Source of the DNA: a virus | Lineage: Duplodnaviria; Caudoviricetes | Virus record (IMG/VR): IMGVR_UViG_3300021255_002485 | Span: 1-64,000 of that record | DNA length: 64,000 bases | Direction: 5' to 3' (one strand) | Part shown: positions 1-64,000 of the stretch, piece after piece | How positions within the stretch are numbered: position 1 is the stretch's first letter | Layout: each line of letters starts with the position of its first letter | Notes under the pieces: generated by a model | Told to the model about the DNA's origin: nothing | The model's input: only the letters and a program-made list of their open reading frames with translations | Databases searched by the model: none | Made by a program: the position numbers and the translations under genes

Positions 1-122
1 AAGTAGTCATTTAGCTGTGGTGGCAAAGTGTGAGGCGAAAGCCAAGGATACGTGGGCGGGTGTATAGTACCGTAACCAATACTATACAATTTTATTTTTT
101 TTTTTTTGAAAGGAGGCACAAA

Positions 123-1718
123 ATGCCGAGATCAAAGAGCACTGATAGTGCCTCAAAACCTAAGACGGCTCAAGTTTCTGGACAAGTCGGTAGACCTAAT
201 CAGAATGTCGCTGCTATAAAAGAACGATTTCAACAAGAGCAAGAACGTCAAAAGCTGAATTATGCAAAAGCGTCTGAAGATAAAGTCAGACGTACTTTAA
301 GAGATCTTACAAGAAGTACGAATACAAGTTCAACCTTAAATTCAACAGATAAGGAAACCATCAAAGGATATCTTACAGGAAATTTGTATTCCAATTCAGC
401 AAATTTAGTTGCTGCCTCCAGATATTTATATTACCGCTCTCCTATTTACGCAAAAATGTGTAATTTATATGCGGATATGTATTGTCTGGATTGTCGGAAA
501 GTATCTCCTAATTATACTTTTGCTAAAGGATTAGACAAAAAAACGTTAAAAACTTTTGATAATACGCTTGATTTTTTGGATAAAATCAGTTTAAAAAACA
601 ATGCTGTTGGACCATTATTGAATATGTTTATTCAAGATGTTTCCTTTAATCTCTTCTTCCATGATGATACGGGAAGTCTTTTTTATAATGTCGATCCAAC
701 TGAGGCAGTTATTGATTCTGTATATATGGCAGATGGTGGTTCCTGTTATGGATTTGCTTTGGATATGTCAAAGTATCGAAGTGCTCAAAGACAAGCATTG
801 ATTGAATGGCTTGGAGATCCGCTCAAATCAATGTATCAGGAGTATTTAAGGACTAATGTTAAATATATACATGTTCCAGCGGAATACAGCATGGTTCTTA
901 AATTTCGTCAAGATTTATTCGATGTGATTATTCCGCCTTTACTTCCGTATTTGAGTCAATTAGCCAATCTAAATGATCTAATAGACAGTCAAGCTACTGC
1001 TGACGACTTGAGTTTCTATAAACTGATATATTTGCCACTTGATACATTAAATTCCGCTAAAAATTCGGATGATTGGAAAATAACACCCGATTTGGCGATT
1101 GATTATTTCAAGATTGCTGCCGATCAAGCTATTCCCAAAGGTGTAAGTAGTGCGGTGATTCCCGGAGAGGAATTGAAAACCATAGAGTTTTCAGACAATG
1201 TATCTGAAGATGTCAATCGTGTTGAGAACTCGCAACAACAGATTCTTGGCGGTGCAGGTGGTGCAGGGGCATTGCTTAATGCTAATAAAGCGGTCAACAA
1301 TACCGAATTAATAAAATCAGCTCTCAAAGCAGAATCCGCTTATGTATTAACGGGAGTTTTAGGACAACTAGAGGCTTGGACAAATCTGCAACTCTCTCTA
1401 AATCTGTCTGATCATTGTCATGTGCAGTATTCGCCTGTAACTATTTTTACCAAAGAGGATTATAGAAAGACTCTTTTGGAATCCAATCAATATGGTTACA
1501 TGTATCGTTTGGAATATGGCACATTAATGGGATATACAGAAAGACAAACTATGGCTGAATTGATGTTTGAGTCTGAAATGCTCGGTCTTCAAAATCTAAT
1601 GGTATACCCTCTTGTTTCAAGCTATACACAAAGCGGAAACGAAAATGATGAAGGAGGTCACCCTCTTACCCCAGATGACGAACTCAGTCCTAGTGGAGAG
1701 CGTAGTAGAAATCAGTGA
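123..1718 (+). CDS. phage portal protein (probable)
   Basis: AGGAGG RBS before ATG at 123 (track start 30 is upstream of it). ~530 aa, first gene of the head module, ahead of protease and capsid genes. Acidic Gly/Pro C-terminal tail typical of portals. Confidence 0.7.
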   Translation: MPRSKSTDSASKPKTAQVSGQVGRPNQNVAAIKERFQQEQERQKLNYAKASEDKVRRTLRDLTRSTNTSSTLNSTDKETIKGYLTGNLYSNSANLVAASRYLYYRSPIYAKMCNLYADMYCLDCRKVSPNYTFAKGLDKKTLKTFDNTLDFLDKISLKNNAVGPLLNMFIQDVSFNLFFHDDTGSLFYNVDPTEAVIDSVYMADGGSCYGFALDMSKYRSAQRQALIEWLGDPLKSMYQEYLRTNVKYIHVPAEYSMVLKFRQDLFDVIIPPLLPYLSQLANLNDLIDSQATADDLSFYKLIYLPLDTLNSAKNSDDWKITPDLAIDYFKIAADQAIPKGVSSAVIPGEELKTIEFSDNVSEDVNRVENSQQQILGGAGGAGALLNANKAVNNTELIKSALKAESAYVLTGVLGQLEAWTNLQLSLNLSDHCHVQYSPVTIFTKEDYRKTLLESNQYGYMYRLEYGTLMGYTERQTMAELMFESEMLGLQNLMVYPLVSSYTQSGNENDEGGHPLTPDDELSPSGERSRNQ

Positions 1719-1735
1719 TTAAAAGGAAATGATAT

Positions 1736-1912
1736 ATGAAAGAACAATTTATAAAAACCTCAGACGAGGACACTGCCTCAAAGCTGAGAGGCCTCGGCTT
1801 TACGGCAATTGCTCAAGAAGGTAAGTATTTCGTTTTCTTGAACGATGGAAAACAGAATTTTTCTCAAGAAGACGACGAAAAGATAGTAAAAACAGATATT
1901 TTATGCATCTAA
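1736..1912 (+). CDS. small hypothetical protein (58 aa, MKEQFIKTSDEDTASKL...), absent from ORF track
   Basis: Hand-translated open frame preceded by AAAGGA RBS. Fills the portal-protease gap. Confidence 0.65.
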   Translation: MKEQFIKTSDEDTASKLRGLGFTAIAQEGKYFVFLNDGKQNFSQEDDEKIVKTDILCI

Positions 1913-1927
1913 CAGAGGTATATTAAC

Positions 1928-3505
1928 ATGAAAAAGCGCAAGTTACTCACGATTGAGGATCTTGTGCGTTTCTGTCAAGAACAAAAAGTAGTAAGGTTTA
2001 GTTCTAAACAATCGGGTTATCAACTCGCCGTACAAATTCCAACCACATTCGAAATTGAAGATGCCGATGATGACAATCATCGCGGGATGGTACGCGTAAA
2101 ATTTAGGATCTTTCACTCTGGGTTGAACCGTAACGGCAGTTATGTTTCCGAAGAAGCAGCTAATGAAGCGGCTCCTACAATTGCTGATAGACCGATTTTG
2201 GCTGCTATTCATCAGCTTGATGATGGTTCTTGGGATTTTGAAGCGCATGAAATGGAAATCGTGAAGAATGATGATGGAGAAGAAGAAATCAATTACATCG
2301 AAAAGCAGATTGGTTCTTTTTCTTCCGAACCTCCTTTCTGGGAACACGATGATGAACTTGATAAAGATTATCTATGTGCTTACGGATATATAGCCGAAGA
2401 TTATACAAAAGCGGCTGATATTTTACGTGAAAAAGGTGGTACGACAAAGAATAGTTGCGAATTAACCATTGAAAATATAGCTTTTAACGCAAAAGAGAAA
2501 TACTTAGATCTGAAGAAGTTTTACGTCTCTGCTTCAACTTTACTTGGTTCCAGAGATGATGGAACTCCAATTGGTGAAGGTATGTTGGGTTCAAGAGCTG
2601 ATATGGTCGAGTTTAGCAAGGATAAAAATTCCGTTCAGTTTGAATCCAATGAGGATCTAAAACAGTTTATCCAAGACTCCATAAAAGAGGCTTTAGATAA
2701 TATAAATTCTACCGGAAAGGAGGAAAATCAAATGGATTTCGAAGAGAATGTTAAAGTAACAGAGACTGCTGAAGAGGAAACTGTTGTCGAAGAGGCTACT
2801 GCTACCGAAGAGGTTGTCGAAGAAACTGCGACTGAAGAATCCACCGATGAGACGGATGCTACCGAGGCACAGACCGAGGAAACCAATGATGAAGCTCCTT
2901 CTGAGGAAGAAAAGTTTTCTAAGACATTTGAGATATCTCACGAAGATATACGTTGTGCCTTATATGCTTTGATTGCTCCTTATGAAGAGCAGGATAATGA
3001 TTGGTACGGCATATCTGCTGTATATGATGATCACTTCATATATGAGGGATGGTTAAATGAATCGAATAAGTTCCGTCAGAATTATAAGAAAGACGGAGAC
3101 GACGTAGTTCTTGATGGCGAACGAGTTCATATGAATGTCGAGTATCTGACAGACTCAGAACTGGCATCGCTTAATGAAATGCGTTCTAACTATGCCGCAG
3201 TATCTGATGAACTTGCAAAATTTAAGGCTGAGCCGGAGAAAATGTCGGTTCTTAATAGCGATGAATATTCTTCTATCGCTGATTCTGATGAATTTGTTGC
3301 TTTTAAGAAACAGGATGCTCATTTTGATATGAGTGTTGAAGAAGTTCGTTCTAAGGCAGATGAGATGTTACTGAATGCTGCTAAAACTGGAAATGTAAAC
3401 TTCAAAGTTGCAGATGAAAAGTCTGGAATATCTATGCTTCCATTGCCTATGAATAGTAAAGCTACTAAGGCAGGTAGATACGGAAGCCTTTTTAGTAAAA
3501 ATTGA
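1928..3505 (+). CDS. prohead protease / scaffold fusion
   Basis: N-terminal HSGLNRNGS and NSCEL motifs resemble HK97-type prohead proteases. Very acidic E/T-rich linker and helical C-terminus are scaffold-like. Lies between portal and capsid genes. Confidence 0.7.
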   Translation: MKKRKLLTIEDLVRFCQEQKVVRFSSKQSGYQLAVQIPTTFEIEDADDDNHRGMVRVKFRIFHSGLNRNGSYVSEEAANEAAPTIADRPILAAIHQLDDGSWDFEAHEMEIVKNDDGEEEINYIEKQIGSFSSEPPFWEHDDELDKDYLCAYGYIAEDYTKAADILREKGGTTKNSCELTIENIAFNAKEKYLDLKKFYVSASTLLGSRDDGTPIGEGMLGSRADMVEFSKDKNSVQFESNEDLKQFIQDSIKEALDNINSTGKEENQMDFEENVKVTETAEEETVVEEATATEEVVEETATEESTDETDATEAQTEETNDEAPSEEEKFSKTFEISHEDIRCALYALIAPYEEQDNDWYGISAVYDDHFIYEGWLNESNKFRQNYKKDGDDVVLDGERVHMNVEYLTDSELASLNEMRSNYAAVSDELAKFKAEPEKMSVLNSDEYSSIADSDEFVAFKKQDAHFDMSVEEVRSKADEMLLNAAKTGNVNFKVADEKSGISMLPLPMNSKATKAGRYGSLFSKN

Positions 3506-3596
3506 ATATTTAGACATTAATTGTCTTTATATATGACGTAAAAGAGGCTTATGGCCTCTTATTTTATTTCCAAAATTTTGAAAGGAGAAATATATC

Positions 3597-4070
3597 ATGA
3601 AAGTTGATATAACCAAGGGTTCTCATGTAAAGAGTTTCCCTAATAAGATAGCATCCATGATGGGTACATATGGACATGTGTACAATCTGGTACTTCAGTC
3701 AGATACAGATAATGGTGCTCTGGCTTCAAGAGGCGATTATGTTTCCTTTGATCAGTACGAGCAGGATACTGTAGCCGCAAATGCTGTAGAAGTTACTGTT
3801 CGTGAACTTATGGCTGATGGAACATGGCTTGTCGAGGTAACAAAGCTTCCTGCAACTGAGGTTCTTTATGTTTATAACAGTCCTGTTAGCGAGTACAACG
3901 AGAGAGAATTCCAGGATGAGGCTCTTATGTACAATGAGGCAGGATCGGTCGCACAGGGCGCAACTCTGATAATAGGTGACTTATTCACTCTTTCTAAAAA
4001 TGCGTTCACTGGCACTGTTGCTGTTGGTGCTGTTGCAAAATACACGGCTGCTGGTAAGTACGCAATCTAA
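3597..4070 (+). CDS. capsid decoration/associated protein
   Basis: Strong RBS, 157 aa, immediately upstream of the major capsid gene. Confidence 0.55.
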   Translation: MKVDITKGSHVKSFPNKIASMMGTYGHVYNLVLQSDTDNGALASRGDYVSFDQYEQDTVAANAVEVTVRELMADGTWLVEVTKLPATEVLYVYNSPVSEYNEREFQDEALMYNEAGSVAQGATLIIGDLFTLSKNAFTGTVAVGAVAKYTAAGKYAI

Positions 4071-4096
4071 TTTGAGGAAAGGAGGAATTATTAGTC

Positions 4097-5191
4097 ATGA
4101 AGAATTTTAATGAGCATACAATGGCTGTATTTTCAGCTATGAATACAAATTATGACGAGATGAATAATCTCATGCAGGATCTTGCACTTGGACGCGAGAT
4201 ATATGATGCTGAGTCTGAGCGCAAGATATCTAAGGCTGAGGCAAACGCTAAAATCCTTGATTTCTCTCGTCAGATACTTGGTATAACTGATATTAAGGAC
4301 GCAACCGAGGTTCGTAGAGCCTGGAGAGACAATGGTCGTCAGTGGTTTGATATCATTGAGGATACTGTAAATGTAGCAGTGACCGTTGGACTTCAGGAGA
4401 ATGATTGGTTTAACGAGCTCGTTGAGTCAAAGACTATCGGATATCATGATCGTCAGGATTTCTATGTAGAGAACGATGCTATCCTGTCAGTTGCAAAGGC
4501 TGGTACGTCGCATCACGATCATGTCCTTCAGAGACTTGGAGCTGGTCAGCTCATATCTATTCCTACGGAACTTCATGTAGTTAAGGTCGGTGCTGATATC
4601 AATAAGTACATTGCTGGTCAGGTTGATTGGACAAAGCTTATTGATGCTATAACGACTGCATATATAGCTGATATTCAGAAGGATGTATTCGCACAGGTTG
4701 CAGTTGCAGTTAACCAGCTTCCCGCAACATTTAAAGGAACAGGTACTCTTAACAAGACTCAATTTGATAACATAATCGAGAATGTTAGTCTTGCAAACAA
4801 CGGAGCAGAGGTTGTTCTTATGGCAACAAGAGCTGGTGTTGGCGCAATAAATGGTATTCAGACTGTTCAGTATATAGCTGATTTCCAGAAGGATAATCAT
4901 GCAAATTCTGGATCTATAGGAATTTATGAGGGTAATAGAGTTATCTTCGTTCCCAACCGTTTCTCTGATAATACTATGACATCTAAGATATTCGTTGATC
5001 AGATCATGATCCTTCCCGTTATTGGTGATGCCGGTAAGTTCATCAAGTATATCGAAGAGGGAGATATCATGATTTCCGAGATCATGGATAGAGATTCTAA
5101 GTATACTTCTGATATTCAGACATACGAAGTTCAGCGTAGGTATGGTACTGGCGTTGTTCTTGGTAGAAAGTTTGGAGCTTGGACTCTGTAA
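4097..5191 (+). CDS. major capsid protein
   Basis: 364 aa, strong AGGAGG RBS, position after protease and decoration genes, followed by a strong terminator hairpin. Confidence 0.75.
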   Translation: MKNFNEHTMAVFSAMNTNYDEMNNLMQDLALGREIYDAESERKISKAEANAKILDFSRQILGITDIKDATEVRRAWRDNGRQWFDIIEDTVNVAVTVGLQENDWFNELVESKTIGYHDRQDFYVENDAILSVAKAGTSHHDHVLQRLGAGQLISIPTELHVVKVGADINKYIAGQVDWTKLIDAITTAYIADIQKDVFAQVAVAVNQLPATFKGTGTLNKTQFDNIIENVSLANNGAEVVLMATRAGVGAINGIQTVQYIADFQKDNHANSGSIGIYEGNRVIFVPNRFSDNTMTSKIFVDQIMILPVIGDAGKFIKYIEEGDIMISEIMDRDSKYTSDIQTYEVQRRYGTGVVLGRKFGAWTL

Positions 5192-5199
5192 TAATATGC

Positions 5200-5226
5200 A
5201 AAGGGGAGTTGCTATACTCCCCTTTT
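5200..5226 (+). terminator. intrinsic terminator after capsid gene
   Basis: AAAGGGGAGT-tgctat-ACTCCCCTTTT hairpin with U-tail. Confidence 0.7.
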
Positions 5227-5246
5227 ATGACTAAAAGGAGAAAATT

Positions 5247-5801
5247 ATGCCTAAGCAAAAGTTTATAACTGACAATGAGAATGAAGTTGTCGAGACAAAG
5301 TCGGAAAATACTGTTGAAAGAAAGCCGGAGAAAAAGCGTGTATTTGAGCAAACTGATGGTGTCGCTTGTAGATCTGTAATACAGGGTGGTCTTTATATGG
5401 AAGGCCAAAAGACAAAGATTGATTATTCTTGGAACGATTATGGTGATATTTCTGAAGTAGAATACAGAGATTTGGTTGCTGAAGTAAGATCCAAATCAAG
5501 ATTTGTCTTTAATCCTTGGTTCATTATAGAGGATGAGGATTTTCTTAAAGAATTTCCGCAAGTAAAGCAGTTTTATGATTCTTCGTATACTATCAAGGAC
5601 TTGATTCAGATTTTGAATATGCCTGCTGATAAGATGATTGAAGAAATCAAGAAACTCCCTAAAGGTCCTGCTGATACTGTGAAATCGCTTGCCGCTAAAC
5701 AGGTTTCAAATGGAACACTTGATAGCGTGAAAAAGATTAAGGCACTCGACGAGTATTTCGGAACAGATCTCAATCTCATGGCCAGTATATCAGACGATTA
5801 A
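5247..5801 (+). CDS. conserved head-module hypothetical protein
   Basis: RBS AAAGGAG, 184 aa, in the structural operon. Confidence 0.6.
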   Translation: MPKQKFITDNENEVVETKSENTVERKPEKKRVFEQTDGVACRSVIQGGLYMEGQKTKIDYSWNDYGDISEVEYRDLVAEVRSKSRFVFNPWFIIEDEDFLKEFPQVKQFYDSSYTIKDLIQILNMPADKMIEEIKKLPKGPADTVKSLAAKQVSNGTLDSVKKIKALDEYFGTDLNLMASISDD

Positions 5802-5817
5802 CAATTGGAGGTGAATT

Positions 5818-6282
5818 ATGACCTCTATTGATTATAATATGATATTTGAAAGCTTTCTAGGAGATATAACTGATTATGATTTTGCAAATCTTACTATGAG
5901 TGATTCATTCAATATAATGACTGAGTATCTTCATAAAGCCCTTGCTGAAGCTTATCTTAAACGTATCTTCTCTTCTCTTACATTAGATGATGAAACACAG
6001 GTTTTATCATATGAGTTAGTTCGAGTAGTAGACGAAGATAATGATAAGGAATTCGTTGTAGACATTATTGCGAAATGGATGGTATATGAATGGCTTCATA
6101 AGGAAGTACGCAGTAAGAATCTTACCGCTCAGTTCTTCGGAGGTAAGGAAGCGACATTTTATAGTCAAGCAAATCATATATCCGAATTACGAGGTATGAT
6201 GGACGATGCTTATAAAGAGGCTCGTTTCGCCATACAGGATAGGCTTTATATCAATAACTCCTATTTAACAGGAGGTGCTTGA
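5818..6282 (+). CDS. head-tail adaptor (probable)
   Basis: 154 aa helical protein located after the capsid genes. Confidence 0.5.
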   Translation: MTSIDYNMIFESFLGDITDYDFANLTMSDSFNIMTEYLHKALAEAYLKRIFSSLTLDDETQVLSYELVRVVDEDNDKEFVVDIIAKWMVYEWLHKEVRSKNLTAQFFGGKEATFYSQANHISELRGMMDDAYKEARFAIQDRLYINNSYLTGGA

Positions 6283-6625
6283 TATGATACAGCATAAATA
6301 CGGGCAATTCGAGGGCGAACAGGTTCATCTTACCAAAGAGAAACTTCGCAAAAAGATATATTTCCTGTTGCTAATAGCCGATCCGAATACTGCGGATAAT
6401 TATGACGTGGATGTGACAGCGGCTTTCAAAAACGTTCAGCATGTTCTTGATGGTTATAATTCTTTAGTAGGTTATCCGAAGGAGGTTGTAACTGTAGCAA
6501 GCTTACTTGAAAAGGCATTGCTCAATTATCAAGAAAACTTTGATTTTCAGCTTTATCGTAAGTTAGTGCTTGATGCTGGACGAGAGATTATGAATATCAA
6601 GGAGGTGAATGATGCCGAGCCTTGA
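6275..6625 (+). CDS. hypothetical neck-region protein
   Basis: GGAGG RBS, overlaps both neighbours. Confidence 0.55.
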   Translation: MLDMIQHKYGQFEGEQVHLTKEKLRKKIYFLLLIADPNTADNYDVDVTAAFKNVQHVLDGYNSLVGYPKEVVTVASLLEKALLNYQENFDFQLYRKLVLDAGREIMNIKEVNDAEP

Positions 6626-9057
6626 TATATATAAAAAGATGTTAAATGGTGCAAAAACAAGCGGTCAAGCGTATAAGATACAATCGGATGCCATAATGAA
6701 TTCTACATGGTGGAATGATATTTCAAGCCGTGTAGGTTATTTATTTGATATGTATCATGATCCTGATCCGCATTTGTTAAGAGGTTTGGAGCCATTTACA
6801 TATAAAGATATATTTCCAATTGATATAAAATATTTAAAGCACACTTCTCAAACATATGATAAAGACCATGTAACTTATCATTTACAATTCAGACCTGGAC
6901 AGAAATGCAATGTTCCATATTTTCAACAGTATGTTGATATGTATGATATTGAATGGCCGTTGGGGTTATATGTATTAATTGAAAACGAAAGTGGTCGTTG
7001 GGATAGGTGGCTGATTGTCGATAAGGCAAATACAGAAAACACGCAATTCCCTACATATGAAATACTGAAGTGTGATTACTGCTTCCAGTACATTATGGAA
7101 AATAAAAGAATGGAAGTAGCCGGTGTTTTAAGATCCCAGAATTCGTAAATTTGTGCGCTTCATAGGGGAAACTCTATGTCGAAAGTTCTCTAATTGCGGG
7201 GAGTTCCTTAGAGTCAACATGCTACAACGTAAAGATGAAATAAACTTAGACGTGAATGCTTTAAAAAGTTGTTGAATTGGATAATCGACGCAACGAAGTT
7301 CCGAATAGGAATGTGTTCAACGAGTATATGGTCAAGTGATCTTAACGGGAACCACCTAAGTCTAATATAGATATGGTGTTGATGTACTCTGAACATCTAC
7401 CGAAAGGTAGAGAAAAATTATTTATATTAAATTGATAATTAAGACAGGACATGGGGTAGCTCCCCTTTCTTTGTGCTCCGAAAACAAAGATTACTGTCTT
7501 TTTATATTGTTTATTTTTCGGAGGAATAAATATATGGGTAAATTTACAGAACAACAATTATTAGATATTCGTGAATCATATGTCAATGGAGAATCTTCGG
7601 TTAAAATAGGAAAGAGATACGGCGTATCTCATAAACCAATATTAAAAGAATTGCATAATATGGGAATAGAAGTAGATCAAAAAAGATTCGCTAGAAAATA
7701 CAAACTGGATGAATCTTTTTTTGATGATATAAATACTCCTAATAAAGCTTATATTATGGGTTTTTTGCATTCTGATGGTTCAAATAATATGAATAAATCG
7801 ACAATATCTATTTCTTTGCAAGAAGAAGATAAAGATATTTTGGAGCAAATAAGAACAGAAATAAAAAGTGAAAAACCTTTGGAATCTTTAGATTATTCTA
7901 ATAAGCATGATTTTGGATATACACATAAAAATCAGTATAGATTAATTATGTTTAGTAAACACATGTGTAAAGAGTTAAATAATAAAGGTATTACGCCTAA
8001 TAAAAGTCTAACAATAGGTTTTCCACATTGGTTGGATAATGAATTATTACCACATTATATACGCGGAGTTTATGATGGAGATGGAAGTGTATATAGAGCA
8101 TATAGAAACGATAATAATTTACCAATTACTGTTACTATTACTGCTACAAAATCTTTTTGTGAAGATTTAAAAGATATTTGCAAAGAAAAATTAAATATAT
8201 CAGCTGGAATATATGATGCTTCTTGCCATAATGGAATAACAAAAGTATTTACATTAAGCGGTAGGAATATAGCAAAAAAATTTCTCGATTGGATATATCA
8301 AGATGCTGATTTATTTCTTCAACGTAAATATGAGCGTTATTGTAAATATTATAATATAAATAATTCTTTATCGGCCTAACGAACCGATAAAGTAACTGAT
8401 GACAATAGTGGGATTTGGACGGATTACCGTGTGACGACTGTCGAAGACGTTCAGAAGTTCGTAATCCCTCTTAATCGAGACACCGAAAAGATATTTTATA
8501 CTGAAAACGGAGAAAATCTTCGCTTTCTTATTGATGCAAAAGTAAAAACCGAACCAAGAGCCTATACTGTTTCTAAAGTAAACAGATTATCTCCTAATGG
8601 CTTGGTTAGAGTTACCCTTGCTGAAAAATTGTTTGATGCAAACAGAGACTATATCGAATTAGATGATGATGGCAATGTAATTGGATTATGGGCTGATTAC
8701 TGGAAACATAATCTCACACCCTCTTCTTCCGATGAAAAACCTCTTCGTATTCGCTCCGAAATAACTTATTCCGGTTCAAAACCCGAAATAAAGCTTAATG
8801 GAAGTGCGAAGAAATTTACAGTTACATTCTATAAGGATGATGAGATAACAACGTTTCAACATGGAGATTGGAAATTTACTATAGATGGTCAAGATGTATC
8901 TGATGTATTAGATATAAATACAGATGGCCTTGATGAGAATCAGATTAAAATAAAAATCAAGGCTAATGAAGTTTATATAGGTAAAACTTTAACCGTAGCC
9001 TATATTAGCTTTACTGGTATAACTTCTAGTACGGAGATCAATATAATCGGGATTTAG
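6609..9057 (+). CDS. neck/head-closure-type virion protein split by a group I intron (exons 6609-7146 and 8402-9057, ~397 aa spliced)
   Basis: Splicing T7146|A8402 restores ...SQNS-Y-NSGIWTDY... in frame with ORF 8431-9057. Confidence 0.8.
7147..8401 (+). mobile_element. group I intron A (1255 nt) with LAGLIDADG endonuclease
   Basis: P1 CGU/GCG with U.G at the splice site. P10 UUGU pairs with exon ACAA. P element AAUUGCGGGGA, P7 GAGUA 7322-7326 / UACUC 7385-7389, terminal G8401, in-frame ligation. Confidence 0.9.
7534..8379 (+). CDS. intron-encoded LAGLIDADG homing endonuclease with N-terminal HTH-like segment
   Basis: Two motifs, AYIMGFLHSDGS and HYIRGVYDGDGS. GGAGG RBS before ATG 7534. 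Confidence 0.9.
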   Translation: MGKFTEQQLLDIRESYVNGESSVKIGKRYGVSHKPILKELHNMGIEVDQKRFARKYKLDESFFDDINTPNKAYIMGFLHSDGSNNMNKSTISISLQEEDKDILEQIRTEIKSEKPLESLDYSNKHDFGYTHKNQYRLIMFSKHMCKELNNKGITPNKSLTIGFPHWLDNELLPHYIRGVYDGDGSVYRAYRNDNNLPITVTITATKSFCEDLKDICKEKLNISAGIYDASCHNGITKVFTLSGRNIAKKFLDWIYQDADLFLQRKYERYCKYYNINNSLSA

Positions 9058-9066
9058 GAGGTAGTT

Positions 9067-9657
9067 ATGACTTACACAGAAGAAGACAAGAATTATCTCC
9101 GTTCATTCCGTAATACTCTTGATTACGACGGCATCAAAGTTAAACAACAAATTAAACAAGCTTTATTAGAAAATAAGCATATAATACACGTTCTCAATAA
9201 TAAGAAACTTGAAGAAGAAGAGGCTGAGCCGGATGATTATTTTGGTGATAATATATTACCGTATTATCTTATCCATCCCACACAGACCTCTGTTAAGAAC
9301 TTCTTAACGTTTCAAGTTAATTATACATCTATCCCTCAATACAACAAGCTCACAAAATATTTACAGATTATATTTATTGTTCTCTGTGAGCAGCAAAATA
9401 TTATAGATAAGGACACGAGTTTACCCCGTCATGACTTATTAGCAGCTCTCATACAAGATCAATTTAACTATACAAATATTTGTGGTCAAAAGATTCAGTT
9501 GGTTTCCGATAGAGAGCTAGTTGTAGATACTAACTACGCTGCACGAGAGCTAACATTCGAACAGCTTACTGATAATAACCTTGTCCGTACACGTAACGGA
9601 ATTCCTCGTTTATCAAATAAGGATTTTTATGCCAAAATCCCGCAATCCAAAGATTGA
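9067..9657 (+). CDS. tail terminator/completion protein (probable)
   Basis: AGGAGG RBS, 196 aa, upstream of the major tail gene. Confidence 0.5.
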   Translation: MTYTEEDKNYLRSFRNTLDYDGIKVKQQIKQALLENKHIIHVLNNKKLEEEEAEPDDYFGDNILPYYLIHPTQTSVKNFLTFQVNYTSIPQYNKLTKYLQIIFIVLCEQQNIIDKDTSLPRHDLLAALIQDQFNYTNICGQKIQLVSDRELVVDTNYAARELTFEQLTDNNLVRTRNGIPRLSNKDFYAKIPQSKD

Positions 9658-10432
9658 GTTTGACAGGCTTCAAATGTATTTTCGGGAACCCTATGTCATT
9701 GACGTAGAGTCCGCTGAAGGACAGTTGACACTTTATCAGCCTACAATTGGGGATTTAGTACGTATAGGACAAAAAAGGTTTTTTCAGACATTAACGATAT
9801 TTACTACGAATACAACGCAAAATCGACTTATGCTCTGGGATAATGGAATTGATTGGAATGTATTGAGCGATTTCGAACTCTTCTGTTCGTTTATTTCAGT
9901 TATTGATCCAGAAATATCTGCTCTGTTTTTCGGAAATATAAAACTAGAAGATTTTGCTATGTATAGTAAGACCAATGGCATACAAGAGTTTAAGGTTCTC
10001 TATAATAAGTCTGCAAATGTTGAGATAGATGAAAACGTGTATTTCCATATTAGTCAATATATTAGGACTATGTTTAATATGAATCCCGAGGAAAAGATTA
10101 CGTCTGATCCCATATTGAAAAAATGGTATATAGACAAGGATAGGCGACAAGTAAAAATAGATAAAGAAAAAGAAGCAAAGGGTAAAACCGAGGAAGATAC
10201 TTCTATGATTTCAATGATAAGTGCCTATGTTAATCATCCGGGAACAAAATACAAAACGAGTGAACTTAAAGAAGTTGGGGTTTACGAGTTTTATGACGCT
10301 CTTCAAAGACTTCAGATTTACGAGCAAAGTACAGCTCTACTCAAAGGGATATATGGCGGTATGATCGACGGAAGTAAAATAAAGAGCGAAGAATGCAACT
10401 TTATGAGAGATATTATATCTTCTACCAAATAA
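9629..10432 (+). CDS. tail-module protein (possible assembly chaperone)
   Basis: Likely start MPKSRNPK at 9629, in the tail module. Confidence 0.5.
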   Translation: MPKSRNPKIEFDRLQMYFREPYVIDVESAEGQLTLYQPTIGDLVRIGQKRFFQTLTIFTTNTTQNRLMLWDNGIDWNVLSDFELFCSFISVIDPEISALFFGNIKLEDFAMYSKTNGIQEFKVLYNKSANVEIDENVYFHISQYIRTMFNMNPEEKITSDPILKKWYIDKDRRQVKIDKEKEAKGKTEEDTSMISMISAYVNHPGTKYKTSELKEVGVYEFYDALQRLQIYEQSTALLKGIYGGMIDGSKIKSEECNFMRDIISSTK

Positions 10433-10505
10433 GGTAGTTATAAATATACAAGAAATTAATGAGAGGTCGAACCTCTCTTTTTTTATTTAGAAAGGAGATA
10501 CAATT

Positions 10506-11339
10506 ATGGCTTTTAAGCTTGGTAATCATTCGATCGACGAAATATTATATGGTCTTGCATCGAATTTTAGCGATGAGCTGCTTTATACTCTGGATCAGCT
10601 TTCTTCTGCATCTATAGAGATAACCGCAGAGTCAACTGATATCACAGATAAGAAAGGTAATGTCGTACGTAGAATTTATCGTTCAAAGACTGGTAACTTC
10701 ACTGCAAATAACGCATTTCTTCATCCTGCTATTATGAACGCGGCTTCTGGTTCAGATATCGAAAAGGCTACTGATGAGAACGCTATCCGTATGCCTAGAA
10801 TTCTTTCTCTTAATGCAGGAGAGACAGTTGATGTATCCGATGCAGTTGAGGGAACAATTCATGTAATGGGACTGTTTGGAAATGGTGCTAATGATGTTGA
10901 GATAACTCAGGGTACTGAGGCTGTTATTGGTGAGACTTTTGCTCTTGTTGATGGCAAGCTTACTGTTCCCGCTTCTGCTGAAGATGCTCCTACAAGCTAC
11001 GTTATAAGATACGAGAGAGACGTTAAGAGCGGTATGAAGCTTTCTAACATGGCTGATAAGTTCCCGAACACAGTTCATATGACGTTCCTTTGCTCATATG
11101 TTGATCCTTGCTCGGATGAACTGAAGCCCTGCTATGTATATATACCTTCGTTCATGCCCGATCCCTCTGTAACAATTAACCTTGATGCAGAGAATCAGGA
11201 AATGTCGTTTAATGGTACTCTTCAGATGGATTATTGCTCTGGTAAGAATAAGATCCTTTATATTATCTACTATCCTGATGAGGATGTAACGGTAGTTGGT
11301 TCTACAACTGATGAAGGAGCTGAACCCTCAAACCCTTAA
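10506..11339 (+). CDS. major tail (tube) protein
   Basis: Strong RBS, 277 aa, beta-rich Thr/Ser/Gly composition, ends in a frameshift signal. Confidence 0.7.
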   Translation: MAFKLGNHSIDEILYGLASNFSDELLYTLDQLSSASIEITAESTDITDKKGNVVRRIYRSKTGNFTANNAFLHPAIMNAASGSDIEKATDENAIRMPRILSLNAGETVDVSDAVEGTIHVMGLFGNGANDVEITQGTEAVIGETFALVDGKLTVPASAEDAPTSYVIRYERDVKSGMKLSNMADKFPNTVHMTFLCSYVDPCSDELKPCYVYIPSFMPDPSVTINLDAENQEMSFNGTLQMDYCSGKNKILYIIYYPDEDVTVVGSTTDEGAEPSNP

Positions 11340-11374
11340 TGGCTCCCACGGTTAATGCCGAGGACGCTGGGAGC
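11316..11374 (+). promoter_or_regulatory. -1 programmed ribosomal frameshift signal
   Basis: SD GGAG 11316-11319, in-frame heptamer A AAC CCT 11330-11336, and hairpin GCTCCCA/TGGGAGC 11342-11374. The -1 frame is open into ORF 11339. Confidence 0.7.
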
Positions 11375-11728
11375 GAACTTTTCGGCACGCTCGTAAGTGA
11401 TATACAGGATGGTGTAACCGTATCTGATAACGCTATAACGGGTACGTTGAAGTATCTTGATACAGGTGATATCGCAGATTATTGGGGTGCTGGTAACTTT
11501 GTTGCTCTTAAGTTCACCAATATTCCTGCTGAAGCAACGTCTGTCATGGTTGGTCTTGATCCTTCTCAAGGCACTGGTCTTGTCGAAATCATATCTGATC
11601 CTGATAAGAACGGTGTCTTCAAGATATCCGATAAAGATACTCAGGTGTTTAAGGTTGTTGTTACTGATGGTACAAATACCACAACGAAGACATATGATCT
11701 TACAGGTCTTACCTTGGAAACAGCGTAA
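11339..11728 (+). CDS. beta-rich (Ig-like?) tail extension domain, probably fused to the major tail protein by frameshift
   Basis: In the -1 frame of the tail gene. Clear paralogue of the C-terminal part of 12399-12980 (ITGTLK, WG.GNF.ALKF, GLVEII.DPDKNG.FK). Confidence 0.7.
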   Translation: MAPTVNAEDAGSELFGTLVSDIQDGVTVSDNAITGTLKYLDTGDIADYWGAGNFVALKFTNIPAEATSVMVGLDPSQGTGLVEIISDPDKNGVFKISDKDTQVFKVVVTDGTNTTTKTYDLTGLTLETA

Positions 11729-11779
11729 TGACTATAGAACTCAATGGGGCTTCAAAACCCCATTGAGTATTAAAGGAGA

Positions 11780-12058
11780 TTGAAGATGCGCGGAGATAGA
11801 AAATGTGTTGTATGCGGTAAAAAATATAATTTTTGCCCTATTTGCGGAAAGAATGATCCATATGAAACATGGAAATACATATATTGTTCCGAGGATTGCA
11901 GACAGTTATTTAATACCGTCAGCGATTGGAAGGCTCAAAAACTTAATGCTACAACAGCAAAAATAAAGTTAGACAGCATTAATATTCCGCCACTGAAGAA
12001 TCTTCATTCTTCGATTAGAAAGAATATTGATGACATATATACCGCTTCGACGGTGTGA
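11780..12058 (+). CDS. small Cys-rich (zinc-binding) protein
   Basis: CVVC, CPIC and CSEDC motifs, with RBS. Confidence 0.6.
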   Translation: MKMRGDRKCVVCGKKYNFCPICGKNDPYETWKYIYCSEDCRQLFNTVSDWKAQKLNATTAKIKLDSINIPPLKNLHSSIRKNIDDIYTASTV

Positions 12059-12147
12059 TTAAAAGATTAGTGAATGAGATTGAAATTTATATGAGGCATA
12101 CTCTCATTCACGGAAGAGTATGCCTTTTTTTACGGAGTAAAAGGAAA

Positions 12148-12393
12148 ATGAAAGAAGAAAAATACTATAAAACAAGTAAGATTACGGGGCGAAAATACGA
12201 TATTTTTGAATCCATTAAGATTCTTAATATTTCACAAGCCATTTTTTACTTGCAGAATCAGATTAAATTACAGGATTTATTCGTAAGCAATGATAAGAAA
12301 ACTGACAAACCTGTTTTAGTGTTTGTGTTTAATAGAGAAGATACCAAAGATGTGTTTAATGAGTGGTGTACTAGAAATCAAGAAACGAGGTAA
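12148..12393 (+). CDS. hypothetical protein
   Basis: RBS before ATG 12148, downstream of a hairpin at 12094-12131. Confidence 0.55.
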   Translation: MKEEKYYKTSKITGRKYDIFESIKILNISQAIFYLQNQIKLQDLFVSNDKKTDKPVLVFVFNREDTKDVFNEWCTRNQETR

Positions 12394-12398
12394 ATAAT

Positions 12399-12980
12399 AT
12401 GTCTAATTATAATGTTTTATCAAAAATATCTATTCCCGGCACTGTAGTAGAGAAACTTGAGAATGAAGCAGTTGGTGTTAGATACAAGGTTAAGATTAAA
12501 AGCAATGATACACTTCAATATCTTTGGTTCGAAGAAGATGAAATTGGTGGAGGAAGTGATCCAGAACCCTCACCTGAGCCCGAGCCGGAGCCGACTCCTG
12601 TTATAAAGGTAACAATATCTCCGGAATCTTCATCTTCTATTTTATTTGGTACTTCTGTATCAGACATGCAGGATGGAATATCAATTCAGAATAATACAAT
12701 CACAGGAACTCTTAAGAAGCTTACAAGTGGTGATTTAGTAACAACTTGGGGTGAGGGCAACTTTATTGCACTCAAGTTCAGCGCAAATGATTGGAGTAAA
12801 TACAATTCCGTTAAAGTAGGCTTAAATCCCTCTGAAGGAAGCGGATTAGTAGAGATTATTAATGATCCCGATAAGAATGGAGCATTCAAGGTAACTAATA
12901 AGGATAATCAGAAGTTCGAGGTCAACGTTGACGGAGAATCCACCTTATATGATCTCTCTGGTTTAGTGCTTGAAGCATGA
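12399..12980 (+). CDS. virion protein with PEPEP linker and a paralogue of the tail extension domain
   Basis: ~50-aa N-terminal domain, (PE)n linker, then a domain nearly collinear with 11339-11728. Confidence 0.65.
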   Translation: MSNYNVLSKISIPGTVVEKLENEAVGVRYKVKIKSNDTLQYLWFEEDEIGGGSDPEPSPEPEPEPTPVIKVTISPESSSSILFGTSVSDMQDGISIQNNTITGTLKKLTSGDLVTTWGEGNFIALKFSANDWSKYNSVKVGLNPSEGSGLVEIINDPDKNGAFKVTNKDNQKFEVNVDGESTLYDLSGLVLEA

Positions 12981-13456
12981 TAATGGTTGCTTGTGACACA
13001 TCAACTACTAAATCGGGATTAGCTCTATTTGAAAATGGAAAGTATAAAAAACATATTTTATTAGATTATTCTTCAAATAAGGATACCGATTTACGCATTA
13101 ACCAAATGATCAAAGGATTGATGAAGCAACTTCAAAAATGGAATCCCGACATCATATGGATTGAGCATCCCCAAGGTCATGGACGAAATGTCAGTATGGT
13201 AAATAAATTAAGTGAGATATTGGGGGCAGTACGCTGTTGGTGTGTCTGTAAAGATAAAGAATATCACGAAATAAATCCGTCAGAATGGCGAAAATGGTTG
13301 CCAGACTACAATCAAGGTGGAAAATCCAGAGCCGAGTTAAAAACGCAAAGCATAGAATATGTCAAAAAACATCTTGAAATAGATGCAAGTGAAGATGAAT
13401 GCGATGCTTTATGTCAAGGACTTGGAGTGTTGGAATACTATAAACAGTTTGAATAA
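12977..13456 (+). CDS. RuvC-like Holliday junction resolvase
   Basis: RNase H-fold acidic motifs: CDTSTTKSG, IWIEHP, P.EWRK, DECDA. Confidence 0.8.
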   Translation: MIMVACDTSTTKSGLALFENGKYKKHILLDYSSNKDTDLRINQMIKGLMKQLQKWNPDIIWIEHPQGHGRNVSMVNKLSEILGAVRCWCVCKDKEYHEINPSEWRKWLPDYNQGGKSRAELKTQSIEYVKKHLEIDASEDECDALCQGLGVLEYYKQFE

Positions 13457-13468
13457 AAGGAGATAATT

Positions 13469-13867
13469 ATGAAAGCAATATACAATTTCTTAGAGTTTAT
13501 CAATGAAAATTGGACAACAATAGCTGCGTGTCTTGCTTTGGCATTCGCTATATATATGAAAATCAAGAAGATGATATTCGATTGGATGGCTTTTTCGGAA
13601 GAGGAAAAACAGGCTGAAATTGACAAACAAATAGAAAAAGCCAAGGAAGCTCTTAAGGAAGTTATTTTGAGCTATGTGAGTAGTGCAGAAATAACATGGA
13701 ATGAAGGTGGTATGGGTATTATAAAGAGATCTGAAGTTATAGATAAGGTATATGCTCAATACCCCGTTCTGCTTCAAGTTATAGATCAAGAAGAATTAGT
13801 AAAGTATATTGATAAGCTTATAGACGAGGCTTTAGTTACTGTCAGAGAAAAAATAAGAACAGCATAA
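13469..13867 (+). CDS. holin-like membrane protein
   Basis: N-terminal TM segment (WTTIAACLALAFAIY) followed by a charged helical region. Confidence 0.5.
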   Translation: MKAIYNFLEFINENWTTIAACLALAFAIYMKIKKMIFDWMAFSEEEKQAEIDKQIEKAKEALKEVILSYVSSAEITWNEGGMGIIKRSEVIDKVYAQYPVLLQVIDQEELVKYIDKLIDEALVTVREKIRTA

Positions 13868-13901
13868 ATTACGTATACATAATTCAGAAAGGAGGTAGTT
13901 T

Positions 13902-14909
13902 ATGCCTAGAGGTAGGGGTGTATATAACAGAATATACACAGATGAAAAATGGGAGAAAGTAAATCCCGAAAATAAAGGTATTATGGACGATTTTTTGACC
14001 GAATATAAACAGCAGAAAAAGTCTGAATCAACCTTGAAAGCGTATTGGAACGACCTCCGTTTAATCCTGGTCAAAATTATGGAAGACTTTGATAATAAAT
14101 CGGTTCTTGAAATGTCAAAGAAAGATTTTCGTAGGTTAAATTTATGGTTCGATGAATCCGGGATGTCTCCTGCTCGATGCAACAGATTGCATAGTTGCAT
14201 CAATTCTTTGCTTACATTTTGCGAAGAAGATGATGATTATGATTATGAAGTCAATCAGAGTAAGAAGGTTAAAGGAGTACCTAATGTAAAGGTGAAAACC
14301 AATGAAGACGATTTTTTCTTTACTTTTGAAGAATTTATTCAAGTAAGAAGTAAATTAATTGAACAGGATGAATTACAAAAAGCTGTAATGTGGTCGTTAG
14401 CATTTGATTCTGGAGCTAGACGCAATGAAGTATTTCAAGTTCAAAAACATGGATTACTTGAAGGAAATAAAACTAATATAGTCAGAGGGAAACGAGGAAA
14501 AACATTCCCCCTTGTTTATTTAGATGATACCAAAGAACTGATCAAACAATATCTTGAACAACGTGGCGATGATGATATTGATTCTCTATGGATCATCGGT
14601 TCGGGATCTAATAAGCGTCCTCTTACAGATAGTATTACTCTTTATGATTGGTTAACGGGAAAATGTAACCGGATTTTACAAGAAATTCGCGGTGAAGAAA
14701 CGAATATATTCTTTCATACATGTAGACATTCTCGCATTGAAAGTTTAGTCCAAGGAACAGACAATCGCTTAAAGGATGAAAACGGAAAGAATAAGAAGTT
14801 TCCTTTGGAACAAGTTATGGTTTTAGTCCATCACTCGGATGTTTCAACAACACAATCATATTTAGCTAATCATGATGAAGATACCATAAACGAAATGTTT
14901 GGTTTTTAA
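13902..14909 (+). CDS. tyrosine recombinase embedded in the tail module
   Basis: Catalytic set SGARRNE (R), HTCRH (HxxR), HHSD (H), TTQSY (Y). Confidence 0.85.
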   Translation: MPRGRGVYNRIYTDEKWEKVNPENKGIMDDFLTEYKQQKKSESTLKAYWNDLRLILVKIMEDFDNKSVLEMSKKDFRRLNLWFDESGMSPARCNRLHSCINSLLTFCEEDDDYDYEVNQSKKVKGVPNVKVKTNEDDFFFTFEEFIQVRSKLIEQDELQKAVMWSLAFDSGARRNEVFQVQKHGLLEGNKTNIVRGKRGKTFPLVYLDDTKELIKQYLEQRGDDDIDSLWIIGSGSNKRPLTDSITLYDWLTGKCNRILQEIRGEETNIFFHTCRHSRIESLVQGTDNRLKDENGKNKKFPLEQVMVLVHHSDVSTTQSYLANHDEDTINEMFGF

Positions 14910-14944
14910 CAATCTTATAAATAGCACAAAAAAGGAATTCAATC

Positions 14945-15130
14945 ATGTATACCCAAGAAATAGATGAATTGATGAGATCGGAAGGATACGTGATTACAAG
15001 GAAACAATATTTTGATATATGTAACTCTTCTCCCCAAATTTCACATGTACATTTTGATGCATATTGGAATAGATATCACATTTATACCGAAGATGGTGGA
15101 GATTGGGAGTTTGCTATCAGAAAGGATTAA
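14945..15130 (+). CDS. hypothetical protein
   Basis: 61-aa ORF with upstream AAAGGA. Confidence 0.5.
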   Translation: MYTQEIDELMRSEGYVITRKQYFDICNSSPQISHVHFDAYWNRYHIYTEDGGDWEFAIRKD

Positions 15131-15135
15131 AAGGT

Positions 15136-15384
15136 ATGTTAGTACATTTTGTCGAACCACAATGGTCTGATGAATATAAGAATCTTGATTACGACAATTA
15201 TAAAGTACTTTCTGCTCGAATCATTGAATCGTATGATCAATTTATAAAATTTATACAAGCAATGGTCGGACACGAGGTGATCATAAATAAAGAATGGTAT
15301 ATTGTAGATACTTATGCTTTTGAATTTCCTATGGACACAGATACTCTTCCGTGTCTTAAGGTGTTTGTTTATGAAGCATACTGA
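15136..15384 (+). CDS. hypothetical protein
   Basis: Likely start ATG 15136, just after the previous stop. Confidence 0.45.
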   Translation: MLVHFVEPQWSDEYKNLDYDNYKVLSARIIESYDQFIKFIQAMVGHEVIINKEWYIVDTYAFEFPMDTDTLPCLKVFVYEAY

Positions 15385-15401
15385 TTAAAAGGAGAATAAA
15401 A

Positions 15402-15947
15402 ATGTTAATATCAGAATTTGTAAAGAAATATAATCAGACAAAACAGAAAAATGCGATTATAGAAAAGCAGATAAAGACACGTTATATGCCTTATCAAATG
15501 AAAATTTTATTTGCACAGAATATTGTGAAACATTCAATGCATAAAGAAATTAATGGTAAGGACACATTTGTATTCAATACTCCTGTTAGATATGTTTTAT
15601 TTGTTCGGGCAGTAATCGATCATTATACAACATTAGAATGGGATAAACGCTCTGATGGTAATGAGTTAGATATAGCAAACGGTTTTAATTTACTTGAAGA
15701 AAACGGTTTAGTAGAAGTTCTAATTGCAGCTATCGGAGATGATGTGACAAAATTTACAACCGTCTTAAATATGGTTGTTGATGACGAAACCGATCTTCAT
15801 CGTTCACTTATTCCGTTTATAGAAACCAAGATAGATGTTTTTTCTATGGCTTATAATACCCTATCCCAAGCTCTTGAAACTCCAGAAATAAAGAATAAAA
15901 TTGTAGATTTCTTAGGAAAATCTCAAGATGTCGTGGAAAAAGTATAA
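15402..15947 (+). CDS. hypothetical protein (possible tail chaperone)
   Basis: AAAGGAG RBS, 181 aa. Confidence 0.55.
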   Translation: MLISEFVKKYNQTKQKNAIIEKQIKTRYMPYQMKILFAQNIVKHSMHKEINGKDTFVFNTPVRYVLFVRAVIDHYTTLEWDKRSDGNELDIANGFNLLEENGLVEVLIAAIGDDVTKFTTVLNMVVDDETDLHRSLIPFIETKIDVFSMAYNTLSQALETPEIKNKIVDFLGKSQDVVEKV

Positions 15948-16299
15948 CCCGAATCCTTTGGGTATAGACACCGGGGATTGTGTTCCAAGAGCATTATCTA
16001 TTGTATTGAATTGTAGTTGGGACGAAGCTTTTGCTAAATTATGCGTATATGCATTCATGTACAAGAGAATGCCTTCTAAAAATTTTATACATGATAGTTT
16101 GTTAAAAGATATGGGATTTGAAAGATTTACAGCTTGTTCGGGATGTTTTACTGTAAAAAGTTTTTCTGAACAATATAACAAAGGAACTTATTTATTGGGA
16201 ACCGGAGATCATGTAGTCGGTGTAATATCTGGAAATTATTATGATTCATGGGATTCTGGATCTCAAGAAATTATATGGATATACGAAAGGAAGGACTAA
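15928..16299 (+). CDS. putative papain-like/C39-type cysteine peptidase
   Basis: NPNP...GDCVPRAL (Cys), GDHVVGV (His), YYDSWDSG (Asp). Confidence 0.6.
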   Translation: MSWKKYNPNPLGIDTGDCVPRALSIVLNCSWDEAFAKLCVYAFMYKRMPSKNFIHDSLLKDMGFERFTACSGCFTVKSFSEQYNKGTYLLGTGDHVVGVISGNYYDSWDSGSQEIIWIYERKD

Positions 16300-16301
16300 T
16301 T

Positions 16302-16784
16302 ATGCCAATTACCACCCCAACTTATTATGGTGCGGCTCCAGCATATGCCCCACCAGTCCAACCGCAGTATCCACAACAAATGGCACCTCCAACTAAACCT
16401 GTCGAAAGACAGGTCTTTTTTATGGAGGTAGAGAATCAAGGAGTAGGCGATGCTTACCCTCTCGCGCCTATGTGTACTGCGTATCTTATAACTAAAGACA
16501 AGACGCTATTAATTGAAAAATCGTCAGATGAATATGGACGTATTCAATATGTAAATAAATACAATCTTGTCAAGGAAGAAGATTCCGTTCTTCCTCCACA
16601 ACCCGCACAATTTGATGAAACAAAATTTGCAACAAAAGATCAATTAGATGATTTTGTCAAACGTAAGGATTACGACGAATTACTTGAAATGATCGGAAAT
16701 TTGCAAGATGAGATTTCAAATATAACAAATCCAAATGAGGATTCTACAACATCTTCAAGAGGAAGAAAGGCGGGTAAACAATAA
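16302..16784 (+). CDS. Pro/Gln-rich hypothetical protein of six-gene module
   Basis: Start MPITTP after AAGGA, with a P/Q/Y-rich N-terminus. Confidence 0.6.
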   Translation: MPITTPTYYGAAPAYAPPVQPQYPQQMAPPTKPVERQVFFMEVENQGVGDAYPLAPMCTAYLITKDKTLLIEKSSDEYGRIQYVNKYNLVKEEDSVLPPQPAQFDETKFATKDQLDDFVKRKDYDELLEMIGNLQDEISNITNPNEDSTTSSRGRKAGKQ

Positions 16785-16972
16785 TGCAACAGAATGGGAA
16801 TCCAATTAGCAACATGCTTGCTATTCTCAGCGACTTCAATCGTTTTAAGTCTGAATATCACGGAAATGCCCAACAAGAAGTGCAACGTTTGTTGAGTACC
16901 GGGCAGATGAGTCAGCAACAATTCAACAAAATTCAAGCTGAAGCATCACAATTGTACGGATTTATGCGGTAA
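16784..16972 (+). CDS. small Gln-rich protein of six-gene module
   Basis: TAATG coupling. Motif QRLLSTGQMSQQQFN. Confidence 0.6.
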   Translation: MQQNGNPISNMLAILSDFNRFKSEYHGNAQQEVQRLLSTGQMSQQQFNKIQAEASQLYGFMR

Positions 16973-17161
16973 TTCAGACAGATGCGAGCGTAGGAACTCT
17001 CCTACGCTCTGGATTAAGAGACAACCTATAGAAGAAAAACACACTTGTTCACTTTAGAAGATTAATAGACGACTAAAAGGATACTTCAAAAAAGATATAT
17101 AAATCGCGCGAAATTTATATATATGTTTCTATTAATTTTTTCTTCTAAAGGAGGATTTATT

Positions 17162-17884
17162 ATGTCTCTTTCTAATGGCGAACTTTCCGCCGCTGATGTC
17201 GCAGCAGTTACTGGTAATAATGGTTTTGGTAATGGCGATTCCAGTTGGTGGATTCTCATTCTGTTTTTATTTGCTCTTGGCAATGGTGGCTGGGGTAATT
17301 GGGGTGGTAACAATGGCGGTGTTGGTTCAACTCCTTACATTGTGAATGACGTTCAAAGCGGATTTGATCAGGCGGCTGTTATGAGTGGTATCAATGGTAT
17401 TAATACTGCTCTTGCAAATGCCGAGGTATCAAGATGCAATACTCTTGCAAATCTGACAAATCAGCTCAGCACTATTGCTATGAATCAAGCTACTGCTTCA
17501 TGTAATACTAATGCTCAAGTAGCTGATCTTAAGTATACGGTAGCTACAGAAGCTTGTGCGGATAGACAGGCAGTAACAGATGCTCTTCAAGCAGCACTTA
17601 ATACAATTAATGCTGGAGTTCAGGGTATTAAGGATCAGATGTGCCAAGACAGGATAAATCAGAAGGACGAGGAAATAGCAAATCTTCGTACACAGATCAA
17701 TCTTTCTAACCTGGCAGCATCTCAGAATCAGCAGACAGCGCAGATTATAGCTGACAATGCAGCTCAGACTGCGAATCTGCTTCAGAGACTCAACCCGAAT
17801 CCCGTTCCCGCATATGTAGTAGCCAATCCTAATGGTTGCGGATGCGGCTATATGCCCGCTTACGGATGCGGCTGCGGAGCCTGA
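17162..17884 (+). CDS. Gly/Asn-rich membrane-anchored coiled-coil protein with Cys-rich tail
   Basis: AAAGGAGG RBS before ATG 17162. WWILILFLFAL hydrophobic segment, GW repeats, coiled coil, GCGCG tail. Confidence 0.7.
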   Translation: MSLSNGELSAADVAAVTGNNGFGNGDSSWWILILFLFALGNGGWGNWGGNNGGVGSTPYIVNDVQSGFDQAAVMSGINGINTALANAEVSRCNTLANLTNQLSTIAMNQATASCNTNAQVADLKYTVATEACADRQAVTDALQAALNTINAGVQGIKDQMCQDRINQKDEEIANLRTQINLSNLAASQNQQTAQIIADNAAQTANLLQRLNPNPVPAYVVANPNGCGCGYMPAYGCGCGA

Positions 17885-17913
17885 GTTGATCATCGGAAAG
17901 TAGGTGATTGACT

Positions 17914-18384
17914 ATGGCAGAATATACAAGTGTTGCAGTTCAAACTATAAATCCGGGAGAAACTGCAATTTTTACCGAATCTCCCAAACGCTGCCCTCGT
18001 GGATTTGTAAGACATAGAGATGGTTCGGGTACATTCCTTCTTTCAGGATATATACCATATAACACATTCGGATGTGCTTGCAATCGTAACGATGGCGCAA
18101 ATTATCTAATCGACTTCGGGGCTAATATAGCCGTACCTACTGGTGAAACAGTAGGCCCGATTTCTGTTGCTCTTACCGTAGATGGAGCTACGGTTCTTGC
18201 AAGTACTATGATAGTTACTCCTGCGGCAGTTGAACAGTATTTCAATGTTTCTCGTGCGATTAACATTGATGTCTTTAGAAATTGTTGCGAGACGATAGCT
18301 GTAAGAAATACAAGCGAGATACCTATATTGATGCAGGACGCTAATATTATTATTACTCGTCCTGATCTCTATGTATCTAGGTAA
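17914..18384 (+). CDS. Cys-containing beta-rich protein (BclA-C-terminal-like fold suspected)
   Basis: Beta-strand pattern (YLIDFGANIAVP, ISVALTVDG) with CAC and CC motifs. Confidence 0.5.
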   Translation: MAEYTSVAVQTINPGETAIFTESPKRCPRGFVRHRDGSGTFLLSGYIPYNTFGCACNRNDGANYLIDFGANIAVPTGETVGPISVALTVDGATVLASTMIVTPAAVEQYFNVSRAINIDVFRNCCETIAVRNTSEIPILMQDANIIITRPDLYVSR

Positions 18385-18395
18385 GGAGGCAGGAA

Positions 18396-18812
18396 ATGGT
18401 TGATTACGAAAAGATAAAAAAGCTTGTCGAATGCGAAATCGACAAAATTACTGCTCTTCCCGAAATGAATGATACTACTTTGTCTCATTTAGATAAACTC
18501 GTAGATATCTTAAAAGATGTCGAAGAGATGGAGATAGGCGGTAATTCACAACGTACTATGTATGGCTATTATGATGACGGTGTAGCTCCTGAATCTTCCA
18601 ATAGCTATCGTGGTGGCAATAGTTATAGAAACGGTAGTAATTATCGCTATGGTAATTCTTACCGTAATAACGGTCGTTCCATGCGCGGATATAGTATGAA
18701 TAGCGGTAGAGATGAATTCATGGAACACCTTGAAATGGCCATGGATACGGCTCAGACCGAACGTGAAAGACAAGCTATTCAAGAATTAATGAACGAAATG
18801 ACAAAAATGTAG
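18396..18812 (+). CDS. helical protein with NSYR repeats
   Basis: AGGAGG RBS. Four hexapeptide NSYRGG-like repeats. Confidence 0.65.
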   Translation: MVDYEKIKKLVECEIDKITALPEMNDTTLSHLDKLVDILKDVEEMEIGGNSQRTMYGYYDDGVAPESSNSYRGGNSYRNGSNYRYGNSYRNNGRSMRGYSMNSGRDEFMEHLEMAMDTAQTERERQAIQELMNEMTKM

Positions 18813-18819
18813 TTCATGG

Positions 18820-18848
18820 CACCACAGGCTAGATGTCTGTGGTGTTTT
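18820..18848 (+). terminator. intrinsic terminator closing the six-gene module
   Basis: CACCACAGG...TCTGTGGTG hairpin followed by TTTT. Confidence 0.65.
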
Positions 18849-18925
18849 AATAGAAAGTTACGAATCTTATCAAAATCGTATGTGATAGTAGGTTGCAGAT
18901 CCAAGGAAAACTGTAGGTGAAATAA

Positions 18926-19438
18926 ATGAAGTGGCTGATAGTAGAACAAGATTATTTAGAATACTTGAGAGAAAATGGCGATCATAGAATTCCGTTATCT
19001 AATTATGGAAACGATAAATACAAACCGTTCTTTGGAAGTTTGTTCCAATCTAATGATTGCTATTACGTTACTCAAGTTTCACATCCTCAAAGAAAACACT
19101 ATACATTAAAAGATTCTTCAGATTTCAAGAGAATATTTGTGCCAGATTCTAATAAATTATTAGCAGTTGTGAATCTGAATTACATGTTTCCGATTCCAAA
19201 AGAATTATACAAGGAATTAGATTACCGTGAAATAGATAAATATAAGGATTTCAAGAATGATGATGATCGCAACAAATATATAGACTTGTTAAACAGAGAA
19301 TTAGATGAAATAAACAATATGGATTTATGTCATTCTTCTTTAATTGTGTATGAAAACAAGTATAATAATCCAGATTCACGTTTAGCGCAAAGAAGTTTGA
19401 ATTATAGACAATTAGAAAAATTGGCTCTCAAATATTGA
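18926..19438 (+). CDS. type III TA toxin, ToxN/AbiQ-family endoribonuclease
   Basis: Family-like motifs DYLEYLR..DHRIP, KPFFG, YYVTQVSHP, AVVNLNYMFPIP and terminal (L)NY..LE. Confidence 0.8.
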   Translation: MKWLIVEQDYLEYLRENGDHRIPLSNYGNDKYKPFFGSLFQSNDCYYVTQVSHPQRKHYTLKDSSDFKRIFVPDSNKLLAVVNLNYMFPIPKELYKELDYREIDKYKDFKNDDDRNKYIDLLNRELDEINNMDLCHSSLIVYENKYNNPDSRLAQRSLNYRQLEKLALKY

Positions 19439-19500
19439 ATGACAGAGGTTTAGTATTGTGATATGCTTTTGGAAATATATTATTTCCAAAGGAGGGTATT

Positions 19501-19734
19501 ATGCCAAGAGTCAAGAAAACAACTACTAAATCCAAAACACTTTCTCCTATCTCACAGATAGACAAAATCAATGCTGAGATAGCGAAGAAGCAGGGTGAAA
19601 TCAAAAAGCTGAAAGCCGAAAAGAAAACTATTGAGAAAAAAATGGCTTCAGCTGAAGCAATCGAACTTCAAGCTTTGCTTAAAAAGAACAAGAAAACTGT
19701 TGCAGATGTTAAGAAAGCGATGAAGTTGAAATAA
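19501..19734 (+). CDS. small very basic coiled-coil protein
   Basis: AAAGGAGG RBS, Lys-rich heptads, followed by terminator GAGGGTAGC/GCTACCCTC-TTTT. Confidence 0.65.
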   Translation: MPRVKKTTTKSKTLSPISQIDKINAEIAKKQGEIKKLKAEKKTIEKKMASAEAIELQALLKKNKKTVADVKKAMKLK

Positions 19735-19809
19735 GATAAATTGAGGGTAGCATATAGCTACCCTCTTTTGTACGTACGTACAGTATTCTTTTAATCATAT
19801 GCAAGCGAT

Positions 19810-19968
19810 TTAACGTTGCTTGCCGCTCTTGCTAAAACGGATCTCTAGTCCTTGCGCTGAGAACTTGAGATACTCGATTCGACTTCTAACATCCCAAACT
19901 AGCACGAGTGTACCAGCAACAAGAATTATTAGAGGTAAGCAAGAGGCTAACGTTTTTATTAATTGCAT
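19810..19968 (-). CDS. 52-aa single-TM peptide (MQLIKTLASCLPLIILVAGTLVLVWDVRSRIEY...), absent from ORF track
   Basis: Hand-translated. AAGGAGG RBS, hydrophobic N-half and basic C-half, GCAAGC/GCTTGC hairpin over the stop codon. Confidence 0.7.
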   Translation of the reverse strand: MQLIKTLASCLPLIILVAGTLVLVWDVRSRIEYLKFSAQGLEIRFSKSGKQR

Positions 19969-20106
19969 AAAGCGTTATCCTCCTTATGATTATTCTGGTA
20001 CATGTACATTTGATATTATATCATAACTCTCTTCGGGGTCATAGCCGGGGAGAGTATTATTTAGGCGTAATTTGCGCCGGAAAGGTGAAGAATGAAAGGA
20101 TAAGAT

Positions 20107-20550
20107 ATGGAATTAAGTATCAATGACATAACAATAAATCATATAGACGAATATGAAGTTTGTTTTTCTTTATCGGATAATGGCTCCGAACGATTAACAC
20201 AAAAGTATGGTATTCCCGGGGTCTTGATTATTCTAGGATTCAGATATCTCTTAAATAAGAAAATCATAATATTAGAAAAAGCTAATCCTAATAGTACATG
20301 GCTGGATTTTCAATATACTGATGATGAAGAATTGATGAATATTATTAAACTTCGCCTTGATGATCTCGGTAAAAAACGATTCAAAGGAGAAATGGAAACG
20401 AATACAGATCTTAATGATTTATTAAAAGGACTCAAAGAGGGCTTTATTGATGTAAATTCTCTTCAAGCCAGCGAGTATATGTACTTAAAACCCCGAGAAG
20501 AGTTTTCTCAGAAACATGAGTCACAAGCCAACCAATCTTCTCGGAATTGA
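20107..20550 (+). CDS. hypothetical protein
   Basis: GAAAGGA RBS. Its 3' end overlaps the antisense gene 20444-20647. Confidence 0.5.
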   Translation: MELSINDITINHIDEYEVCFSLSDNGSERLTQKYGIPGVLIILGFRYLLNKKIIILEKANPNSTWLDFQYTDDEELMNIIKLRLDDLGKKRFKGEMETNTDLNDLLKGLKEGFIDVNSLQASEYMYLKPREEFSQKHESQANQSSRN

Positions 20551-20647
20551 GAGGTTGATTTCCAATGTTATCCTGTATATCTTTGACTAAGGAAGCATGT
20601 AATTTGTCAAAATCCATATGTTTTAGGAAATCTTGAAAATCTAACAT
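20444..20647 (-). CDS. antisense accessory (moron) gene, 67 aa
   Basis: GAGAGG RBS and own promoter TTGATT-N17-TATTAT (20706-20678, - strand). Confidence 0.6.
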   Translation of the reverse strand: MLDFQDFLKHMDFDKLHASLVKDIQDNIGNQPLNSEKIGWLVTHVSEKTLLGVLSTYTRWLEENLHQ

Positions 20648-20763
20648 AGTATACCTCTCTAAAATACTTTCTCCTAAATAATAGTAGATTTAACAGAAAT
20701 AATCAAGTTATCTTTTTGAATTCAGATATATCATAGTAATTTGAGATTCAAAAAAATACTATG

Positions 20764-21418
20764 TTTACAACAAGAGGTGTGAATTATAGACAAAATGTTT
20801 AATGATTAAAAGGAGAAACAAATATGAATTGTAGATTTATGGGGGTGTACTATAATTATGGAGAAACAAATCCAATTTGACGTTTTGGCACTTCTGGATC
20901 AGGTTTCGGTTCCGTCTGAAGCCAAAAATTCAGTTGAGAAATGTGCTGGATCAACCTCAACGGCTTGCCAGTGTTGTCCGTACCGTGGAACACAAGTAAA
21001 TTGTACCCATCGAAGCCAATTTGTTCAACACGTAAAATAATCTGCTGATTAAACTGAACTAAGACCATAATTACGTCTTCTGTATTAGGAAGAGATTGTT
21101 GATATTCCAGTATTTCTTTGATTAAATATTGGGCTATAGTTTCAGCATTTGAGTTGTATAATAATTCAGCAATGCTTTGATTATTTGCACTTATTTCTAA
21201 TAATCTATGATTTTGTTCATTTTGTATTGTTGGATCGTATATCATACTTATCTCTTAGGATTTCATGTATATTATAGGTGTTTTGGATTCGAAAAGTATT
21301 TCATTATTATTTTACTTGTTCGTTTCATATTAAAGAACTCATATATGCATTAAAACAGTATTATAAAAAAGGATTGTAACACATCAATATGTCTTTTACA
21401 ACAAGAGGTGTGAATTAT
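20764..21418 (+). repeat. 24-bp exact direct repeat TTTACAACAAGAGGTGTGAATTAT (20764-20787 and 21395-21418)
   Basis: Read directly. The second copy is the RBS/start of gene 21417. The first copy ends ATA instead of ATG. Confidence 0.85.
20856..21245 (-). CDS. antisense accessory gene, DUF6173-like
   Basis: C-terminal LIQHISQLNF...RQIGF pattern recalled as DUF6173. Upstream - strand promoter TTGTAA-N17-TACAAT near 21401-21373. Confidence 0.6.
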   Translation of the reverse strand: MIYDPTIQNEQNHRLLEISANNQSIAELLYNSNAETIAQYLIKEILEYQQSLPNTEDVIMVLVQFNQQIILRVEQIGFDGYNLLVFHGTDNTGKPLRLIQHISQLNFWLQTEPKPDPEVPKRQIGFVSP

Positions 21419-21911
21419 GGCGAAAAATAATTTAACATTAAATCTAAATTCCTTAAAAAATGATTTGCGTAAATATGCTAATCAGGTATGTAAATATGCT
21501 GCAAGCGAGATTGCTGACGAATTAACAGAAGATACCGTATTTGCAATTGGAGTATTTTATTCGCATTATACTCCAGAAAAATATAAGCGACATTACTATA
21601 ACTTTATGAACAAGAGTTATAGAAGATACTATTCAAATCCTCATAATAAAATATATCGCGGAGGTGTTGAATTTACTCCTAATTTAATGGATAAATTATA
21701 TCGCGATTCTATAGATGAAGTGTTTGGATCAGTAATTGAACTCGGTTCTCATGGTCCAGAACTATACACAAATGTTCAACCAATGAGGCGATCTCCAATG
21801 CAAATGGTTATTGAGGACAGAGATAATATAGAAAAAAACATTGATGAATATATAAATAGAGCAAAAGCAAAAGCCAAAACTGGAACATATTCGGTTTTAT
21901 CGTTTAAATGA
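21417..21911 (+). CDS. basic tail-module protein preceding the tape measure gene
   Basis: GAGGTG RBS, 164 aa, position. Confidence 0.55.
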   Translation: MAKNNLTLNLNSLKNDLRKYANQVCKYAASEIADELTEDTVFAIGVFYSHYTPEKYKRHYYNFMNKSYRRYYSNPHNKIYRGGVEFTPNLMDKLYRDSIDEVFGSVIELGSHGPELYTNVQPMRRSPMQMVIEDRDNIEKNIDEYINRAKAKAKTGTYSVLSFK

Positions 21912-21926
21912 TAAGGAGGTATAGAT

Positions 21927-24900
21927 ATGCCGAGAGGAAATCCAACAATTAATATAGGACTTACGTCAGATATTGATGCTTATATAAAAGAATTAAAAGG
22001 TTCATTAAAAACTCTCGGTAATCAGGGAGTTGATTTAGGATTAGCAGATTCTGTTAAGAATGAAATAAATGAAATTGAAAAAATGCTCGATGGTCTTCAA
22101 AAAACAATGAAGACAATTTCTGGAACTAAACTCAGTTCTGCGACATTTAGCAAATTTCAGTCTCAAATAGGGCAACAATTAGAAGCTTTAGATAAAAGAA
22201 CAACGGCTCTTGAGAATGGTATGGATAGTCTTATTAATACCATGTCTAAAGCGGATGGCGGAAAGTTTGCATCTAATTTACAAAACATGCATAAAAACAT
22301 GGATGCTTTATGCGTAAGTACAAAAGAGACTGTACAAGCTATCTCTGAAATACAAGATACCATCAGAGATAATTCGAACATTCAATTGTTTGATGCAACA
22401 AAAAGCATAGGAGATTTAAAAGCTCTTAAATCTCTTGCCGAAGGAATTACCAAACAATTTGATAAAGAACCAAAATTTACTAAGCCCAAAAATATTGAAG
22501 AAGCGGTTGAATCAATTAATAAGCTCACAAATGAATATGACGAACTTGAAGATAAAATTTATGAATTAGATGAAAAAGAAGATCGAACATTTGAAGATTC
22601 TAGAAAACTCCTTGAATATAAGAATAGATTAGTTGAAATAGGACAGACAATCCAAAGAATTTATGATTATGGTTATGAAGAGGGATTTTCTGGAATTCAA
22701 CAGTTTGATTCATTAGCTGAGAGTCTGGATAGTTCTCTGGAAAGAATTCAAGAGGACACTAAATCTTATGTCACAAAAATCAATCAAGAGTTATCTAGGA
22801 TTGGACAAAATACAAATGTGTCATTACCTTCTTCGGATAGTATTGGAAAAGACAGTAAAGGTCTTACTGTTCCGATAGGGATACGTACAACATCTAGAGG
22901 GTTGCTCTCAGATTGTATGAAGATATTAACTTCGGTACAAAATAAATTATCTGATACACCTTTAGAAGTGGATTTGGCTCTAACTACTAAGTGGGGGACA
23001 AAGCGAAACAAAGAATTACTTAAGACATTTCAAGAACAAATAAACGGATTAACTGATCAATCTAATATCTCTGAGTTTCAAGCTCTTTATGATAAAGTTG
23101 CAAAGAGTTTTGGCGATGAAATAGAACTGAAGGTTGGTTCCAATATTGATGTTGTTGAAAAACAAATCACTAAAGTCATTACAAAATTACGCAAAGAGAT
23201 AAAAGATAATCCTCTTAATATTGATTTAGAATTCGATGTTAATGCTAAGAACAAGGCGGCTTTACAAGCGGCTTTAACAGATATTACAAGCGATGTAGTT
23301 GTTACGATAAAAAAGGTTAAATTCGCAAAAGAACTTAACGTAAAGAATACATTACAACAAGATTTTGATCAATTATCAACAGAACAACTTGATAAACTAC
23401 TTGCAAAAATTGATGAATTAAAGAATGCCTCTATTCCAATGGTTCAAACTATTGCAGAAATAAGGGAAATATTTAATTCATTTTCCACAGATAAACTTGT
23501 ATCTGAACTCAAAGAAGTTATTAGGTTGCTTCAAGTAGGTTTTAATGCATTGTCTATAAATGAGTTAGACAATATGTTTTCAAACTTGCAAAAAAGGGTA
23601 TCTTTTATTTCCGGTTCGTTAAGAGGTGCTAATCTTAATGAGATAAAAAGTGTTTTAGCCGACTTTAAGGAGTATCAGTCTCTTGGTGGGCAAAATAGTC
23701 TATCAGATTTAGGCGGAACAAAAAATATACAAAGTTGGCTTCGTAAACATATTGCAGACCAACAAGAGTTGCAATCAGAACTAAATGAAACTGCGAATGA
23801 AGTTAAAGAAGTTAATCGCGCAATTGAAGCTGAAAGTATATCACAATTAGTTCAACCACTTACTCAAGTCATTGAATTAATAAATACAAAATCTCAAGCT
23901 TTTGGGGATAGTTCTATAGTAACTTCACAATCGATTGACAATGAAATATCTGATCTGAATCGCTTGTCAACACATTTAGAAGAAATAGTGAGTCAGATTC
24001 AATCCATTGGAAATAGCAACACTTCTTTTGATGCAAAATGGCTGAAAGATTTAAAGAAGATAAAAGCTGATGATTTAAATAATGTATCAAATGCTTTATC
24101 TTCTATGTTTAATTCTTTACAAAAACTCGATTTATCTGATAGCAATTTTATCGTTCAGATACAACAGATTTTAGATAAAAGCAAAGAACTTTCAGATTTA
24201 GCAAAGATATTATCTGAAAGCACTAAAAAACTTAATGATATTTCCGAAAGAGTTAATACTCCGTTCACCAATGATGATTTAGCTCTTCAACAAGCATATA
24301 AAGATGCCGAAGAATATCAAGCAAGAGAAAAGGCATATCAAGAACAAAAGAATGTTCTTATTGCTGAGGGTGTTCGTCAACAAAAGGAATACGTTGAATC
24401 ACTAAAGCAAGCTACAGAAGAAAGCAAAAAACAATCTAGTGGCAAACAAAATATTATTAATAATATCAATAAAAATCTTGATAATGCTGGAAAATATTTA
24501 GATGCATCTAAATATACCAATGATTTTATCAATGGTATTAGTACCGTTATTGAAAAACTACAAAGACTTCGTGTTGAAATTGATCAACCGTTAGATGCAG
24601 ACGGATTACAAGAGGCTACAGATAAAGCTAAACTGCTTGCGAAAGAACTTAATGACAATATAGCTCAAAAAGCGTTGCCTGCTATGAAAAAAGCATCCGA
24701 GCAAACGATTAATAAAGCTTTATTAAAAATTGATCAATTTGTTAATGCAAATTCAGCAATGGGTCGTCAATGGAAACAAGAATTCGAAAATTTACGCATA
24801 AAGATTCAAGCTGCTGATTCCATTGAAGAGGTACAAAGATTAACAAATGAAGTTATTGAACTTGAATCTTCCGTGATTCGTGCAGGCAAAGCCGGAAGAT

Positions 24901-27900
24901 CTTCTTTCGATAATTTAGCTCAGCGTATAAAGCAAATGAGCACAAACTTCATTGCTATGCATTTGAGTCTATATGATATTGTACGATATACACGTGGTGC
25001 AGTAGACGAAATCCAAAAACTTGATTATGCTCTCGTAGATCTTCGTAAGACGACCACTATGAGTAATAGTGAGCTGAACGAATTCTACTTTAATGCAAAT
25101 GATGTAGCGAAAGAATTAGGAACTACTACGGAAGAAATTATAAACCAAGCAGCGGCTTGGTCAAGGTTAGGATATTCTTCCAAAGAAGCTGCTACAGAAA
25201 TGGCGGCTCTTAGTTCTCAATTTGCTGCTATATCTCCGGGAATGTCTCTGGATAATGCGACAGATGGTCTTGTATCAACTATGCAAGCATTCCATATTGA
25301 AGTTGATAAAGCCGAGAGAGACATTATGGATAATGTGAACAGAATCGGTAAATTTATGCCGAAACATATGGTAACATATGGGGTCGTTTATGCGGCCTAG
25401 AAGTGACTCAAAACGGGGAAACTCCTGAGAAGGACAATCCCGTGGGTAAGATTGACAAAGTTAAAGATTAATAATGTGAAGTATTTGACAATATAAATGT
25501 GTTATTGTATATTATAGATACAAAAAGACAGATACATAGACGGTTGAGCCGAGAGGTTCTATTTTATCTGAAAACTAATTTTATAGTTACAGCATCAATG
25601 ATCACCACTGGCATGGCGGTTATAATAAACAAGCAAATGTCGCCGTAAAGCGAGCGGTTCACCAAGTTATCAGTTACATCAAATTAGCAACCTACACCTT
25701 GGGCGAGGGCGGTTGCTTTTTTGATACTAAACTCCAAATGCCAATCACTATATCAATTAGGGATTTAATTCCGCTAATTATCGTGCTGGCAAGAGCAATC
25801 AGCTCAAAAGCCATACGGCTAACCTTTCGTTAGATTTTCCATCGGCATCCACCTCCTTTGGGATGGAAGTTCTCCGATCATAAATCGGGCAAAGGTGAAC
25901 CGCCTACCACTTTGGCGACATTTCTATAATACATTATATTTCACGTTATTATATCTTTCAAGTCAAATCCCGTAACGATCACAGGGTTTTAGTAATAAAA
26001 CCCGTATGTCACTCTCCTATTTTTTAGGAGAAAGGTATGATCTGAACTCACGCTATAACAAAATGAAACGTGAGAAGTAGCCAGAAATGACTACTCGCCT
26101 ATTTATTTAGGTCACAAAAGTAACAGATTGAATACGTTCGCAACATCCAATGATGAAATAATGGAGATGCTTAAGCGTTCATCAGCAGCGATGAATGCCG
26201 CAAACAATACTCTTGAAGAAACTATTGCACTCGAAAGTGCTGCTGTTCAAATCACGAGAAATGCTGAAACTACCGGAACGGCGTTTCGTACCATTTCTAT
26301 GAGGATTCGAGGTTATGACGAAGAGACCGAAGAATATATTGGTAATGTCGAAGAACTAACTGGTAAAATAGCTGATCTGACAAAAACAGCTGAAAAACCC
26401 GGTGGCGTATCCTTATTTAAGGATGCAGCCAAAACAGAATACAAATCTACATATGAACTGCTTAAGGAAATCAGTGAGATATATCACGATCTCACCGACA
26501 AACAACAAGCAGGTCTTCTTGAGGCTCTAGCCGGCAAACGTGGTGGACAAGTTTTGGCAGGCAAACATATATGCCTGAATGTACAGCAATGTGCATAACA
26601 GAATATATTTAATTGCAGGTAAAACCTAAAGCCTTGCACCACAATAATGGGGAAACCACATTATGATGGTACGAAAGTAGAAACAACGCAAGGATGGTAT
26701 ATGGTTAAAAACCTAAGTACTTTAGATAAAAATGGTAGTTCTTGCAGCGAAGCACCCTAACGTACCCCGTAGATCATACGGTACTTTAGGCGAGGGTGAA
26801 CGTTCAACGACTAGATTCATGTCGAGCTATAGACTAGAGAATAAGGGTGGAAATCCCGAATATCTATAGCAATAATCGTAGGGCGCAATCGCAAATGGCG
26901 TGGGTGAAATCCCCTTAAATCGAAAAGGTATACTCCTATGATTGACACTTTTAAAGGTGGATATTATAATCAAGGATGAAGAAATAGTCTGTTCTCATTT
27001 CGAAAGAATGAGATGTTATTAGTATTATGAGGTATATTTTTATATGAATAAAAAGAACCCGAGAAAAGTAACAGATACAGAAAGAGAAACAATGAAAAAC
27101 TTATATCTTTCTGGATGGAAAATGAAGGATATAGCTAAGAAACTAGATAGATATCCTGATGTTATAAGAAGAGCATTAATTGATATGCGAGTATATGACA
27201 ATAAAACAAATTATATGACCGAAGAAGAACTTAATTCAATTATTTTAGATTATCAAAAAGGAATGACCCCAAAGGAATTATCCATTAAGTATCATAGAGG
27301 GGATGGATATCTAATAAATAAATTGAAAAAAGCTGGAGTGTATCAGTACTCTACTTTAAGGATTTCTAAACAACAGTGGGAAAACATTGCAGAATTATAT
27401 CAATCTGGTAAGATTGATGAGATTTGGCGATTGTATCCTCAATTAACTCTATCATCTTTATATAGCAAAATGTCTAAAATGAATGTGCGTAATGGTACTA
27501 GAAATTATTGGACTGATAAAGATAGAGAAATTGTTAAAGAGTTTTATTTAGATAGTAATATTAATGATATATACGAGTTGATCGGTTATAGACATACAAT
27601 TGATGCAATTCAGACACTAGCATTCAAAGAATTTAGGTATTCTAAAAATAAAAATTGGTCTGATGAAGAAGATCGAATTTTAACGGAATGTTATTCAGTG
27701 TTACCAATTGAGAAGGTCTTAGAATTATTACCAAACAGGACATTAGAAGGTGTTAGAAATAGAGCGAAGAAATTTCGATTAATATCAAATTATAGAATAT
27801 CAACATATTGGACACAAGAAGAAAATGAGTTTTTATTTAATCATTGGCAAATGTTATCTGATTATGAAATATCAAAAATATTAAATAAAAACGAAATGTC

Positions 27901-30900
27901 TATAAAAGACCGTAGGAATTTATTAGGTTTATACAAGACAGATAAGTCAATGCAGAAATATAAGAAATTAAAGAAATTGTTTAGGGGACAAATCTGGTCT
28001 TGGAAACAAAAATCTGCCGAACAATGTAATTTTCAATGTGTTTTAACTGGATCATCGGAATTTCATATACATCATTTGTATGGTTTTAATGATATTTTTG
28101 TTGCATTTGTAAAATCGAATAATATTATAAGTGAAAATGTTGATGATTATTCTTTTGATGAACTGCAATCGTTATGTACAATGTTTGTAGAATATCACAA
28201 TCAATATCCTTTAGGAGTATGTGTAAGACCGGATTTACATATGTTATTTCATGACATTTACGGAAAACATAATAATACACCAGAACAATGGGAGAAGTTT
28301 AAGAATGATTATCAAAACCAATCAATTGCATAATACTAAAATCTAATAAGTGTTGCGAACTTATTGAACATATAGATACTCGATGATTTCTCAGAGGTAG
28401 ATCGAGCTATGACACAAATGTCTGATGCTGCGGGTGCAGCTGATGACGAAATAAAAATCGTGGAAGAGAGTATAGACTTCAGACTTAATCGTTTGAAAGA
28501 GACATGGGTAGGTACACTCCAAGATCTAATAGATCGTGGTGAAATCGGTGTAATCGTAGATGGATTGACAAAAATCTCTGAAGCCATCGGATTCATAGTA
28601 GATAAAATAGGTTTACTTAACCTCGGAGGCCTTGGACTAGAAGGCTTCTTAATGAGTAAAGGATTAGGGTTAACATTAGTCGTAGTTAACAAGCCCCTTA
28701 TTATAAGGTCATGCAATAATGCCGCATGATTAACGTAGTGAGTGTTTTAGACGGGTAACTGTCTAAACTAATCCATAAATGTCGAATATCGGGGGAAGCC
28801 GTAGCCCTTAACAGGGGTGTTTGATTGCTGAAATAAAAGCGTCATTTTATTATGATGTGCAATCAGGCTGTCAAAAACGGTAGTCCCGACGCGTCAATCA
28901 AAGAAACGCGCGAGAGACTGACAAGACACGGAGGCACACAGGCGTATATGTGTGTCGTTGCTGCAATATACAGTCCAGTGTGGGGAAAGCCCACCGTAGA
29001 ATAAGGATTAAAAGGAGAAACGAATATGGAAGACAAAATTAATGAATATAGAATTTATTGGGATACGGAATTAAGAAAAAAAGATAGAGAACTTATGCTT
29101 TGGATGTTTATTGCACTAATAAATGTTATACCTAATATCATAAATATTCTATCTTATTTTACAAAATAAGTATAAATCGTAATAAAGCTTGCAATAAAAC
29201 CGATGAGACCTCCAATAATGATACCGCTTCTAATAAGCCAATAATGAATTATAGTTAATTTCCCGAAATCAGTAATGGCAATAGGGAGTGTGTGATCAAA
29301 GCTGCATTCTGACTGACCTTCACCTAAATCAATAATAGCGACTTCATTACAAATATAGCCTTTTTTAGCCAAGGCTATAAGTTGCTTTGATACGGATTCT
29401 TCTGTTTCGTTATATAATAACACGCAGAAATCATGAAAATTTAGTGGGGAGCGTTTGTAGAGATACATCAATATCCTACAATCAGCATAATTTATCATAC
29501 TTATCCCCTAGGATTCCAAGTATATCCGCATTTTCCACATCGGTTCACGGTCTTACTGGCTCCTATGAAGCCCCAGAAATGATTAACTCCTCTTGCTCCG
29601 GTAGCGATATTGGTAGAACCGCATTTAGGGCATTTGAGAGCACTCTTTTCTTCTGCTTTAGCACTCTTCTGCCCCTCTACTTGAGCGCGGAATTGAGCCA
29701 TACGGGATTGATACTCGATGATGTCTTCTTCCTTGAGTTGCATCATGGCTTCGAAAAAGTCGGGATCGGTAGAGATTTTACCTATTATACTATAATCTGA
29801 ACCTTGTATATTTGTTTTCTTTAATTGATTAAATGGGGTATGACAACATATACATTCATCTCGATTGATAATTCTAGGATCAGGGATATATCCTTTAATT
29901 AAAAAATAAAAATGCTCATCTAAACTATTAGCACATGTTTTACAATAATAAATATATTCGTTTTCCATAATATTGTATTGCTCCTCATTCTTTAAGTATA
30001 ATTCTATCATATGGTTGTAAACTACGACAAGATAAACAATCAGTGGACAGGTATTATACCTAGTATAGTTTCGGCAAGGAAAGAACTTGTTACATTTAAT
30101 GATGAAACAGAAAGTTTCATTACTACTTTTAAGGGTTTTTCTGCTGGTATGAATTCAGATGGCATAGATAAACTTGCTGCTGATTTAAGGAATGTTGATC
30201 AAGAAGTTGTAAAATCTGCTAAAGGTTTTTCTCAAAGCGGTCAATCAATTGAACAATGGGAAAATAGCGTTCGTAGAGCGCAAGTATCCTCTTCAAACTT
30301 TGGTAATACATTAAAGTTTTTAGGTGGTATTCTAGCTAATATGGCTATAGCCGCTGTTTTAGAATCTCTTATTGCACTAACCTATGAATTAGCCAATGCT
30401 AACAGAAAGCTATTCGAAGAAGCTTCAAAACTGAATAACGAATATAATTCTGCTGAATTAGATATCGATAATTATAAAACACAAATACAAGATCTTCAGA
30501 ATAAAATCAATGATTCAACTACTTCTTACGAGGATGCTTGTGATGCCAGAGAACAATTACTTGATATTCAAGATAAGTTAATATCTAAATATGGAACGGA
30601 ACAAGGAGCAATCGAAGATATTACAGATGCTATTAACAATCAAGTATCTGCCTTGGATCGTTTAAAGGATTCTGAATATACAAAATTATTAGGGGAATAC
30701 AACAATCCAGATTTCTGGGATAATCCCATTCAGAATATTGCAGATAAAATTAATCGCTTTTCTTATGGTATAGCAGATTGGATTTTAGGTGGAGAATATG
30801 ATATCCCCTCTAGAAGTGATCTTTTAGTAAGGGAAATGGGTCATGTTTATGAATCTCTACGACTTCCGTCTAATGATTTAGATATATTAGAAAAGTATTC

Positions 30901-33900
30901 TGAAAGTTTTGAAAATATTCGTATTAAAGCAGTAAATAACGGAGAAAGTATTGCTGTTATAACCGGGGAAATTCATGAAGCAAGAAATGAATTGTCTGAA
31001 TTATATACATTAATGGAAAATTCAGATGCTTCTCAACGAAGTCTCAATAATATTTCCAAAATAATCCATAATTTAGATACCGAAATTTCTAATGGTGAAG
31101 AATGGGCTGATAAACTCATACTTAGAAACAAAGTATTAGGCAACAACAATAATCTAAATATAGAAACTCAATATAATGATTATTTGACTGCCCAGCAAAA
31201 GTATAAAGATGCTGTAATTGCCGGCAATGAAAAATTAGCTCAAAGCATTGCCATTGAACTGTCTAGAATTTATCAAGATATTTATACAAAGTATATTCCA
31301 GATGGGATTAGCTCTGATGAACGTCAAATATTAAATTATATTGAAAGATTGTCTCCGGATATTGATTTAGGTTTAGCTAAATTTAAGGATACACTTGCTA
31401 ACGAATTAAATTCTTCCTTAAAAATAAATCCTCAAATAAAGATTAATGATGAAGCCATTAATCAAAATGAAATATTGATTGATGAATTAATGGAATATTT
31501 GAACGATGAACTAATGGATGCTGCCGATTTAGGTGTAGATATATCAAATACTGTATATGGTAATATTGATACGGCATTTAGAGATCGTTTGGAATGGACA
31601 GAGGAAAATCTTGCTAAATATCATGATGCAATTCTTTCATGGGGATTTACCCCAGAAGAATTAAAAGATTCTGTTAGTACTGTTCTTGGTTCAATGGATG
31701 AATTCAATGGCATCCAAGTTGCATATTCTCCTATGCTTGAAACCGATCACGGTTTAGAATTATTATCTCGCGATACTGTCAACACGTATATATCTAGTGT
31801 TTTAGAACAAGCTGGAGAAGACACGTCCTTAGAAAACATTTTAAAAATAGATGCCAAAGGTTTTGAAATACAAGGTCAACAGATTCGAAATCTTATCGCA
31901 GATATTGGAAATACCGCAGAAACAACTTCTCGATCTATGCATTTTACGGGTGTAAATGGTGCAATTGATGGTACGGTTAACAAAATAAATCGTCTTAAAG
32001 CAGAGATTAATAATTTGGGTGATACAAATGAATCGCTTACATCAAATTTAGATTCAACACTGACTCAAACATTAAGAAATGCTGTGGGTTTATCTGGTAT
32101 TACAGCTGAAACATTAAATATAATGGATGAGGCTGTAAAGGATTACGGAGAAGATGCTTTAAGAAGTTTAGGTTATACTGAATCTGAAATTACAGTTTAT
32201 CAAAATCTAAAGCGTATCCTTGAAGAATACGACGTATCTATTAAAAATGCAACGTCTGATCTTGTACAATTTAACATTATAGATAACGAAGTTCAACAAC
32301 AACTTAAGAATACATTTAATTCTCATGATGTCAAAGATTGGATAGACACATTGACCGACGAAGAATTAAGTATTCTTATAACAGGTAAATTTGATGGCAA
32401 AGAATCCTTAGAGGATCTGCAAAAGTGGTTAGAGAATGCCAAAAAAGAAGCAGAATCAAATTCTCCCATCCTTTCTCCCGAATTTGATATGTCCGCTCTT
32501 TCTGCTGCCGGAGAGGATCTTAAGTCTCTAAAATCTTTATACGATCAATATAGAGAGAATATAGAGAATAATCCTACGAAGCCTTATCTCGATCTCACTG
32601 AAGTTGAGGGTTTGCGTGATAAGTTAGAAGGAATTGTAGGTGCAGAAGATTTCAATGCTTTTGAAAGTTTGGTAACAAATGCTAATTCTTCAGCTTCTGA
32701 AGTTGAAGCAGCATTTAACCAAATGGCTACTGCCTATGCAGCGGCACAGATTAATATGCAAGGAGCTACTGCTAAAACAGCAGAAATGCTTAGAACACAG
32801 CTTCAAGAATGGGGATTTACTAAAGAATCCGTGGATCAGTATGTTAATGCGATGATGATCGCAGAAACAGCTAATTCAAGTTTTGGATTATCTCAAGATC
32901 AAGCCATTGCTAACCTTCAAAATATGGCGACCCAATTGGGAATAACGGATGAACAGTTGGCTCAATATATCATCGAAGCAGCTCAAGCTGGATATATTAA
33001 ACTAGATGGGGATATCAGCTTCTTAGAGCAATTAGTTAGTGGATTAGGTGGAGCTATAGATGCTTTGCGTATGTATAAAGCCGCTTTCTCAGCTGGTGGT
33101 ACTGCAATCACAAAGAATCAGGCAGAGTATGAACGTGCTAAAGGCATGAAAAAGCTGAAAACGGATACAGATGCTGCATCAAAATCCACTGATACGTTAG
33201 CAAACTCCTTGCTTAAAATGGGTAAAACTGCCACGCAAGCAGGTAAATCAGCGGGTGGTGCAGGTGGAGCAGCTAAAGACGCTGCTGAAGAGACTTCTGA
33301 TGTAATGTCCACTCTTTCTGGTCAGCTTGACGAAATTCAAGCAGCATATAAAGACCTCAAAGATATCATGGATGATTATAATGAGACGGGCAAAATCAGT
33401 GTAGATCAGGCACAAACTATTCTTACCTCTGATTTCCGTTATCTTGCTCTTCTATCGGATGAGTCTGGGGCACTCGCACTTAATGAACAAGGTTTCGTAA
33501 ATCTTGCTCAAGCTAAGCTAAACGAGATGCAGATTACTCTTGTTCGTAATGCCATAGATACGGTTAATTCGCTCACAAGTGAAGCAGAAGCTGCCAAATA
33601 TCTGTCTAATGCTTATATTGAACTCGGTAATAATGCTTTAACCGCATCACAACAGGCTCTTGCAGCGGCTGTTAATGCAGCTCATGCTCGTGGTGCAATG
33701 CAAGGTGCAGCCGCAGATATGATTGCACAGGGTGCTCAAAATGCATTGTCCATGCTTCAGAATGTAGACTTTTCTGCTCAAGGTATGGGTGCAGCATCGG
33801 GATCGTCAGATTCCAAAGATTCTTCTGGAGATTCTTCTAACAATTCAACTCCTGAAGAAGTTGAAGAAAAATACGAGGAAGATTTCGATTGGATCGAACG

Positions 33901-36900
33901 ATTACTTGAACGCTTAACCAAGATTACCGAAAAATGGCAGAAACAAGCAAGCCGATTCTTTACATTCTGGAATAAGAACTGGGCAGTAAATCAGCAAATT
34001 AAATCTGGGCGAGACGAAGTTGACGCTAATAAACGTGCTTATACGTACTATATGAAGCAAGCAGCCGATGTCGGACTCGATGTAAAATACCGTGATCTTG
34101 TAGAAAAAGGCGGATTTTCTGTAGAAACTATCGAAAACAAGGAACTTGGAGAAAAGATAGAGAAATATGAGGAATGGTATGATAAGGCTCAAAAATGTAA
34201 GGAAACTATTCAGGATCTTTATGAAACTGAACAAGAGCTTATTAAGAGTAAGCTTGATAATATTGTAGATTACTATGATACACTTGACTCATACTACTCT
34301 TCTATCGTATCCAAGATTGACGCTCAAATAGGTGTTAAAGCAGCCGCAGGACAGCGTACTACAATTGAAGATTTACTTCGTCAATATGCTGCTAATCTTG
34401 ACTATTACAATAATGCTCGTGATGCTCAGCTGAAATATCAGATGGGATTAGCCATAAATGAAGCGGTTACTGTCGATACAGCTGAAGCTGCGATAGATAA
34501 AACACGTAAGGTTTATGTTGGTACAAATGCTTATGAAACCCTTACCGAGCGTCGGGATGAATTACAAGATAAACTAGATGAGTACAATCAATCCCTCCAA
34601 GATATAGCTGATACCAAGGCTGAAATAGCTGAAGCCAGAAAAAATAGGGATGCCGAGGAACAAAAACGTCTAAATGTCGAATTAAAGGAACTCCAGAAGA
34701 TTTCTAAATCATATAAGTTCACAACGGCAGAAAAGAGGGAATTTACAAGTATAAATAAAAAGCTTGAAGTATTCTCTACTATATTGTCAGACAAGACTTA
34801 TTATGATGAAATTAGTGAGATAGTCGATAATTATCTTGAGAGAATTGATGATTATACGGTTCTTACAGAGCAAATCAAAGAACTCAACAAAGAACTCCGT
34901 ACCCAGAAGGATAAAGATGTTCGTAAGTCTATTCAAGAGCAAATCAAGGATTTCCAAAAGCAAGCTAAAGAAGCCAATCTATCCGGCAAAGAAAAGACGG
35001 AGCTGAAAAAGCTTCAACAGCAACTTGAAGATTATGATATCACTGGTGATACCACGGTAACGCGAAACTATGCTCAAGCATATGCAACGCAACAAAGATT
35101 GCTTGAAAGACAAGCTGAAGCACAAAGACTTTCAGATGTATTGGATGCAGATACCCAGAGTCTGCTTCAAGCAAGATTAGATAAAAATACTGATGATATC
35201 AAGTATTATCAAAAAGCTGTTGCACAAGATAAAAGAGATTTAAACAAAACCAAGCTTAAGGCAAACGAGGAGAAGCTTCTAAAAGCTCTCACGGGTCAGC
35301 TTGACGCAATTGCTAAGATTCAAGATATTGGTGTTGTCGATAATTTAGTCGCATCTACAGCTACATATCAAAGATTGCTGCAAAATATCGGAAATCTGCA
35401 AAGTAAGGAAAAACTGAGTCTTGCAGAGCAGACCAAACTTAATATGTATCTTGATGAGTTAGCAGCTATCAATGAAGGTGTGTTAGTAGATGACTTATCG
35501 TCTTATGTGTCAAATTACGAAAAATGGTGGAAATTAAATCAGATTGAGAATAAGACTCAAGCACAATGGCAGCAATTCCTTAAGTTGGACGACTTAAAGA
35601 CTAGTTTGGAAACCGCATATCAGAGTTATTTAACAGGTTTACAACAGGATCTTCAAGATGCAATTGAAAGTATTAATGCATCTACTAATATGGCAGATCT
35701 GGAATACAATAAAAAGCAAACCGAAGAAGCCATTCGTAAGGCTTATGCGGATCGTACTGCTGCTGAAGAAGCTACTATTAAGGATACGACCGAATATCAG
35801 ACTATTTTAGCTACAATCAAGAACCTTGAAGATGATGAAGCGGCTCTGCTTAAAAAAGGTAAAGGCTTGAGTCCTGCTAATAAAGCAAAGCTTGAAAAGG
35901 CACGTAAAGAATTAGAAGCTCTCGAAACCGGAGCTACCCTTGCTAATATCAAAGAATACAAAAAGTATTGGGAATATGTCAATGATGACAAGCGTTTAGC
36001 ACGTTATAATAACGGTACTCTTAGTGCCGCAGAAGCAACGACATATGACTTGTATATGAAGTATCTCCGTCAGTGGGATGAAGAACGTGAAGAAGTTTTT
36101 GGTGATATTGAAAAAGAACTGCAAGAACAGCTTCAAAAGTTGGATATTGAGTATGATACCCGACTCAATGAGCTTGAAGCCGAAAAGTATGAACGTCTTC
36201 AGACCATGTATGAAACAGCTAAGACTCTTGCAGAAGCGCAGATTAATCAATATCAACGAACCATTGATAACTTAAACGCTCAGATAGAAAACTACAAGAG
36301 TATAGCGGATCTATTGAGTTCACTCGATTTAACCACTATTCGTAAATACAATATAAATGAGATCTTCGATATGGATGGTAATGCCACCCTTGAAGAACTT
36401 TTATATAGTAAAGTACGTGATGCAGGGAAAAAATCTCAAGAACTTATAAATGATCTGGTTAAACAAGCTGATTTGTACCAAGAATTAATTGATGCAGGTA
36501 CATCTGAAGGATTTGAGGGGATTCTTGAAGATTATCGTTCTCAGGCTTCAGAAGAAATGCAGAGCGTTCTCGATGAAGTCATCAAGCAGCTTAATGAGAA
36601 TGATTATACTGATAGTGAATGGATTACTGAATGGCAACAGAATCTTGCTGAGATTACGGACCAAATTGTTGATACAATTCAATCCGTACAAGAGTTAGCT
36701 GACAAGATGAGACAAGTAACATTTGCTAATATTCAACGAGCGTTGGATATGAATGAATCACTTGTTTCTCAATTAAGTGCTCAAGCAGGAATATTTGAAG
36801 ATGCATGGATGCGTGACGCTGAAGGCATTACACAATACGGCTATGCAAGAGCAAGTATTCTTGGTCAACAAATGACCGTACTTCAAGATCAAGTTCGTAA

Positions 36901-37906
36901 TTATGCCGAAATGGTCAGAAAAATAGATGAGGCTCAGAAGAATGAGGATACTCGCTATGCTACTGAGGACGATTATTGGAAAGCACGTAATGAAGCGTTA
37001 GTTAATTACTATAATTCCATTGGAAGTCTTGAAGATGTTACCAATCAGATCTATCAAATCGGTAAAGAAGCTCAAGAAAGCGAAATAACAAACGTAAAAA
37101 CCATTATTGATTTACGCAAAAAAGAGCTTTCAACTAAAAAGGCTTTATACGAGTATGATAAAAACCTTAAGAAACAAACTAAATCTGTTGAAGATTTGAG
37201 GGCGCAGATTGATGCTTTGAACAATATTTCTACCGCAGATGCCCTTGCTCAAAAAGCTCAGCTTGAAGCTCAGCTTGCTGAAGCCGAGGAAAGTCTCGAA
37301 GATTTGCAAATCGAGCATCAATTTGATTTGGAAACACAAGCGTTTGATAACTTTATTGCAGATTTAGATAAGACTCTTACTGATGCAAATGATACTGTAT
37401 ATGAAACGTTTGAAGAGTTTGCTGCAACAATAAAAGAAATATTGAGTGCTGCAAGTGGTGCTGATGTAGAGGGTGCAATACAGAATATAACTGATCTTTT
37501 GATGGGTGAAGGTTATAAAGATCCGTCATTTGAAGCTGGTAGTTTTTCAACTTCAAATGGTACTTACACTCCATTAAGTCAGTCTGATTTCTTAACAGGA
37601 CTTGGATTTACCAATCCTTCAACTCTTGATGCTAATGCGCATCTGTCAAATATGAATGATTTGTTGGCTCAGATATTTGATAATATGGCAACTAAGATTA
37701 CTACAGAGATTGAAGATTTGGCGAAGAACGCTAATCAGAACAATATAACTATCAATCAGAACTATGATTCGTTATTGAATGTTAATGGCTCTATTGATAA
37801 GACAGTTGTCGATAGTGTTGAAGCACTTCTACGTGAAAGCTATTCATACACTCGTGAAAAGCTTTATGCAGAACTTCAAAAACTTGGAATTGTTCGTACG
37901 TACTAA
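21927..37906 (+). CDS. tape measure protein in four exons (21927-25349, 26131-26562, 28376-28670, 30015-37906), 12,042 nt = 4,013 aa spliced
   Basis: Ligation gives in-frame NVNRIG|NTFATS, GQVLAG|ILDDF and SKGLG-F-VNYDK. TP901-type TMP core motifs (AAAWSRLGYS, GTAFRTISMRIRG) span the exons. Long coiled coils, upstream of distal tail gene. Confidence 0.88.
25520..25722 (+). ncRNA. putative antisense antitoxin sRNA (~200 nt)
   Basis: Promoter TTGACA-N17-TATATT at 25485-25513. No substantial ORF. Ends in terminator AGCAACC...GGTTGCT-TTTTT, which overlaps the toxin 3' end. The 5' end is approximate. Confidence 0.65.
25692..25814 (-). CDS. putative type I toxin, 40 aa MAFELIALASTIISGIKSLIDIVIGIWSLVSKKQPPSPKV
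   Basis: Hydrophobic peptide with basic/Pro tail. Own promoter TTGAAA-N17-TATAAT (~25962-25934, - strand). SD sequences lie inside hairpins. Confidence 0.75.
   Translation of the reverse strand: MAFELIALASTIISGIKSLIDIVIGIWSLVSKKQPPSPKV
26942..26970 (+). promoter_or_regulatory. perfect sigma70/sigmaA consensus promoter inside intron T2
   Basis: TTGACA-N17-TATAAT, 73 nt upstream of the endonuclease ATG. Confidence 0.75.
27044..28333 (+). CDS. intron-encoded HNH-like homing endonuclease with HTH/Myb-like repeats
   Basis: C-terminal CVLTG..FHIHHL...GVCV..DLHMLFHDIYG. Repeated WT/WS.EE...L helical units. Confidence 0.75.
   Translation: MNKKNPRKVTDTERETMKNLYLSGWKMKDIAKKLDRYPDVIRRALIDMRVYDNKTNYMTEEELNSIILDYQKGMTPKELSIKYHRGDGYLINKLKKAGVYQYSTLRISKQQWENIAELYQSGKIDEIWRLYPQLTLSSLYSKMSKMNVRNGTRNYWTDKDREIVKEFYLDSNINDIYELIGYRHTIDAIQTLAFKEFRYSKNKNWSDEEDRILTECYSVLPIEKVLELLPNRTLEGVRNRAKKFRLISNYRISTYWTQEENEFLFNHWQMLSDYEISKILNKNEMSIKDRRNLLGLYKTDKSMQKYKKLKKLFRGQIWSWKQKSAEQCNFQCVLTGSSEFHIHHLYGFNDIFVAFVKSNNIISENVDDYSFDELQSLCTMFVEYHNQYPLGVCVRPDLHMLFHDIYGKHNNTPEQWEKFKNDYQNQSIA
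29026..29169 (+). CDS. 47-aa peptide with hydrophobic C-terminal half inside intron T3
   Basis: AAAGGAG RBS. MEDKINEYRIYWDTELRKKDRELMLWMFIALINVIPNIINILSYFTK (hand-translated). Confidence 0.5.
   Translation: MEDKINEYRIYWDTELRKKDRELMLWMFIALINVIPNIINILSYFTK
29154..29498 (-). CDS. intron cargo: winged-helix-like protein with C-terminal TM helix
   Basis: L.KKGYI...ITDFGK wHTH-like pattern and terminal GIIIGGLIGFIASFITIYTYF segment. Confidence 0.65.
   Translation of the reverse strand: MINYADCRILMYLYKRSPLNFHDFCVLLYNETEESVSKQLIALAKKGYICNEVAIIDLGEGQSECSFDHTLPIAITDFGKLTIIHYWLIRSGIIIGGLIGFIASFITIYTYFVK
29501..29968 (-). CDS. intron cargo: double zinc-ribbon protein
   Basis: CKTC/CICC and CPKC/CGKC pairs. 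GAGGAG RBS before ATG 29968. Confidence 0.75.
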   Translation of the reverse strand: MENEYIYYCKTCANSLDEHFYFLIKGYIPDPRIINRDECICCHTPFNQLKKTNIQGSDYSIIGKISTDPDFFEAMMQLKEEDIIEYQSRMAQFRAQVEGQKSAKAEEKSALKCPKCGSTNIATGARGVNHFWGFIGASKTVNRCGKCGYTWNPRG

Positions 37907-37975
37907 TTCTGTTGAGTCGAGCGGGGTCAAAGCCGCTCGGCTTATTTACATTATATAGAAAGGTGGTGTGGTGCA

Positions 37976-38809
37976 ATGGCACTATTAGACGCGACTTCCT
38001 TTGTATTCGATGGTCATAGTTCGGATGAATTTGATTTAAGCATCGGATGGTTTGGAGACGATAATGACGATGATATGACGACCGGATTATCTGTCGATTT
38101 AAGACGAGGTGAACAAAACGCCATTCGCACTGATCCAAATTTATACGGAACAGTTTATGAAGATACATTAAGATTCGAATTTGCGTTAGTTCCAAAATGT
38201 AATAGTGACAGACAATTCTTTACTTATAAAGAATTTAGAGAAATAAATAATTGGTTACGTGGCTCTAATACGTACAAATTATTACATTTTAATGACCCTA
38301 CTGTTCCAGAACAAATAAACTATTATGCGATTTGTACGGAAATTATAGATGTTCAATATGACGGACGAAACGGTAAGAAAGTAACATTTGTGTGTAACTC
38401 TCCTTTTGGATTTACAAATAAAATCCATAAAACATTTAAGATTACAGATGAGAATCCAAAGGAATTCAAATTATACAATATGTCTGATGAAGACATATAT
38501 TATCCGACAATTATGATTCAAGTTGAAGACGGATTCACTGATACAATTAGTATTGAGAATGTGTCAGATGACAAAGTTGCGGTAATAGATTTTAGTAATT
38601 TGGAATCTAATACTGTCATTATGAATTCCAAACAAGGAAAGTTAATAGATGAAAACGGAAAATTGATCCCGGCATATAAGATTGGTTGGGATAATACGGA
38701 TAATATTTATTGGTTCCGCTTAATCAAAGATTGGAACACGATTAAAGTAATCGGAATCTCAACTGTTACATTTATATGTGAATTTCCGAGAAAGGTAGGT
38801 ATTTTATGA
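37976..38809 (+). CDS. distal tail protein (Dit)
   Basis: Directly after TMP. FVFDG..S..F N-terminus and F.CNSPFG motif. Confidence 0.7.
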   Translation: MALLDATSFVFDGHSSDEFDLSIGWFGDDNDDDMTTGLSVDLRRGEQNAIRTDPNLYGTVYEDTLRFEFALVPKCNSDRQFFTYKEFREINNWLRGSNTYKLLHFNDPTVPEQINYYAICTEIIDVQYDGRNGKKVTFVCNSPFGFTNKIHKTFKITDENPKEFKLYNMSDEDIYYPTIMIQVEDGFTDTISIENVSDDKVAVIDFSNLESNTVIMNSKQGKLIDENGKLIPAYKIGWDNTDNIYWFRLIKDWNTIKVIGISTVTFICEFPRKVGIL

Positions 38810-41800
38810 TCCTTCTCTGTAAACCGGGTGGAGTTACTCTTGGTGTAATAAATGGTATTGAAGAAGATTCTGCAACATTACATATGAGTGTTTCAGAAAC
38901 ATGGGAATTACGATTTGACGTACAACGTTTTATTGATATTGATGGTGTGCTGGCAGAAACTAATTATTACAAATCCATATCAGAAATGATGGAGCTGTAT
39001 TTAGAGTGTCAGTTTGGAAAAATCAGATTTCAAATAGACAAAGAGCCTATTACCACCAATGACGGTGTTGAAGAAAAGAAATCTGTCACTGCTCATTCTA
39101 TTGAGGTCGAATTACAGACGAAGTTTCTTCATCAGTTCAAGGTAAACTGTGGTACTTCGGATTCTCAGGAATACCTTGTAGGCTATTATGATGAAAATGG
39201 CGAGTTCATTAATGTAAACCTCAATCCGTATACCAATCTTCCTATTGATTATATTGTGATATATAACGATTATACTGAAAGATTGGCCGAGGTAAAGGAA
39301 AATCTGATTAATCTAGGAATTGAGAATGCTGTTTCTACTGTTGATGGTCAAATTACAAAAACCGATGAATTATATGATTATCTCTATAAAATATATTACG
39401 AATATCCTCGTTTAAGCGGAGATCCTATATCGGAAGAGGATTTTAGGGTATATTTGACACTGAGTAACGATACTTTCTATGTCGGACACGACGAGAATCA
39501 ATTCGATGCAGCTTTTCTTTTAGATGGAATAGACAGATTGATTTCATTTTATCAGCAATACGGAAATCAGCTATCTTTGATATCGTTAGCTTTTGAAAAT
39601 GCTACAGTGTCAGGATGGTCTATTGGTAATATTCCAGAGAATATCAGACATAAGAAGTATAATTTCTCTATTGATTCAAGAGATATACTTTCCTTTCTTA
39701 AAGAAGAACTATCACAAAAAATTAAAGTGATTGTAGACTTTGATCGTATGAATCGTAAGGTTGACATGATTGATGTAGTAGATCACGATGAAGAATTTGA
39801 TACCGGAGTATTTTTTACATATAGGAATCTGTTAAACTCTGTAGACATTCAAAGTTCATCAGACGATGGTATTAGAACGAAATTTATCCCCACAGGAGCA
39901 AATAATCTTGGTATTACATATGTAAATTTTGGAGAAAATGCCATTTACGACCTTGATTGGCTCATGGATAAAATAGATGAATATGACGACAATCAATATG
40001 TTTCTACGGATTTACATGATAAATATCATGCGTGGAAGGAATTTAGAAATAGTACTCCTGTGACATATTCTCTTAATGATGAGGTTGTCGAATATGACAA
40101 TCGTCGTATAGCATATTCTGATTTAACAAAACGCTATAACCAATACATGATTGATATCGATGCAATCAAGAATAAATTACCTAATGATGGATGCTCTGTT
40201 GATTATACTACTTTTCCATTCAAGGATTTGAATATTGCCTATCGTGCGTATATGAACGCTTTAGAAACCCTTGAACAATTATATATGTCCGATGTAGGAG
40301 CCGTTTCATTTGATAGAGCGACTACAATAGCTTTGGATTCAGATGGTAATATCAAAAAGAATATAAAAGATACATTTTATTGGAATGATTTCATCTGTTA
40401 TAGAGATACTATTATTCCAAACGTAATGAATGCTCTCAAAATGTATGTATTAACCGATTCTGACGGTAATCTTGATCCTACTGATCCTACTCAAAGAGAT
40501 CAAGAAACTGGAGATTGGATTGAATATGAGGGTGGAAATCCTTGGTATAATGGGGATTCCAAACGTGTCACAGAAAATATGTTCGATGCATATATATACG
40601 ATATGTCTTTATATGGGACGGTTGAATTAGCCGCAAAGCAGAAGGCATGGAGAGAATGTGCTGCCACCCTATTCAAGCCCGGATATATACTCGATTTAGA
40701 CGGTCATGTACTTGATATAGTGCCCACCAACGATCAGTACGTAATAAATACACCTGATGATGCAGGTTGGGCTAAACTTGACGATGAGCACAAACAGGGA
40801 TTCACGGGGCAAGTAGCCTTTGAAAAGGGTCTTACCGAATATTTAGATTATATGTCTAAAGAGGTTCGTGATAACGCTTTGACTAAAATGCAGTCAAAGG
40901 GTGTTGTCTGGATGTGTCAAGATGCTATTGACGCGCTTCAACCATCTATTGATGCAAAAATCGAAGAACAGCAAAAAGTTCAAGATTTGAGAAAAGATAT
41001 TGCTGCCGAGGTTACATTTGAAGCATGGGATTTTACAGATAAAGAACTCGAAATCTTATATACCCTTGTCCGAGAAGCTAATTACAATAATAGCAATATC
41101 CTCATTACAAATCTCGATGATATCGTATCTACTGTAGATGCTGAAGAAGAATTATATCAAGACGCGCTGATCGCTTTAAGCGAAAAGTCGAGACCTCAAT
41201 TAGCGTTTAGGATTGAATCCGACAACCTTTTTGCCCTTGATGAGTTCAAGGATTATCAAGAACAAGTCAGATTACTTAATTTTGTACGAGTTTCTATTGG
41301 ATTGTACGAAGACGAATTCGTAAAGCTTCGTATTATTAGTATAGAGTGCAATCCATTAATTCCAGATGATAATTTATCATTGGAATTCTCTAATATGACC
41401 TACTCTCTTCAAGGTGCAAGTGATTTTGCTTATCTTTTTGAGAATCTGAATGGGGGCATTACTTCTTCTGGTAATTCATCTTCCGGTGGATCTTCTGGAG
41501 GCTCATATGGAGATAATGATGCTGATATTACATTGGCTAATAATATGCTCAATGCCTTATTGAAGTCTCGTAATTATACTCAATCTCTTGGACAAACTAT
41601 TATAGGTGATATTGTAAATAATCAAGAAATCCGTAATCTCTTAGCTCAAAGCGGTGCATTTGAAAAACTTTCAAGTGGTGAGATTAGAATTAGCGGTGAA
41701 TGTTTGGTAGATATTATCAAATCATTTAATTACAACGGGACAGAATTAAATCCGTTAGGTAATACTGCTGGATCATATCAGAATTTGACGAATGGAACGT

Positions 41801-42612
41801 TTAATCTCGGTGGTGGTGGTATTATATGGGATGGACATGACTTGGTAATCAAAGCAGATACAGTCATGATTGGGAATCAAAACCTTGCAAATCAGATTAC
41901 TGCAATCGAAAATCAAGTGAATGATGTTCAAGATATTGCTGAAGAAACGGCGAGTTATCTGCAATGGAGCGATTCTGATGGATTAATAATTGGTAATCCT
42001 AATGCTACATACGGAACGTCATATAAATATCCTCGTTTACAGTTAAATAAAGGAACTATTAATTTATTAGTCGATACTGACAATGATGGTACTTCTGCTA
42101 CTCTATTGAAACTAAATGATGAAGGATTGGAATTTTATGATGATAACGGAAATAGTGATGCTGTATTTGGGTCTGATAATACACGTGTAGGCTATTCGAA
42201 TCAATACCATATTTCCATAGCGAATAACAGTATAACTATCGCAAATGGCGGAACCGAAATATTACAATTGGATAAAGACAGTATTTCCTACAATGGGAAT
42301 GATTTGCTGAAAAATAGCGATTCTATATCTTCATTAACAAATAATATTAAGACTTCGTCTGCCAGTACTACTATGTTTTTGAATGGAAACGGTCAAGGTA
42401 CAGCAACTGTTGATATTTCCGAATCCGGTTATACCCCAATAGGGATAATTGGGTATAACTCTAATAACGGAGATGTAGTTATTTCTACTGTTTCACTTAA
42501 TGGAAGTACCCAAGCCCAAATCAATGCGAGGAATTTATCTTCCTCTTCTATCACAACAAATATAACTATTAATGTATTGAAAATAAAAAATACCGCAAGA
42601 CTTATAGGTTAA
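38806..42612 (+). CDS. tail-associated/baseplate hub (Tal-like) protein
   Basis: 1268 aa after Dit, with a Gly/Ser linker and beta-rich spike-like C-terminus. Confidence 0.65.
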   Translation: MILLCKPGGVTLGVINGIEEDSATLHMSVSETWELRFDVQRFIDIDGVLAETNYYKSISEMMELYLECQFGKIRFQIDKEPITTNDGVEEKKSVTAHSIEVELQTKFLHQFKVNCGTSDSQEYLVGYYDENGEFINVNLNPYTNLPIDYIVIYNDYTERLAEVKENLINLGIENAVSTVDGQITKTDELYDYLYKIYYEYPRLSGDPISEEDFRVYLTLSNDTFYVGHDENQFDAAFLLDGIDRLISFYQQYGNQLSLISLAFENATVSGWSIGNIPENIRHKKYNFSIDSRDILSFLKEELSQKIKVIVDFDRMNRKVDMIDVVDHDEEFDTGVFFTYRNLLNSVDIQSSSDDGIRTKFIPTGANNLGITYVNFGENAIYDLDWLMDKIDEYDDNQYVSTDLHDKYHAWKEFRNSTPVTYSLNDEVVEYDNRRIAYSDLTKRYNQYMIDIDAIKNKLPNDGCSVDYTTFPFKDLNIAYRAYMNALETLEQLYMSDVGAVSFDRATTIALDSDGNIKKNIKDTFYWNDFICYRDTIIPNVMNALKMYVLTDSDGNLDPTDPTQRDQETGDWIEYEGGNPWYNGDSKRVTENMFDAYIYDMSLYGTVELAAKQKAWRECAATLFKPGYILDLDGHVLDIVPTNDQYVINTPDDAGWAKLDDEHKQGFTGQVAFEKGLTEYLDYMSKEVRDNALTKMQSKGVVWMCQDAIDALQPSIDAKIEEQQKVQDLRKDIAAEVTFEAWDFTDKELEILYTLVREANYNNSNILITNLDDIVSTVDAEEELYQDALIALSEKSRPQLAFRIESDNLFALDEFKDYQEQVRLLNFVRVSIGLYEDEFVKLRIISIECNPLIPDDNLSLEFSNMTYSLQGASDFAYLFENLNGGITSSGNSSSGGSSGGSYGDNDADITLANNMLNALLKSRNYTQSLGQTIIGDIVNNQEIRNLLAQSGAFEKLSSGEIRISGECLVDIIKSFNYNGTELNPLGNTAGSYQNLTNGTFNLGGGGIIWDGHDLVIKADTVMIGNQNLANQITAIENQVNDVQDIAEETASYLQWSDSDGLIIGNPNATYGTSYKYPRLQLNKGTINLLVDTDNDGTSATLLKLNDEGLEFYDDNGNSDAVFGSDNTRVGYSNQYHISIANNSITIANGGTEILQLDKDSISYNGNDLLKNSDSISSLTNNIKTSSASTTMFLNGNGQGTATVDISESGYTPIGIIGYNSNNGDVVISTVSLNGSTQAQINARNLSSSSITTNITINVLKIKNTARLIG

Positions 42613-42636
42613 CAAAGAAAGGAGGACTGCTGAAAA

Positions 42637-45600
42637 ATGAATTCTACAGTACAAGAATTAACATTAGGATTCTATAATGAAGCTGGCATATACACAGTTT
42701 ATGCTAAGCAAGGAGATACAAATCGGCAGCTTCATGTGCAGTTCGCGGATACTATTCAGCAGTATCTGCTTGAGGATGTTACATATGTTTATATAAAAGG
42801 AAAAACTTCTAATGGTACTATTTTGCCGCCAATTCTTATCCCTAATGACTGTATTTCAGAAGATAAGAGTGAAATGACATATACCATAGACTCTATTCTG
42901 CTTTCGGTTCCCGGAATAACGGAATGCGAAGTCTCAATTATGTCATGCGATGAAATGCCTGAGTTTGACGAAGAGGGAGTTTTAGTTAATGAAAACTATC
43001 AGATATTAACGACAGATACGTTTAATATTTATGTTGAAGCGAATGTCCAAAGTACAGGAGAACTAACTCCGTCAGAATCACAAATCATAAAACAATTGCT
43101 CCCCCTTGTTGTAGGTGCTCAACAATTAATTGATCACGACGCTATATATACCGCGAATGAGGAAATACGTACAGCAAATGAATTAACTCGAACGAATAAC
43201 GAAGTAGAGCGTGTAGATGCAGAAAACGAACGGAAGGAAACGGAAAATGAGCGTAATCGTGAAGAACAGCATAGAATCGCAAATGAGGGACGAGGAACGT
43301 ATCTCAATCCAGAAGACATTGATTATATAGATCAAGCTGGCGATTCTCAGACTGTACGATATCAAGATTCTCGCGTAGGTACAATGGAACGTATCAAAGC
43401 CATTAATGATGGTGGTTTTTATATCGACGATGATGGAACAATCGTAGAAATCAAAAATGAATACGTCAATTATGAGGGAGAAACGGTTGAAGCCGATTTA
43501 TCTGATTATGAAGGAATGTCTTATAAAGCTATTGCCGCTTCCATGGGTGATAGTGTTAAACAATCAGAGAAATATCATATTCTTGCTAAATCCTATGCCA
43601 ATGGAGATACGGGTATAGCAGAGCGTCCCGATGAAGACACGGATAATTCAATGTATTATTCGAAATTAGCGAAATCTTGGGCAGTTGGCGGAACGGGTAT
43701 TCGAGATGATGAAGATACAGATAGTGCTAAAGCACAGGCAGATCGAGCACAAACTATTTCTGACAATATAGATGGTTCTCTTAAACCAATGGGACCAATA
43801 CTATTTGAGAATTTACCGAATAATCCTCGTGTCGGATGGATGTATCAAGCAATGAATGACTTTGTAACCGACGACAGATTTATCGAGGGCGCGGGTGTAC
43901 AAGGTTATGTTGGTGATGAAATCTATTTTACAAATCAGAATAAATGGAGTGTCTTTTTAGGCAGAGCTGTTCGCGGTGTCAAAGGAGCTGCTGAAGACGA
44001 TTACCGCACAGGTGAAGTATCATTATCTGCTAAAAACGTGGGTGCAATTCCTGATGTTTCAGAAGATGCTATGATAGGACAAACTGTTATTTATGATGGA
44101 GAAGGTTGGGTTCCGGGCGATACAATGCCAGACGGTTTGTTAGACGGAAATGTTGAATTCACAGACCTTCAGATAGGTACTCGTGATACTACAATGTATT
44201 CTGATAATCCATTTACACTAACTAATGGTAGAGATCTATCAGTATTAGGTTATGCATCTCACGCTGAGGGCGATGCTACATGGACAGATGGAGCCTTTTC
44301 ACATGCTGAAGGAGTTAGCACAACAGCTAATGGAGAGGGTTCACATGCCGAGGGGATTGGAACTGTAGCCAGACAACCTTATCAACATGTAACCGGTATG
44401 TATAATAGTAATAAAATTGATACGCTGTTTGAGGTTGGTAATGGTAATTATGCACGAATAAAGCAAATTCAATCAGAAATCAGCGAATTAGACCCTGATG
44501 GTGACGCTGAAGCTATTGAGGATTTAAGAATTCAATTGAAAGAGCTTACTTCTACTTCTAATGCTTTCGAAGTTACTTCAGATGGTTATATAAGAACTAA
44601 AGGTGGAACTACTAAAATTGCTTTTGGTATTGACGCAAATGGCAATTATGGATATATAAAGGATGGTGCGGATACAGTCACCCCTTTTAAGAATCCTCAA
44701 GGAACAAAAACAGATACTATTACTACTGCCGGAACATTTACTTATGATGTGACCGATTATGCTAATCATCAGGTTGTTATTAAAGCTGCCGATCATATTA
44801 AGAAAATATGGTTTCCAAAAGGATTTAATAATTACAAATATACAGGGGATACCGAGACAGACATATATGCTTACAATTATCAAATGATTAGCTTAAAACG
44901 AATTGGTTATTTTAAGCAAGATGGAACAACCTATGCTCCATTACCGACGATTAGTGTGATTAATCGTCCAATGGCATATGTTGAAGATACGATTACCCAA
45001 AATAATTATCGAAGAATAATTCCGGTTTCATTTGGAAATATAATTATAGGTTGTTCAGCTAAAACTTTTTCTATTGAAGCTGAGTTATCCCCATCAAAAC
45101 TGTCAGTAAACCAAAAAACTATTACGTATTCAACCACATTAAACCATGCTATGCCATATAATATTACATCATACAATGCTCAGGTATGGTATACTTTGAT
45201 GTATGTTAGTCCGAATTTCTATGTTTTATTGTACTCTTGGGCTACAAACGCTTATTCGTTATCTCAGTTATTCTTTAAGTGTATTAGTATTGACCAACAA
45301 ACACTTAAACCTGCAATAACTCCTACGGCTGCTACTGCTTTTGCTGATGCAGTTGCTTCTACTGCTGCGGCTTTTGGTAATCAAAATAAGCAATTCTTTT
45401 CTATGTATCCGTTAATAGCGGCTTCCGATTGTGAAGAATTTGCGTTATTCCAAACAAAAGATATATATGGCACAGACAAAAATAAAACACAAAATAAATC
45501 AACAGTCACATATAAATATAATAACATGCTGAAGAAGGGGCAGACCGCATCACTTAGGTCGACAACATGGACTACTGTAGCCAATGCAGTTGATATGTTT

Positions 45601-46248
45601 AAAGATCCAAGTAATAAGCAAGCTGAAGCACAACTTATTCCATATTTAGGATTAAATTATTATCAACAGACAACCGCTACTAATGGTCTTGGAACTTCAT
45701 ATTACAACAATTTTGGTTCTTTATATGGAGCACCATTAGCTGAACAACAGAAAGACACCATAAATACTTTCTTAAACCTTTACAATGTTGTATGTGTTGG
45801 GACATTATCTAATGGATATTTGCTTTGCTTAAAATATGTTATGTATAATGACTCTTCTGCTTCAGCATTAAATATTAAGCATATTTATGGTTTTCTCGCT
45901 AAAACAAATAGAGCCACACGTCGTTTAGAATTAGCACCTATCGGAAAATATATTGAAAATAAGTATCTGAATACTGATTATATGACGCTATTTGAAATTG
46001 TAACTCCAACTGATGCTCCTATTTTGCTCGACGGTGATATTTTAGCTGTTCCAAACGCTTCCTCTGCATATTTATATCATGTTTATATTGATGAAAATGC
46101 AAATTCCGGTGCCAGAGTCAAATATCTTAAAACTGTTGAAGCAGATCGTTGGTACTACTTTAATTCCTGGAATAATCATTTAAATACTAATTTCTGGCAG
46201 AATCATGATATGTCGGTAGCAAATGGATATATTGTTGAATATGCATAA
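42637..46248 (+). CDS. BppU-like upper baseplate / tail fibre protein
   Basis: N-terminal AKQGDTNR motif, E..R..NE coiled repeats, SHAEG repeats, distinct C-terminal domain. Confidence 0.7.
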   Translation: MNSTVQELTLGFYNEAGIYTVYAKQGDTNRQLHVQFADTIQQYLLEDVTYVYIKGKTSNGTILPPILIPNDCISEDKSEMTYTIDSILLSVPGITECEVSIMSCDEMPEFDEEGVLVNENYQILTTDTFNIYVEANVQSTGELTPSESQIIKQLLPLVVGAQQLIDHDAIYTANEEIRTANELTRTNNEVERVDAENERKETENERNREEQHRIANEGRGTYLNPEDIDYIDQAGDSQTVRYQDSRVGTMERIKAINDGGFYIDDDGTIVEIKNEYVNYEGETVEADLSDYEGMSYKAIAASMGDSVKQSEKYHILAKSYANGDTGIAERPDEDTDNSMYYSKLAKSWAVGGTGIRDDEDTDSAKAQADRAQTISDNIDGSLKPMGPILFENLPNNPRVGWMYQAMNDFVTDDRFIEGAGVQGYVGDEIYFTNQNKWSVFLGRAVRGVKGAAEDDYRTGEVSLSAKNVGAIPDVSEDAMIGQTVIYDGEGWVPGDTMPDGLLDGNVEFTDLQIGTRDTTMYSDNPFTLTNGRDLSVLGYASHAEGDATWTDGAFSHAEGVSTTANGEGSHAEGIGTVARQPYQHVTGMYNSNKIDTLFEVGNGNYARIKQIQSEISELDPDGDAEAIEDLRIQLKELTSTSNAFEVTSDGYIRTKGGTTKIAFGIDANGNYGYIKDGADTVTPFKNPQGTKTDTITTAGTFTYDVTDYANHQVVIKAADHIKKIWFPKGFNNYKYTGDTETDIYAYNYQMISLKRIGYFKQDGTTYAPLPTISVINRPMAYVEDTITQNNYRRIIPVSFGNIIIGCSAKTFSIEAELSPSKLSVNQKTITYSTTLNHAMPYNITSYNAQVWYTLMYVSPNFYVLLYSWATNAYSLSQLFFKCISIDQQTLKPAITPTAATAFADAVASTAAAFGNQNKQFFSMYPLIAASDCEEFALFQTKDIYGTDKNKTQNKSTVTYKYNNMLKKGQTASLRSTTWTTVANAVDMFKDPSNKQAEAQLIPYLGLNYYQQTTATNGLGTSYYNNFGSLYGAPLAEQQKDTINTFLNLYNVVCVGTLSNGYLLCLKYVMYNDSSASALNIKHIYGFLAKTNRATRRLELAPIGKYIENKYLNTDYMTLFEIVTPTDAPILLDGDILAVPNASSAYLYHVYIDENANSGARVKYLKTVEADRWYYFNSWNNHLNTNFWQNHDMSVANGYIVEYA

Positions 46249-46258
46249 AGGAGGTATC

Positions 46259-46453
46259 ATGGCACATATAACTGAAGCATATATTACAATTCACAAGACA
46301 TTTAATACAAACGAGACACAGGATGATCCTCAGTTTTGGTCAGATAATATGATTCAAAAATATCTGACGGAACATGCGATAAGTCCTGATGATGTCGAAA
46401 CAGTTACGGCATCTGTAGAAACTTTCGATTCCGATGAAACTTCAGAAGAATAA
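46259..46453 (+). CDS. small acidic protein
   Basis: AAAGGAGG RBS before ATG 46259, followed by a terminator hairpin. Confidence 0.55.
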   Translation: MAHITEAYITIHKTFNTNETQDDPQFWSDNMIQKYLTEHAISPDDVETVTASVETFDSDETSEE

Positions 46454-46536
46454 TAGACAAGGAGACGCAATCAGCGTCTCCTGTTTTGTATCATAATAGG
46501 TTTCTTTGGAATTATTTTATGAAAAGGACTAAAGAT

Positions 46537-46800
46537 TTCAGTAACCCACGACTGAAGTCGTGGGATTGTTAGAAACCACTACATAGTGGTGACAATCCCA
46601 ATGCTGAATAGCCTAAATCCTACGAGGACTACGTTAAGAGAGAATATATAGGCACTTTGGAATGTATAGCCAAGTTCCGAACACTGCGGTCAGTGATTAA
46701 ACAATTCTGTTGGGTAGGGATAGTGTTGCTGATAAAAACCTCTCATTAACATTGGCGATGGCTACCTAACCACTCTTCGGAGTGAGTAATTAAAATAATC
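46537..46800 (+). ncRNA. IscB-type omegaRNA / HEARO RNA scaffold (IS200/IS605 OMEGA remnant) with no IscB gene
   Basis: End hairpin CCCACGACTGAAGTCGTGGG. HEARO-like blocks TAGCCTAA, GACTACGTT, ATAGGCAC, CTGCGG, GATTAAACA, AACATTGGCGA. Pairings GTTAAGAGAG/CTCTCATTAAC and TAGCCA/TGGCTA. Ends at an AAAGGAG RBS. Confidence 0.85.
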
Positions 46801-46822
46801 GAAAGGAGTATATGATGATTTT

Positions 46823-47206
46823 ATGATTAAATATACAAGAACAACAGCGGATAAACTTGATACCGTTCCTTTGATAGACGGACAAGTAATAACCGTTTTA
46901 GATGGAGATAATTATATCCAATATTATGATTTTTATGATTCCAATTCTAATACCGTAATCAGAAGAACTGCCAAATCAAGCGGTAGCGGTCATACTATCC
47001 TCAACGGCTCCGGCACGTCAATGACGCAGAGAAGCAATCTGCAATTCAGCGGCGGTCTTACAACGTCAGATGATAGCACCAATGGCAAGACGGTAGTATC
47101 TGTAGATGTGACTAATCAGATAACACAGTCAGAAACCAAACCCGTATCATCAGGTGCGGTATATACAGCTATAGGCAATATAGAAACACTATTAGCAAGT
47201 ATTTGA
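46823..47206 (+). CDS. tail fibre-related protein
   Basis: GHTI..TQRSNLQF and PVSSGAVY motifs of fibre repeat modules. Confidence 0.55.
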   Translation: MIKYTRTTADKLDTVPLIDGQVITVLDGDNYIQYYDFYDSNSNTVIRRTAKSSGSGHTILNGSGTSMTQRSNLQFSGGLTTSDDSTNGKTVVSVDVTNQITQSETKPVSSGAVYTAIGNIETLLASI

Positions 47207-47216
47207 GAGGTGGATC

Positions 47217-48206
47217 ATGAGTATATCAAGTGAAATAAGCAGAATAACCACCGACAGAAATAACATTCGCGCGAAACTTGTAGATATGAGCCTTGCTACA
47301 TCTACAGATGATTTAGATGCACTTACAGAAGCAATACAAGGAATATCTAATCAAGGTGCGAAAACAGCAAGTTTAGATGCTTCAAATACCTCTTATACTA
47401 TTCCGCAAGGTTATCATAATGGTAATGGTAGGGTGAGTGTATCAACTCAAACCAAATCAGCTACACCATCAACATCGGCGCAGACCATATCACCCGATAG
47501 CGGAAAACTATTATCAAGTGTTACTGTAGATGCCATGAACTTGCAGAATAAGACCGTAACACCTACATCATCACAGCAGATTATTACCGCTGATAGTGGA
47601 TATGACGGGTTAGACGAGGTAACTGTAGAAGCAGGTGGAACTGTTCATACAGATACTTATAATCCTGCTGTTAATACATCAGCTAATGATATGGGTGCGT
47701 CACATAAGTATAGATATGTTAATACAAGCGGAATGATAAAGCCGAGTGGAACTACAAGTGCAAACTATACCACCAATGGTACATCCACGGTTAATGTAAA
47801 GAACTATGAGAATATCAGTATTACAAGAAACATCAGTGCGAGTTTGTCAAGGACTAAATTATGGGAAAATAGTAAACCAGATACAGCTTTTAATGCTCAA
47901 ACTGTAACTCTAGCTCAATCCATAGCAAACTTTCAATATATAGAAATAGAATGGCGGGCTAGATATACTACAATTTCAAATATTACTTCATCTGTAATAC
48001 TAAGGTTGGCTGATTTTAAAAAAACTGCTAATGCACAAAATAACCCCGCGATTGGTATGCTTTATAATCATTCTGGCCCAATATATTGCAGAAGAGCGCA
48101 TTACGTTAGCGATACGCAAGTAAATTTTTCTATTGCGTATGCATTAAATACAGCATCGTCAGCTAATCATATAATATTACCATTACATATTTATGGGCTT
48201 AAGTAA
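47217..48206 (+). CDS. tail fibre/receptor-binding-like protein
   Basis: TIPQGYHNG and TPTSSQQ.ITADSGYDGL..VTV repeats, Thr/Ser-rich. Confidence 0.6.
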   Translation: MSISSEISRITTDRNNIRAKLVDMSLATSTDDLDALTEAIQGISNQGAKTASLDASNTSYTIPQGYHNGNGRVSVSTQTKSATPSTSAQTISPDSGKLLSSVTVDAMNLQNKTVTPTSSQQIITADSGYDGLDEVTVEAGGTVHTDTYNPAVNTSANDMGASHKYRYVNTSGMIKPSGTTSANYTTNGTSTVNVKNYENISITRNISASLSRTKLWENSKPDTAFNAQTVTLAQSIANFQYIEIEWRARYTTISNITSSVILRLADFKKTANAQNNPAIGMLYNHSGPIYCRRAHYVSDTQVNFSIAYALNTASSANHIILPLHIYGLK

Positions 48207-48221
48207 AGGAGGAAAATAAAA

Positions 48222-48443
48222 ATGAAATACTATGTACTTGAAATCACAACTGTAAATGGAGAAACAGCAAAAGCAGTATGGGAATTTGATAATATCACAG
48301 ATGCTAAATCAAGATATTATGGAATACTCTCGTCAGCTTATGCTAATCCTAATCTCACTTATGCACTTGTTCAGATAATCAATGATATTGGTTATTGTGA
48401 GGTAATGGAGAGGATACCGATAGCTACTGATGAGGTAGAGTAA
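48222..48443 (+). CDS. small hypothetical protein (possible fibre chaperone)
   Basis: AAAGGAGG RBS, follows the fibre gene. Confidence 0.5.
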   Translation: MKYYVLEITTVNGETAKAVWEFDNITDAKSRYYGILSSAYANPNLTYALVQIINDIGYCEVMERIPIATDEVE

Positions 48444-48464
48444 ATTCATCGGAGATAAACTCAA

Positions 48465-48848
48465 ATGAATTATAATAAAGCAAAAGAATATGCCAAAAGA
48501 CATGCTGATCGAGTAAAACAACGACAAAATCTCAAAGCATTATGGCATAAAAATGATAAAGAGAAAAAGCCGTGGACTTTTACAAAAAAGCTCACGGCTT
48601 TTCTTATTGCAAATTGTTTAGTAATTGAAATCTATTCTTTAGTAACTATGTGGCACTTTATGGATATTTCTGCTCTTGCCGCTCTTATTGCAGCTGTGGT
48701 CGGAGAATGTATCTGTATGTGTGCTTACGTAGTCAAATCTACTATCGAAAATAAAGTTGGTGGAATTACCTACGAAACTGCTATGAAAGACGGATTTCAT
48801 TTGCCAAACGAAATGAGCGAAAAGGAAAAAAATGAAGCCGCTGGCTAG
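48465..48848 (+). CDS. two-TM holin-like protein
   Basis: Two hydrophobic segments, near the endolysin. Confidence 0.55.
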   Translation: MNYNKAKEYAKRHADRVKQRQNLKALWHKNDKEKKPWTFTKKLTAFLIANCLVIEIYSLVTMWHFMDISALAALIAAVVGECICMCAYVVKSTIENKVGGITYETAMKDGFHLPNEMSEKEKNEAAG

Positions 48849-48862
48849 AAAGGAGAATCAGA

Positions 48863-49612
48863 TTGATAATAGATTTTCAGGCTGTATCAGCGAGTGAATT
48901 TGCAAAAATGACCAAAGATCCACATGTGTTCTATTTAGTAACGTCCGATGCTTCTTTAGAAGCGGGATTATATAAATTAGATGGTACATATGTGCCTTGG
49001 AAAGATTTAGTAGATCAGAAACTAGTTGATGTATCATTTTATACTTATGGTAACTATGCATATAGTCGTAATGACGAACAATTACAAGGAATTTTAGTAT
49101 TCCCAGATACTATAAAAGGTATTTCAAAGGATGGATTTTCTGGTTGTGCATATTTGACAGCAGTTTATTTATCAGATTCTATGGAGGCTATTGGCCAATA
49201 TGGTTTTTATGGTTGTACTAGTTTAGCAGAAGTACACTTTGCAACTAATACTTCAATTAACGATTATGCATTTAGATATTGTTCTAGTCTGACTTCAATA
49301 GAAATTCCAAATACCATTATACCTAAATACGCTTTTGGTAATTGTAGCAATTTGAATTCTGTTATATTTTCATCAAATTTGCAAAGAATACAAGAAGGTG
49401 CTTTTGAAGACTGCATTTCATTAACTTCTATTGATTTACCGTCAACAATACAAAGATTTGATCAGTGGGTGTTTGCTCGTTGTACTAGTCTAAAAATAAT
49501 TAATTATGCAGGAACAAAACAACAATGGAATAGTATTCTAAAACTAAATGAATGGGCATATGGAACTCCGTCACCTATAGTTCATTGTTCGGACGGAGAT
49601 ATTCAGTTATAA
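48863..49612 (+). CDS. BspA-type leucine-rich repeat protein
   Basis: Repeats I..YAF..C.SL..I.IP. Confidence 0.8.
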   Translation: MIIDFQAVSASEFAKMTKDPHVFYLVTSDASLEAGLYKLDGTYVPWKDLVDQKLVDVSFYTYGNYAYSRNDEQLQGILVFPDTIKGISKDGFSGCAYLTAVYLSDSMEAIGQYGFYGCTSLAEVHFATNTSINDYAFRYCSSLTSIEIPNTIIPKYAFGNCSNLNSVIFSSNLQRIQEGAFEDCISLTSIDLPSTIQRFDQWVFARCTSLKIINYAGTKQQWNSILKLNEWAYGTPSPIVHCSDGDIQL

Positions 49613-49630
49613 GAATAGGAGGTACAGCTT

Positions 49631-51007
49631 ATGTCGATAAAAATAGGTCATGCCTCTATAGCAGATAATGGTAAAGTATCCGGTGGAATACCGGGTGATC
49701 AGACCAAAGCCGAAGTATGTATAAGGAAATGGTATAATAAGCCGTGGAGCGTTATGCTTCGTCCTGTTAATGAAGAAATAGCCGAAAAATCAGCAAAAGC
49801 TTGTGAAGCAGGCTGTGCTAATGATTTTATAGGTTATTCACAAGCAAAACGAAACACGTTACATACACAGGCGATAATTGCCAATTATGATTTATCTAAA
49901 ATATCCGTTCCTTGCGAAACAGATTGTTCAGCTTTTATGACGGTATGTGCTATAGCGGGTGGAGTAAAGGAACTCGAATATACGGGGAATGCTCCGACTA
50001 CGAGCACAATGGTAGATATTTTTACGAAGACAGGTAAGTATAAGAGTTATACAGATAGTAAATATTTGACGAGCGACAAATATCTCAAACGTGGAGATAT
50101 TCTTGTTAAGCCCGGTTCTCATGCTGTCATGGTGATAGAGAATGGAACTAACATTTCTGAAAAGAATACTAACATTTCTTCACTCTCCTATCCTTGTAAG
50201 GGTATAGACGTTGCTGCGTGGCAAACAGGATTGGACTATAACAAACTGAAACAAGGTGGCGTTCAATTTGCAATTTTAAAGATTATTCGTAAAGATGGAA
50301 ATCCCGATGGACAATTCGAGAATCATTATAAGGGTTTTACACAAGCAGGGATTCCTGTCGTCGGTGTGTATAATTACGTATATTCCGTAAATGTTGAATC
50401 TGCTAAAATAACCGCCCAAAAGGTTATAAGAATATTAAACGGAAGAAAACTTCCTGTTTGCATGGATGTAGAAGATAAATGTTTACAAGGTTTAGGGGAA
50501 CGACTGATAGATATAATCAATGGATATCAAGAAGTAGTGAAAGGCGCAGGTCTTCCATTTGTTTTATATACGGGTATGTCGTTCTGGAATTCATATATTA
50601 AGCCATATCAAGCCAAGCTGAGGAGCAAGAATAATTGGATAGCGAGATATTACAACGGATACAACGAAATGAATATATCTCAAACTCCCAATAATAAATA
50701 TAAGCCAACTATGCCGAATTTAGCAGGTTGGCAATATACATCTTCGTTAGCTATTTCTGGTAGCCCCGGAAGACTTGATGGAGATATTTTATATTCTTCT
50801 TTACAAAATCGTGTTGCTGATAAACAACAACGCGGTATTGTTAAAGCGAACACTCTTCGTGTTCGAGAGCAACCTAATACAAATTGTGCAACCCTCGGAT
50901 ATCTAAAACGAGGTGAAATGGTATATATCACTAGCACCGATCCTCAAACCGGATGGTATAACATCGGGAGTGGTTGGGTTTCTAATGTATATATAGATTT
51001 AGTCTAA
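49631..51007 (+). CDS. endolysin: CHAP/NlpC-like peptidase + GH25 muramidase + SH3b
   Basis: ETDCSAF...GDILVKPGSHAVMV, then GIDVAAWQ...MDVED...WQYTS...DGD, then LRVREQPNT...GWVS. Confidence 0.85.
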   Translation: MSIKIGHASIADNGKVSGGIPGDQTKAEVCIRKWYNKPWSVMLRPVNEEIAEKSAKACEAGCANDFIGYSQAKRNTLHTQAIIANYDLSKISVPCETDCSAFMTVCAIAGGVKELEYTGNAPTTSTMVDIFTKTGKYKSYTDSKYLTSDKYLKRGDILVKPGSHAVMVIENGTNISEKNTNISSLSYPCKGIDVAAWQTGLDYNKLKQGGVQFAILKIIRKDGNPDGQFENHYKGFTQAGIPVVGVYNYVYSVNVESAKITAQKVIRILNGRKLPVCMDVEDKCLQGLGERLIDIINGYQEVVKGAGLPFVLYTGMSFWNSYIKPYQAKLRSKNNWIARYYNGYNEMNISQTPNNKYKPTMPNLAGWQYTSSLAISGSPGRLDGDILYSSLQNRVADKQQRGIVKANTLRVREQPNTNCATLGYLKRGEMVYITSTDPQTGWYNIGSGWVSNVYIDLV

Positions 51008-51032
51008 TTACTCAAGAAAGGAGGATACGGCG

Positions 51033-51701
51033 ATGCTAACAATCAAGATGCTTTCGGATAAATCACTTGTAATTACACAGCCCGTCAATCTCTATCAGAG
51101 GCAGAGTTTAGTAGATAATATGCAAATATTGATTAAACCCGACTTCAATGGCATTGATCTTACTAATTATACTGCCACCTTGGAGTGGATTGACCCCGCT
51201 AATGTAGCTCATATAGAGATACTGAATAAGGACGAAGAATTATATAATGACCAATTCTTGCGTTATACGCTTGACGTAGATTCTAAATTTACGTATATGG
51301 CTGGGGATAATACAATGAAAGTCACGCTTTCGTATAGTGATGAATCTGAAGGCAAGAAATATGTGCTTAAAACGGGCGAAGTGGTCGTGAAAGTACTTAA
51401 GCTTAACGATTATTTTGTTTATGCAGACGAAAGTAGCATGACAAGCATCGATAACAAGATTATGGAATTACAGACACAAGCAGATAAGATTGCGGCTGTG
51501 GCTGGAATATACGCAGAAAGCGTTCCAGATGATGTACAGATGGACGATAATGCATTACTTCAGCTTTCAATCAATGGAACTCCCATTGGTAATGGTGTTC
51601 AGCTTGCAAGTGCAGTGGATGAAGATGACGGAAAGGATGATGGAGTCATTGACCTCGATGACTCTGAAGAAGTAGAAACAGTGGCTATTATAGATTTATA
51701 A
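51033..51701 (+). CDS. BppU-like virion protein
   Basis: Strong RBS, beta-rich N-terminal domain and acidic tail. Confidence 0.5.
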   Translation: MLTIKMLSDKSLVITQPVNLYQRQSLVDNMQILIKPDFNGIDLTNYTATLEWIDPANVAHIEILNKDEELYNDQFLRYTLDVDSKFTYMAGDNTMKVTLSYSDESEGKKYVLKTGEVVVKVLKLNDYFVYADESSMTSIDNKIMELQTQADKIAAVAGIYAESVPDDVQMDDNALLQLSINGTPIGNGVQLASAVDEDDGKDDGVIDLDDSEEVETVAIIDL

Positions 51702-51714
51702 GAAAGGAGAAAAC

Positions 51715-52536
51715 ATGGCGAAGATTAAGCAAGCGATTCCCGCTTTCTGTCGCGGTAAAGAAGAAGCACTTATAGCCGCGATATCTGAGGGTGGACGTTT
51801 TTATCCTTTGAATAGAATCATATGGTGCTGGATTTCAGAGGGTGACAGAAAAGGACAACTTGCTATGGTCACCCCCTCTTTAATAGAGGGCGAAGATCCG
51901 ATTGTTGAGTATATGGTCGGAGACAATTCAGAGCAAGTTCAAGTTGTCGAAACTCTTCCGTCTGAGGTAACCGCAGAAACAAACGTTCTGTATATTGTCG
52001 GTAATGCAGGATATGTTTATAACGGAACGAAATTTGTGAAACTGTTCGATATGACTCAAATGTCAGATTTAGAGGTTAGTATTGATTCGCTCCGTACTGA
52101 TTTTACGGATTTTACTGTTACCTTATCTACATGGCAAGAGGCAGCTGAACAGGACATTTCAAATTTGCTTGACAGCGTAACTATCCTTAACAATAAATCT
52201 GATGAATACGAGGAACGTATTCGGGCTAATGCAACAGGTATCGACGGATTAACTACGAGAGTTGACAGCATAGATACTGATATTACTGATATTCGAAACG
52301 AAATCTCTGATATTGATAGTAGAATACAAGGCTTGCAAGAGCAGGATACTGAATTTGCTCAATCCATTGCGACTATAAGATCCGATTTAACCGCTCTTCA
52401 AGAGCGTGTCACAACGGTCGAAAATGACGTTTCTGAATTAAAGGATACATTACAAAATGACTATATGGATACTCCAGCAACAAATCTCGCTATAAATCAA
52501 GCTGTAGCGAGTGCTATGGAACTTATTGATTTTTAA
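51715..52536 (+). CDS. fibre-like coiled-coil protein
   Basis: VETLP....NVLYIV motif and heptad repeats. Confidence 0.55.
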   Translation: MAKIKQAIPAFCRGKEEALIAAISEGGRFYPLNRIIWCWISEGDRKGQLAMVTPSLIEGEDPIVEYMVGDNSEQVQVVETLPSEVTAETNVLYIVGNAGYVYNGTKFVKLFDMTQMSDLEVSIDSLRTDFTDFTVTLSTWQEAAEQDISNLLDSVTILNNKSDEYEERIRANATGIDGLTTRVDSIDTDITDIRNEISDIDSRIQGLQEQDTEFAQSIATIRSDLTALQERVTTVENDVSELKDTLQNDYMDTPATNLAINQAVASAMELIDF

Positions 52537-52550
52537 GGAGGAGATTTATC

Positions 52551-52973
52551 GTGGCTACCGTAAGCTTTGTATCAACCTCCTCGGATAAATTAAATAAACT
52601 TGCTGTAAAAAATGGACAAATGATATTTGTGCAAGATGAACGTGCCATATATATGGATAATAATGGCGTTAGGACATCTTATCAGCAAATAATCACACTG
52701 AACACAGAAGCAGCAAGGACTTCATTAGCTTATCCGCTGAGAGGATTCTATTTTATCAAAGAAACATTACAACTGTGGGAATATGATTCGGGTTGGACTC
52801 AAATCACTCAAACTCCCAAACAACAGATTGTTTTTGATTCTTACGCAAACTTCCCACATCCCGGTGATCCAGAAGTAATATATATTGATGAAACCAATAT
52901 GTATAGATACATAAATGGACAATATCAACGTATGAACTCTTCTTCTGGCGGGTCTATATGGGTGGAAATATAA
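52551..52973 (+). CDS. virion-associated hypothetical protein
   Basis: GTG start with AGGAGG RBS. N-terminus resembles that of 46823-47206. Confidence 0.5.
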   Translation: MATVSFVSTSSDKLNKLAVKNGQMIFVQDERAIYMDNNGVRTSYQQIITLNTEAARTSLAYPLRGFYFIKETLQLWEYDSGWTQITQTPKQQIVFDSYANFPHPGDPEVIYIDETNMYRYINGQYQRMNSSSGGSIWVEI

Positions 52974-53035
52974 GTAAGGTAACTAAGCACCATAACAAGG
53001 TGCTTTTTTAATGCATTAAGAAAGGAGCCAAAATT

Positions 53036-54508
53036 ATGGCAAACGTAAATTTTTATGATGTACTCGCAAAGGACGGTCAGACAGCAGCTGAGAGATTCGC
53101 TGGTCTTACAAAGGATGGCGGTTCGTTCTACACAGTAGGTACAGACATCTATCTTGGCGATCAGAAGCTGAATAATGCAGCTGATCTTGCTACGGCTATA
53201 GCTAATATCGCGCAGAACGCTGCTGATATTGCCAACATCAATGCTACTCTTACGAAGCTTGAGAATACCGAATCTACAAGTGGTTCTATCAGAAATATCA
53301 TAAAGGGATATCTCGATGGACTTAATGGTGGTGCTGCCGTTGCTTCACAGTCTGGAAAGGCTATAACTATAGCTAGTTCTATAGCCGAGGTTGGTGGTGT
53401 TATCAGCGTAACTGGTGCTCCTATCACTCTTGCTGACGTTGCATCAACAGGCGCAGCTGAGGACGTATCTTATGATAATAGCGATTCTGGTCTTACTGCT
53501 ACTTCTGTACAGGCGGCAATCGACGAAGTTGCTAATCAGAGTGCAGGCGGAGTAGGCTCAAAGACAATTTATCTTCAGGACGAGTCTGCTGGACAGGCTG
53601 ATTATGCAAAGGTTTATAAGGTGTATCAAGGTGCAGATGCTTCTGATATGTCAGAGAATACTCTTGTTGGAACAATCAACATTCCCAAGGATCTCGTTGT
53701 TCAGAGCGGTCATATCGTAACTGTTGAATCGGGACAGGATTCCGATGGTGATTCTACAACTGTAGCAGATGGTAAATACATCAAGCTTGTGATTCAGAAT
53801 CAGACTGATCCTCTGTACATCAACGTTGCTGATCTTGTTGATGAGTATACTGCTGCTCAGAATGCTCCTCAAGTTCAGCTTGCTATATCTGCTACAAATG
53901 AGATAAGCGCAACTATCGTAGCTGGCTCTATCACTGCTACAGAACTTGCTGCTGATGCAGTTACAACCGCAAAGATCCTTGACGCTAACGTAACAAAGGC
54001 TAAGCTTGCACAGAGCGTTCAGAATAGCCTTGATGCGGCTGATAGCGCAGTTCAGAGTGTTACAGAAGGTGCTACCGCAGGTACAATCTCCGTTGATGGT
54101 ACTGATGTAGCTGTACACGGTCTTGCTAATGTAGCTACAAGTGGTGCAGCAACTGATGTTGTATATAGTTCTATTCTCTCTGTAGGTGGTGCTATTGACG
54201 ATATCTATACACAGCTTGGTGGAAGCGGTTCTGTAGCTCAGCAGATAGAGGATGCTATAAACGAACTTGATGGTTCTGCTGCGATCGCTACAAAGAGTGG
54301 TAATGCCGTAACCATTAAGGCAGGAGTAACTGAGACGGACGGTGTTATTTCTAATGCCGCTGGTACTGATATAACACTTGCTGACGTAGCTGTTACCGGA
54401 ACCGCTGCTGATGTGGCCATAGCTGACTCAGGTAACTACTTCGCTACTGATACTGTCGAGGATGCTCTTCAGGCCATTGCATTGCGCCTCACATGGCAGG
54501 AGGTATAA
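53036..54508 (+). CDS. Ala/Thr/Gly-rich fibre or capsid appendage protein
   Basis: Repeated LADVA.TGAA.DV modules, strong RBS, downstream terminator at 54535-54563. Confidence 0.6.
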   Translation: MANVNFYDVLAKDGQTAAERFAGLTKDGGSFYTVGTDIYLGDQKLNNAADLATAIANIAQNAADIANINATLTKLENTESTSGSIRNIIKGYLDGLNGGAAVASQSGKAITIASSIAEVGGVISVTGAPITLADVASTGAAEDVSYDNSDSGLTATSVQAAIDEVANQSAGGVGSKTIYLQDESAGQADYAKVYKVYQGADASDMSENTLVGTINIPKDLVVQSGHIVTVESGQDSDGDSTTVADGKYIKLVIQNQTDPLYINVADLVDEYTAAQNAPQVQLAISATNEISATIVAGSITATELAADAVTTAKILDANVTKAKLAQSVQNSLDAADSAVQSVTEGATAGTISVDGTDVAVHGLANVATSGAATDVVYSSILSVGGAIDDIYTQLGGSGSVAQQIEDAINELDGSAAIATKSGNAVTIKAGVTETDGVISNAAGTDITLADVAVTGTAADVAIADSGNYFATDTVEDALQAIALRLTWQEV

Positions 54509-54728
54509 TTCCTATCTGTATTATAGGATATAATGGAGAGGGTTGATCCCCTCTCCTATTTTTTGAAAAGGGAGATGATAATCGTGGAGAAAGAGGAAAT
54601 TGACTACAAGGAATTTATAAAAAGATTGAATCTGCCGGACGATAAAATCTCACTTTTATTGTATGACTTATATAAATATGATTTAGCAGAAGATAAAAAG
54701 GAAAATATGGATAGGAGTATGTCAGACA

Positions 54729-55220
54729 ATGAGCAGCATGATTGATTTAATCGAGGCAGTGTCAGAATCTCCGTTCACTTCAGTAATAGCTATCTTGCTT
54801 TTTATCGCAGCTATTAAAGGATTGTATGAATTTGTCAAATGGATCAAAACTGAATTGAACGCATGGTATCTGAATAAGAATACTGAAGATAAAAAGGAAG
54901 AAAATATAGACCAGAGAATAGAAAAACTAGAAACGGAGAACTCTTTACAGTTTGAAAAGCTGCAATCGCTTGAAGATTCTATGATAATTGTAAATGATAC
55001 ACTAGCAAATATACAGGAAAACATGAGATTACAAACAGTTGTGTCCCTTCGAGCTGAAATCCTTCGTATCTGGCATGAAGTTGTAGCCCAAGGATATATC
55101 ACACAAGCTCAATATGAGGTTTTTCAAGGATTGAGTGAAGTATATTTGGAAAATAAAGGAAATGGTCTATTTAGAAATAAAATCATACCGGAAATTGAGA
55201 AATTGGAAGTCCGGGATTAG
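54729..55220 (+). CDS. holin-like single-TM coiled-coil protein
   Basis: N-terminal TM helix and coiled coil, last gene of the late operon. Confidence 0.5.
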   Translation: MSSMIDLIEAVSESPFTSVIAILLFIAAIKGLYEFVKWIKTELNAWYLNKNTEDKKEENIDQRIEKLETENSLQFEKLQSLEDSMIIVNDTLANIQENMRLQTVVSLRAEILRIWHEVVAQGYITQAQYEVFQGLSEVYLENKGNGLFRNKIIPEIEKLEVRD

Positions 55221-55458
55221 GAAATTAGGATTATCTTGTTATATTACGGGGTAATCCTTTTTTTACGGTTCAATTTGTGATATACTGAAAATCCTTCGTT
55301 TTATTGACAGAACTGTCATAGGAAATTCGGTGGGCTTCGGTCTGCCGTTTTTTCTTTATCCTTCGTTTAAGGCGGTTCTCGTCCATTTTAAGACGTTTTT
55401 GTGTTTCAGGGTATATTTGTTAGATTTGAATATTAGAAAACTCTCTACGTCGATTCGA

Positions 55459-55619
55459 GAGGTGACCAAGGAGGTGACTAAAGAATATCGAAGTCGCAAA
55501 CCCCCTTTCTTACTGATGTTTTTTAGTGGAGTAGACGGGAGTCGAATTTTTCTACACCCTCTAAACCCTTGAAAATACTACATTCTTGTTTCCCATTTGG
55601 AGGTGACCAGAGGTGACCT
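55459..55619. other. attP site: core 55526-55546 flanked by GAGGTGACYA arm repeats
   Basis: Core reverse complement TTCGACTCCCGTCTACTCCAC is a T-loop plus acceptor strand. Arm repeats at 55459, 55471, 55600 and 55610. Abuts the integrase 3' end. Confidence 0.8.
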
Positions 55620-56829
55620 ACTGTACTGCTTTTAAGAATTCTTCCGTATACTTCTTAAACTCCACATCACGCTTGTAACTCATAGTGGTCGATAAATTAA
55701 GATGTCCGCTATTTCGTTGTACAATGTTATCTGGTATTCCAGCCTCCAAACTTGCTGATATAACAAATCTTCGTGTGTCATGTGATGTATGAGGCTCTAT
55801 ACCTATAGCTTGGCAATATTTCTGAATATGTTCATTGTAATGATTAGTATTCAGCGGATGCCCTAAATGATTTACGCAAATTAGCTCATCATTTAGATTC
55901 AATTCCCGTAAGCGTTCTAATGCCCATATCGCATTATCTGATAACGGTAATGTTCTATTGCCTTTTGCGTCCTTAGCCTTGGTATGCTTCAACACCACTT
56001 GTTTGTTTTTTCCATCATCCTGCCGTCGCTTAACCATCTGCTTATGAATGAATATCGTCCGTTTAACCCGATCATAATCATCCCATGTCAATGCTTTAAT
56101 CTCGCCTACTCGACAACCTAAACTGAATTGTAAGATAAGGATCAAAGCATACACATCATCTGGCTTCGTCAGTAAATATTCAATCAGAGTCTTCTTCTCT
56201 TCGGTACTGAAATAATCTTTTTTTCTGATTTCTCCAACGCCAAAGGTTAAATTTTTAGTAGAAATGTTCTTGGATATATTAAGCGGAACGATATTGTTAC
56301 CTACTGCGTAGTCGTAAACCTCATTGATAATGGATTTAACGTTTGTAAAACATCTTCTCGTCATAATGCCATCTCCTACTAATTCTCTGTAGAACATTAG
56401 AAGTTCGTATGATGTTATTTCTTCAATAGGTTTATTTGCGATTTTTGAATCTTTAAGATATTTATTCCAATCAGATAGGTTCCGGGAAATGGTTTCAGAG
56501 GATCTAAACTTTCGTTTATCTTTAATCCACTTTTCAAACAAACTGCTTATATTTGGCGGCTTCTCTATTTTATCCAGATAGTATTCATACAGCTTTTCAT
56601 ATAGCGACGCTTGATTTTTTGCTGTAATAGCTCGTCCGTCTGGCAGTTTAGTTTGTTTGAGACCGTTTTTTCTCGTACAAATCGCATAATGATGGTATTC
56701 ATTTATTATTTTTTCAATGTTCGCATCTCTCATCTCACAAATATTTGCGACTTCGATATCTGATATTGTATCATCATCAAGTAAATTTTCCAAATATTCT
56801 ATGCGAGAGATGATTTTTTGAACATTCAA
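55618..56829 (-). CDS. int: phage integrase (tyrosine recombinase)
   Basis: GCRVGEIKALTWDD, HTSHDTRR and SGHLNLSTTMSY motifs. Adjacent to attP. Confidence 0.9.
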   Translation of the reverse strand: MNVQKIISRIEYLENLLDDDTISDIEVANICEMRDANIEKIINEYHHYAICTRKNGLKQTKLPDGRAITAKNQASLYEKLYEYYLDKIEKPPNISSLFEKWIKDKRKFRSSETISRNLSDWNKYLKDSKIANKPIEEITSYELLMFYRELVGDGIMTRRCFTNVKSIINEVYDYAVGNNIVPLNISKNISTKNLTFGVGEIRKKDYFSTEEKKTLIEYLLTKPDDVYALILILQFSLGCRVGEIKALTWDDYDRVKRTIFIHKQMVKRRQDDGKNKQVVLKHTKAKDAKGNRTLPLSDNAIWALERLRELNLNDELICVNHLGHPLNTNHYNEHIQKYCQAIGIEPHTSHDTRRFVISASLEAGIPDNIVQRNSGHLNLSTTMSYKRDVEFKKYTEEFLKAVQ

Positions 56830-59800
56830 TTATTCCTCCTTTTCCGTGAACGCTTCACAATGACCATCCTTATCCACTTCCTGTATCCATCCATCACCCT
56901 CCCTTATGTGGAGAAGTACATCACAAGCGTAGGAATGCTCAAAACCGTACATTTTTGTAAAGTTATGCTTTAACGGATGGGAGTATTTACAGTTTTTGCA
57001 TTTATCGGTCATGTCTCCTCCTGTATCTGCTTCAACACTTCCTCTATAGCGTCAAAGTGTCTGCCTGTCTTTGTAACATCATTCTTATGAAGTGATTGTG
57101 GCACATCATACGCATTATTTAATACGCTGATTTCTTCATGGTATTTTGATTTACCTACGACAACACCTTTTACTCCGTCCCTATATACTACCTCATCCCC
57201 GACCTTTATCTCATCCTGCTTCTCTCCTATTGCTTCCAGTTTGGCTATGGCTTCTGATGCCGAATTACAACCAAATATATCAGTATCACCGCATTCATTG
57301 AATATTCGATATTGCTCTTGGATGGTCATTATTGATATCCTCCTTGCCGCTTCCCATGCCTCATTTAGTCCTCTCTCATATTCAGCTTCGAGTAAGTCCT
57401 TATCATAATCTACTATCATTTGAGCTGACTTGCTTTCCCCATTCTTCCGGGCTTCATAACCCTGTTTATATCCTCTCTCGTAATCGGAAGATTCATACTT
57501 TTCGCCTCTAATAACTGCACCATACCCACCACTTGCATTACAGTCGTTCCTCGGATATTCATGCTCCCAAGGGAGCGTATACGGTTCATCATAAGGGCTA
57601 ATATCGGCAGCTTTGACAGATTCCTCTGTGGCTTTGTGAGGATCTGTAGCAGGGACTAAATCATCTTCCTCATACCATCCCATACTTGACCCGTTTTTGA
57701 CTATCTCACACTGATATACTCCAACATCAGATACTCTATATACAGTTCCTAACCCGTCCTTCAACTTTACTTTATCTCCTATTTTGAATTTCATTCTTCT
57801 ACCTCCTCATATTTTCCAATCAAACACCGGAGCATCATACAACAAGATGATAATATCGCCTGATGTATATGTGATAGTGCAAGTCATTCTTCTACCTCCT
57901 GATCTGTAGATTTTGTAACAAAATCAATAATTCTAAGGACCGAATCAATATGACTTGCAATACTTTCTAATTCGTCTCTTCTGCTTCGAATGCTGTTAGC
58001 TTTTTTAGCCATATTATAGAATGGTTCAATATTTAATTCGTCTCCTACATCTACTTTGAATTCATCGCTGTAGTGAGAATATAATCCTTGAAGATTCGCA
58101 ATTTCATCTCTTGTCGCCGCTATGATATAACCATCTTCACTTTTTCCTATCACTTTCATTCTTCCTGCTCCTTATCTGCATCTATTATTGTTGGTGCAAA
58201 ACATTCTATAGATCCATCATCCCAAGCAAATGTGCCTGTTACCTGTGATTCATCTATAATCCGTCCGTGACCTTTTGGAAGAGGTGTACTGTTCATCAAC
58301 GCATCTTTCATTTCCATACAAGATAATGCCGTCCATTGTTCCAATTCAAAATCTTTCTTTAACCCTTCAGGTATCTTAATTACTAATTCTATATCTGCCA
58401 TATTCATTCCCCACTTTCTCTCCACACTTCCCTTAATTCAGCACCACAATAACAAGGTCTATGGTCTATAATACTCACAGTTAATCTACATCTAACATCA
58501 TCAATAATATCCTTTGAATAAGATATATCCTGCTTCAGTTCTCCTCTTATCCTCTCTTCCATTAATAAATCTGCTAATATATCTGGTGTAAGTGGAGTGC
58601 CGTTCTTAATTGCGTTGTAAGTTCGGTCATCTAAAATACCACTATATTCTCCATTTTGAATCGCCACCCAGATACTTTTGGGTATCTTAATTGCTAACTT
58701 TACATCTGACATTTGTTTATTCCTCACTTTCCTTATATCAACGATTATGGTCTATAAGGTCATCAACAGACCTTTGTTTATCTGGCGGAAATTTATCATA
58801 ATTGTCTTCCAACCATTTTTTCTGTTCATCCGAAAGATATATAATCTTGTCATTATCATCTAAATGACCAATAAGTCCGTACACATCACGTGCTCTTACA
58901 ATGATATAACCTAATTTCTGTAGATATTTTTCGCATGTAATACCATTCTTGTGTGCGTATTCACTATTAAGTTTTTCAGCAATTTCTTTTGCTAAATCAA
59001 GATGTTCATAGCTTTCACATTCTATAAAACTACCATTTGGGCTTAAAATGCCTGTGTAGTTCATATCTATTTTTTCCTTTCTTTTTTGTATTTGTTGATG
59101 ATATTAAGTACAATATTTATCCCTGCTTCAAAACATTCAACATCCCTTATATGACCGTTAATTTCAATTTGCTCTATCTCAGATCTTATCTTGTCCAGTA
59201 CATCATTCTTTCCGTCCTTGTATCCTTGCATATAATTCTGTTCTTTAGTCATAGATTTTATTTCGATTTCAGATATTTCTGTCATTCCTTATTCCTCACT
59301 TTCTATTCACATAAGCTCCAACAATGCTTATCATTAAAGCAATTATGGATATAATTAAAGCTGTCATTCCTTATCCTCACTTTCTGCCACGATATAATAG
59401 CCATCTGATGTTGTATCGCTTGAAAGAATAATTACAAATCCAGCATTTTCAAGTGCTTCAACAACTTTGTTATAATAATCAGCACTCTTGTTTATTGTCA
59501 GTTCTCCTAATTGTTTTAACATTTTTTATCCTCACTTTCTCATATTTAACCACCAGTTAGATAATTCAGTATAACAATCATTGCACAAATCATGTTCAGA
59601 GTTTTGATTATATGGATTTGTCACAAGATAAAGATTCCGTTTTTCTTTTTCGCTGCATTTCATTTCAAATAGTTTTCCACACCGATCACATTTAAATGCA
59701 TTACTCATTTTCTTTCCTCCTTATTTTCTGCCTGTCTTTGCAAGGCATCATAATAACCTTTTCTATATGCCTTTTCTAATGCACTTACATTTTGTATAGC

Positions 59801-61209
59801 AGTTTCCCATTTTTCTGTTACATCTTCACCATACAATGTATAGTTAATAGCATAAAGATATGCAGTTGCTATTACCATAGGTGGCATCTTTGATAATTCA
59901 TCTATTAGCTGTTTGCTCTCATATTTCCGTATCTTCTGTTCCTTGCTCATCATTCTTCCACCTCCTGCATCTTGCAACCGCAATTAGGGCAATGTGCGTG
60001 TTTCAATGCGTCATTATATCCTTTTAAATATATAGATTGTATAAGGCTTTCTATTGCTTGATTCATTGTATCCGTGGTATCTATTGATTTTTTAAATAGT
60101 TCCTTTACTTCTTCAAAACTCATCTTTTATCCTCCAATGTTCTCGGTTCATTTCCATCCTTCTGCATTCTGCATCTTTGCTCCGCAGTTAGGGCAGAATT
60201 TTGGCTGCCAATCTGACCATACGTCCGCATCCAAATCCTTAAACTTATCCTCACCGCAACAAGGACATATACGGTCTCCATCTGTCCATTTTCCCGTCTT
60301 CTGCTGTGGTGTGACGACTTTTTTAACCTCTTCTATCACTTTGTCTATTTCATCATATTTTTTAGCAAATCCCAAAGCCATGCCAAATTGAAATGCTGTT
60401 GTAATATCTTCATACTTACAAGGTTCTTGCTCTAATGCTTTAATACCCTCTTCCGTGGCGAATTTTATGCCCTCCTCCGTAGAGTAGAGGAAGTATAAGA
60501 ATGCATTATCATGTAGCCACCGTAATGTAGTTATAGCTCTTTCTTTTTCTTCTCTTGTCATATCTTCACTCCTCCACATTCAAATTAAATATATCTTTTA
60601 TGTGCTTGGCACAAAATGTACCACCTACATCACCAAGGTTTGGTAATTTCTCGAATTGGATATTATATAGGTCTTTTGATTCACATTTATATATTCCACA
60701 GTGACAAGGTTCACCACCTAATATCTTTTGGATATGTATGGTCAAATCTCCTCTTGTCATTGGGATATGATTTTTTACGATGTTCATATATCATCACCTC
60801 TCAAATAAAATTAACATTTTATTGTATATTTTAATTATTGCGTTTATATTGCACGAATATCTAATTTCTTCATTTCTTTGGCAATATTTTTGTTGATAAT
60901 GTCGTTGATCTTATCATGTGCTCCACTTTCATCGTAATACCATGGACCATAACAACCTTTTGATCCAGCATCGAAAACATCAACTCGGATTTCTCCTGTC
61001 TCCTGCCATAATAGGAGACGGGCTTCAAGGGTTACAGCAGCATGATATCTATATACCGGAAATACGTGTTCATATATAGTTTCATCGTCACTACTCATGC
61101 TACGAACATGTCTAAAAAAATACATATTCAGTTTATACTGATTTGTATCTTTCATCACGTATTTCTTGTCTTTGTCAAATTTTTTCATATCTGTACCTTT
61201 ATAATACAT
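56830..61209 (-). other. array of roughly 18 small, translationally coupled early hypothetical genes (e.g. 57009-57794, 57884-58159, 58738-59064, 60148-60561 with zinc ribbon, 60844-61209)
   Basis: ORF track plus hand-found ORFs 59296-59367, 59364-59522 and 59532-59708. ATGA overlaps and strong RBSs. Two paralogues begin MADIELVIKIP and MSDVKLAIKIP. Confidence 0.6.
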
Positions 61210-61236
61210 CCCGTCCTCCTAATATGTCAACAACTT

Positions 61237-63450
61237 TTAATTATTGTGTTTATCTGTCATGCTATTGGATACATGCAACACTCTATCTTTAATCTCTTCT
61301 GTACGTCCCTGATTCCAGAATTGACTTCCAATATAGCCACATGTACGTCTCGCAACATTTAATTTGCTCTGATCGGTATTATGGCAATTAGGACATTCCC
61401 AATAGAGTTTACCGTTGTCAGCTTCTTTTATCTGGATCTCTCCGTCATATCCGCATACCTGACAGTAATCGCTCTTGGTATTTAGCTCTGCATACATTAT
61501 ATGGTCGTATATGAACTGAATTATAGATAATACGGCTTCTATATTGTTTTGCATGTTGGATGTTTCAACATACGATATGGCTCCTCCGGGAGATAATTTC
61601 TGAAATTCTGCTTCCTTTGCTAATTTATCAAAAGCGTTAATATTTTCTCTTACATTGATATGATAACTATTAGTAATGTAATCATGATCTGTTACATTTT
61701 TTATCACACCAAAACGCTCTCTAAGACACTTCGCAAACTTGTATGTGGTACTCTCAATAGGTGTACCGTATAAAGAATAATCAATATTTTCAGCTTTTTT
61801 CCATTGGTTACATTTATCATTTAGTCTCTGCATTACTTCAAGTCCAAATGGTTTGCCCGTTTTTTCGTCAGTATGACTTACTCCGGTCATATAATAAACA
61901 CATTCATATAATGCTGCATAGCCAAGAGAAAGCGTCATATAACCATCAGTAAGTAATTTACTAATAGATTCCCCTTTTTCTAATCTTGCAAAAGCTCCAT
62001 GTTGCCATAATAAAGGTGCAGCATCCGATGTAATAGAATTTAAGCGTTCATATCTTATTCTTAAAGCTTTATGACATAGTTCAGTACGCTCTTCAAATAA
62101 TTCCCAGAATTTATTAATGTCCTTCTGAGAAGATAATGCAATATCAGCGAGATTAATAGTAACCACCCCGCCATTAAAACGACCATAGTATTTATGTTTA
62201 TTATCATAATTATCAGCATTTGCTATATTCCCCAATTTGTCTGTGAAGCGATCAGGAGTAAGGAAGCTACGACAACCCATGCAAGGATAACAATCACCCT
62301 TGAGATCCAACATAACTTTTTCAGAAATATAATCCGGCACCAATCTTTTTGCAGTACACTGTGCCGCAAGTTTAGTTAGATACCAATATTTTGAATCTTC
62401 ATGTATATTATCTTCTTCTAATACATAAAGAAGTTTAGGGAACGCTTGTGTTATCCATACCCCTTTTTCATTCTTTAATCCTTGTATTCTCTGTTTTAAG
62501 AACTCTTCAATTATCATTGCGAGTTCTTCCTTGTACTCTTCTGTTTCTCCAAGATAGAAATTAACAGACAAAAATGGACTCTGTCCGTTAGCATTCGACA
62601 TACTGTTGCATTGATAATTAAATGTCTGAACTCCAGCTTCGACTTCTTTCTTAATATCAATTTCTGCTAGTTTTATGCAATCTTCTGAAGATAATCCTGC
62701 ATCTTTATACTTCTTAAGAAATATATTATAACTATCACGTACAAAAGGAGCTAAATGAGTAGCAGATATAGTACATCCGCCATACTGACTAGATGAAACT
62801 CCTAAAATGATCTGAGTGGCTATGGTACAAGCTGTTAAGAACCTATGAGGCTTCTCAATCATCACGTTATTTATGACTGTACCGTTCTGAAGCATATCGT
62901 CAAGATTAATTAAACAACAATTATTAAGCGTTTTTTGAAGAAAATAGTCCGCATCATGAAAATGAATTATTCCTTCTTTATGTGCCTCGACGATATCTTG
63001 AGGTAACAACTTCCTCATAGTAATATCGGTACTAACAACTCCTGCAAGATAATCTCTCTGTACTGTTACAATTTTGGCATTTTTATTTGAATTTTCATTA
63101 TTCCAATAATCATTGCGACCATCAACTAATTCTTCAATATCAACGTCTATTGTATTTCCTCTAAGTCTAGTTCTTTCATTTCTGTATGTAATATATGCTC
63201 TGGCTACATCTTTTCTGCTACTTGCCATTAATTTCTTTTCAACTAAATCCTGAAGTTCTTCTACATCACAATCCGTATTACCTTTATTTGCTGCAATACT
63301 TTCAACAATTCTATCTATAATCACCTTATCTTCTTCAGCTATCATATTATCAACCGACATGAAACTTCTATTAAGTGCTCTTCTAATTCTCTCTTTATCA
63401 AATTCCACTTTTCGGCCGTCTCTTTTTCTGACCATATTTCTATACCTCAA
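61237..63450 (-). CDS. nrdD: anaerobic (class III) ribonucleoside-triphosphate reductase
   Basis: N-terminal ATP cone (VRKRDGR), IHFHDADY, NNCCL, MGCRSFL, YGRFN.GVVTINL, CQVC/CPNC zinc site, RRTCGYIG glycyl-radical motif. Confidence 0.95.
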   Translation of the reverse strand: MRYRNMVRKRDGRKVEFDKERIRRALNRSFMSVDNMIAEEDKVIIDRIVESIAANKGNTDCDVEELQDLVEKKLMASSRKDVARAYITYRNERTRLRGNTIDVDIEELVDGRNDYWNNENSNKNAKIVTVQRDYLAGVVSTDITMRKLLPQDIVEAHKEGIIHFHDADYFLQKTLNNCCLINLDDMLQNGTVINNVMIEKPHRFLTACTIATQIILGVSSSQYGGCTISATHLAPFVRDSYNIFLKKYKDAGLSSEDCIKLAEIDIKKEVEAGVQTFNYQCNSMSNANGQSPFLSVNFYLGETEEYKEELAMIIEEFLKQRIQGLKNEKGVWITQAFPKLLYVLEEDNIHEDSKYWYLTKLAAQCTAKRLVPDYISEKVMLDLKGDCYPCMGCRSFLTPDRFTDKLGNIANADNYDNKHKYYGRFNGGVVTINLADIALSSQKDINKFWELFEERTELCHKALRIRYERLNSITSDAAPLLWQHGAFARLEKGESISKLLTDGYMTLSLGYAALYECVYYMTGVSHTDEKTGKPFGLEVMQRLNDKCNQWKKAENIDYSLYGTPIESTTYKFAKCLRERFGVIKNVTDHDYITNSYHINVRENINAFDKLAKEAEFQKLSPGGAISYVETSNMQNNIEAVLSIIQFIYDHIMYAELNTKSDYCQVCGYDGEIQIKEADNGKLYWECPNCHNTDQSKLNVARRTCGYIGSQFWNQGRTEEIKDRVLHVSNSMTDKHNN

Positions 63451-63965
63451 TCTATATACTTTTTGAATTTCTCAATACAACTCGGACAGTAAATTGTCCC
63501 ATTAAAGTCATAGCAATACTCATCTTGAATATGTTCGTAGCAATAATCGCAGACCGGGCGAGACTTTTCCCATTCATATTCATCAACATCTCTTCTTACA
63601 TAGTCTCTAATTGGATCTCCTGTGTGCATCGCTCCCCTCTTATATCTGTTGTATAGGTAATGGTTTACCAATTAACGCTATCGGTTTTTCCTCTATTTCC
63701 TTATATTTACAGTTTTCACATATATATTTCACTCGCACATCTTTATCTACTGTAGCTGTTAATATATCTCCACATATTGGGCATCTTTTGCTGATCCTGT
63801 GTTTGACGACCATTGTCCCACCTCCTGCATAAACTCTCGTTCTGTATATCCGCAATTCTGACAATAGTATTCTATATATATTTTGTTTCCGACTTGGATA
63901 GTGCGTGGAATCAAAAACCTATCTGGTATGCAATGCGGGCATACTCTATTACTCAACATTAACAT
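63447..63965 (-). other. three small CxxC zinc-ribbon ORFs upstream of nrdD
   Basis: CDYC/CPSC, CPIC/CENC and CPHC/CQNC pairs. Confidence 0.5.
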
Positions 63966-64000
63966 GGTTATCCTCTTACTATGTTATCTAAATGACATAA

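Follow-up and report, generated by a model that had tools for sequence, protein, structure and literature searches.

The analysed window is a stretch of 64,000 nucleotides from a tailed phage (Caudoviricetes; IMG/VR record IMGVR_UViG_3300021255_002485). It carries a giant tape-measure gene of the SPbeta/Sundance type in four exons, whose third intron contains a set of antisense accessory genes. Two short repeats, box L and box R, border one of these genes (unit 2) and recur outside the intron around an unrelated antisense gene (unit 1). The features of the intron are:

28671–30014, plus strand: group I intron 3 of the tape-measure gene, with its core at about 28671–29004, a loop of about 1 kb that holds unit 2, and the terminal G at 30014
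29002–29028, plus strand: box L copy 2, the ribosome-binding site (RBS) and ATG of a sense 47-aa ORF, directly 3′ of the P9 hairpin
29026–29169, plus strand: sense membrane-peptide ORF of 47 aa, started by box L
29154–29498, minus strand: unit 2 cargo, 114 aa with a C-terminal hydrophobic/transmembrane segment, the putative wHTH-TM gene of an earlier note; no Pfam match
29493–29525, minus strand: box R copy 2; the zinc-ribbon gene ends here (last eight codons plus stop), and the ATG of the unit 2 cargo follows after 2 nt
29501–29968, minus strand: conserved antisense gene for a double zinc-ribbon protein, 155 aa when started at the ATG at 29968, with 124 homologues
30001–30030, minus strand: leftward promoter-like site of unit 2 (TTGTCG, 18 nt, TG-n-TAGAAT), with its -35 hexamer in exon 4

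Unit 2 is in the 3′ part of the intron, flanked by the ribozyme core and the conserved antisense zinc-ribbon gene. An initial interpretation of unit 2 as simply intergenic, lying between two separate tape-measure genes, was dropped because the conserved 'spacer' is a ribozyme core with a matching guide and splice sites. In P1, GGGU (28667–28670) pairs with GCCC (28693–28696), and the splice-site U.G pair is present in all five aligned relatives. Folding of the core with RNAalifold gave 98 pairs, 19 of them with compensatory changes on both sides. The covarying helices can be read as P2, P8, P9 and a P7-like GACUG/CAGUC; the P3 pseudoknot was read by eye only. In P10, the guide at 28679–28692 pairs at 13 of 14 positions with 30015–30028. 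The predicted ligation of the exons is in frame in the window and in the related loci L009, L011 and L013, the last with a compensating change in the guide, and in uninterrupted homologues the exon 3 and exon 4 regions are collinear in one protein. The layout of the intron and its in-frame junctions recur in five relatives. The splice sites, the guide pairing and the uninterrupted homologues bear out the earlier note's claim that unit 2 is intronic. Rfam gave no group I match in intron 3, whether the gathering threshold was applied or E values up to 10 were admitted. Intron 1 is likewise without an Rfam match, yet its borders are established by a DNA allele from which the intron is missing exactly. 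A 23-mer from the ribozyme core had no exact match in viral, genome or metagenome contigs. Judged by sequence and covariation, intron 3 is a group I intron and is predicted to be self-splicing.

Homologues of the unit 2 cargo were found in near-identical strains only, and a gene caller prefers a start ten codons further in (P0276, 104 aa). The 47-aa ORF keeps its frame and its NxIPNIIN motif in strain L021 despite replaced nucleotides in the hydrophobic part. The zinc-ribbon gene occupies the same place between tape-measure parts in L009–L011, L013, L016 and L017; its ATG at 29968 is preceded by an RBS, and an ATG at 30010 is not. PHROGs, PADLOC and a protein atlas assigned no function to the zinc-ribbon protein or to any cargo, the sole matches being a weak 4TM for the 47-aa peptide and unnamed viral clusters. 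A record look-up of a 52-aa protein found no entry.

Outside the intron, the other copy of each box borders unit 1, with a further antisense gene just to its left:

20375–20403, plus strand: box-L-like stretch, now within a 147-aa ORF (20107–20550); the homologous sense ORF of L010 begins here
20444–20647, minus strand: 'unit 0', an antisense gene of 67 aa immediately left of unit 1, homologous to the cargo in the intron slot of L010
20764–20795, plus strand: left copy of a 32-nt direct repeat, in which the start codon of gene 21417 is degraded to ATA
20800–20826, plus strand: extra-intronic copy 1 of box L, with an ORF of 18 codons (20824–20880) after it
20856–21245, minus strand: unit 1 cargo, a DUF6173 gene (Pfam PF19670, E = 1.1e-18; score 68 bits, gathering cut-off 27)
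20858–21040, plus strand: sense Cys-rich ORF of 60 aa, opposite the 3′ half of DUF6173
21240–21272, minus strand: box R copy 1, a relic of the zinc-ribbon 3′ end (YT*NPKR*), stop, 2 nt, and the ATG of DUF6173
21360–21401, minus strand: leftward promoter-like sites of unit 1 (TTGTAA, 17 nt, TG-n-TACAAT; TTGATG, 16 nt, TATAAT)
21395–21426, plus strand: right copy of the direct repeat, with the RBS and start of gene 21417, overlapping the -35 of the leftward promoter

The DUF6173 gene of unit 1 has 79% DNA identity to that of L016, where it is intronic. In L016 and L017 the gene starts 2 nt past an intact zinc-ribbon gene, inside the intron, which explains the relic at 21248–21272. The earlier note had recognised this relic, and we read it in the same frame; no further zinc-ribbon homology was found at unit 1 beyond it. 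Because DUF6173 adjoins an intact zinc-ribbon gene in these two relatives, unit 1 appears to be displaced slot content with scars of both flanks, the slot being the segment between the zinc-ribbon stop and box L. The ATG of the 60-aa sense ORF lies directly 3′ of box L in L016 and L017. In these two relatives and in the window, its frame stays open through all 60 codons, and 6–10 stops fall in the remaining 68 codons of the frame. The protein of the 67-aa gene differs from that of L010 at 5 of 67 residues, and third-position changes account for 10 of 15 substitutions outside the overlap. No clear intrinsic terminator was found for units 1 and 2. The 32-nt direct repeat that brackets unit 1 is 29/32 identical, includes a 24-nt perfect stretch and has two copies only; homology of this repeat to the 3′ splice junction was considered and rejected, as the likeness is at chance level.

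Searches for related loci with the single zinc-ribbon or DUF6173 protein returned nothing, and Megablast of 20000–30100 against GenBank phages gave no match; an alignment query did recover related loci. Twenty-one slots were catalogued (15 IMG/VR loci, the window and five Logan relatives), which contain 132 ORFs of at least 60 aa in 56 clusters. No transposase family was found among the slot genes. Across the 15 IMG/VR loci with a homologous core, slot length ranges from 275 nt to 4.8 kb. The check that the earlier note had proposed, of the cargo between the boxes in relatives, reveals a variable slot: it is empty in L009 and L011, holds the 67-aa gene in L010, DUF6173 in L016 and L017, the wHTH-TM gene in the window, L018 and L021, and three genes in L013. 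The earlier claim that cassettes move between intronic and intergenic positions agrees with this distribution. DUF6173, intronic in L016 and L017, is unit 1 here, and the 67-aa gene, intronic in L010, lies at 20444–20647 here.

Comparison with closely related strains shows replacements at the same two places. In strains with 99.0–99.6% identical flanks, a 236-aa forward gene replaces 20565–21403 and a patch is replaced at 29092–29228, so that these strains of about 99% identity differ exactly at the unit 1 and unit 2 sites. In the X6 variant, 328 other letters replace 29092–29469. A joint from 19969 to 21781 in X4/X5 was discounted as evidence, since the likeness is low and on one side no more than 34 letters match. 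The replacement breakpoints, 20564/21404 and 29091/29229, are off both boxes.

These data bear on whether unit 1 is one old segmental copy, that is, a single ancient duplication of the intron loop after which traffic ended and the cargos slowly diverged. The genome does contain a single pair of each box, diverged by 7–12%. However, DUF6173 and the 67-aa gene, both outside the intron here, correspond to two distinct cargos in the introns of relatives, strains of about 99% identity differ in cargo at both sites, and slot content is highly diverse. We regard a single old copy as quite unlikely. The earlier note had named this outcome as the one that counts against its model, and the two matching units and the strain differences weaken it.

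Another possibility is shuffling at short repeats. In T4-type phages, PeSL cassettes consist of promoter-plus-stem-loop motifs with small ORFs, for which recombination at the motifs has been proposed (Arbiol et al. 2010, PMC2839356; Comeau et al. 2014, PMC4122927). By analogy, recombination at repeated regulatory motifs would excise and reinsert gene units, possibly via small circles; candidate motifs are the 32-nt repeat, which combines a promoter -35 and an RBS, and the box-L-type RBSs across the late region. Shuffling and mini-circles are documented in T4-type phages (PMC2839356), box-L-like sites stand ahead of several late genes here, and the repeat that brackets unit 1 overlaps a promoter-like site and contains the strain-level right breakpoint, 21404. 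The left breakpoint, 20564, in contrast, is in no repeat, the variant strain lacks the entire first half of the repeat, and the repeat exists in just two copies with no attached terminator stem-loop. This explanation is possible but unlikely.

The boxes themselves are as the earlier note gave them. Box L, GATTAAAAGGAGAAAC(A/G)AATATG, occurs at 20804–20826 and 29006–29028 with 22/23 positions identical, and the repeat can be extended to 27 nt (20800–20826 and 29002–29028, 25/27). Box R, at 21241–21272 and 29494–29525 (28/32), is 29/33 identical over 33 nt (21240–21272 and 29493–29525). With up to three mismatches allowed, each pattern occurs exactly twice in 64 kb and not at all in dinucleotide shuffles. 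The earlier description of unrelated antisense genes between the boxes, both starting in box R, holds, as both ATGs lie there, and so does the identification of box R as the zinc-ribbon 3′ end: on the minus strand, the final eight codons (..YTWNPRG) with their stop are separated by 2 nt from the ATG that opens the next gene. The motif TAC(A/G)ACAAGA, proposed as a shared right end of both units, is present but at chance level, with an equally good local match in 693 of 2000 shuffles. Box L is also found directly 3′ of the ribozyme core in L010 and L016. Its core, GATTAAAAGGAGAA, is the phage's generic strong ribosome-binding context and also precedes genes 15402, 5247 and 13469; only the spacer and outer flanks would carry a signal specific to box L. 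Exact IMG/VR scans for the two boxes gave chance matches only, in coding sequence (L004, L005) and in ribosome-binding sites (L006, L007).

Are the boxes the recognised ends of a dedicated, integron-like cassette system, moved by the zinc-ribbon protein or by the tyrosine recombinase encoded at 13902–14909? In the narrow clade, the same left and right limits surround three unrelated cargos (window, L010, L016), the zinc-ribbon gene always accompanies the slot, and the recombinase, a Phage_integrase-family gene, lies 6 kb upstream. But the boxes overlie working translation starts and the end of a gene, box L has a generic RBS as its core, these RBS/ATG junctions show no hairpin or attC-like symmetry, and the units have promoter-like sites of their own. 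Both boxes are absent from the 15 relatives of the wider family, whose slots vary most, and the strain-level breakpoints lie away from them. In addition, Sundance and L012 both retain the recombinase beside their tape-measure genes, in regions in which units of this kind were not observed. The data do not support a dedicated cassette system directed by the boxes, and we consider one most improbable. Of the earlier proposal that cargo is swapped between the boxes, the variability of the cargo in relatives stands; a role of the boxes as exchange sites is not supported, given their absence from the wider family and the off-box breakpoints. The boxes are the edges of a changeable accessory-gene slot in a predicted self-splicing intron of a gut-phage tape-measure gene.

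Inside the intron, box L is also part of a predicted long-range helix:

28995–29051, plus strand: predicted 5′ strand, comprising the post-P9 GUAGAAU, box L and the first codons; pairs with 29952–30008
29952–30008, plus strand: predicted 3′ strand, ending 6 nt before the terminal G; complements the zinc-ribbon leader and start

The duplex energy, -28.3 kcal/mol, was reached by 2 of 300 shuffles, and the helix in L010 and L016 has z of about -3. None was found in the cargo-less L009 and L011, and pairing at the unit 1 box L and at the 67-aa unit was not above shuffles. The helix is specific to the intronic box L. From this modelling, we infer that box L and the post-P9 bases pair just upstream of the 3′ splice site and thereby close the 1-kb loop. 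Alternatively, two translation starts of similar sequence, facing each other, could by themselves give rise to the pairing.

Cargos are shared inside and outside the intron and strains of about 99% identity differ at both sites; the sequences therefore support exchange of cargo as well as its movement between intronic and intergenic positions. We think it probable that slot content was displaced from the intron to an extra-intronic hot spot, and that the unit 1 boxes are scars left by descent and do not act as recombination sites. Box R would be the end of a self-promoted antisense zinc-ribbon gene that is tightly coupled (stop, 2 nt, ATG) to the following cargo, and box L the RBS and ATG of a small sense ORF that converges on or overlaps the cargo. 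Together they would form two inward-facing gene-start junctions bordering the slot in the 3′ peripheral loop of intron 3. Slot contents would be swapped between related phages through ordinary recombination, with the ribozyme core as homology arm on one side and the zinc-ribbon gene and exon 4 on the other. Unit 1 consists of box L, the sense ORF, DUF6173 and 25 nt from the 3′ end of the zinc-ribbon gene; illegitimate recombination would have placed it upstream of gene 21417, in a second hot spot for accessory genes, where it would have acquired its own leftward promoter. The 67-aa gene would have a history of the same kind. We infer both the mechanism of recombination and the direction of transfer.

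Two independent transfers, of DUF6173 and of the 67-aa gene, between the same pair of sites exceed the prediction for random scars, and a directed process or shared microhomology may be involved. The 32-nt repeat around unit 1 is not a product expected of simple homologous exchange. In a directed form of traffic, convergent pairs of a sense micro-ORF and an antisense cargo would be moved between the intron, as a 'safe harbour', and the hot spot upstream of the tape-measure gene via recognition of box L and box R; the mover might be the tyrosine recombinase encoded nearby, the zinc-ribbon protein, or a route through RNA that uses the excised intron. We hold this to be very unlikely. If true, it would constitute a phage-borne, intron-anchored analogue of the integron.

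The displaced-slot arrangement can be compared with several known systems. The nrdD (sunY) intron of phage T4 carries a sense-strand homing endonuclease ORF downstream of its catalytic core. Intron 3 resembles it in having a 5′ core, a long ORF-bearing loop before the 3′ splice site, and peripheral pairings that return the splice site to the core, but its loop holds an antisense operon and a changeable slot. Morons are reportedly self-promoted accessory genes in the late operons of lambdoid and other tailed phages. The units described here likewise have promoter-like sites and are present, absent or replaced among relatives and strains; the likeness is partial because no intrinsic terminator was found. 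Unlike morons, they are antisense, and one set is intronic, leaving the host gene intact only through splicing. The likeness to PeSL cassettes lies in small accessory genes in hyperplastic regions, short conserved regulatory brackets, and indels or replacements among close relatives. The motifs here, however, are translation-start junctions and a gene-end relic, not promoter-plus-terminator stem-loops, and one of the two hot spots is inside a predicted self-splicing intron.

The IStrons CdISt1 and BcISt1 combine a group I ribozyme with an IS200/IS605 passenger (Tourasse et al. 2014, PMC4227781). Intron 3 shares with them a 5′ group I ribozyme without a homing endonuclease and at least about 1 kb of foreign genes before a distant 3′ splice site, but it has no IS200/IS605 transposase, is fixed at one conserved site of one gene, and carries passengers that are backward-facing and variable. 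Closer in location are TMP-IVS1/2/3, group I introns that interrupt the tape-measure genes of Bacillus cereus-group prophages at several insertion sites per gene; antisense accessory operons or intergenic cargo exchange are not described in the parts of that account consulted here (Tourasse and Kolsto 2008, PMC2504315). Integrons differ in that their cassettes are promoterless and stand in one orientation behind a common promoter, whereas each unit here has its own leftward promoter-like site. Integron cassettes end in imperfect inverted repeats or hairpins that a tyrosine recombinase encoded alongside recognises. Attachment-site-like (attC-like) ends are missing here, and the nearest Phage_integrase gene, 6 kb off, is the one conserved beside the Sundance and L012 tape-measure genes.

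Accessory ('moron') genes house phage defence, counter-defence and exclusion functions, and accounts of their gain and loss are mostly anecdotal. What is new here is the traffic out of the intron, with relics of the flanks: small gene units can be traced, with the scars of their former flanks, from an intron to an ordinary intergenic hot spot. The strain pairs of 99% identity, which differ only at the two hot spots, are suited to direct measurement of exchange. The predicted closure of the cargo loop suggests a role for box L in splicing which, if true, would link the function of the intron with the exchange of its cargo. A changeable slot can be accommodated in an essential structural gene because it lies inside an intron that is predicted to be self-splicing. 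The intron can thus be pictured, in concrete and testable terms, as a reservoir of accessory genes and a place where they land safely.

The source virus record is 131.8 kb long with terminal repeats, and the window covers its first 64 kb. The tape-measure region of the window is similar to that of the SPbeta-type Brevibacillus phage Sundance. A tyrosine recombinase gene (13902-14909, Phage_integrase family) lies within the tail module, at the same place in Sundance (gp033) and in the related locus L012. Relatives were located via the zinc-ribbon protein and are metagenome contigs in all comparisons; exons 1-3 were placed by tblastn with the tape-measure proteins of these relatives and of Sundance. 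The regions of exons 1, 2, 3 and 4 are collinear in one protein in uninterrupted tape-measure proteins elsewhere.

Tape-measure gene and its introns in the window
21927-25349, exon 1, by tblastn
25350-26130, intron 1, 781 nt
26131-26562, exon 2, by tblastn
from 28376, start of exon 3, by tblastn
28671-30014, intron 3, a predicted group I intron

The stretch of ~330 nt past the apparent exon 3 stop is ~90% conserved in the relatives L009, L010, L011 and L016; in L013, a more distant relative, it can still be recognised. RNAalifold on five sequences of this stretch gives a group I core of 98 predicted pairs, 19 with compensatory changes, and each of the five aligned sequences has a U.G pair at the proposed 5' splice site. 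The guide at 28679-28692 pairs at 13 of 14 positions with 30015-30028, the terminal G being 30014, and the reading frame is kept when 28670 is joined to 30015 (..GLG-F-VNYDK..). The exon 3/exon 4 junction is likewise in frame in L009, L011 and L013, with a compensating guide change in L013; in L011 the frame 3' of the intron is open for ~40 codons 5' of its first ATG, reaching the conserved junction. An Rfam search recognised none of the three tape-measure introns. Together, the core fold, guide pairing, in-frame junction and uninterrupted homologues place unit 2, the wHTH-TM gene between boxes L and R, inside predicted intron 3, with the ribozyme core on one side and the distant 3' splice site on the other, as the earlier note had proposed for one of its units.

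Intron 1 is missing to the base in DNA contigs of a near-identical strain from two runs (joint 25349->26131), which confirms it as a mobile insertion and indicates that an intron-less allele circulates among near-identical strains. In the L019/L021 strain type, exon 2 holds an insert of ~1.6 kb (window 26276-26281; L021:13387-14454), including a 355-aa ORF equal in length to one in L010; the insert is probably a further intron, absent from the window. The 429-aa ORF of intron 2 (27044-28333), a candidate atypical homing endonuclease, matches only HTH/Myb-like and weak HNH-related sequences. Elsewhere lies a full-length HEARO RNA (46537-46770; RF02033, 126 bits), a type associated with IscB/HNH-type elements.

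Unit 2 shares its boxes with unit 1, a DUF6173 gene outside the intron. The box L repeat is 27 nt long (20800-20826 and 29002-29028, 25/27 identical) and the box R repeat 33 nt (21240-21272 and 29493-29525, 29/33 identical). The 64 kb contain just two matches to each pattern at a tolerance of three mismatches, and shuffles contain none; the boxes are as first described. TAC(A/G)ACAAGA, a further proposed common motif, does occur, but an equally good match turns up in 693 of 2000 shuffles. Outside the boxes, comparison of units 1 and 2 found no further similarity. A third repeat, 32 nt long with its first 24 nt identical, brackets unit 1 (20764-20795 and 21395-21426); the RBS and start of gene 21417 lie within it, with ATG in the right copy and ATA in the left.

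Both boxes coincide with gene parts. Box R, on the minus strand, spans the 3' end of a conserved antisense zinc-ribbon gene (final eight codons and stop) and, after a gap of 2 nt, the ATG of the gene that follows. The zinc-ribbon gene probably extends from 29968 to 29501 (-), because an RBS precedes the ATG at 29968 and not that at 30010. At unit 1 the corresponding 25 nt read YT*NPKR* and the rest of the gene is gone, in agreement with the relic noted earlier. A metagenome-assembled genome from NCBI also has two zinc-ribbon paralogues (L015:6001-7936), in a different context: a YoeB/YefM toxin-antitoxin pair is close by, and no recognisable tape-measure gene adjoins them. Box L holds the RBS and ATG of a small sense-strand ORF. 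Its core, GATTAAAAGGAGAA, is a generic strong start context in this phage's late genes (e.g. 15402, 5247, 13469), so part of the similarity between the box L copies is non-specific.

The intronic box L lies directly 3' of the P9 hairpin, as in L010 and L016. Post-P9 bases, box L and first codons (28995-29051) are predicted to pair with 29952-30008, ending 6 nt before the terminal G; this duplex (-28.3 kcal/mol) is matched by 2 of 300 shuffles, and the same pairing in L010 and L016 has z ~ -3. No such pairing above shuffles was found in cargo-less L009 and L011, or for the near-identical unit 1 box L with either right end. We suggest that the intronic box L may be one strand of a helix closing the cargo loop; alternatively, the predicted pairing may have arisen incidentally, from two similar gene starts placed face to face.

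Variable cargo in relatives, which the earlier note had anticipated, was found in the slot, counted as the stretch from the ribozyme core to the zinc-ribbon stop.

Slot contents in the window and related loci
L009, L011: empty, the core adjoining the zinc-ribbon gene end
L010: 67-aa gene
L016, L017: DUF6173 gene
Window, L018, L021: wHTH-TM gene
L013: three genes

An alignment query of IMG/VR retrieved 55 loci; in 15 of these the zinc-ribbon gene has a homologous core downstream, and the slots of the 15 range from 275 nt to 4.8 kb. These 15 and six loci (the window and relatives) gave 132 mechanical ORFs of at least 60 aa, which group into 56 clusters, combined as mosaics. The 15 wider relatives have no copy of box L or of box R.

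The unit 1 DUF6173 gene has 79% DNA identity to the copy in L016, which lies inside the intron, beside box L and separated by 2 nt from the end of an intact zinc-ribbon gene, the arrangement predicted by the unit 1 relic. Immediately left of unit 1, the 67-aa gene (20444-20647) differs from the L010 intron cargo at 5 of 67 residues; its left flank is still box-L-like (20375-20403) and has become part of a 147-aa ORF. Two different extra-intronic units thus correspond to two different intron cargos. We infer the direction, from intron to upstream site, only from the truncated zinc-ribbon relic. The upstream site is a hot spot in its own right: it measures only ~310 nt in L012 against 1.6 kb in the window, and in the L019/L021 strain type, with flanks 99.0-99.6% identical to the window, a forward 236-aa gene replaces 20565-21403. 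Runs from a single study contain both strain types. Just upstream of this hot spot is a ToxN-family type III toxin gene (18926-19438; PF13958, E = 8e-36), and at its left edge, between two terminator-like hairpins, a hydrophobic 52-aa antisense ORF (19810-19968, -) with its own promoter-like site (20042->20015).

The simplest account of this traffic is recombination between related phages, for which the conserved core would serve as one homology arm and the zinc-ribbon gene or else exon 4 as the other, plus occasional illegitimate joins by which the contents of a slot reach the second hot spot. In that case the boxes would be the conserved junctions closest to the cargo, with the unit 1 copies as scars. 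Two transfers linking one pair of sites, the 32-nt direct repeat bracketing unit 1 and a tyrosine recombinase gene nearby speak for something more directed, but a system acting at the boxes is at odds with their ordinary functions, their absence where cargo is most variable, and strain-level breakpoints (20564/21404 and 29091/29229) that fall off them. A process like that of the PeSL cassettes of T4-type phages, acting via short regulatory repeats, is possible (PMC2839356). Of the exchangeable cassettes first envisaged, the variation and movement of cargo are supported, and the boxes as exchange sites are not.

Every cargo in three units (wHTH-TM, DUF6173, 67-aa) is a facing pair, a sense ORF opposite the antisense cargo gene. 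A 47-aa sense peptide ORF converges with the wHTH-TM gene, and the two products may interact; strain L021 has both hydrophobic parts replaced together, with the frames and a motif kept. Between these 99%-identical strains, the membrane-spanning ends alone are replaced, jointly (window 29092-29228; L021:10290-10433). Opposite the 3' half of DUF6173, a sense frame of 60-63 codons is stop-free in the window, L016 and L017, against 6-10 stops in the rest of the frame. This candidate overlapping gene (20858-21040, +) would encode a Cys-rich 60-aa product, its ATG overlapping the DUF6173 stop; it is open in three relatives at 66-77% protein identity. The 67-aa gene overlaps its sense ORF by ~100 nt, and the overlap is unusually conserved: against L010, the overlap with the 147-aa ORF tail (20444-20550) has 4 substitutions in 104 nt and the neighbouring 97 nt have 15, which would fit constraint on both strands.

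Tape-measure genes with group I introns are already known (PMC2504315); IStrons are introns with foreign genes between core and 3' splice site (PMC4227781), and in T4-type phages small genes are shuffled at short conserved motifs (PMC2839356). To these the present comparison would add cargo units whose movement, together with their flanks, can be traced between a slot in an intron and a hot spot between genes, the apparent composition of these units as facing pairs, and a candidate role for box L in splicing.

Follow-up and report, generated by a model that had tools for sequence, protein, structure and literature searches.

An antisense type I toxin-antitoxin-like module in the P6 loop of a predicted group I intron within the tape-measure gene of a gut Clostridia phage

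The hok/mok/sok system of plasmid R1 combines a small hydrophobic toxin with a coupled leader ORF and an mRNA that is inhibited by fold-back between its 5' and 3' ends. The module family described here, one copy of which lies within an intron (T1) of a phage, resembles this system in the hydrophobic peptide, the leader ORF and the 5'-3' closed mRNA. The antisense RNA differs, however: the target of Sok is the 5' leader region, but the antisense RNA of the module is convergent and covers the 3' end; furthermore, the module has neither sequence nor Pfam similarity to this system, its hosts belong to the Gram-positive Clostridia, and the T1 copy is intron-borne. A second set of relevant systems comprises TxpA/RatA, BsrG/SR4, BsrE/SR5 and BsrH from Bacillus subtilis prophages, with which the module shares the Bacillota host range, the prophage location and a peptide in the 30-60-aa toxin range that is hydrophobic in its N-terminal part and ends in a charged tail. 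To our knowledge, neither a conserved leader ORF nor 5'-3' closure has been described for the TxpA/RatA and Bsr families, and we know of no member of these families in an intron. The G148/G162 subfamily of the module (MTDFEMLS..) recalls the N-termini of TxpA/Bsr-type toxins, a resemblance that we treat only as a lead; the module differs from these families in having no Rfam or Pfam match. In Gram-positive type I toxin-antitoxin (TA) families, the antisense RNA overlaps the ORF end from the 3' side (PMC8594479), and the predicted antisense RNA of the module likewise lies on the 3' side, overlapping the ORF end.

The cargo of group I introns is classically a homing endonuclease or, in IStrons, a transposase. 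Like the homing introns (T4 td with I-TevI, and L093 and L021 among the phages compared here), T1 is located in a phage gene, carries its cargo in a peripheral loop (P6) and has intron-plus and intron-minus alleles; its cargo differs in being antisense, with its own promoters and terminator, and in encoding no nuclease, so that the spread of T1 cannot rely on a self-encoded endonuclease. IStrons, in which a group I intron is fused to IS200/IS605 genes, occur in Clostridia (bioRxiv 10.1101/2023.11.20.567912) and, similarly to T1, employ the intron as a splice-out vehicle for something other than a classical homing endonuclease, but they are moved by a transposase/TnpB and a guide RNA, whereas T1 contains a TA-like module without a mobility function. 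In the literature searched, we found no paper describing a TA module inside a group I intron.

T1 was analyzed in a window of 64,000 nucleotides (positions 1 to 64,000 of IMG/VR record IMGVR_UViG_3300021255_002485), to which all coordinates refer. The elements of the predicted intron are as follows.

25350..26130, + strand: group I intron T1, 781 nt, final base G
25345..25349, + strand: strand of P1 contributed by the 5' exon (TCGGT; U at the splice site), pairing with 25358-25362 (GCCGA) via a U.G wobble
25365..25456, + strand: 5' half of the core, with P2, a hairpin, the P3 5' strand (25403-25407), P4 (25414-18/25438-42), P5 (25423-26/25431-34) and the P6/P6a 5' strand
25457..25961, no strand assigned: cargo, about 505 nt in the P6 loop, without an endonuclease gene
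25469..25484, + strand: left arm of the P6 extension stem, 16 nt, 88% complementary to 25936-25951
25962..26130, + strand: 3' half of the core, with the P6a/P6 3' strand, J6/7, P7 (25976-81/26038-44), an extra hairpin (25984-26003), the P3 3' strand (26008-12), P8 (26013-31), P9, P9.1, P9.2 and the terminal G, at 26130

The segment 25350-26130 is an exact in-frame insertion in the tape-measure (TMP) gene of a gut phage: exon 1 ends with ..NRIG at 25349 (T), exon 2 starts with NTFATS.. at 26131, and a comparison of loci revealed about 40 homologous TMP loci that are uninterrupted at the T1 codon, with a gap of 0 at this position. Natural alleles were identified in gut metagenomes. An intron-less DNA allele, in which 25349 is joined directly to 26131, is present in contigs of runs X3 and X5, and a cargo-less form of T1, in which the cargo is swapped for 12 nt (joint 25455->25965), is present in a run X3 contig. 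A near-identical copy was found in run X6, which comes from another study and in which stretches of 151 and 139 nt differ at 0 and 3 positions, respectively, and run X5 additionally contains a T1-like intron at a different TMP site, of which the cargo ends are common to T1 but the portion corresponding to 25553-25928 is not. As is characteristic of group I introns, a U precedes the 5' splice site, G is the last base, and the exons are in frame; moreover, exon changes in the relatives are accompanied by matching changes in the guide sequence (GTGGT/GCCAC in L175, GAGGT/GCCTC in L164 and GCGGT/GCCGC in L110).

The 5' half of the core (25365..25456) shows 94-98% identity to the matching parts of L093 and L175, and the 3' end of T1 is common to more than 100 introns in IMG/VR phages. 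Pair tables of 7 relatives contain compensatory changes in P2, P3, P4, P5, P7, P9, P9.1 and P9.2, and a comparison of the 3' domain of the core also showed such changes. The insertion site is a recurrent one in TMP genes, and the hairpin between P7 and the P3 3' strand is typical of subgroup IA. Taken together, these observations support the assignment of T1 to the group I introns, with splicing predicted from the sequence. A search with the group I model of Rfam (RF00028) left the T1 subclass unmatched: neither T1, scanned with its cargo, nor the compact relatives L175, L164 and L110 were detected, and the same model does match other TMP introns in the same loci (L155, with 67.7 bits, as well as L033, L030 and L160).

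In sister introns, P6 holds an endonuclease gene, of the LAGLIDADG type in L093 and of the DUF2726 type in L021, both inserted at the same site as T1, and again of the DUF2726 type in L046, L091 and L162. The first-pass annotation had proposed a group I intron with these exact boundaries and a full catalytic core, interrupted by an insert of about 500 nt that is closed by a GATTGAC/GTCAAATC stem and takes the place of a homing endonuclease, and had suggested comparing homologous introns at this TMP site for variable cargo. The proposal holds: the boundaries agree with the uninterrupted loci and with the intron-less and cargo-less alleles, the core comprises P1-P9, including the P3/P7 pseudoknot, with the backing of covariation, the closing stem is found at 25450-25456 and 25962-25969, and the cargo at the site does vary. 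An endonuclease remnant was considered for the T1 cargo and rejected because tblastn with the sister-intron endonucleases revealed no similarity (best E values of 0.05-0.9). Searches of IMG/VR with the cargo-less P6 and the arms as exact DNA patterns yielded no occurrences, a blastn comparison of the T1 region with named phages in the 'distant' mode gave no match, and Rfam scans of the window and of the relatives identified no toxin or antitoxin RNA family.

Within the cargo, the following elements were delineated.

25933..25961, - strand: toxin promoter, TTGAAA-17-TATAAT, 11/12 match to the consensus
25625..25925, - strand: predicted toxin mRNA, about 300 nt
25894..25923, - strand: 5' arms of the long-range helix (outer 25923-25914, inner 25903-25894)
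25819..25848, - strand: leader ORF MPMENLTKG (M-P-MENLTKG*), behind the SD AAAGGAGGTG (25859-25850)
25692..25814, - strand: toxin-like ORF, 40 aa, with a hydrophobic stretch and a basic tail
25678..25725, no strand assigned: bidirectional terminator hairpin, also coding for the C-terminal tail of the peptide
25635..25663, - strand: arms of the long-range helix on the 3' side, ahead of a U-rich tail (25634-25622)
25599..25626, + strand: proximal antisense (antitoxin) promoter, TGATCA-16-TATAAT; predicted RNA approximately 25633-25724, about 90 nt
25485..25513, + strand: distal promoter, TTGACA-17-TATATT, 11/12; would yield a 205-nt RNA (25520-25724)

The cargo matches three free-standing copies of the module in genome G002. 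The module family occurs free-standing in Lachnospiraceae-type genomes, with matches in 21 of the 301 sampled, and full-length modules in 10 genomes are flanked by unrelated genes. G284 likewise has more than one copy, in its case a tandem pair. A family profile (nhmmer) matched the phage at 25927-25624 with E 5e-59, the sole copy in the phage genome. The shared layout consists of a promoter, the 5' arm, a sequestered SD, a short leader ORF and a hydrophobic peptide of 26-46 aa, followed by the bidirectional terminator, the 3' arm and, at a constant distance, a convergent antisense promoter. A hydrophobic ORF is present in all 15 extracted copies, with a basic tail in most, and a profile of the 15 family peptides retrieved 1,077 proteins at E<=0.01, all annotated as 'hypothetical'. 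Among close pairs, pN/pS was 0.21 and 0.41 in two of three and about 1 in the remaining one. The family is large, so far unnamed and widespread, and the T1 cargo, by sequence comparison, is a full-length homologue of this multi-copy chromosomal module family rather than a chance ORF.

A further feature of the module is the predicted pairing of the mRNA ends. In T1, the inverted repeats 25635-25644/25914-25923 and 25654-25663/25894-25903 are two perfect 10-mers, and the -10 element of the toxin promoter is located 29 nt from the inner 5' arm (23-29 nt across the family). In an alignment of 12 mRNAs, 93.6% of the cells of the long 5'-3' helix are paired, and both partners have changed in 21 of the 50 pairs; covariation is scored at 0.320, compared with 0.149 in shuffles, none of which (n=500) reaches the observed value, and with at most 0.085 when the partners were slid. 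Seven of the 9 outer-arm pairs covary in the 12 relatives, and many G.U pairs are valid on the toxin strand only. The toxin-strand RNA of T1 folds with an MFE of -117.4 kcal/mol (z -8.1), 14 kcal/mol better than its complement (-103.4, z -6.0). The hairpin TTCCATC/GATGGAA is present in T1, and its UUCC/GGAA core, in which UUCC upstream of the leader pairs with GGAA directly past the leader AUG, is conserved with compensatory changes. On this evidence, translation of the mRNA would be blocked by the covarying 5'-3' helix together with the sequestration of the SD and the leader start. The leader peptides, MENL(T/R)KG(T), MENK.KG.. and MENSTKGT, are kept in 11 of the 15 extracted copies; the leader stop lies 4 nt ahead of the toxin ATG in T1, and there is an ATGA overlap in some relatives.

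On the opposite strand, the -10 element of the proximal promoter is located 28 nt from the inner 3' arm in T1, and in 13 of the 13 other copies measured, the promoter is found at 27-33 nt from this arm, mostly with TTGACA as the -35 element. No counterpart of the distal promoter was detected in free-standing family members. Across the entire 131.8-kb genome, there are just 19 sites of at least the 11/12 grade on both strands. The terminator core is invariant in the 12 relatives. The constant spacing of a convergent promoter, seen in each of the 14 copies measured, and the shared terminator point in silico to a cis-encoded antisense gene that overlaps the toxin mRNA. Facing in the tape-measure direction, the terminator is intact inside the gene, a cost that requires read-through.

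Most of the earlier proposal of a type I TA architecture in the intron is borne out by these comparisons. The 40-aa hydrophobic ORF and the leader ORF MPMENLTKG are both found as described, the inverted repeats suggested to pair the mRNA ends are perfect 10-mers with covariation in relatives, and the + strand sRNA suggested to overlap the toxin 3' end is predicted from the conserved convergent promoter and shared terminator. The hydrophobic peptide with its basic tail, the convergent antisense promoter, the shared terminator, the leader ORF and the covarying 5'-3' closure jointly conform to the type I layout. Two points require amendment. The two convergent sigmaA-type promoters in the first-pass annotation both match at 11/12, but the antisense promoter that is conserved across the family is proximal (25599-25626), not distal (25485-25513). 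Of the two hairpins proposed to contain the SDs, TTCCATC/GATGGAA stands, with its conserved core, whereas CTAAC/GTTAG, although found in T1, lacks conservation across the family.

The best 19-residue window of the T1 peptide has a hydrophobicity of 1.89, a value reached by 10% of random 30-50-aa ORFs in the same phage genome. Identity to the family peptides is only 9-30%, and the homology of the T1 module therefore rests mainly on the flanking RNA elements. The T1 peptide alone produced no significant database match in a word-indexed search or in tblastn of phages, and its best score in the ESM Atlas was 0.79, under the useful range. Exact look-up of the encoding contigs returned nothing useful, and no relatives were confirmed by scans of IMG/VR and JGI metagenomes with T1 peptide patterns or of IMG/VR with a pattern from the toxin sub-alignment. 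A phmmer search of 1.84 billion representatives gave a single match, to a 3,350-aa Cna-B repeat protein, which was rejected as spurious. Pfam, NCBIfam, PHROGs and Rfam contain no family for the peptide or the RNAs, and with respect to the named toxin families (Hok/Gef, Fst, Ldr, TisB, Ibs, TxpA/Bsr and others), there was no match to a Pfam, NCBIfam or Rfam model, with only weak, scattered transmembrane matches.

Overall, we consider it likely that the P6 loop of T1 contains one complete type I TA-like locus, antisense to the TMP gene, in which the toxicity of the peptide is putative and which would operate as follows. The sigma-A-type promoter at 25961-25933 would drive a ~300-nt mRNA, the first and last 30 nt of which pair with each other; this closure and the pairing of UUCC with the leader start would silence the strong SD and the leader ORF as well as the 40-aa ORF, which is weakly initiated. 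Translation of the peptide is probably coupled to that of the leader, given that the leader stop is located 4 nt before the toxin ATG. The convergent RNA, about 90 nt from the proximal or about 205 nt from the distal promoter and ending at the shared terminator, would be fully complementary to the 3' end of the mRNA, including the 3' arm and the last codons, and should act as the antitoxin via duplex formation and degradation. During late transcription, the TMP pre-mRNA and the excised intron would be antisense to the whole toxin mRNA. Splicing would strip the module from the TMP message, so that the intron loop would accommodate it in an essential late gene without harm. The advantage would probably be that addiction retains the prophage or intron, or else that the lysogen is defended.

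An alternative that we consider unlikely is that the module is real and conserved but the peptide is not a toxin, being instead a small membrane protein, such as a superinfection-exclusion, signaling or membrane-modulating moron, under antisense and leader-ORF control, with the intron merely as the host. The diversity of the family peptides (mean column identity of 42%), the shortness of the ORFs in some members (26-30 aa) and the lack of a match to any known toxin family are compatible with this possibility. What speaks for a toxin is the covariation-conserved type I TA design, with its closed mRNA, sequestered SD, coupled leader and convergent antisense RNA, along with the presence of more than one copy in single genomes (G002 and G284) and the prophage location.

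The T1 copy could also be an inert passenger, a TA module that inserted into the P6 loop and has since fallen silent or begun to decay, without consequence for the phage, the intron or the host; this appears quite improbable. Compatible with this possibility are the poor -35 element of the proximal antisense promoter in T1 (3/6), the U6 tract of the terminator, which is intact in the + direction but broken in the toxin (-) direction, and the tail of the peptide, the reading frame of which is unlike that of most relatives. However, every other part is intact: the two 10-bp arms contain no mismatch, and neither SD is missing, nor is the leader ORF, the 40-aa ORF or the terminator; furthermore, the existence of the near-identical copy in run X6 of another study, and of the closest relative, L255, which by position is also intron-borne and has the same variant terminator, suggests a maintained phage-borne lineage rather than decay. 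That the cargo is a mere structured P6 extension, an endonuclease remnant or a MITE-like insert, with an ORF and promoters arising by chance from AT-rich inverted repeats, is highly implausible: although both mismatches in the outer stems (25469-84/25936-51) are G.U on the + (intron) strand and A.C on the - strand, a hairpin arm bearing a promoter-like sequence mirrors it on the opposite strand, and promoter-like AT-rich P6 loops also occur in compact relatives, such as L175, there are full-length homologues outside introns with conserved ORFs and promoters, the G.U pairs of the covarying helices suit the toxin strand only, and the sister endonucleases are dissimilar to the cargo.

Under the TA-like interpretation, T1 shows another way for accessory genes to sit in a tight operon without breaking it and suggests a route of persistence for an endonuclease-less intron or its prophage. 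The family in gut Lachnospiraceae, with more than 1,000 predicted peptides, provides researchers of TA and small RNAs with a testable type I TA-like system in an under-studied group. A more far-reaching scenario, which we put forward only tentatively, is that TMP introns of large Clostridia phages serve as safe-harbor platforms that repeatedly capture type I TA and accessory or defense genes, that addiction replaces homing as the means of persistence in T1, and that the module represents a new, very abundant type I TA family of gut Lachnospiraceae, combining hok-like control through a leader ORF and 5'-3' closure with the Gram-positive layout of a 3'-convergent antitoxin.

The host of T1 is a temperate gut-Clostridia phage, which encodes tyrosine recombinases and the relatives of which sit in Clostridia genomes. 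At the T3 site, the insertions of the window, L255 and L198 showed no clear nucleotide similarity among them. The arrangement seen in T1 appears to recur: modules of the same superfamily are present in the antisense orientation in TMP intervening sequences of two other phages, L255 and L198, which, going by position alone, may be introns, and the L255 module, the closest relative of that in T1, shares its variant terminator.

The T1 insertion in the tail tape-measure protein (TMP) gene is real and exact. TMP exon 1 (ORF 21927-) ends at 25349 with the residues ..NRIG, and exon 2, which starts at 26131 with NTFATS.., aligns with positions 87-201 of the PhageMin_Tail profile in Pfam. The peptides of the two exons follow each other without any gap in about 40 related viral loci. 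Position 25349 is joined directly to 26131, skipping 781 nt, in DNA contigs of the gut metagenome runs X3 and X5, one such contig being 24.8 kb long with few differences in the flanks, and an X3 contig retains the T1 intron with 25456-25964 swapped for 12 nt. Thus, natural intron-plus, intron-minus and cargo-minus alleles all exist. In the related loci L020-L022, a different insert of 1,283 nt occupies the codon of T1, and further loci contain inserts at neighboring sites. An additional X5 contig (contig 8) carries a T1-like intron at another exon position, 26313|26314, with 25398-25552 and 25929-25985 in common with T1; the span of the toxin-antitoxin (TA) module, 25553-25928, is not common.

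Comparative sequence analysis identifies T1 as a group I intron. A U precedes the 5' border, the last base is G, and the guide helix is present:
25345-49 with 25358-62, + strand: P1, containing a U.G pair
The guide sequence of P1 changes together with the exon in relatives at other sites. P2, P3, P4, P5, P6/P6a, P7, an extra P7-P3' hairpin, P8, P9, P9.1 and P9.2 were all placed on T1 coordinates, and pairs read on the alignment of T1 with six relatives reveal compensatory changes in P2, P3, P4, P5, P7, P9, P9.1 and P9.2, bearing out the full catalytic core claimed in the first-pass annotation; a separate comparison revealed such changes likewise in the 3' domain. The Infernal search suggested there was negative, the Rfam model RF00028 matching neither T1 nor its compact relatives; this model does match other TMP introns of the same loci. 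A 16-nt P9.1 motif retrieved more than 100 IMG/VR loci, most with the 3' domain of T1 in common, and, by sequence, T1 is a member of a large intron family occupying several TMP sites. The compact relative closest to T1 in the 5' core (98% identity over 55 nt), L175:8625-8985, lies at another TMP site; its P6 loop of 107 nt has a promoter-like site (TTGACA-16-TATAAT) and no ORF.

The P6 loop is 21-107 nt long in compact family members, and in other members it contains an endonuclease gene on the sense strand. At the TMP site of T1 itself, the cargo of homologous introns varies: the P6 loop of L093, whose 5' core shares 94.5% identity with that of T1, contains a LAGLIDADG gene, and that of L021 encodes a DUF2726-domain protein. 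Such proteins are also encoded in the P6 loops of the family members L046, L091 and L162. Comparison with these sister-intron endonucleases detected no LAGLIDADG or DUF2726-type trace in the ~505-nt P6 loop of T1.

The 40-aa peptide alone was an orphan in every protein search run, and relatives of the module emerged from a search of entire genomes containing related TMPs. The bacterial genome G002 ("Bacterium 1xD42-87") contains three copies of cargo-matching DNA, which have one architecture in common with T1 (parts 1 to 9 read in the toxin sense):
Part 1: sigma-A-type promoter
Part 2: outer and inner 5' arm
Part 3: small hairpin
Part 4: CUUCC, then a strong SD
Part 5: short leader ORF, MENL(T/R)KG.. 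or MENK.KG..
Part 6: weak SD
Part 7: hydrophobic ORF of 26-46 aa, with a basic tail in most
Part 8: hairpin AAAAAAGCAACC...GGTTGCTTTTTT
Part 9: inner and outer 3' arm, then a U-rich tail
Part 10, opposite strand: promoter aimed back into the module, with a -35 that is mostly TTGACA

A DNA search found cargo matches in 21 of the 301 genomes of the G002 family, with full-length modules in 10 genomes, located between unrelated genes. A profile of 15 peptides retrieved 1,077 database proteins (E<=0.01), all annotated as "hypothetical" and lacking Pfam domains; those few whose source is named belong to Lachnospiraceae (Waltera, Butyrivibrio, Acetatifactor). The hydrophobic ORF is kept at the same place in 15/15 extracted copies, and pN/pS in three close pairs is 0.21, 0.41 and 0.99. 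The conserved terminator sequence also encodes the T1 tail, KKQPPSPKV, in a frame other than that used by most relatives (..QKSNRP..); therefore, the conserved element at the tail is the RNA hairpin. In another locus, L228 (G284:C111), a tandem pair of full TA-like modules, ~740 nt apart, spans 1482-2544; such an arrangement is typical for type I TA loci.

The inverted repeats noted earlier as pairing the mRNA 5' and 3' ends form a helix that covaries across 12 aligned mRNAs, with standard pairs in 93.6% of the pair cells and two-sided changes in 21 of the 50 pairs. The covariation score, 0.320, is reached in 0/500 shuffles (score in shuffles, 0.149), and sliding the partners yields no more than 0.085. 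The most telling part, judging from the alignment, is the outer arm, which differs wholly in sequence among T1, G002 C56 and C11 with complementarity kept, and in which 7/9 pairs covary. In the inner arm, nearly every member has G.U at several paired positions, and these pairs are valid on the toxin-sense RNA only; therefore, selection on the helix acts through the mRNA, not through its complement. The predicted fold of the T1 - strand RNA 25926-25620 has an energy of -117.4 kcal/mol (z -8.1), and that of the + strand over this span, -103.4 (z -6.0). In the outermost stem of the cargo (25469-84 paired to 25936-51), two pairs are G.U on the + strand; this fits a P6 extension by which the intron RNA can close around the module.

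Consensus promoter matches of at least 11/12 occur at 19 sites in the whole genome, on both strands, and two of these, the convergent sigmaA-type sites described in the first-pass annotation, flank the T1 cargo. The + strand one at 25485-25513, however, lies in a 145-nt stretch without a counterpart in free-standing copies, and the family equivalent, which is weaker, is a different site:
25599-25626, + strand: predicted proximal antisense promoter of T1, TGATCA-16-TATAAT; the -10 is perfect, the -35 poor
Across the family, the sense -10 is placed 23-29 nt before the inner 5' arm in those copies (12 of 14) for which a sense promoter was scored (29 in T1), and the antisense -10, 27-33 nt past the inner 3' arm in 14/14 copies. 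The U6 tract of the terminator is perfect when read in the TMP direction, and therefore TMP synthesis needs read-through.

Modules antisense to TMP are also found in two other insertions, both at the site of the third intron of the window, in the 121.6-kb IMG/VR phage L255 (IMGVR_UViG_3300037512_001279) and in L198, a prophage TMP of G002 (RAYM01000015.1):
L255:2402-~3960: intervening sequence, starting after ..GIKNLG|; TMP resumes ~1.56 kb on
L255:2490-2836, - strand: full module just inside the intervening sequence; toxin ORF 2601-2693
L198:3727-6429: insertion; the contig ends inside it
L198:~4880-5200, - strand: second-subfamily TA-like module with a 29-aa peptide
L198:5333-: GmrSD_N (DUF262) gene within the insertion
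The L255 module is the closest relative of that in T1, with the variant GGTTGC-TAATTTGAT common to both. We infer from position only that both insertions are introns. The L198 insertion additionally contains a small minus-strand ORF, and the L255 TMP also has a T1-family intron, at 1460-1863.

In a lysogen, the host RNA polymerase would transcribe a toxin mRNA that is closed and translationally inert, together with a convergent antisense RNA spanning the 3' end of that mRNA; if this short-lived antisense RNA were lost or silenced, leader-coupled translation of a membrane-active peptide could proceed. In the lytic phase, both the TMP pre-mRNA and the intron, once excised, would be antisense to the toxin mRNA, and splicing would restore TMP. 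An addiction or defense role would explain the persistence of an endonuclease-less intron. In its layout, the module joins control of the hok/mok kind to the 3'-convergent placement of the antitoxin in Gram-positive TA families (PMC8594479), and it matches none of the named family models. No report of a type I TA within a group I intron was found in the literature searched; among group I introns whose cargo differs from a classical homing endonuclease, the IStrons are the closest precedent.

The 131.8-kb IMG/VR virus record, of which the window makes up the first 64 kb, has direct terminal repeats and stems from an animal gut metagenome. Its TMP is only 37% identical to that of the nearest named phage (Brevibacillus phage Sundance) and 55-75% identical to gut Clostridia prophage regions (Lachnospiraceae, Oscillospiraceae, Ruminococcus). 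The phage is probably temperate because its genome yields three tyrosine-recombinase (PF00589) domain matches and no ParB or resolvase match:
Window 14361-14750, + strand: tyrosine recombinase, surrounded by structural genes
Window 55669-56208, - strand: tyrosine recombinase
Genome 92698-93198, - strand: tyrosine recombinase

Two further elements lie in the window:
26942-26970, + strand: perfect TTGACA-17-TATAAT promoter, among a handful in the genome
46537-46770, + strand: HEARO RNA (Rfam RF02033, 126.3 bits, E 9.5e-26)
The promoter precedes ORF 27044-28333 (429 aa, weak HTH/Myb-like matches) within T2, the next TMP insertion. Over 26600-26935 in this insertion, many divergent contigs of the gut runs X3 and X9 add up to a summed depth of hundreds to >1,000, which greatly exceeds that of the flanking exons; this region looks like a widespread repeated intron element. 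HEARO is a guide-type RNA belonging to IscB/HNH elements, and here it precedes ORFs 46823-47206 and 47217-48206.

Follow-up and report, generated by a model that had tools for sequence, protein, structure and literature searches.

How can the giant tape-measure gene of a phage tail harbor other genes, two of them on the opposite strand, and still encode a single protein? The question is raised by a 64-kb stretch of DNA, hereafter the window, in which positions 28671-30014 are identified, from the sequence and its relatives, as a group I intron of the tape-measure gene (Table 1). The host genome of this intron is that of a 132-kb siphovirus-like gut phage encoding an integrase. The protein encoded at window positions 30-1715 gives a distant placement near the Lactococcus 949-group and large Bacillus siphoviruses, with portal protein as the annotation of several of these matches. 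Searches of the GenBank phage collection by blastn and tblastn returned no match for the intron region and exon 4. The element is probably a group I intron consisting of a core followed by a variable accessory region, with a long P10 that guides remote, in-frame splicing.

Table 1. Features of the tape-measure intron and of its flanking exons, in window positions.
Feature	Position	Strand	Remark
Tape-measure exon 3 (5' exon)	28377-28670	+	from translation; start approximate
P1 5' strand, exon GGGU	28667-28670	+	U28670.G28693 wobble
Group I ribozyme core	28671-28994	+	324 nt, intron 5' end; hand model on alignment
P10 guide GTCGTAGTTAACAA	28679-28692	+	abuts, on its 5' side, the guide strand of P1
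P1 3' strand, internal guide sequence GCCC	28693-28696	+	pairs with exon GGGU
P2	28697-704 x 28735-42	+	hand model
P2.1	28709-14 x 28724-29	+	hand model
Loop-loop pairing	28719-23 x 28941-45	+	hand model
Peripheral hairpin (P2-P3)	28747-68	+	hand model
P3	28780-83 x 28925-28	+	hand model
P4	28790-94 x 28884-88	+	hand model
P5	28798-802 x 28877-81	+	P5abc-like extension at 28804-68
P6	28890-94 x 28906-10	+	hand model
P7	28914/28916-20 x 28971-76	+	A28915 bulged
P8	28933-40 x 28949-56	+	hand model
P9	28980-84 x 28990-94	+	hand model
Box L, 27 nt	29002-29028	+	RBS and ATG of the sense ORF; 93% identical to 20800-20826
Sense ORF, 47 aa	29026-29169	+	hydrophobic C-terminus; convergent with the wHTH+TM gene
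Cargo gene 2, wHTH+TM protein, 114 aa	29154-29498	-	N-terminal winged-helix-like domain, C-terminal hydrophobic helix
Box R	29493-29525		zinc-ribbon gene end and RBS/start of cargo gene 2; 88% identical to 21240-21272
Cargo gene 1, double zinc-ribbon protein, 155 aa	29501-29968	-	ORF open up to 30010
Promoter-like site, TTGTCG-N18-TAGAAT	30001-30030	-	upstream TG
Omega G (terminal guanosine)	30014	+	directly before the P10 target
P10 target TTGTAAACTACGAC	30015-30028	+	first 14 nt of exon 4, codons F-V-N-Y-D
Tape-measure exon 4	30015-37906	+	~2,630 codons

Joining 28670 to 30015 keeps the reading frame: exon 3 ends with ..KGLG and the first base of the F codon, and the ligated exons translate as ..KGLG-F-VNYDK. 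The start of exon 3 was placed at about 28377 because exons 2 and 3 are contiguous in locus L002. The intron-less homologue P0005 (locus L003) is continuous over the predicted junction, its segment ..LEGVMMTQGFGFLQYDRK.. being aligned to ..LEGFLMSKGLG and FVNYDK.. on either side of the splice point, and P0004, which bears PF10145, likewise spans the junction. The initial annotation had assigned the terminal G to 30014 and proposed an in-frame ligation; both assignments are borne out, with exon 4 starting at 30015 and the uninterrupted P0005 reading across. Its identification of a group I intron also stands, given a continuous intron-less homologue, a covarying core, and a P10 that covaries with the 3' exon. 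In the ORF list, the frame 30011-37906 begins with an ATG; no Shine-Dalgarno precedes ATG 30011, and the same position is devoid of ATG in L002.

The core had been proposed to end near 28995, and its last base is now placed at 28994, on the 3' strand of P9. As read from the sequence, the P element is CGGGGGAAGCC, the Q element UCCCGACG, the R element GAGAGACUGAC (also given as GAGAGACUG), and the S element AAUAUACAGUCC. The predicted guanosine pocket in P7 comprises G28914-C28976, the bulged A28915, and then G28916-C28975, a pocket that we take to be the counterpart of C262/A263/G264 in Tetrahymena. The layout of these elements and of the pocket, judged at the sequence level, is canonical. The hand-built P3-P9 model, with its P4-P6 and P3-P7-P8 domains and its P3/P7 pseudoknot, fits 14/14 cores. 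When 49 pairs were scored on 14 distinct cores, 99.9% of the cells were paired and 15 pairs exhibited double changes; slid controls gave 0-3 double-change pairs, and none of 500 shuffles reached the observed count. Covariation is found in P2, P2.1, P5, and P8, while P5a, P6, P9, and the P2-P3 hairpin keep their pairing despite differing sequences, L9 being a GAAA-type loop. P3, P4, and P7 are invariant and therefore without covariation support, being consistent with the model, and part of the R element was predetermined by the search pattern used to collect the cores. No P9.0 pairing was identified in the core model. Two near-identical strains display just two differences in the core, located in the P6 and P8 loops. 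An early assignment of P7 to UAGUC/GACUG and of P8 to a CGCG hairpin was rejected, GCCGU/ACGGU covarying as a helix (P5); this reassignment moved all helix names by one domain.

The core does not resemble the Rfam description of group I introns closely enough to be reported: RF00028 returned no match to it at E-values up to 10, whether 356, 2,101, or 64,000 bases or the whole genome were submitted, and cmscan with Rfam at the gathering threshold likewise returned none on three nested ranges. RF00028 does match two other introns of the window, at 7137-7412 (55.6 bits) and 26595-27012 (26 bits). Model-based intron screens recover only introns resembling known ones (PMC11878797).

Both splice sites are connected to a single guide segment. 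[quoted passage not shown] The exon position is usually a U, and C is a rare exception (PMC4227781). Recomputation of the claimed pairing between guide and 3' exon gives the announced 13 of 14 pairs, with one A.A mismatch, and this target is the sole 14-mer of the window that pairs with the guide to this extent. Across the nine introns, P10 forms 11-14 of 14 pairs in exact register, the lower value being that at which the 3' exon of L053 was located, and the terminal G directly precedes the P10 target in 9/9. Three compensatory double changes distinguish the P10 of L032 from that of L051. P10 has been described as a helix that is weak as a rule, and trans-splicing ribozymes built by engineering work best when it has about six base pairs (PMC6155759). 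The description of this P10 as unusually long is thus upheld by a 14-bp helix that recurs in the relatives and covaries with their 3' exons. A long-range stem closing the cargo, sought in the window between the post-P9 region and the last 45 nt, was no better than in shuffles (z -0.2). A candidate pairing of 9-10 bp, ACUUGCAA/UUGCAAGU, recurs in the L019-type and L053 introns.

The relatives were collected with exact 16-mers from the core; searches with single proteins (exon 4 and the zinc-ribbon protein) returned nothing in viral contigs. A homologous core is present in ~20 loci at the same protein position (nhmmer E-values of 1e-15 to 1e-26), on phage contigs that span from about 5 to 166 kb, the majority being 87-166 kb long. 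The family is so far known at one tape-measure site, where the intron separates ..G-x-G from x-V/I/F-N/K-Y/F-D. Both ends were mapped for nine introns; in L015 and L029, the 3' exon lies beyond the contig end. Intron length varies from 1100 to 6357 nt across the nine with the same core, and gene sets differ among introns with nearly identical cores. The cargo of the relatives includes GNAT, PemK/MazF, DUF2513, and DUF3800 proteins, two SocA/Panacea proteins, and a Trypsin_2 protein that matches PADLOC PDC-S45/LmuA (E-value 8.5e-35). The notion of a cargo slot is supported, as the same core at the same site is associated with introns of 1.1 to 6.4 kb and with differing, partly toxin-antitoxin- or defence-like genes. 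All nine fully mapped introns contain cargo, and an antisense zinc-ribbon gene adjoins the 3' splice site in each lineage whose 3' end was mapped.

In the window, the 1-kb 3' part of the intron contains the two minus-strand genes and the 47-aa sense ORF announced by the initial annotation, in ORFs 29501-30010 (-), 29154-29498 (-), and 29026-29169 (+). For the zinc-ribbon gene, ATG 29968, which follows a GAGGAG Shine-Dalgarno, is the more likely start; four aligned homologues in the relatives start at the equivalent position. The label of double zinc ribbon is backed by weak Pfam and PHROG matches and by an AlphaFold model (pLDDT 82.6), and a Foldseek comparison of this model with the PDB returned generic zinc ribbons alone, with E-values above 0.1 and no nuclease fold. 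Counterparts of the gene with 31-61% identity occupy the equivalent position, on the same strand, in L002, L019, L037, L053, and L051, and hardly any residues are invariant apart from the cysteines and a C-terminal ribbon rich in glycine. Bacterial chromosomes contain homologues as single genes in ordinary neighborhoods, outside any intron. The wHTH+TM label of the second protein agrees with a hydrophobic C-terminus and with the structural look-alikes of a low-confidence model, ArsR/MarR/HxlR-type wHTH proteins. Pfam, PHROG, and PADLOC returned no match for this protein, and its sole relative in a homology search is found in a near-identical strain. A comparison of two near-identical strains reveals a hypervariable patch, which includes the C-terminal half of the predicted 47-aa ORF. 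A box related to Box L follows P9 in L002. Boxes L and R also flank another cassette, at an ordinary intergenic site at 20.8 kb. Homing endonucleases of the LAGLIDADG, GIY-YIG, HNH, His-Cys box, and PD-(D/E)XK families were found by Pfam and PHROG neither in the window ORFs nor in the 30 cargo ORFs scanned in the relatives; with the structure search of the zinc-ribbon protein also devoid of a recognizable nuclease, the view of an endonuclease-free intron is maintained. No transposase, including IS200/IS605 TnpA/TnpB, was found in any cargo ORF scanned in the window and the relatives, and the two cargo genes of the window have no defence match in PADLOC, Pfam, or PHROG.

A putative promoter for the antisense genes straddles the 3' splice site. 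Its -35 box (TTGTCG, 30030-30025) is exonic and inside the P10 target, and its -10 box (TAGAAT, 30006-30001) is intronic. The promoter scan finds the site that had been claimed, although the number of such sites in the region is at chance level (6 found, 6.3 expected). Its weight comes from conservation in the relatives only, and not from the count in the window, because an exon -35/intron -10 site straddles the 3' splice site likewise in the 7/7 representatives checked. This placement supports the proposal that the same exon bases act as codons, as P10 target, and as -35 box.

In the late transcript, the short P1 (exon GGGU, guide GCCC, U.G) would set the 5' splice site. Once the first step is complete, P10 would form between the 14-base guide and the opening 14 bases of exon 4, and would draw the 3' splice site, 1 kb off here and up to ~6 kb off in relatives, to the 5' exon. 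The terminal G would then occupy the P7 pocket, and in-frame exon ligation would produce a tape-measure protein of ~4,000 aa. Everything between P9 and the terminal G constitutes a variable accessory region, and since this whole region would leave the mRNA, the 3' part of the intron could carry genes without harm to the essential gene. The zinc-ribbon and wHTH+TM genes are probably transcribed from one sigma-70-type promoter, with an exonic -35 and a -10 within the last 14 intron bases. A further step would make the intron a splicing-protected gene platform, the junction of which serves at once as P10 target, tape-measure codons, and promoter of the antisense cargo. We regard this step as unlikely and hold the same reserve toward each of its parts: that the promoter would exist only while the intron occupies the site; that antisense transcription, early or in the lysogen, would be tied to the splicing of late genes and to the supply of tape-measure protein, and could regulate both; and that the two convergent cargo ORFs would determine the specificity of phage-phage exclusion through their hypervariable TM ends.

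Counting against the proposed explanation are the Rfam miss, the 3-5 bp of P1, the lack of a P9.0, promoter-like sites at chance level in the window, window cargo without defence match, zinc-ribbon homologues in ordinary bacterial chromosomes, and a length of 4-6 kb, which would be unusually large for group I introns; their usual size is 200 bp to over 1 kb (PMC2504315). To call the cargo slot domesticated is an interpretation, and an insertion site that is merely tolerated fits the same data. The intron would then splice, but its cargo region would be a dumping ground without gain for the phage, in which accessory and selfish toxin-antitoxin genes accumulate since splicing neutralizes the site, the long P10 being a repair for distance. 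Variation of the cargo among nearly identical cores agrees with such a view, as do the window's lack of a defence match, the recurrence of both boxes around an intergenic cassette, and the toxin-antitoxin-like nature of much of the relatives' cargo, such modules being able to persist selfishly. However, in all lineages whose 3' end was mapped, the zinc-ribbon gene has kept its place, strand, and promoter-like site, a sign that one passenger or more is under selection, and none of the nine fully mapped introns is cargo-free; we consider this account rather unlikely as a whole.

The constancy of the zinc-ribbon gene, the only gene in every family member and always abutting the 3' splice site, could also designate its product as the intron's own mobility or splicing factor, either a new homing nuclease or a maturase. 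This seems improbable for a protein in which no nuclease motif or fold was found, the model of which matches generic zinc ribbons alone, and in which little but cysteines and the glycine-rich ribbon is invariant; moreover, its homologues are single bacterial chromosomal genes outside introns, and its own gene runs antisense to the intron. Last, splicing might not occur at all, with the tape-measure protein made in pieces and 28679-30028 being an inserted DNA segment with 14-bp inverted repeats at its ends. Guide and target indeed form a 13/14 inverted repeat at the DNA level, an ATG opens the ORF 30011-37906, and Rfam reports no intron here. Yet the repeat lies in the exact P1/P10 register and covaries with coding changes, its right-hand copy encodes VNYD, which is also present in the intron-less homologue, the core displays a covarying group I fold, exon 4 has no conserved start or RBS, and no transposase was found in the cargo ORFs scanned, so that we give this account hardly any credence.

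A group I intron with a variable accessory region, the reading that we favor, resembles known systems in several aspects. The IStrons CdISt1, BcISt1, and relatives combine a group I ribozyme with embedded protein-coding DNA (PMC4227781, PMC3984707). As in the window intron, the ribozyme is located at the 5' end and a large gene block in the 3' part (29026-29968 in the window), the 3' splice site is kilobases off the core, and removal by splicing, predicted for the window intron, makes the insertion harmless. In contrast, the IStron cargo is an IS200/IS605 transposon (TnpA/TnpB) that spreads the element to many sites, whereas the present family shows no transposase in the cargo ORFs scanned, occupies one tape-measure site, and carries changing accessory, toxin-antitoxin, and defence-like genes together with a conserved antisense zinc-ribbon gene. 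Prophages of the Bacillus cereus group possess the tape-measure group I introns TMP-IVS1, 2, and 3, classed as IA1 or IA2 (PMC2504315). They share with the window intron the presence of several group I introns in one phage tape-measure gene, the absence, in most of them, of a complete homing endonuclease, and P1 and P10 fitted to the insertion site. The window core differs from them by having no P7.1/P7.2, a P5abc-like extension, 0.75-6 kb of unrelated genes, and a 14-bp P10. In the phage T4 nrdD (sunY) intron, the core also comes first, followed by an ORF and a remote 3' splice site, and 3'-terminal pairings are needed to bring this site to the core. In T4, the ORF occupies a peripheral loop and encodes a homing endonuclease on the sense strand, whereas the genes of the present family are antisense or mixed, do not encode endonucleases, and differ between relatives. 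Phage morons are accessory genes with their own promoter, located inside late operons, between genes. The window cargo is moron-like in its small accessory genes, in its location in the late structural region of an integrase-encoding phage, and in its sigma-70-like promoter-like site. Unlike morons, it lies inside an essential gene, would be harmless only via splicing, and has a promoter-like site made of exon and intron bases. Our search of the literature found no description of such an element.

Phage group I introns are usually regarded as selfish ribozyme-plus-nuclease elements, and, to our knowledge, no group I introns other than IStrons are known to carry a large foreign block in their 3' part. 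The present family would represent a third arrangement, namely a site-fixed intron in an essential structural gene, with kilobases of interchangeable accessory genes, one conserved antisense gene, and a promoter-like site built from exon and intron bases. It provides a natural ribozyme that appears to reach a splice site up to ~6 kb off via a 14-bp P10, which is of relevance to engineered long-insert or circular-RNA splicing systems. Such cargo introns suggest that accessory and defence genes of phages are also hidden in a place that has been overlooked. In the output of gene callers the tape-measure gene is split, and the ribozyme escapes Rfam.

The window covers 64 kb at the start of an IMG/VR phage record of 131.8 kb that bears direct terminal repeats, and the sequencing runs that best match the phage sequence are gut metagenomes. 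The protein encoded at 30-1715 shares 22-25% identity with Lactococcus 949-group phages and large Bacillus siphoviruses, several of its matches being annotated as portal proteins, which allows a distant placement only. The tape-measure gene is interrupted three times, the third insertion being the subject here. All the ORFs that the initial annotation described within this insertion are present, and joining 28670 to 30015 restores the reading frame, as it had claimed. Using the first 500 residues of exon 4 as the query, nine proteins were matched. One of them, P0005 (locus L003, on a 93-kb contig), starts 13 residues upstream of the window junction and reads MALEGVMMTQGFGFLQYDRKTG, where exons 3 and 4 of the window read LGLEGFLMSKGLG|FVNYDKINN; since both sequences align across the junction, P0005 is continuous where the window gene is interrupted. 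P0004, which carries PF10145, likewise spans the junction. The protein P0003 of locus L002 (49% identical) has an N-terminal start like that of exon 4, and two minus-strand genes lie directly upstream of it, the same architecture as in the window.

Features of the tape-measure gene, of the ribozyme core and of other elements in the window
Feature	Position	Strand	Description
Tape-measure gene	21927-37906		Interrupted three times
Insertion 1	about 25356-26130
Insertion 2	about 26566-28376		Holds a 429-aa ORF
Insertion 3	28671-30014		Putative intron under study
P2, P2.1			Upstream part of core
P3			UGUC with GACA
P4			CGGGG with UCCCG
P5	28798-802 x 28877-81		Bears a P5abc-like extension and an A-rich strand
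P6			CGCG hairpin; variable loop, GAAA in L002
R element			GAGAGACUGAC
P7	G28914-C28976, G28916-C28975 through G28920-C28971		Bulged A28915
P8	28933-40 x 28949-56
S element			AAUAUACAGUCC
P9			GAAA-type loop
Standard group I intron	7137-7412		RF00028 match
LAGLIDADG ORF	7432-8379		Follows the standard intron
DUF6173 cassette	20764-21426		631 bp
Box L	29002-29028; 20800-20826		Two copies
Box R	29493-29525; 21240-21272		Two copies
Tyrosine integrase	55621-56829	minus	Encoded by the phage

The Rfam group I model RF00028 returns no match to the core when 356, 2,101 or 64,000 bases or the whole genome are searched, and the group I case was therefore made from comparison. In the same genome, the model matches a standard intron (55.6 bits, above cut-off) and, weakly, insertion 2 (26595-27012, 26 bits, E 7.6e-6). 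The core of L002 is nearly identical to that of the window, and exact 16-mers of the core were used to retrieve relatives from IMG/VR contigs. About 20 further loci were obtained, on contigs that range from roughly 5 to 166 kb (87-166 kb for most); every one of them aligns with the core (nhmmer, E between 1e-15 and 1e-26) and has the insertion after the same ..G-x-G motif of a tape-measure gene. Within these cores, GCCGU covaries with ACGGU, the L029 group having GUCCU with AGGAU, and this helix comes after CGGGGG-AA, as P5 comes after P4 and J4/5 in canonical introns. By its position and covariation it was named P5, and renaming the other helices to match yields a complete group I fold. Scored on 14 distinct cores, the structure pairs 99.9% of its 686 cells and includes 15 pairs in which both sides have changed; none of 500 shuffles attained either value, and slid structures gave 25-49% pairing and 0-3 double-changed pairs. 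The covariation resides in P2, P2.1, P5, and P8, while P3, P4, the outer P6, and P7 are invariant, fitting the model without giving covariation information; R is partly predetermined by the search word used to retrieve the cores. The hairpin that lies between P2 and P3, like P5a, P6, and P9, keeps its hairpin fold with sequences that differ between clades. The window and its near-identical strain L057 differ at just two core positions, in the P6 and P8 loops. Two invariant loops are complementary to each other, L2.1 (28719-28723; AUGCC, with ACGCC in six sequences) and L8 (28941-28945; GGCGU). The sole variable pair alternates between U.G and C-G, and this pairing is a candidate for a tertiary contact between the loops. 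Upstream of the short P1, exon GGAUUAG (28661-28667) is perfectly complementary to intron CUAAUCC (28768-28774), and the two are paired in the minimum-free-energy fold.

The guide has a textbook-like layout, with the P10 strand immediately 5' of the P1 strand (GCCC), so that neighbouring guide bases pair with the two bases that flank the intron, the last of exon 3 and the first of exon 4. The pairing of 28679-28692 with 30015-30028 at 13 of 14 positions, proposed at the outset, was recovered, and this target is the only 14-mer of the whole window to score 13 against the guide. Both ends could be mapped in nine introns (window, L002, L019, L032, L037, L026, L051, L052, and L053), which all exhibit a P1 of 3-5 bp whose splice-site pair is U.G, a P10 of 11-14 pairs out of 14, and a terminal G. 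Comparison of L032 (exon AUUGUAAACUACGA) with L051 (exon AUUGUAAAGUUUGA) shows three double-changed P10 positions and a fourth that is now G.U. Loci L015, L024, and L036 have C at the exon end and A in the guide instead of U and G, C being a rare exception to U as the last exon base (PMC4227781). Natural P10 helices are weak and use 3'-exon nucleotides 2-8, and engineered trans-splicing ribozymes have a P10 optimum near six base pairs (PMC6155759); a 14-pair P10 is therefore unusual. A P9.0 pairing was looked for in the intron and none was found. Taken from sequence comparison, 28671-30014 is very probably a group I intron spliced at 28670|30015.

Intron length differs between loci that share the core and exons, being 1100 nt in L002, 1344 in the window, 4088 in L019, L032, and L034, 4103 in L053, 5663 in L051, 5677 in L037, 5685 in L052, and 6357 in L026. 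The minus-strand zinc-ribbon gene is always the last before the 3' splice site, its products being 31-61% identical to that of the window. The window ORF is open to 30010, a GAGGAG Shine-Dalgarno sequence precedes ATG 29968, and the homologues of four aligned relatives start at the equivalent position. The model of this protein is confident (pLDDT 82.6), with two ribbons linked by long helices, and returns generic fold matches only. The relatives' cargo further includes a 79-aa ORF with a GNAT acetyltransferase, a PemK/MazF-like protein (300 aa), DUF2513, a Trypsin_2 protein matching PADLOC PDC-S45 (E 8.5e-35) and LmuA, DUF3800, two SocA/Panacea antitoxin-domain proteins, and several family-less ORFs; no passenger gene in the window itself matches any of them. 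Neither a homing endonuclease nor a transposase was found among the scanned cargo ORFs of the window and its relatives. By a weak model, the 114-aa protein resembles ArsR/MarR-type winged helices, and its C-terminus is a hydrophobic helix; the only relative found lies in L057. Between the window and L057 the region is 99-100% identical outside 29092-29237, a patch of only about 60-80% identity with a 10-nt indel, in which the two convergent ORFs have their hydrophobic C-terminal ends. Bacterial chromosomes, too, contain zinc-ribbon relatives, as single genes. At locus L054 (NCBI contig JARCCX010001837.1), two zinc-ribbon homologues, P0032 and P0035, are encoded antisense to the adjacent genes and next to a YoeB/YefM pair and an ORF of 887 aa; the intron core was not found in the 12 kb read.

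In L019, L032, L037, L026, and L053, ACUUGCAA, about 90 nt past the S element, is complementary over 9-10 bp to UUGCAAGU, about 40 nt before the terminal G, and L051 has UUUGGG with CCCAAA at comparable places. The duplex energy of such pairings is not significant compared with shuffles; they could loop out the multi-kilobase cargo. This possible closing stem resembles the one that inverted repeats form in IStrons, which are group I introns whose 3' part contains an IS200/IS605 element (PMC4227781, PMC3984707).

A promoter scan of the window recovered the site TTGTCG-N18-TAGAAT with its TG, as initially annotated, and promoter-like sites in the intron region are no commoner than in shuffles. 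Under these criteria, the minus strand around the 3' splice site yields a single site in each of seven representatives, drawn from four clades. The -10 always falls within the last intron bases, six of the seven have an upstream TG, and the -35 is always exonic: it is TTGTCG at -16 for the window and L002, and TTTACA or TTGAAA at -8 for the remaining representatives. Because this placement recurs, the claimed triple use of exon bases as codons, P10 target, and -35 box of a putative promoter appears to be a family feature.

The standard intron at 7137-7412 was listed by the genome-wide RF00028 search and is missing from the whole-window cmscan at gathering threshold. Insertion 1 looks by eye like a T4 td-type intron; a homologue of its 3' half occurs in L002 (about 6500-6672) at a different tape-measure site, before YDEETEE, and the corresponding region of L002 and L057 holds a 355-aa ORF where the window has a short insert. 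Insertion 2 is present in L003 and L057 and missing from L002, and its ORF has HTH and Myb-like matches and, by eye, an HNH-like C-terminus undetected by Pfam. A HEARO (IscB omega-RNA-like) RNA lies at 46537-46770 (126 bits). The second copies of boxes L and R surround an antisense DUF6173 gene, whose cassette is flanked by 32-nt direct repeats (at 20764 and 21395, 91% identical). As box R includes the last codons of the zinc-ribbon gene, its copy at 21.2 kb looks like a relic of that gene, and these boxes suggest that the intron cargo and the intergenic site have exchanged sequence.

Tape-measure group I introns, mostly without endonuclease, have been reported in Bacillus cereus-group prophages (PMC2504315), and in a Bastillevirinae survey loop-encoded proteins were essentially all nucleases (PMC11878797). 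Our search of the open-access literature found no account of group I introns that carry accessory genes, be they for toxin-antitoxin systems, defence or other functions, and none of an antisense gene served by a junction promoter. The initial observation is confirmed, and its interpretation, a cargo slot in an endonuclease-free intron, is supported as to anatomy and comparison. It is likely that, in this family, a P10-guided choice of a remote splice site goes together with a splicing-protected region of accessory genes that has its own junction promoter.
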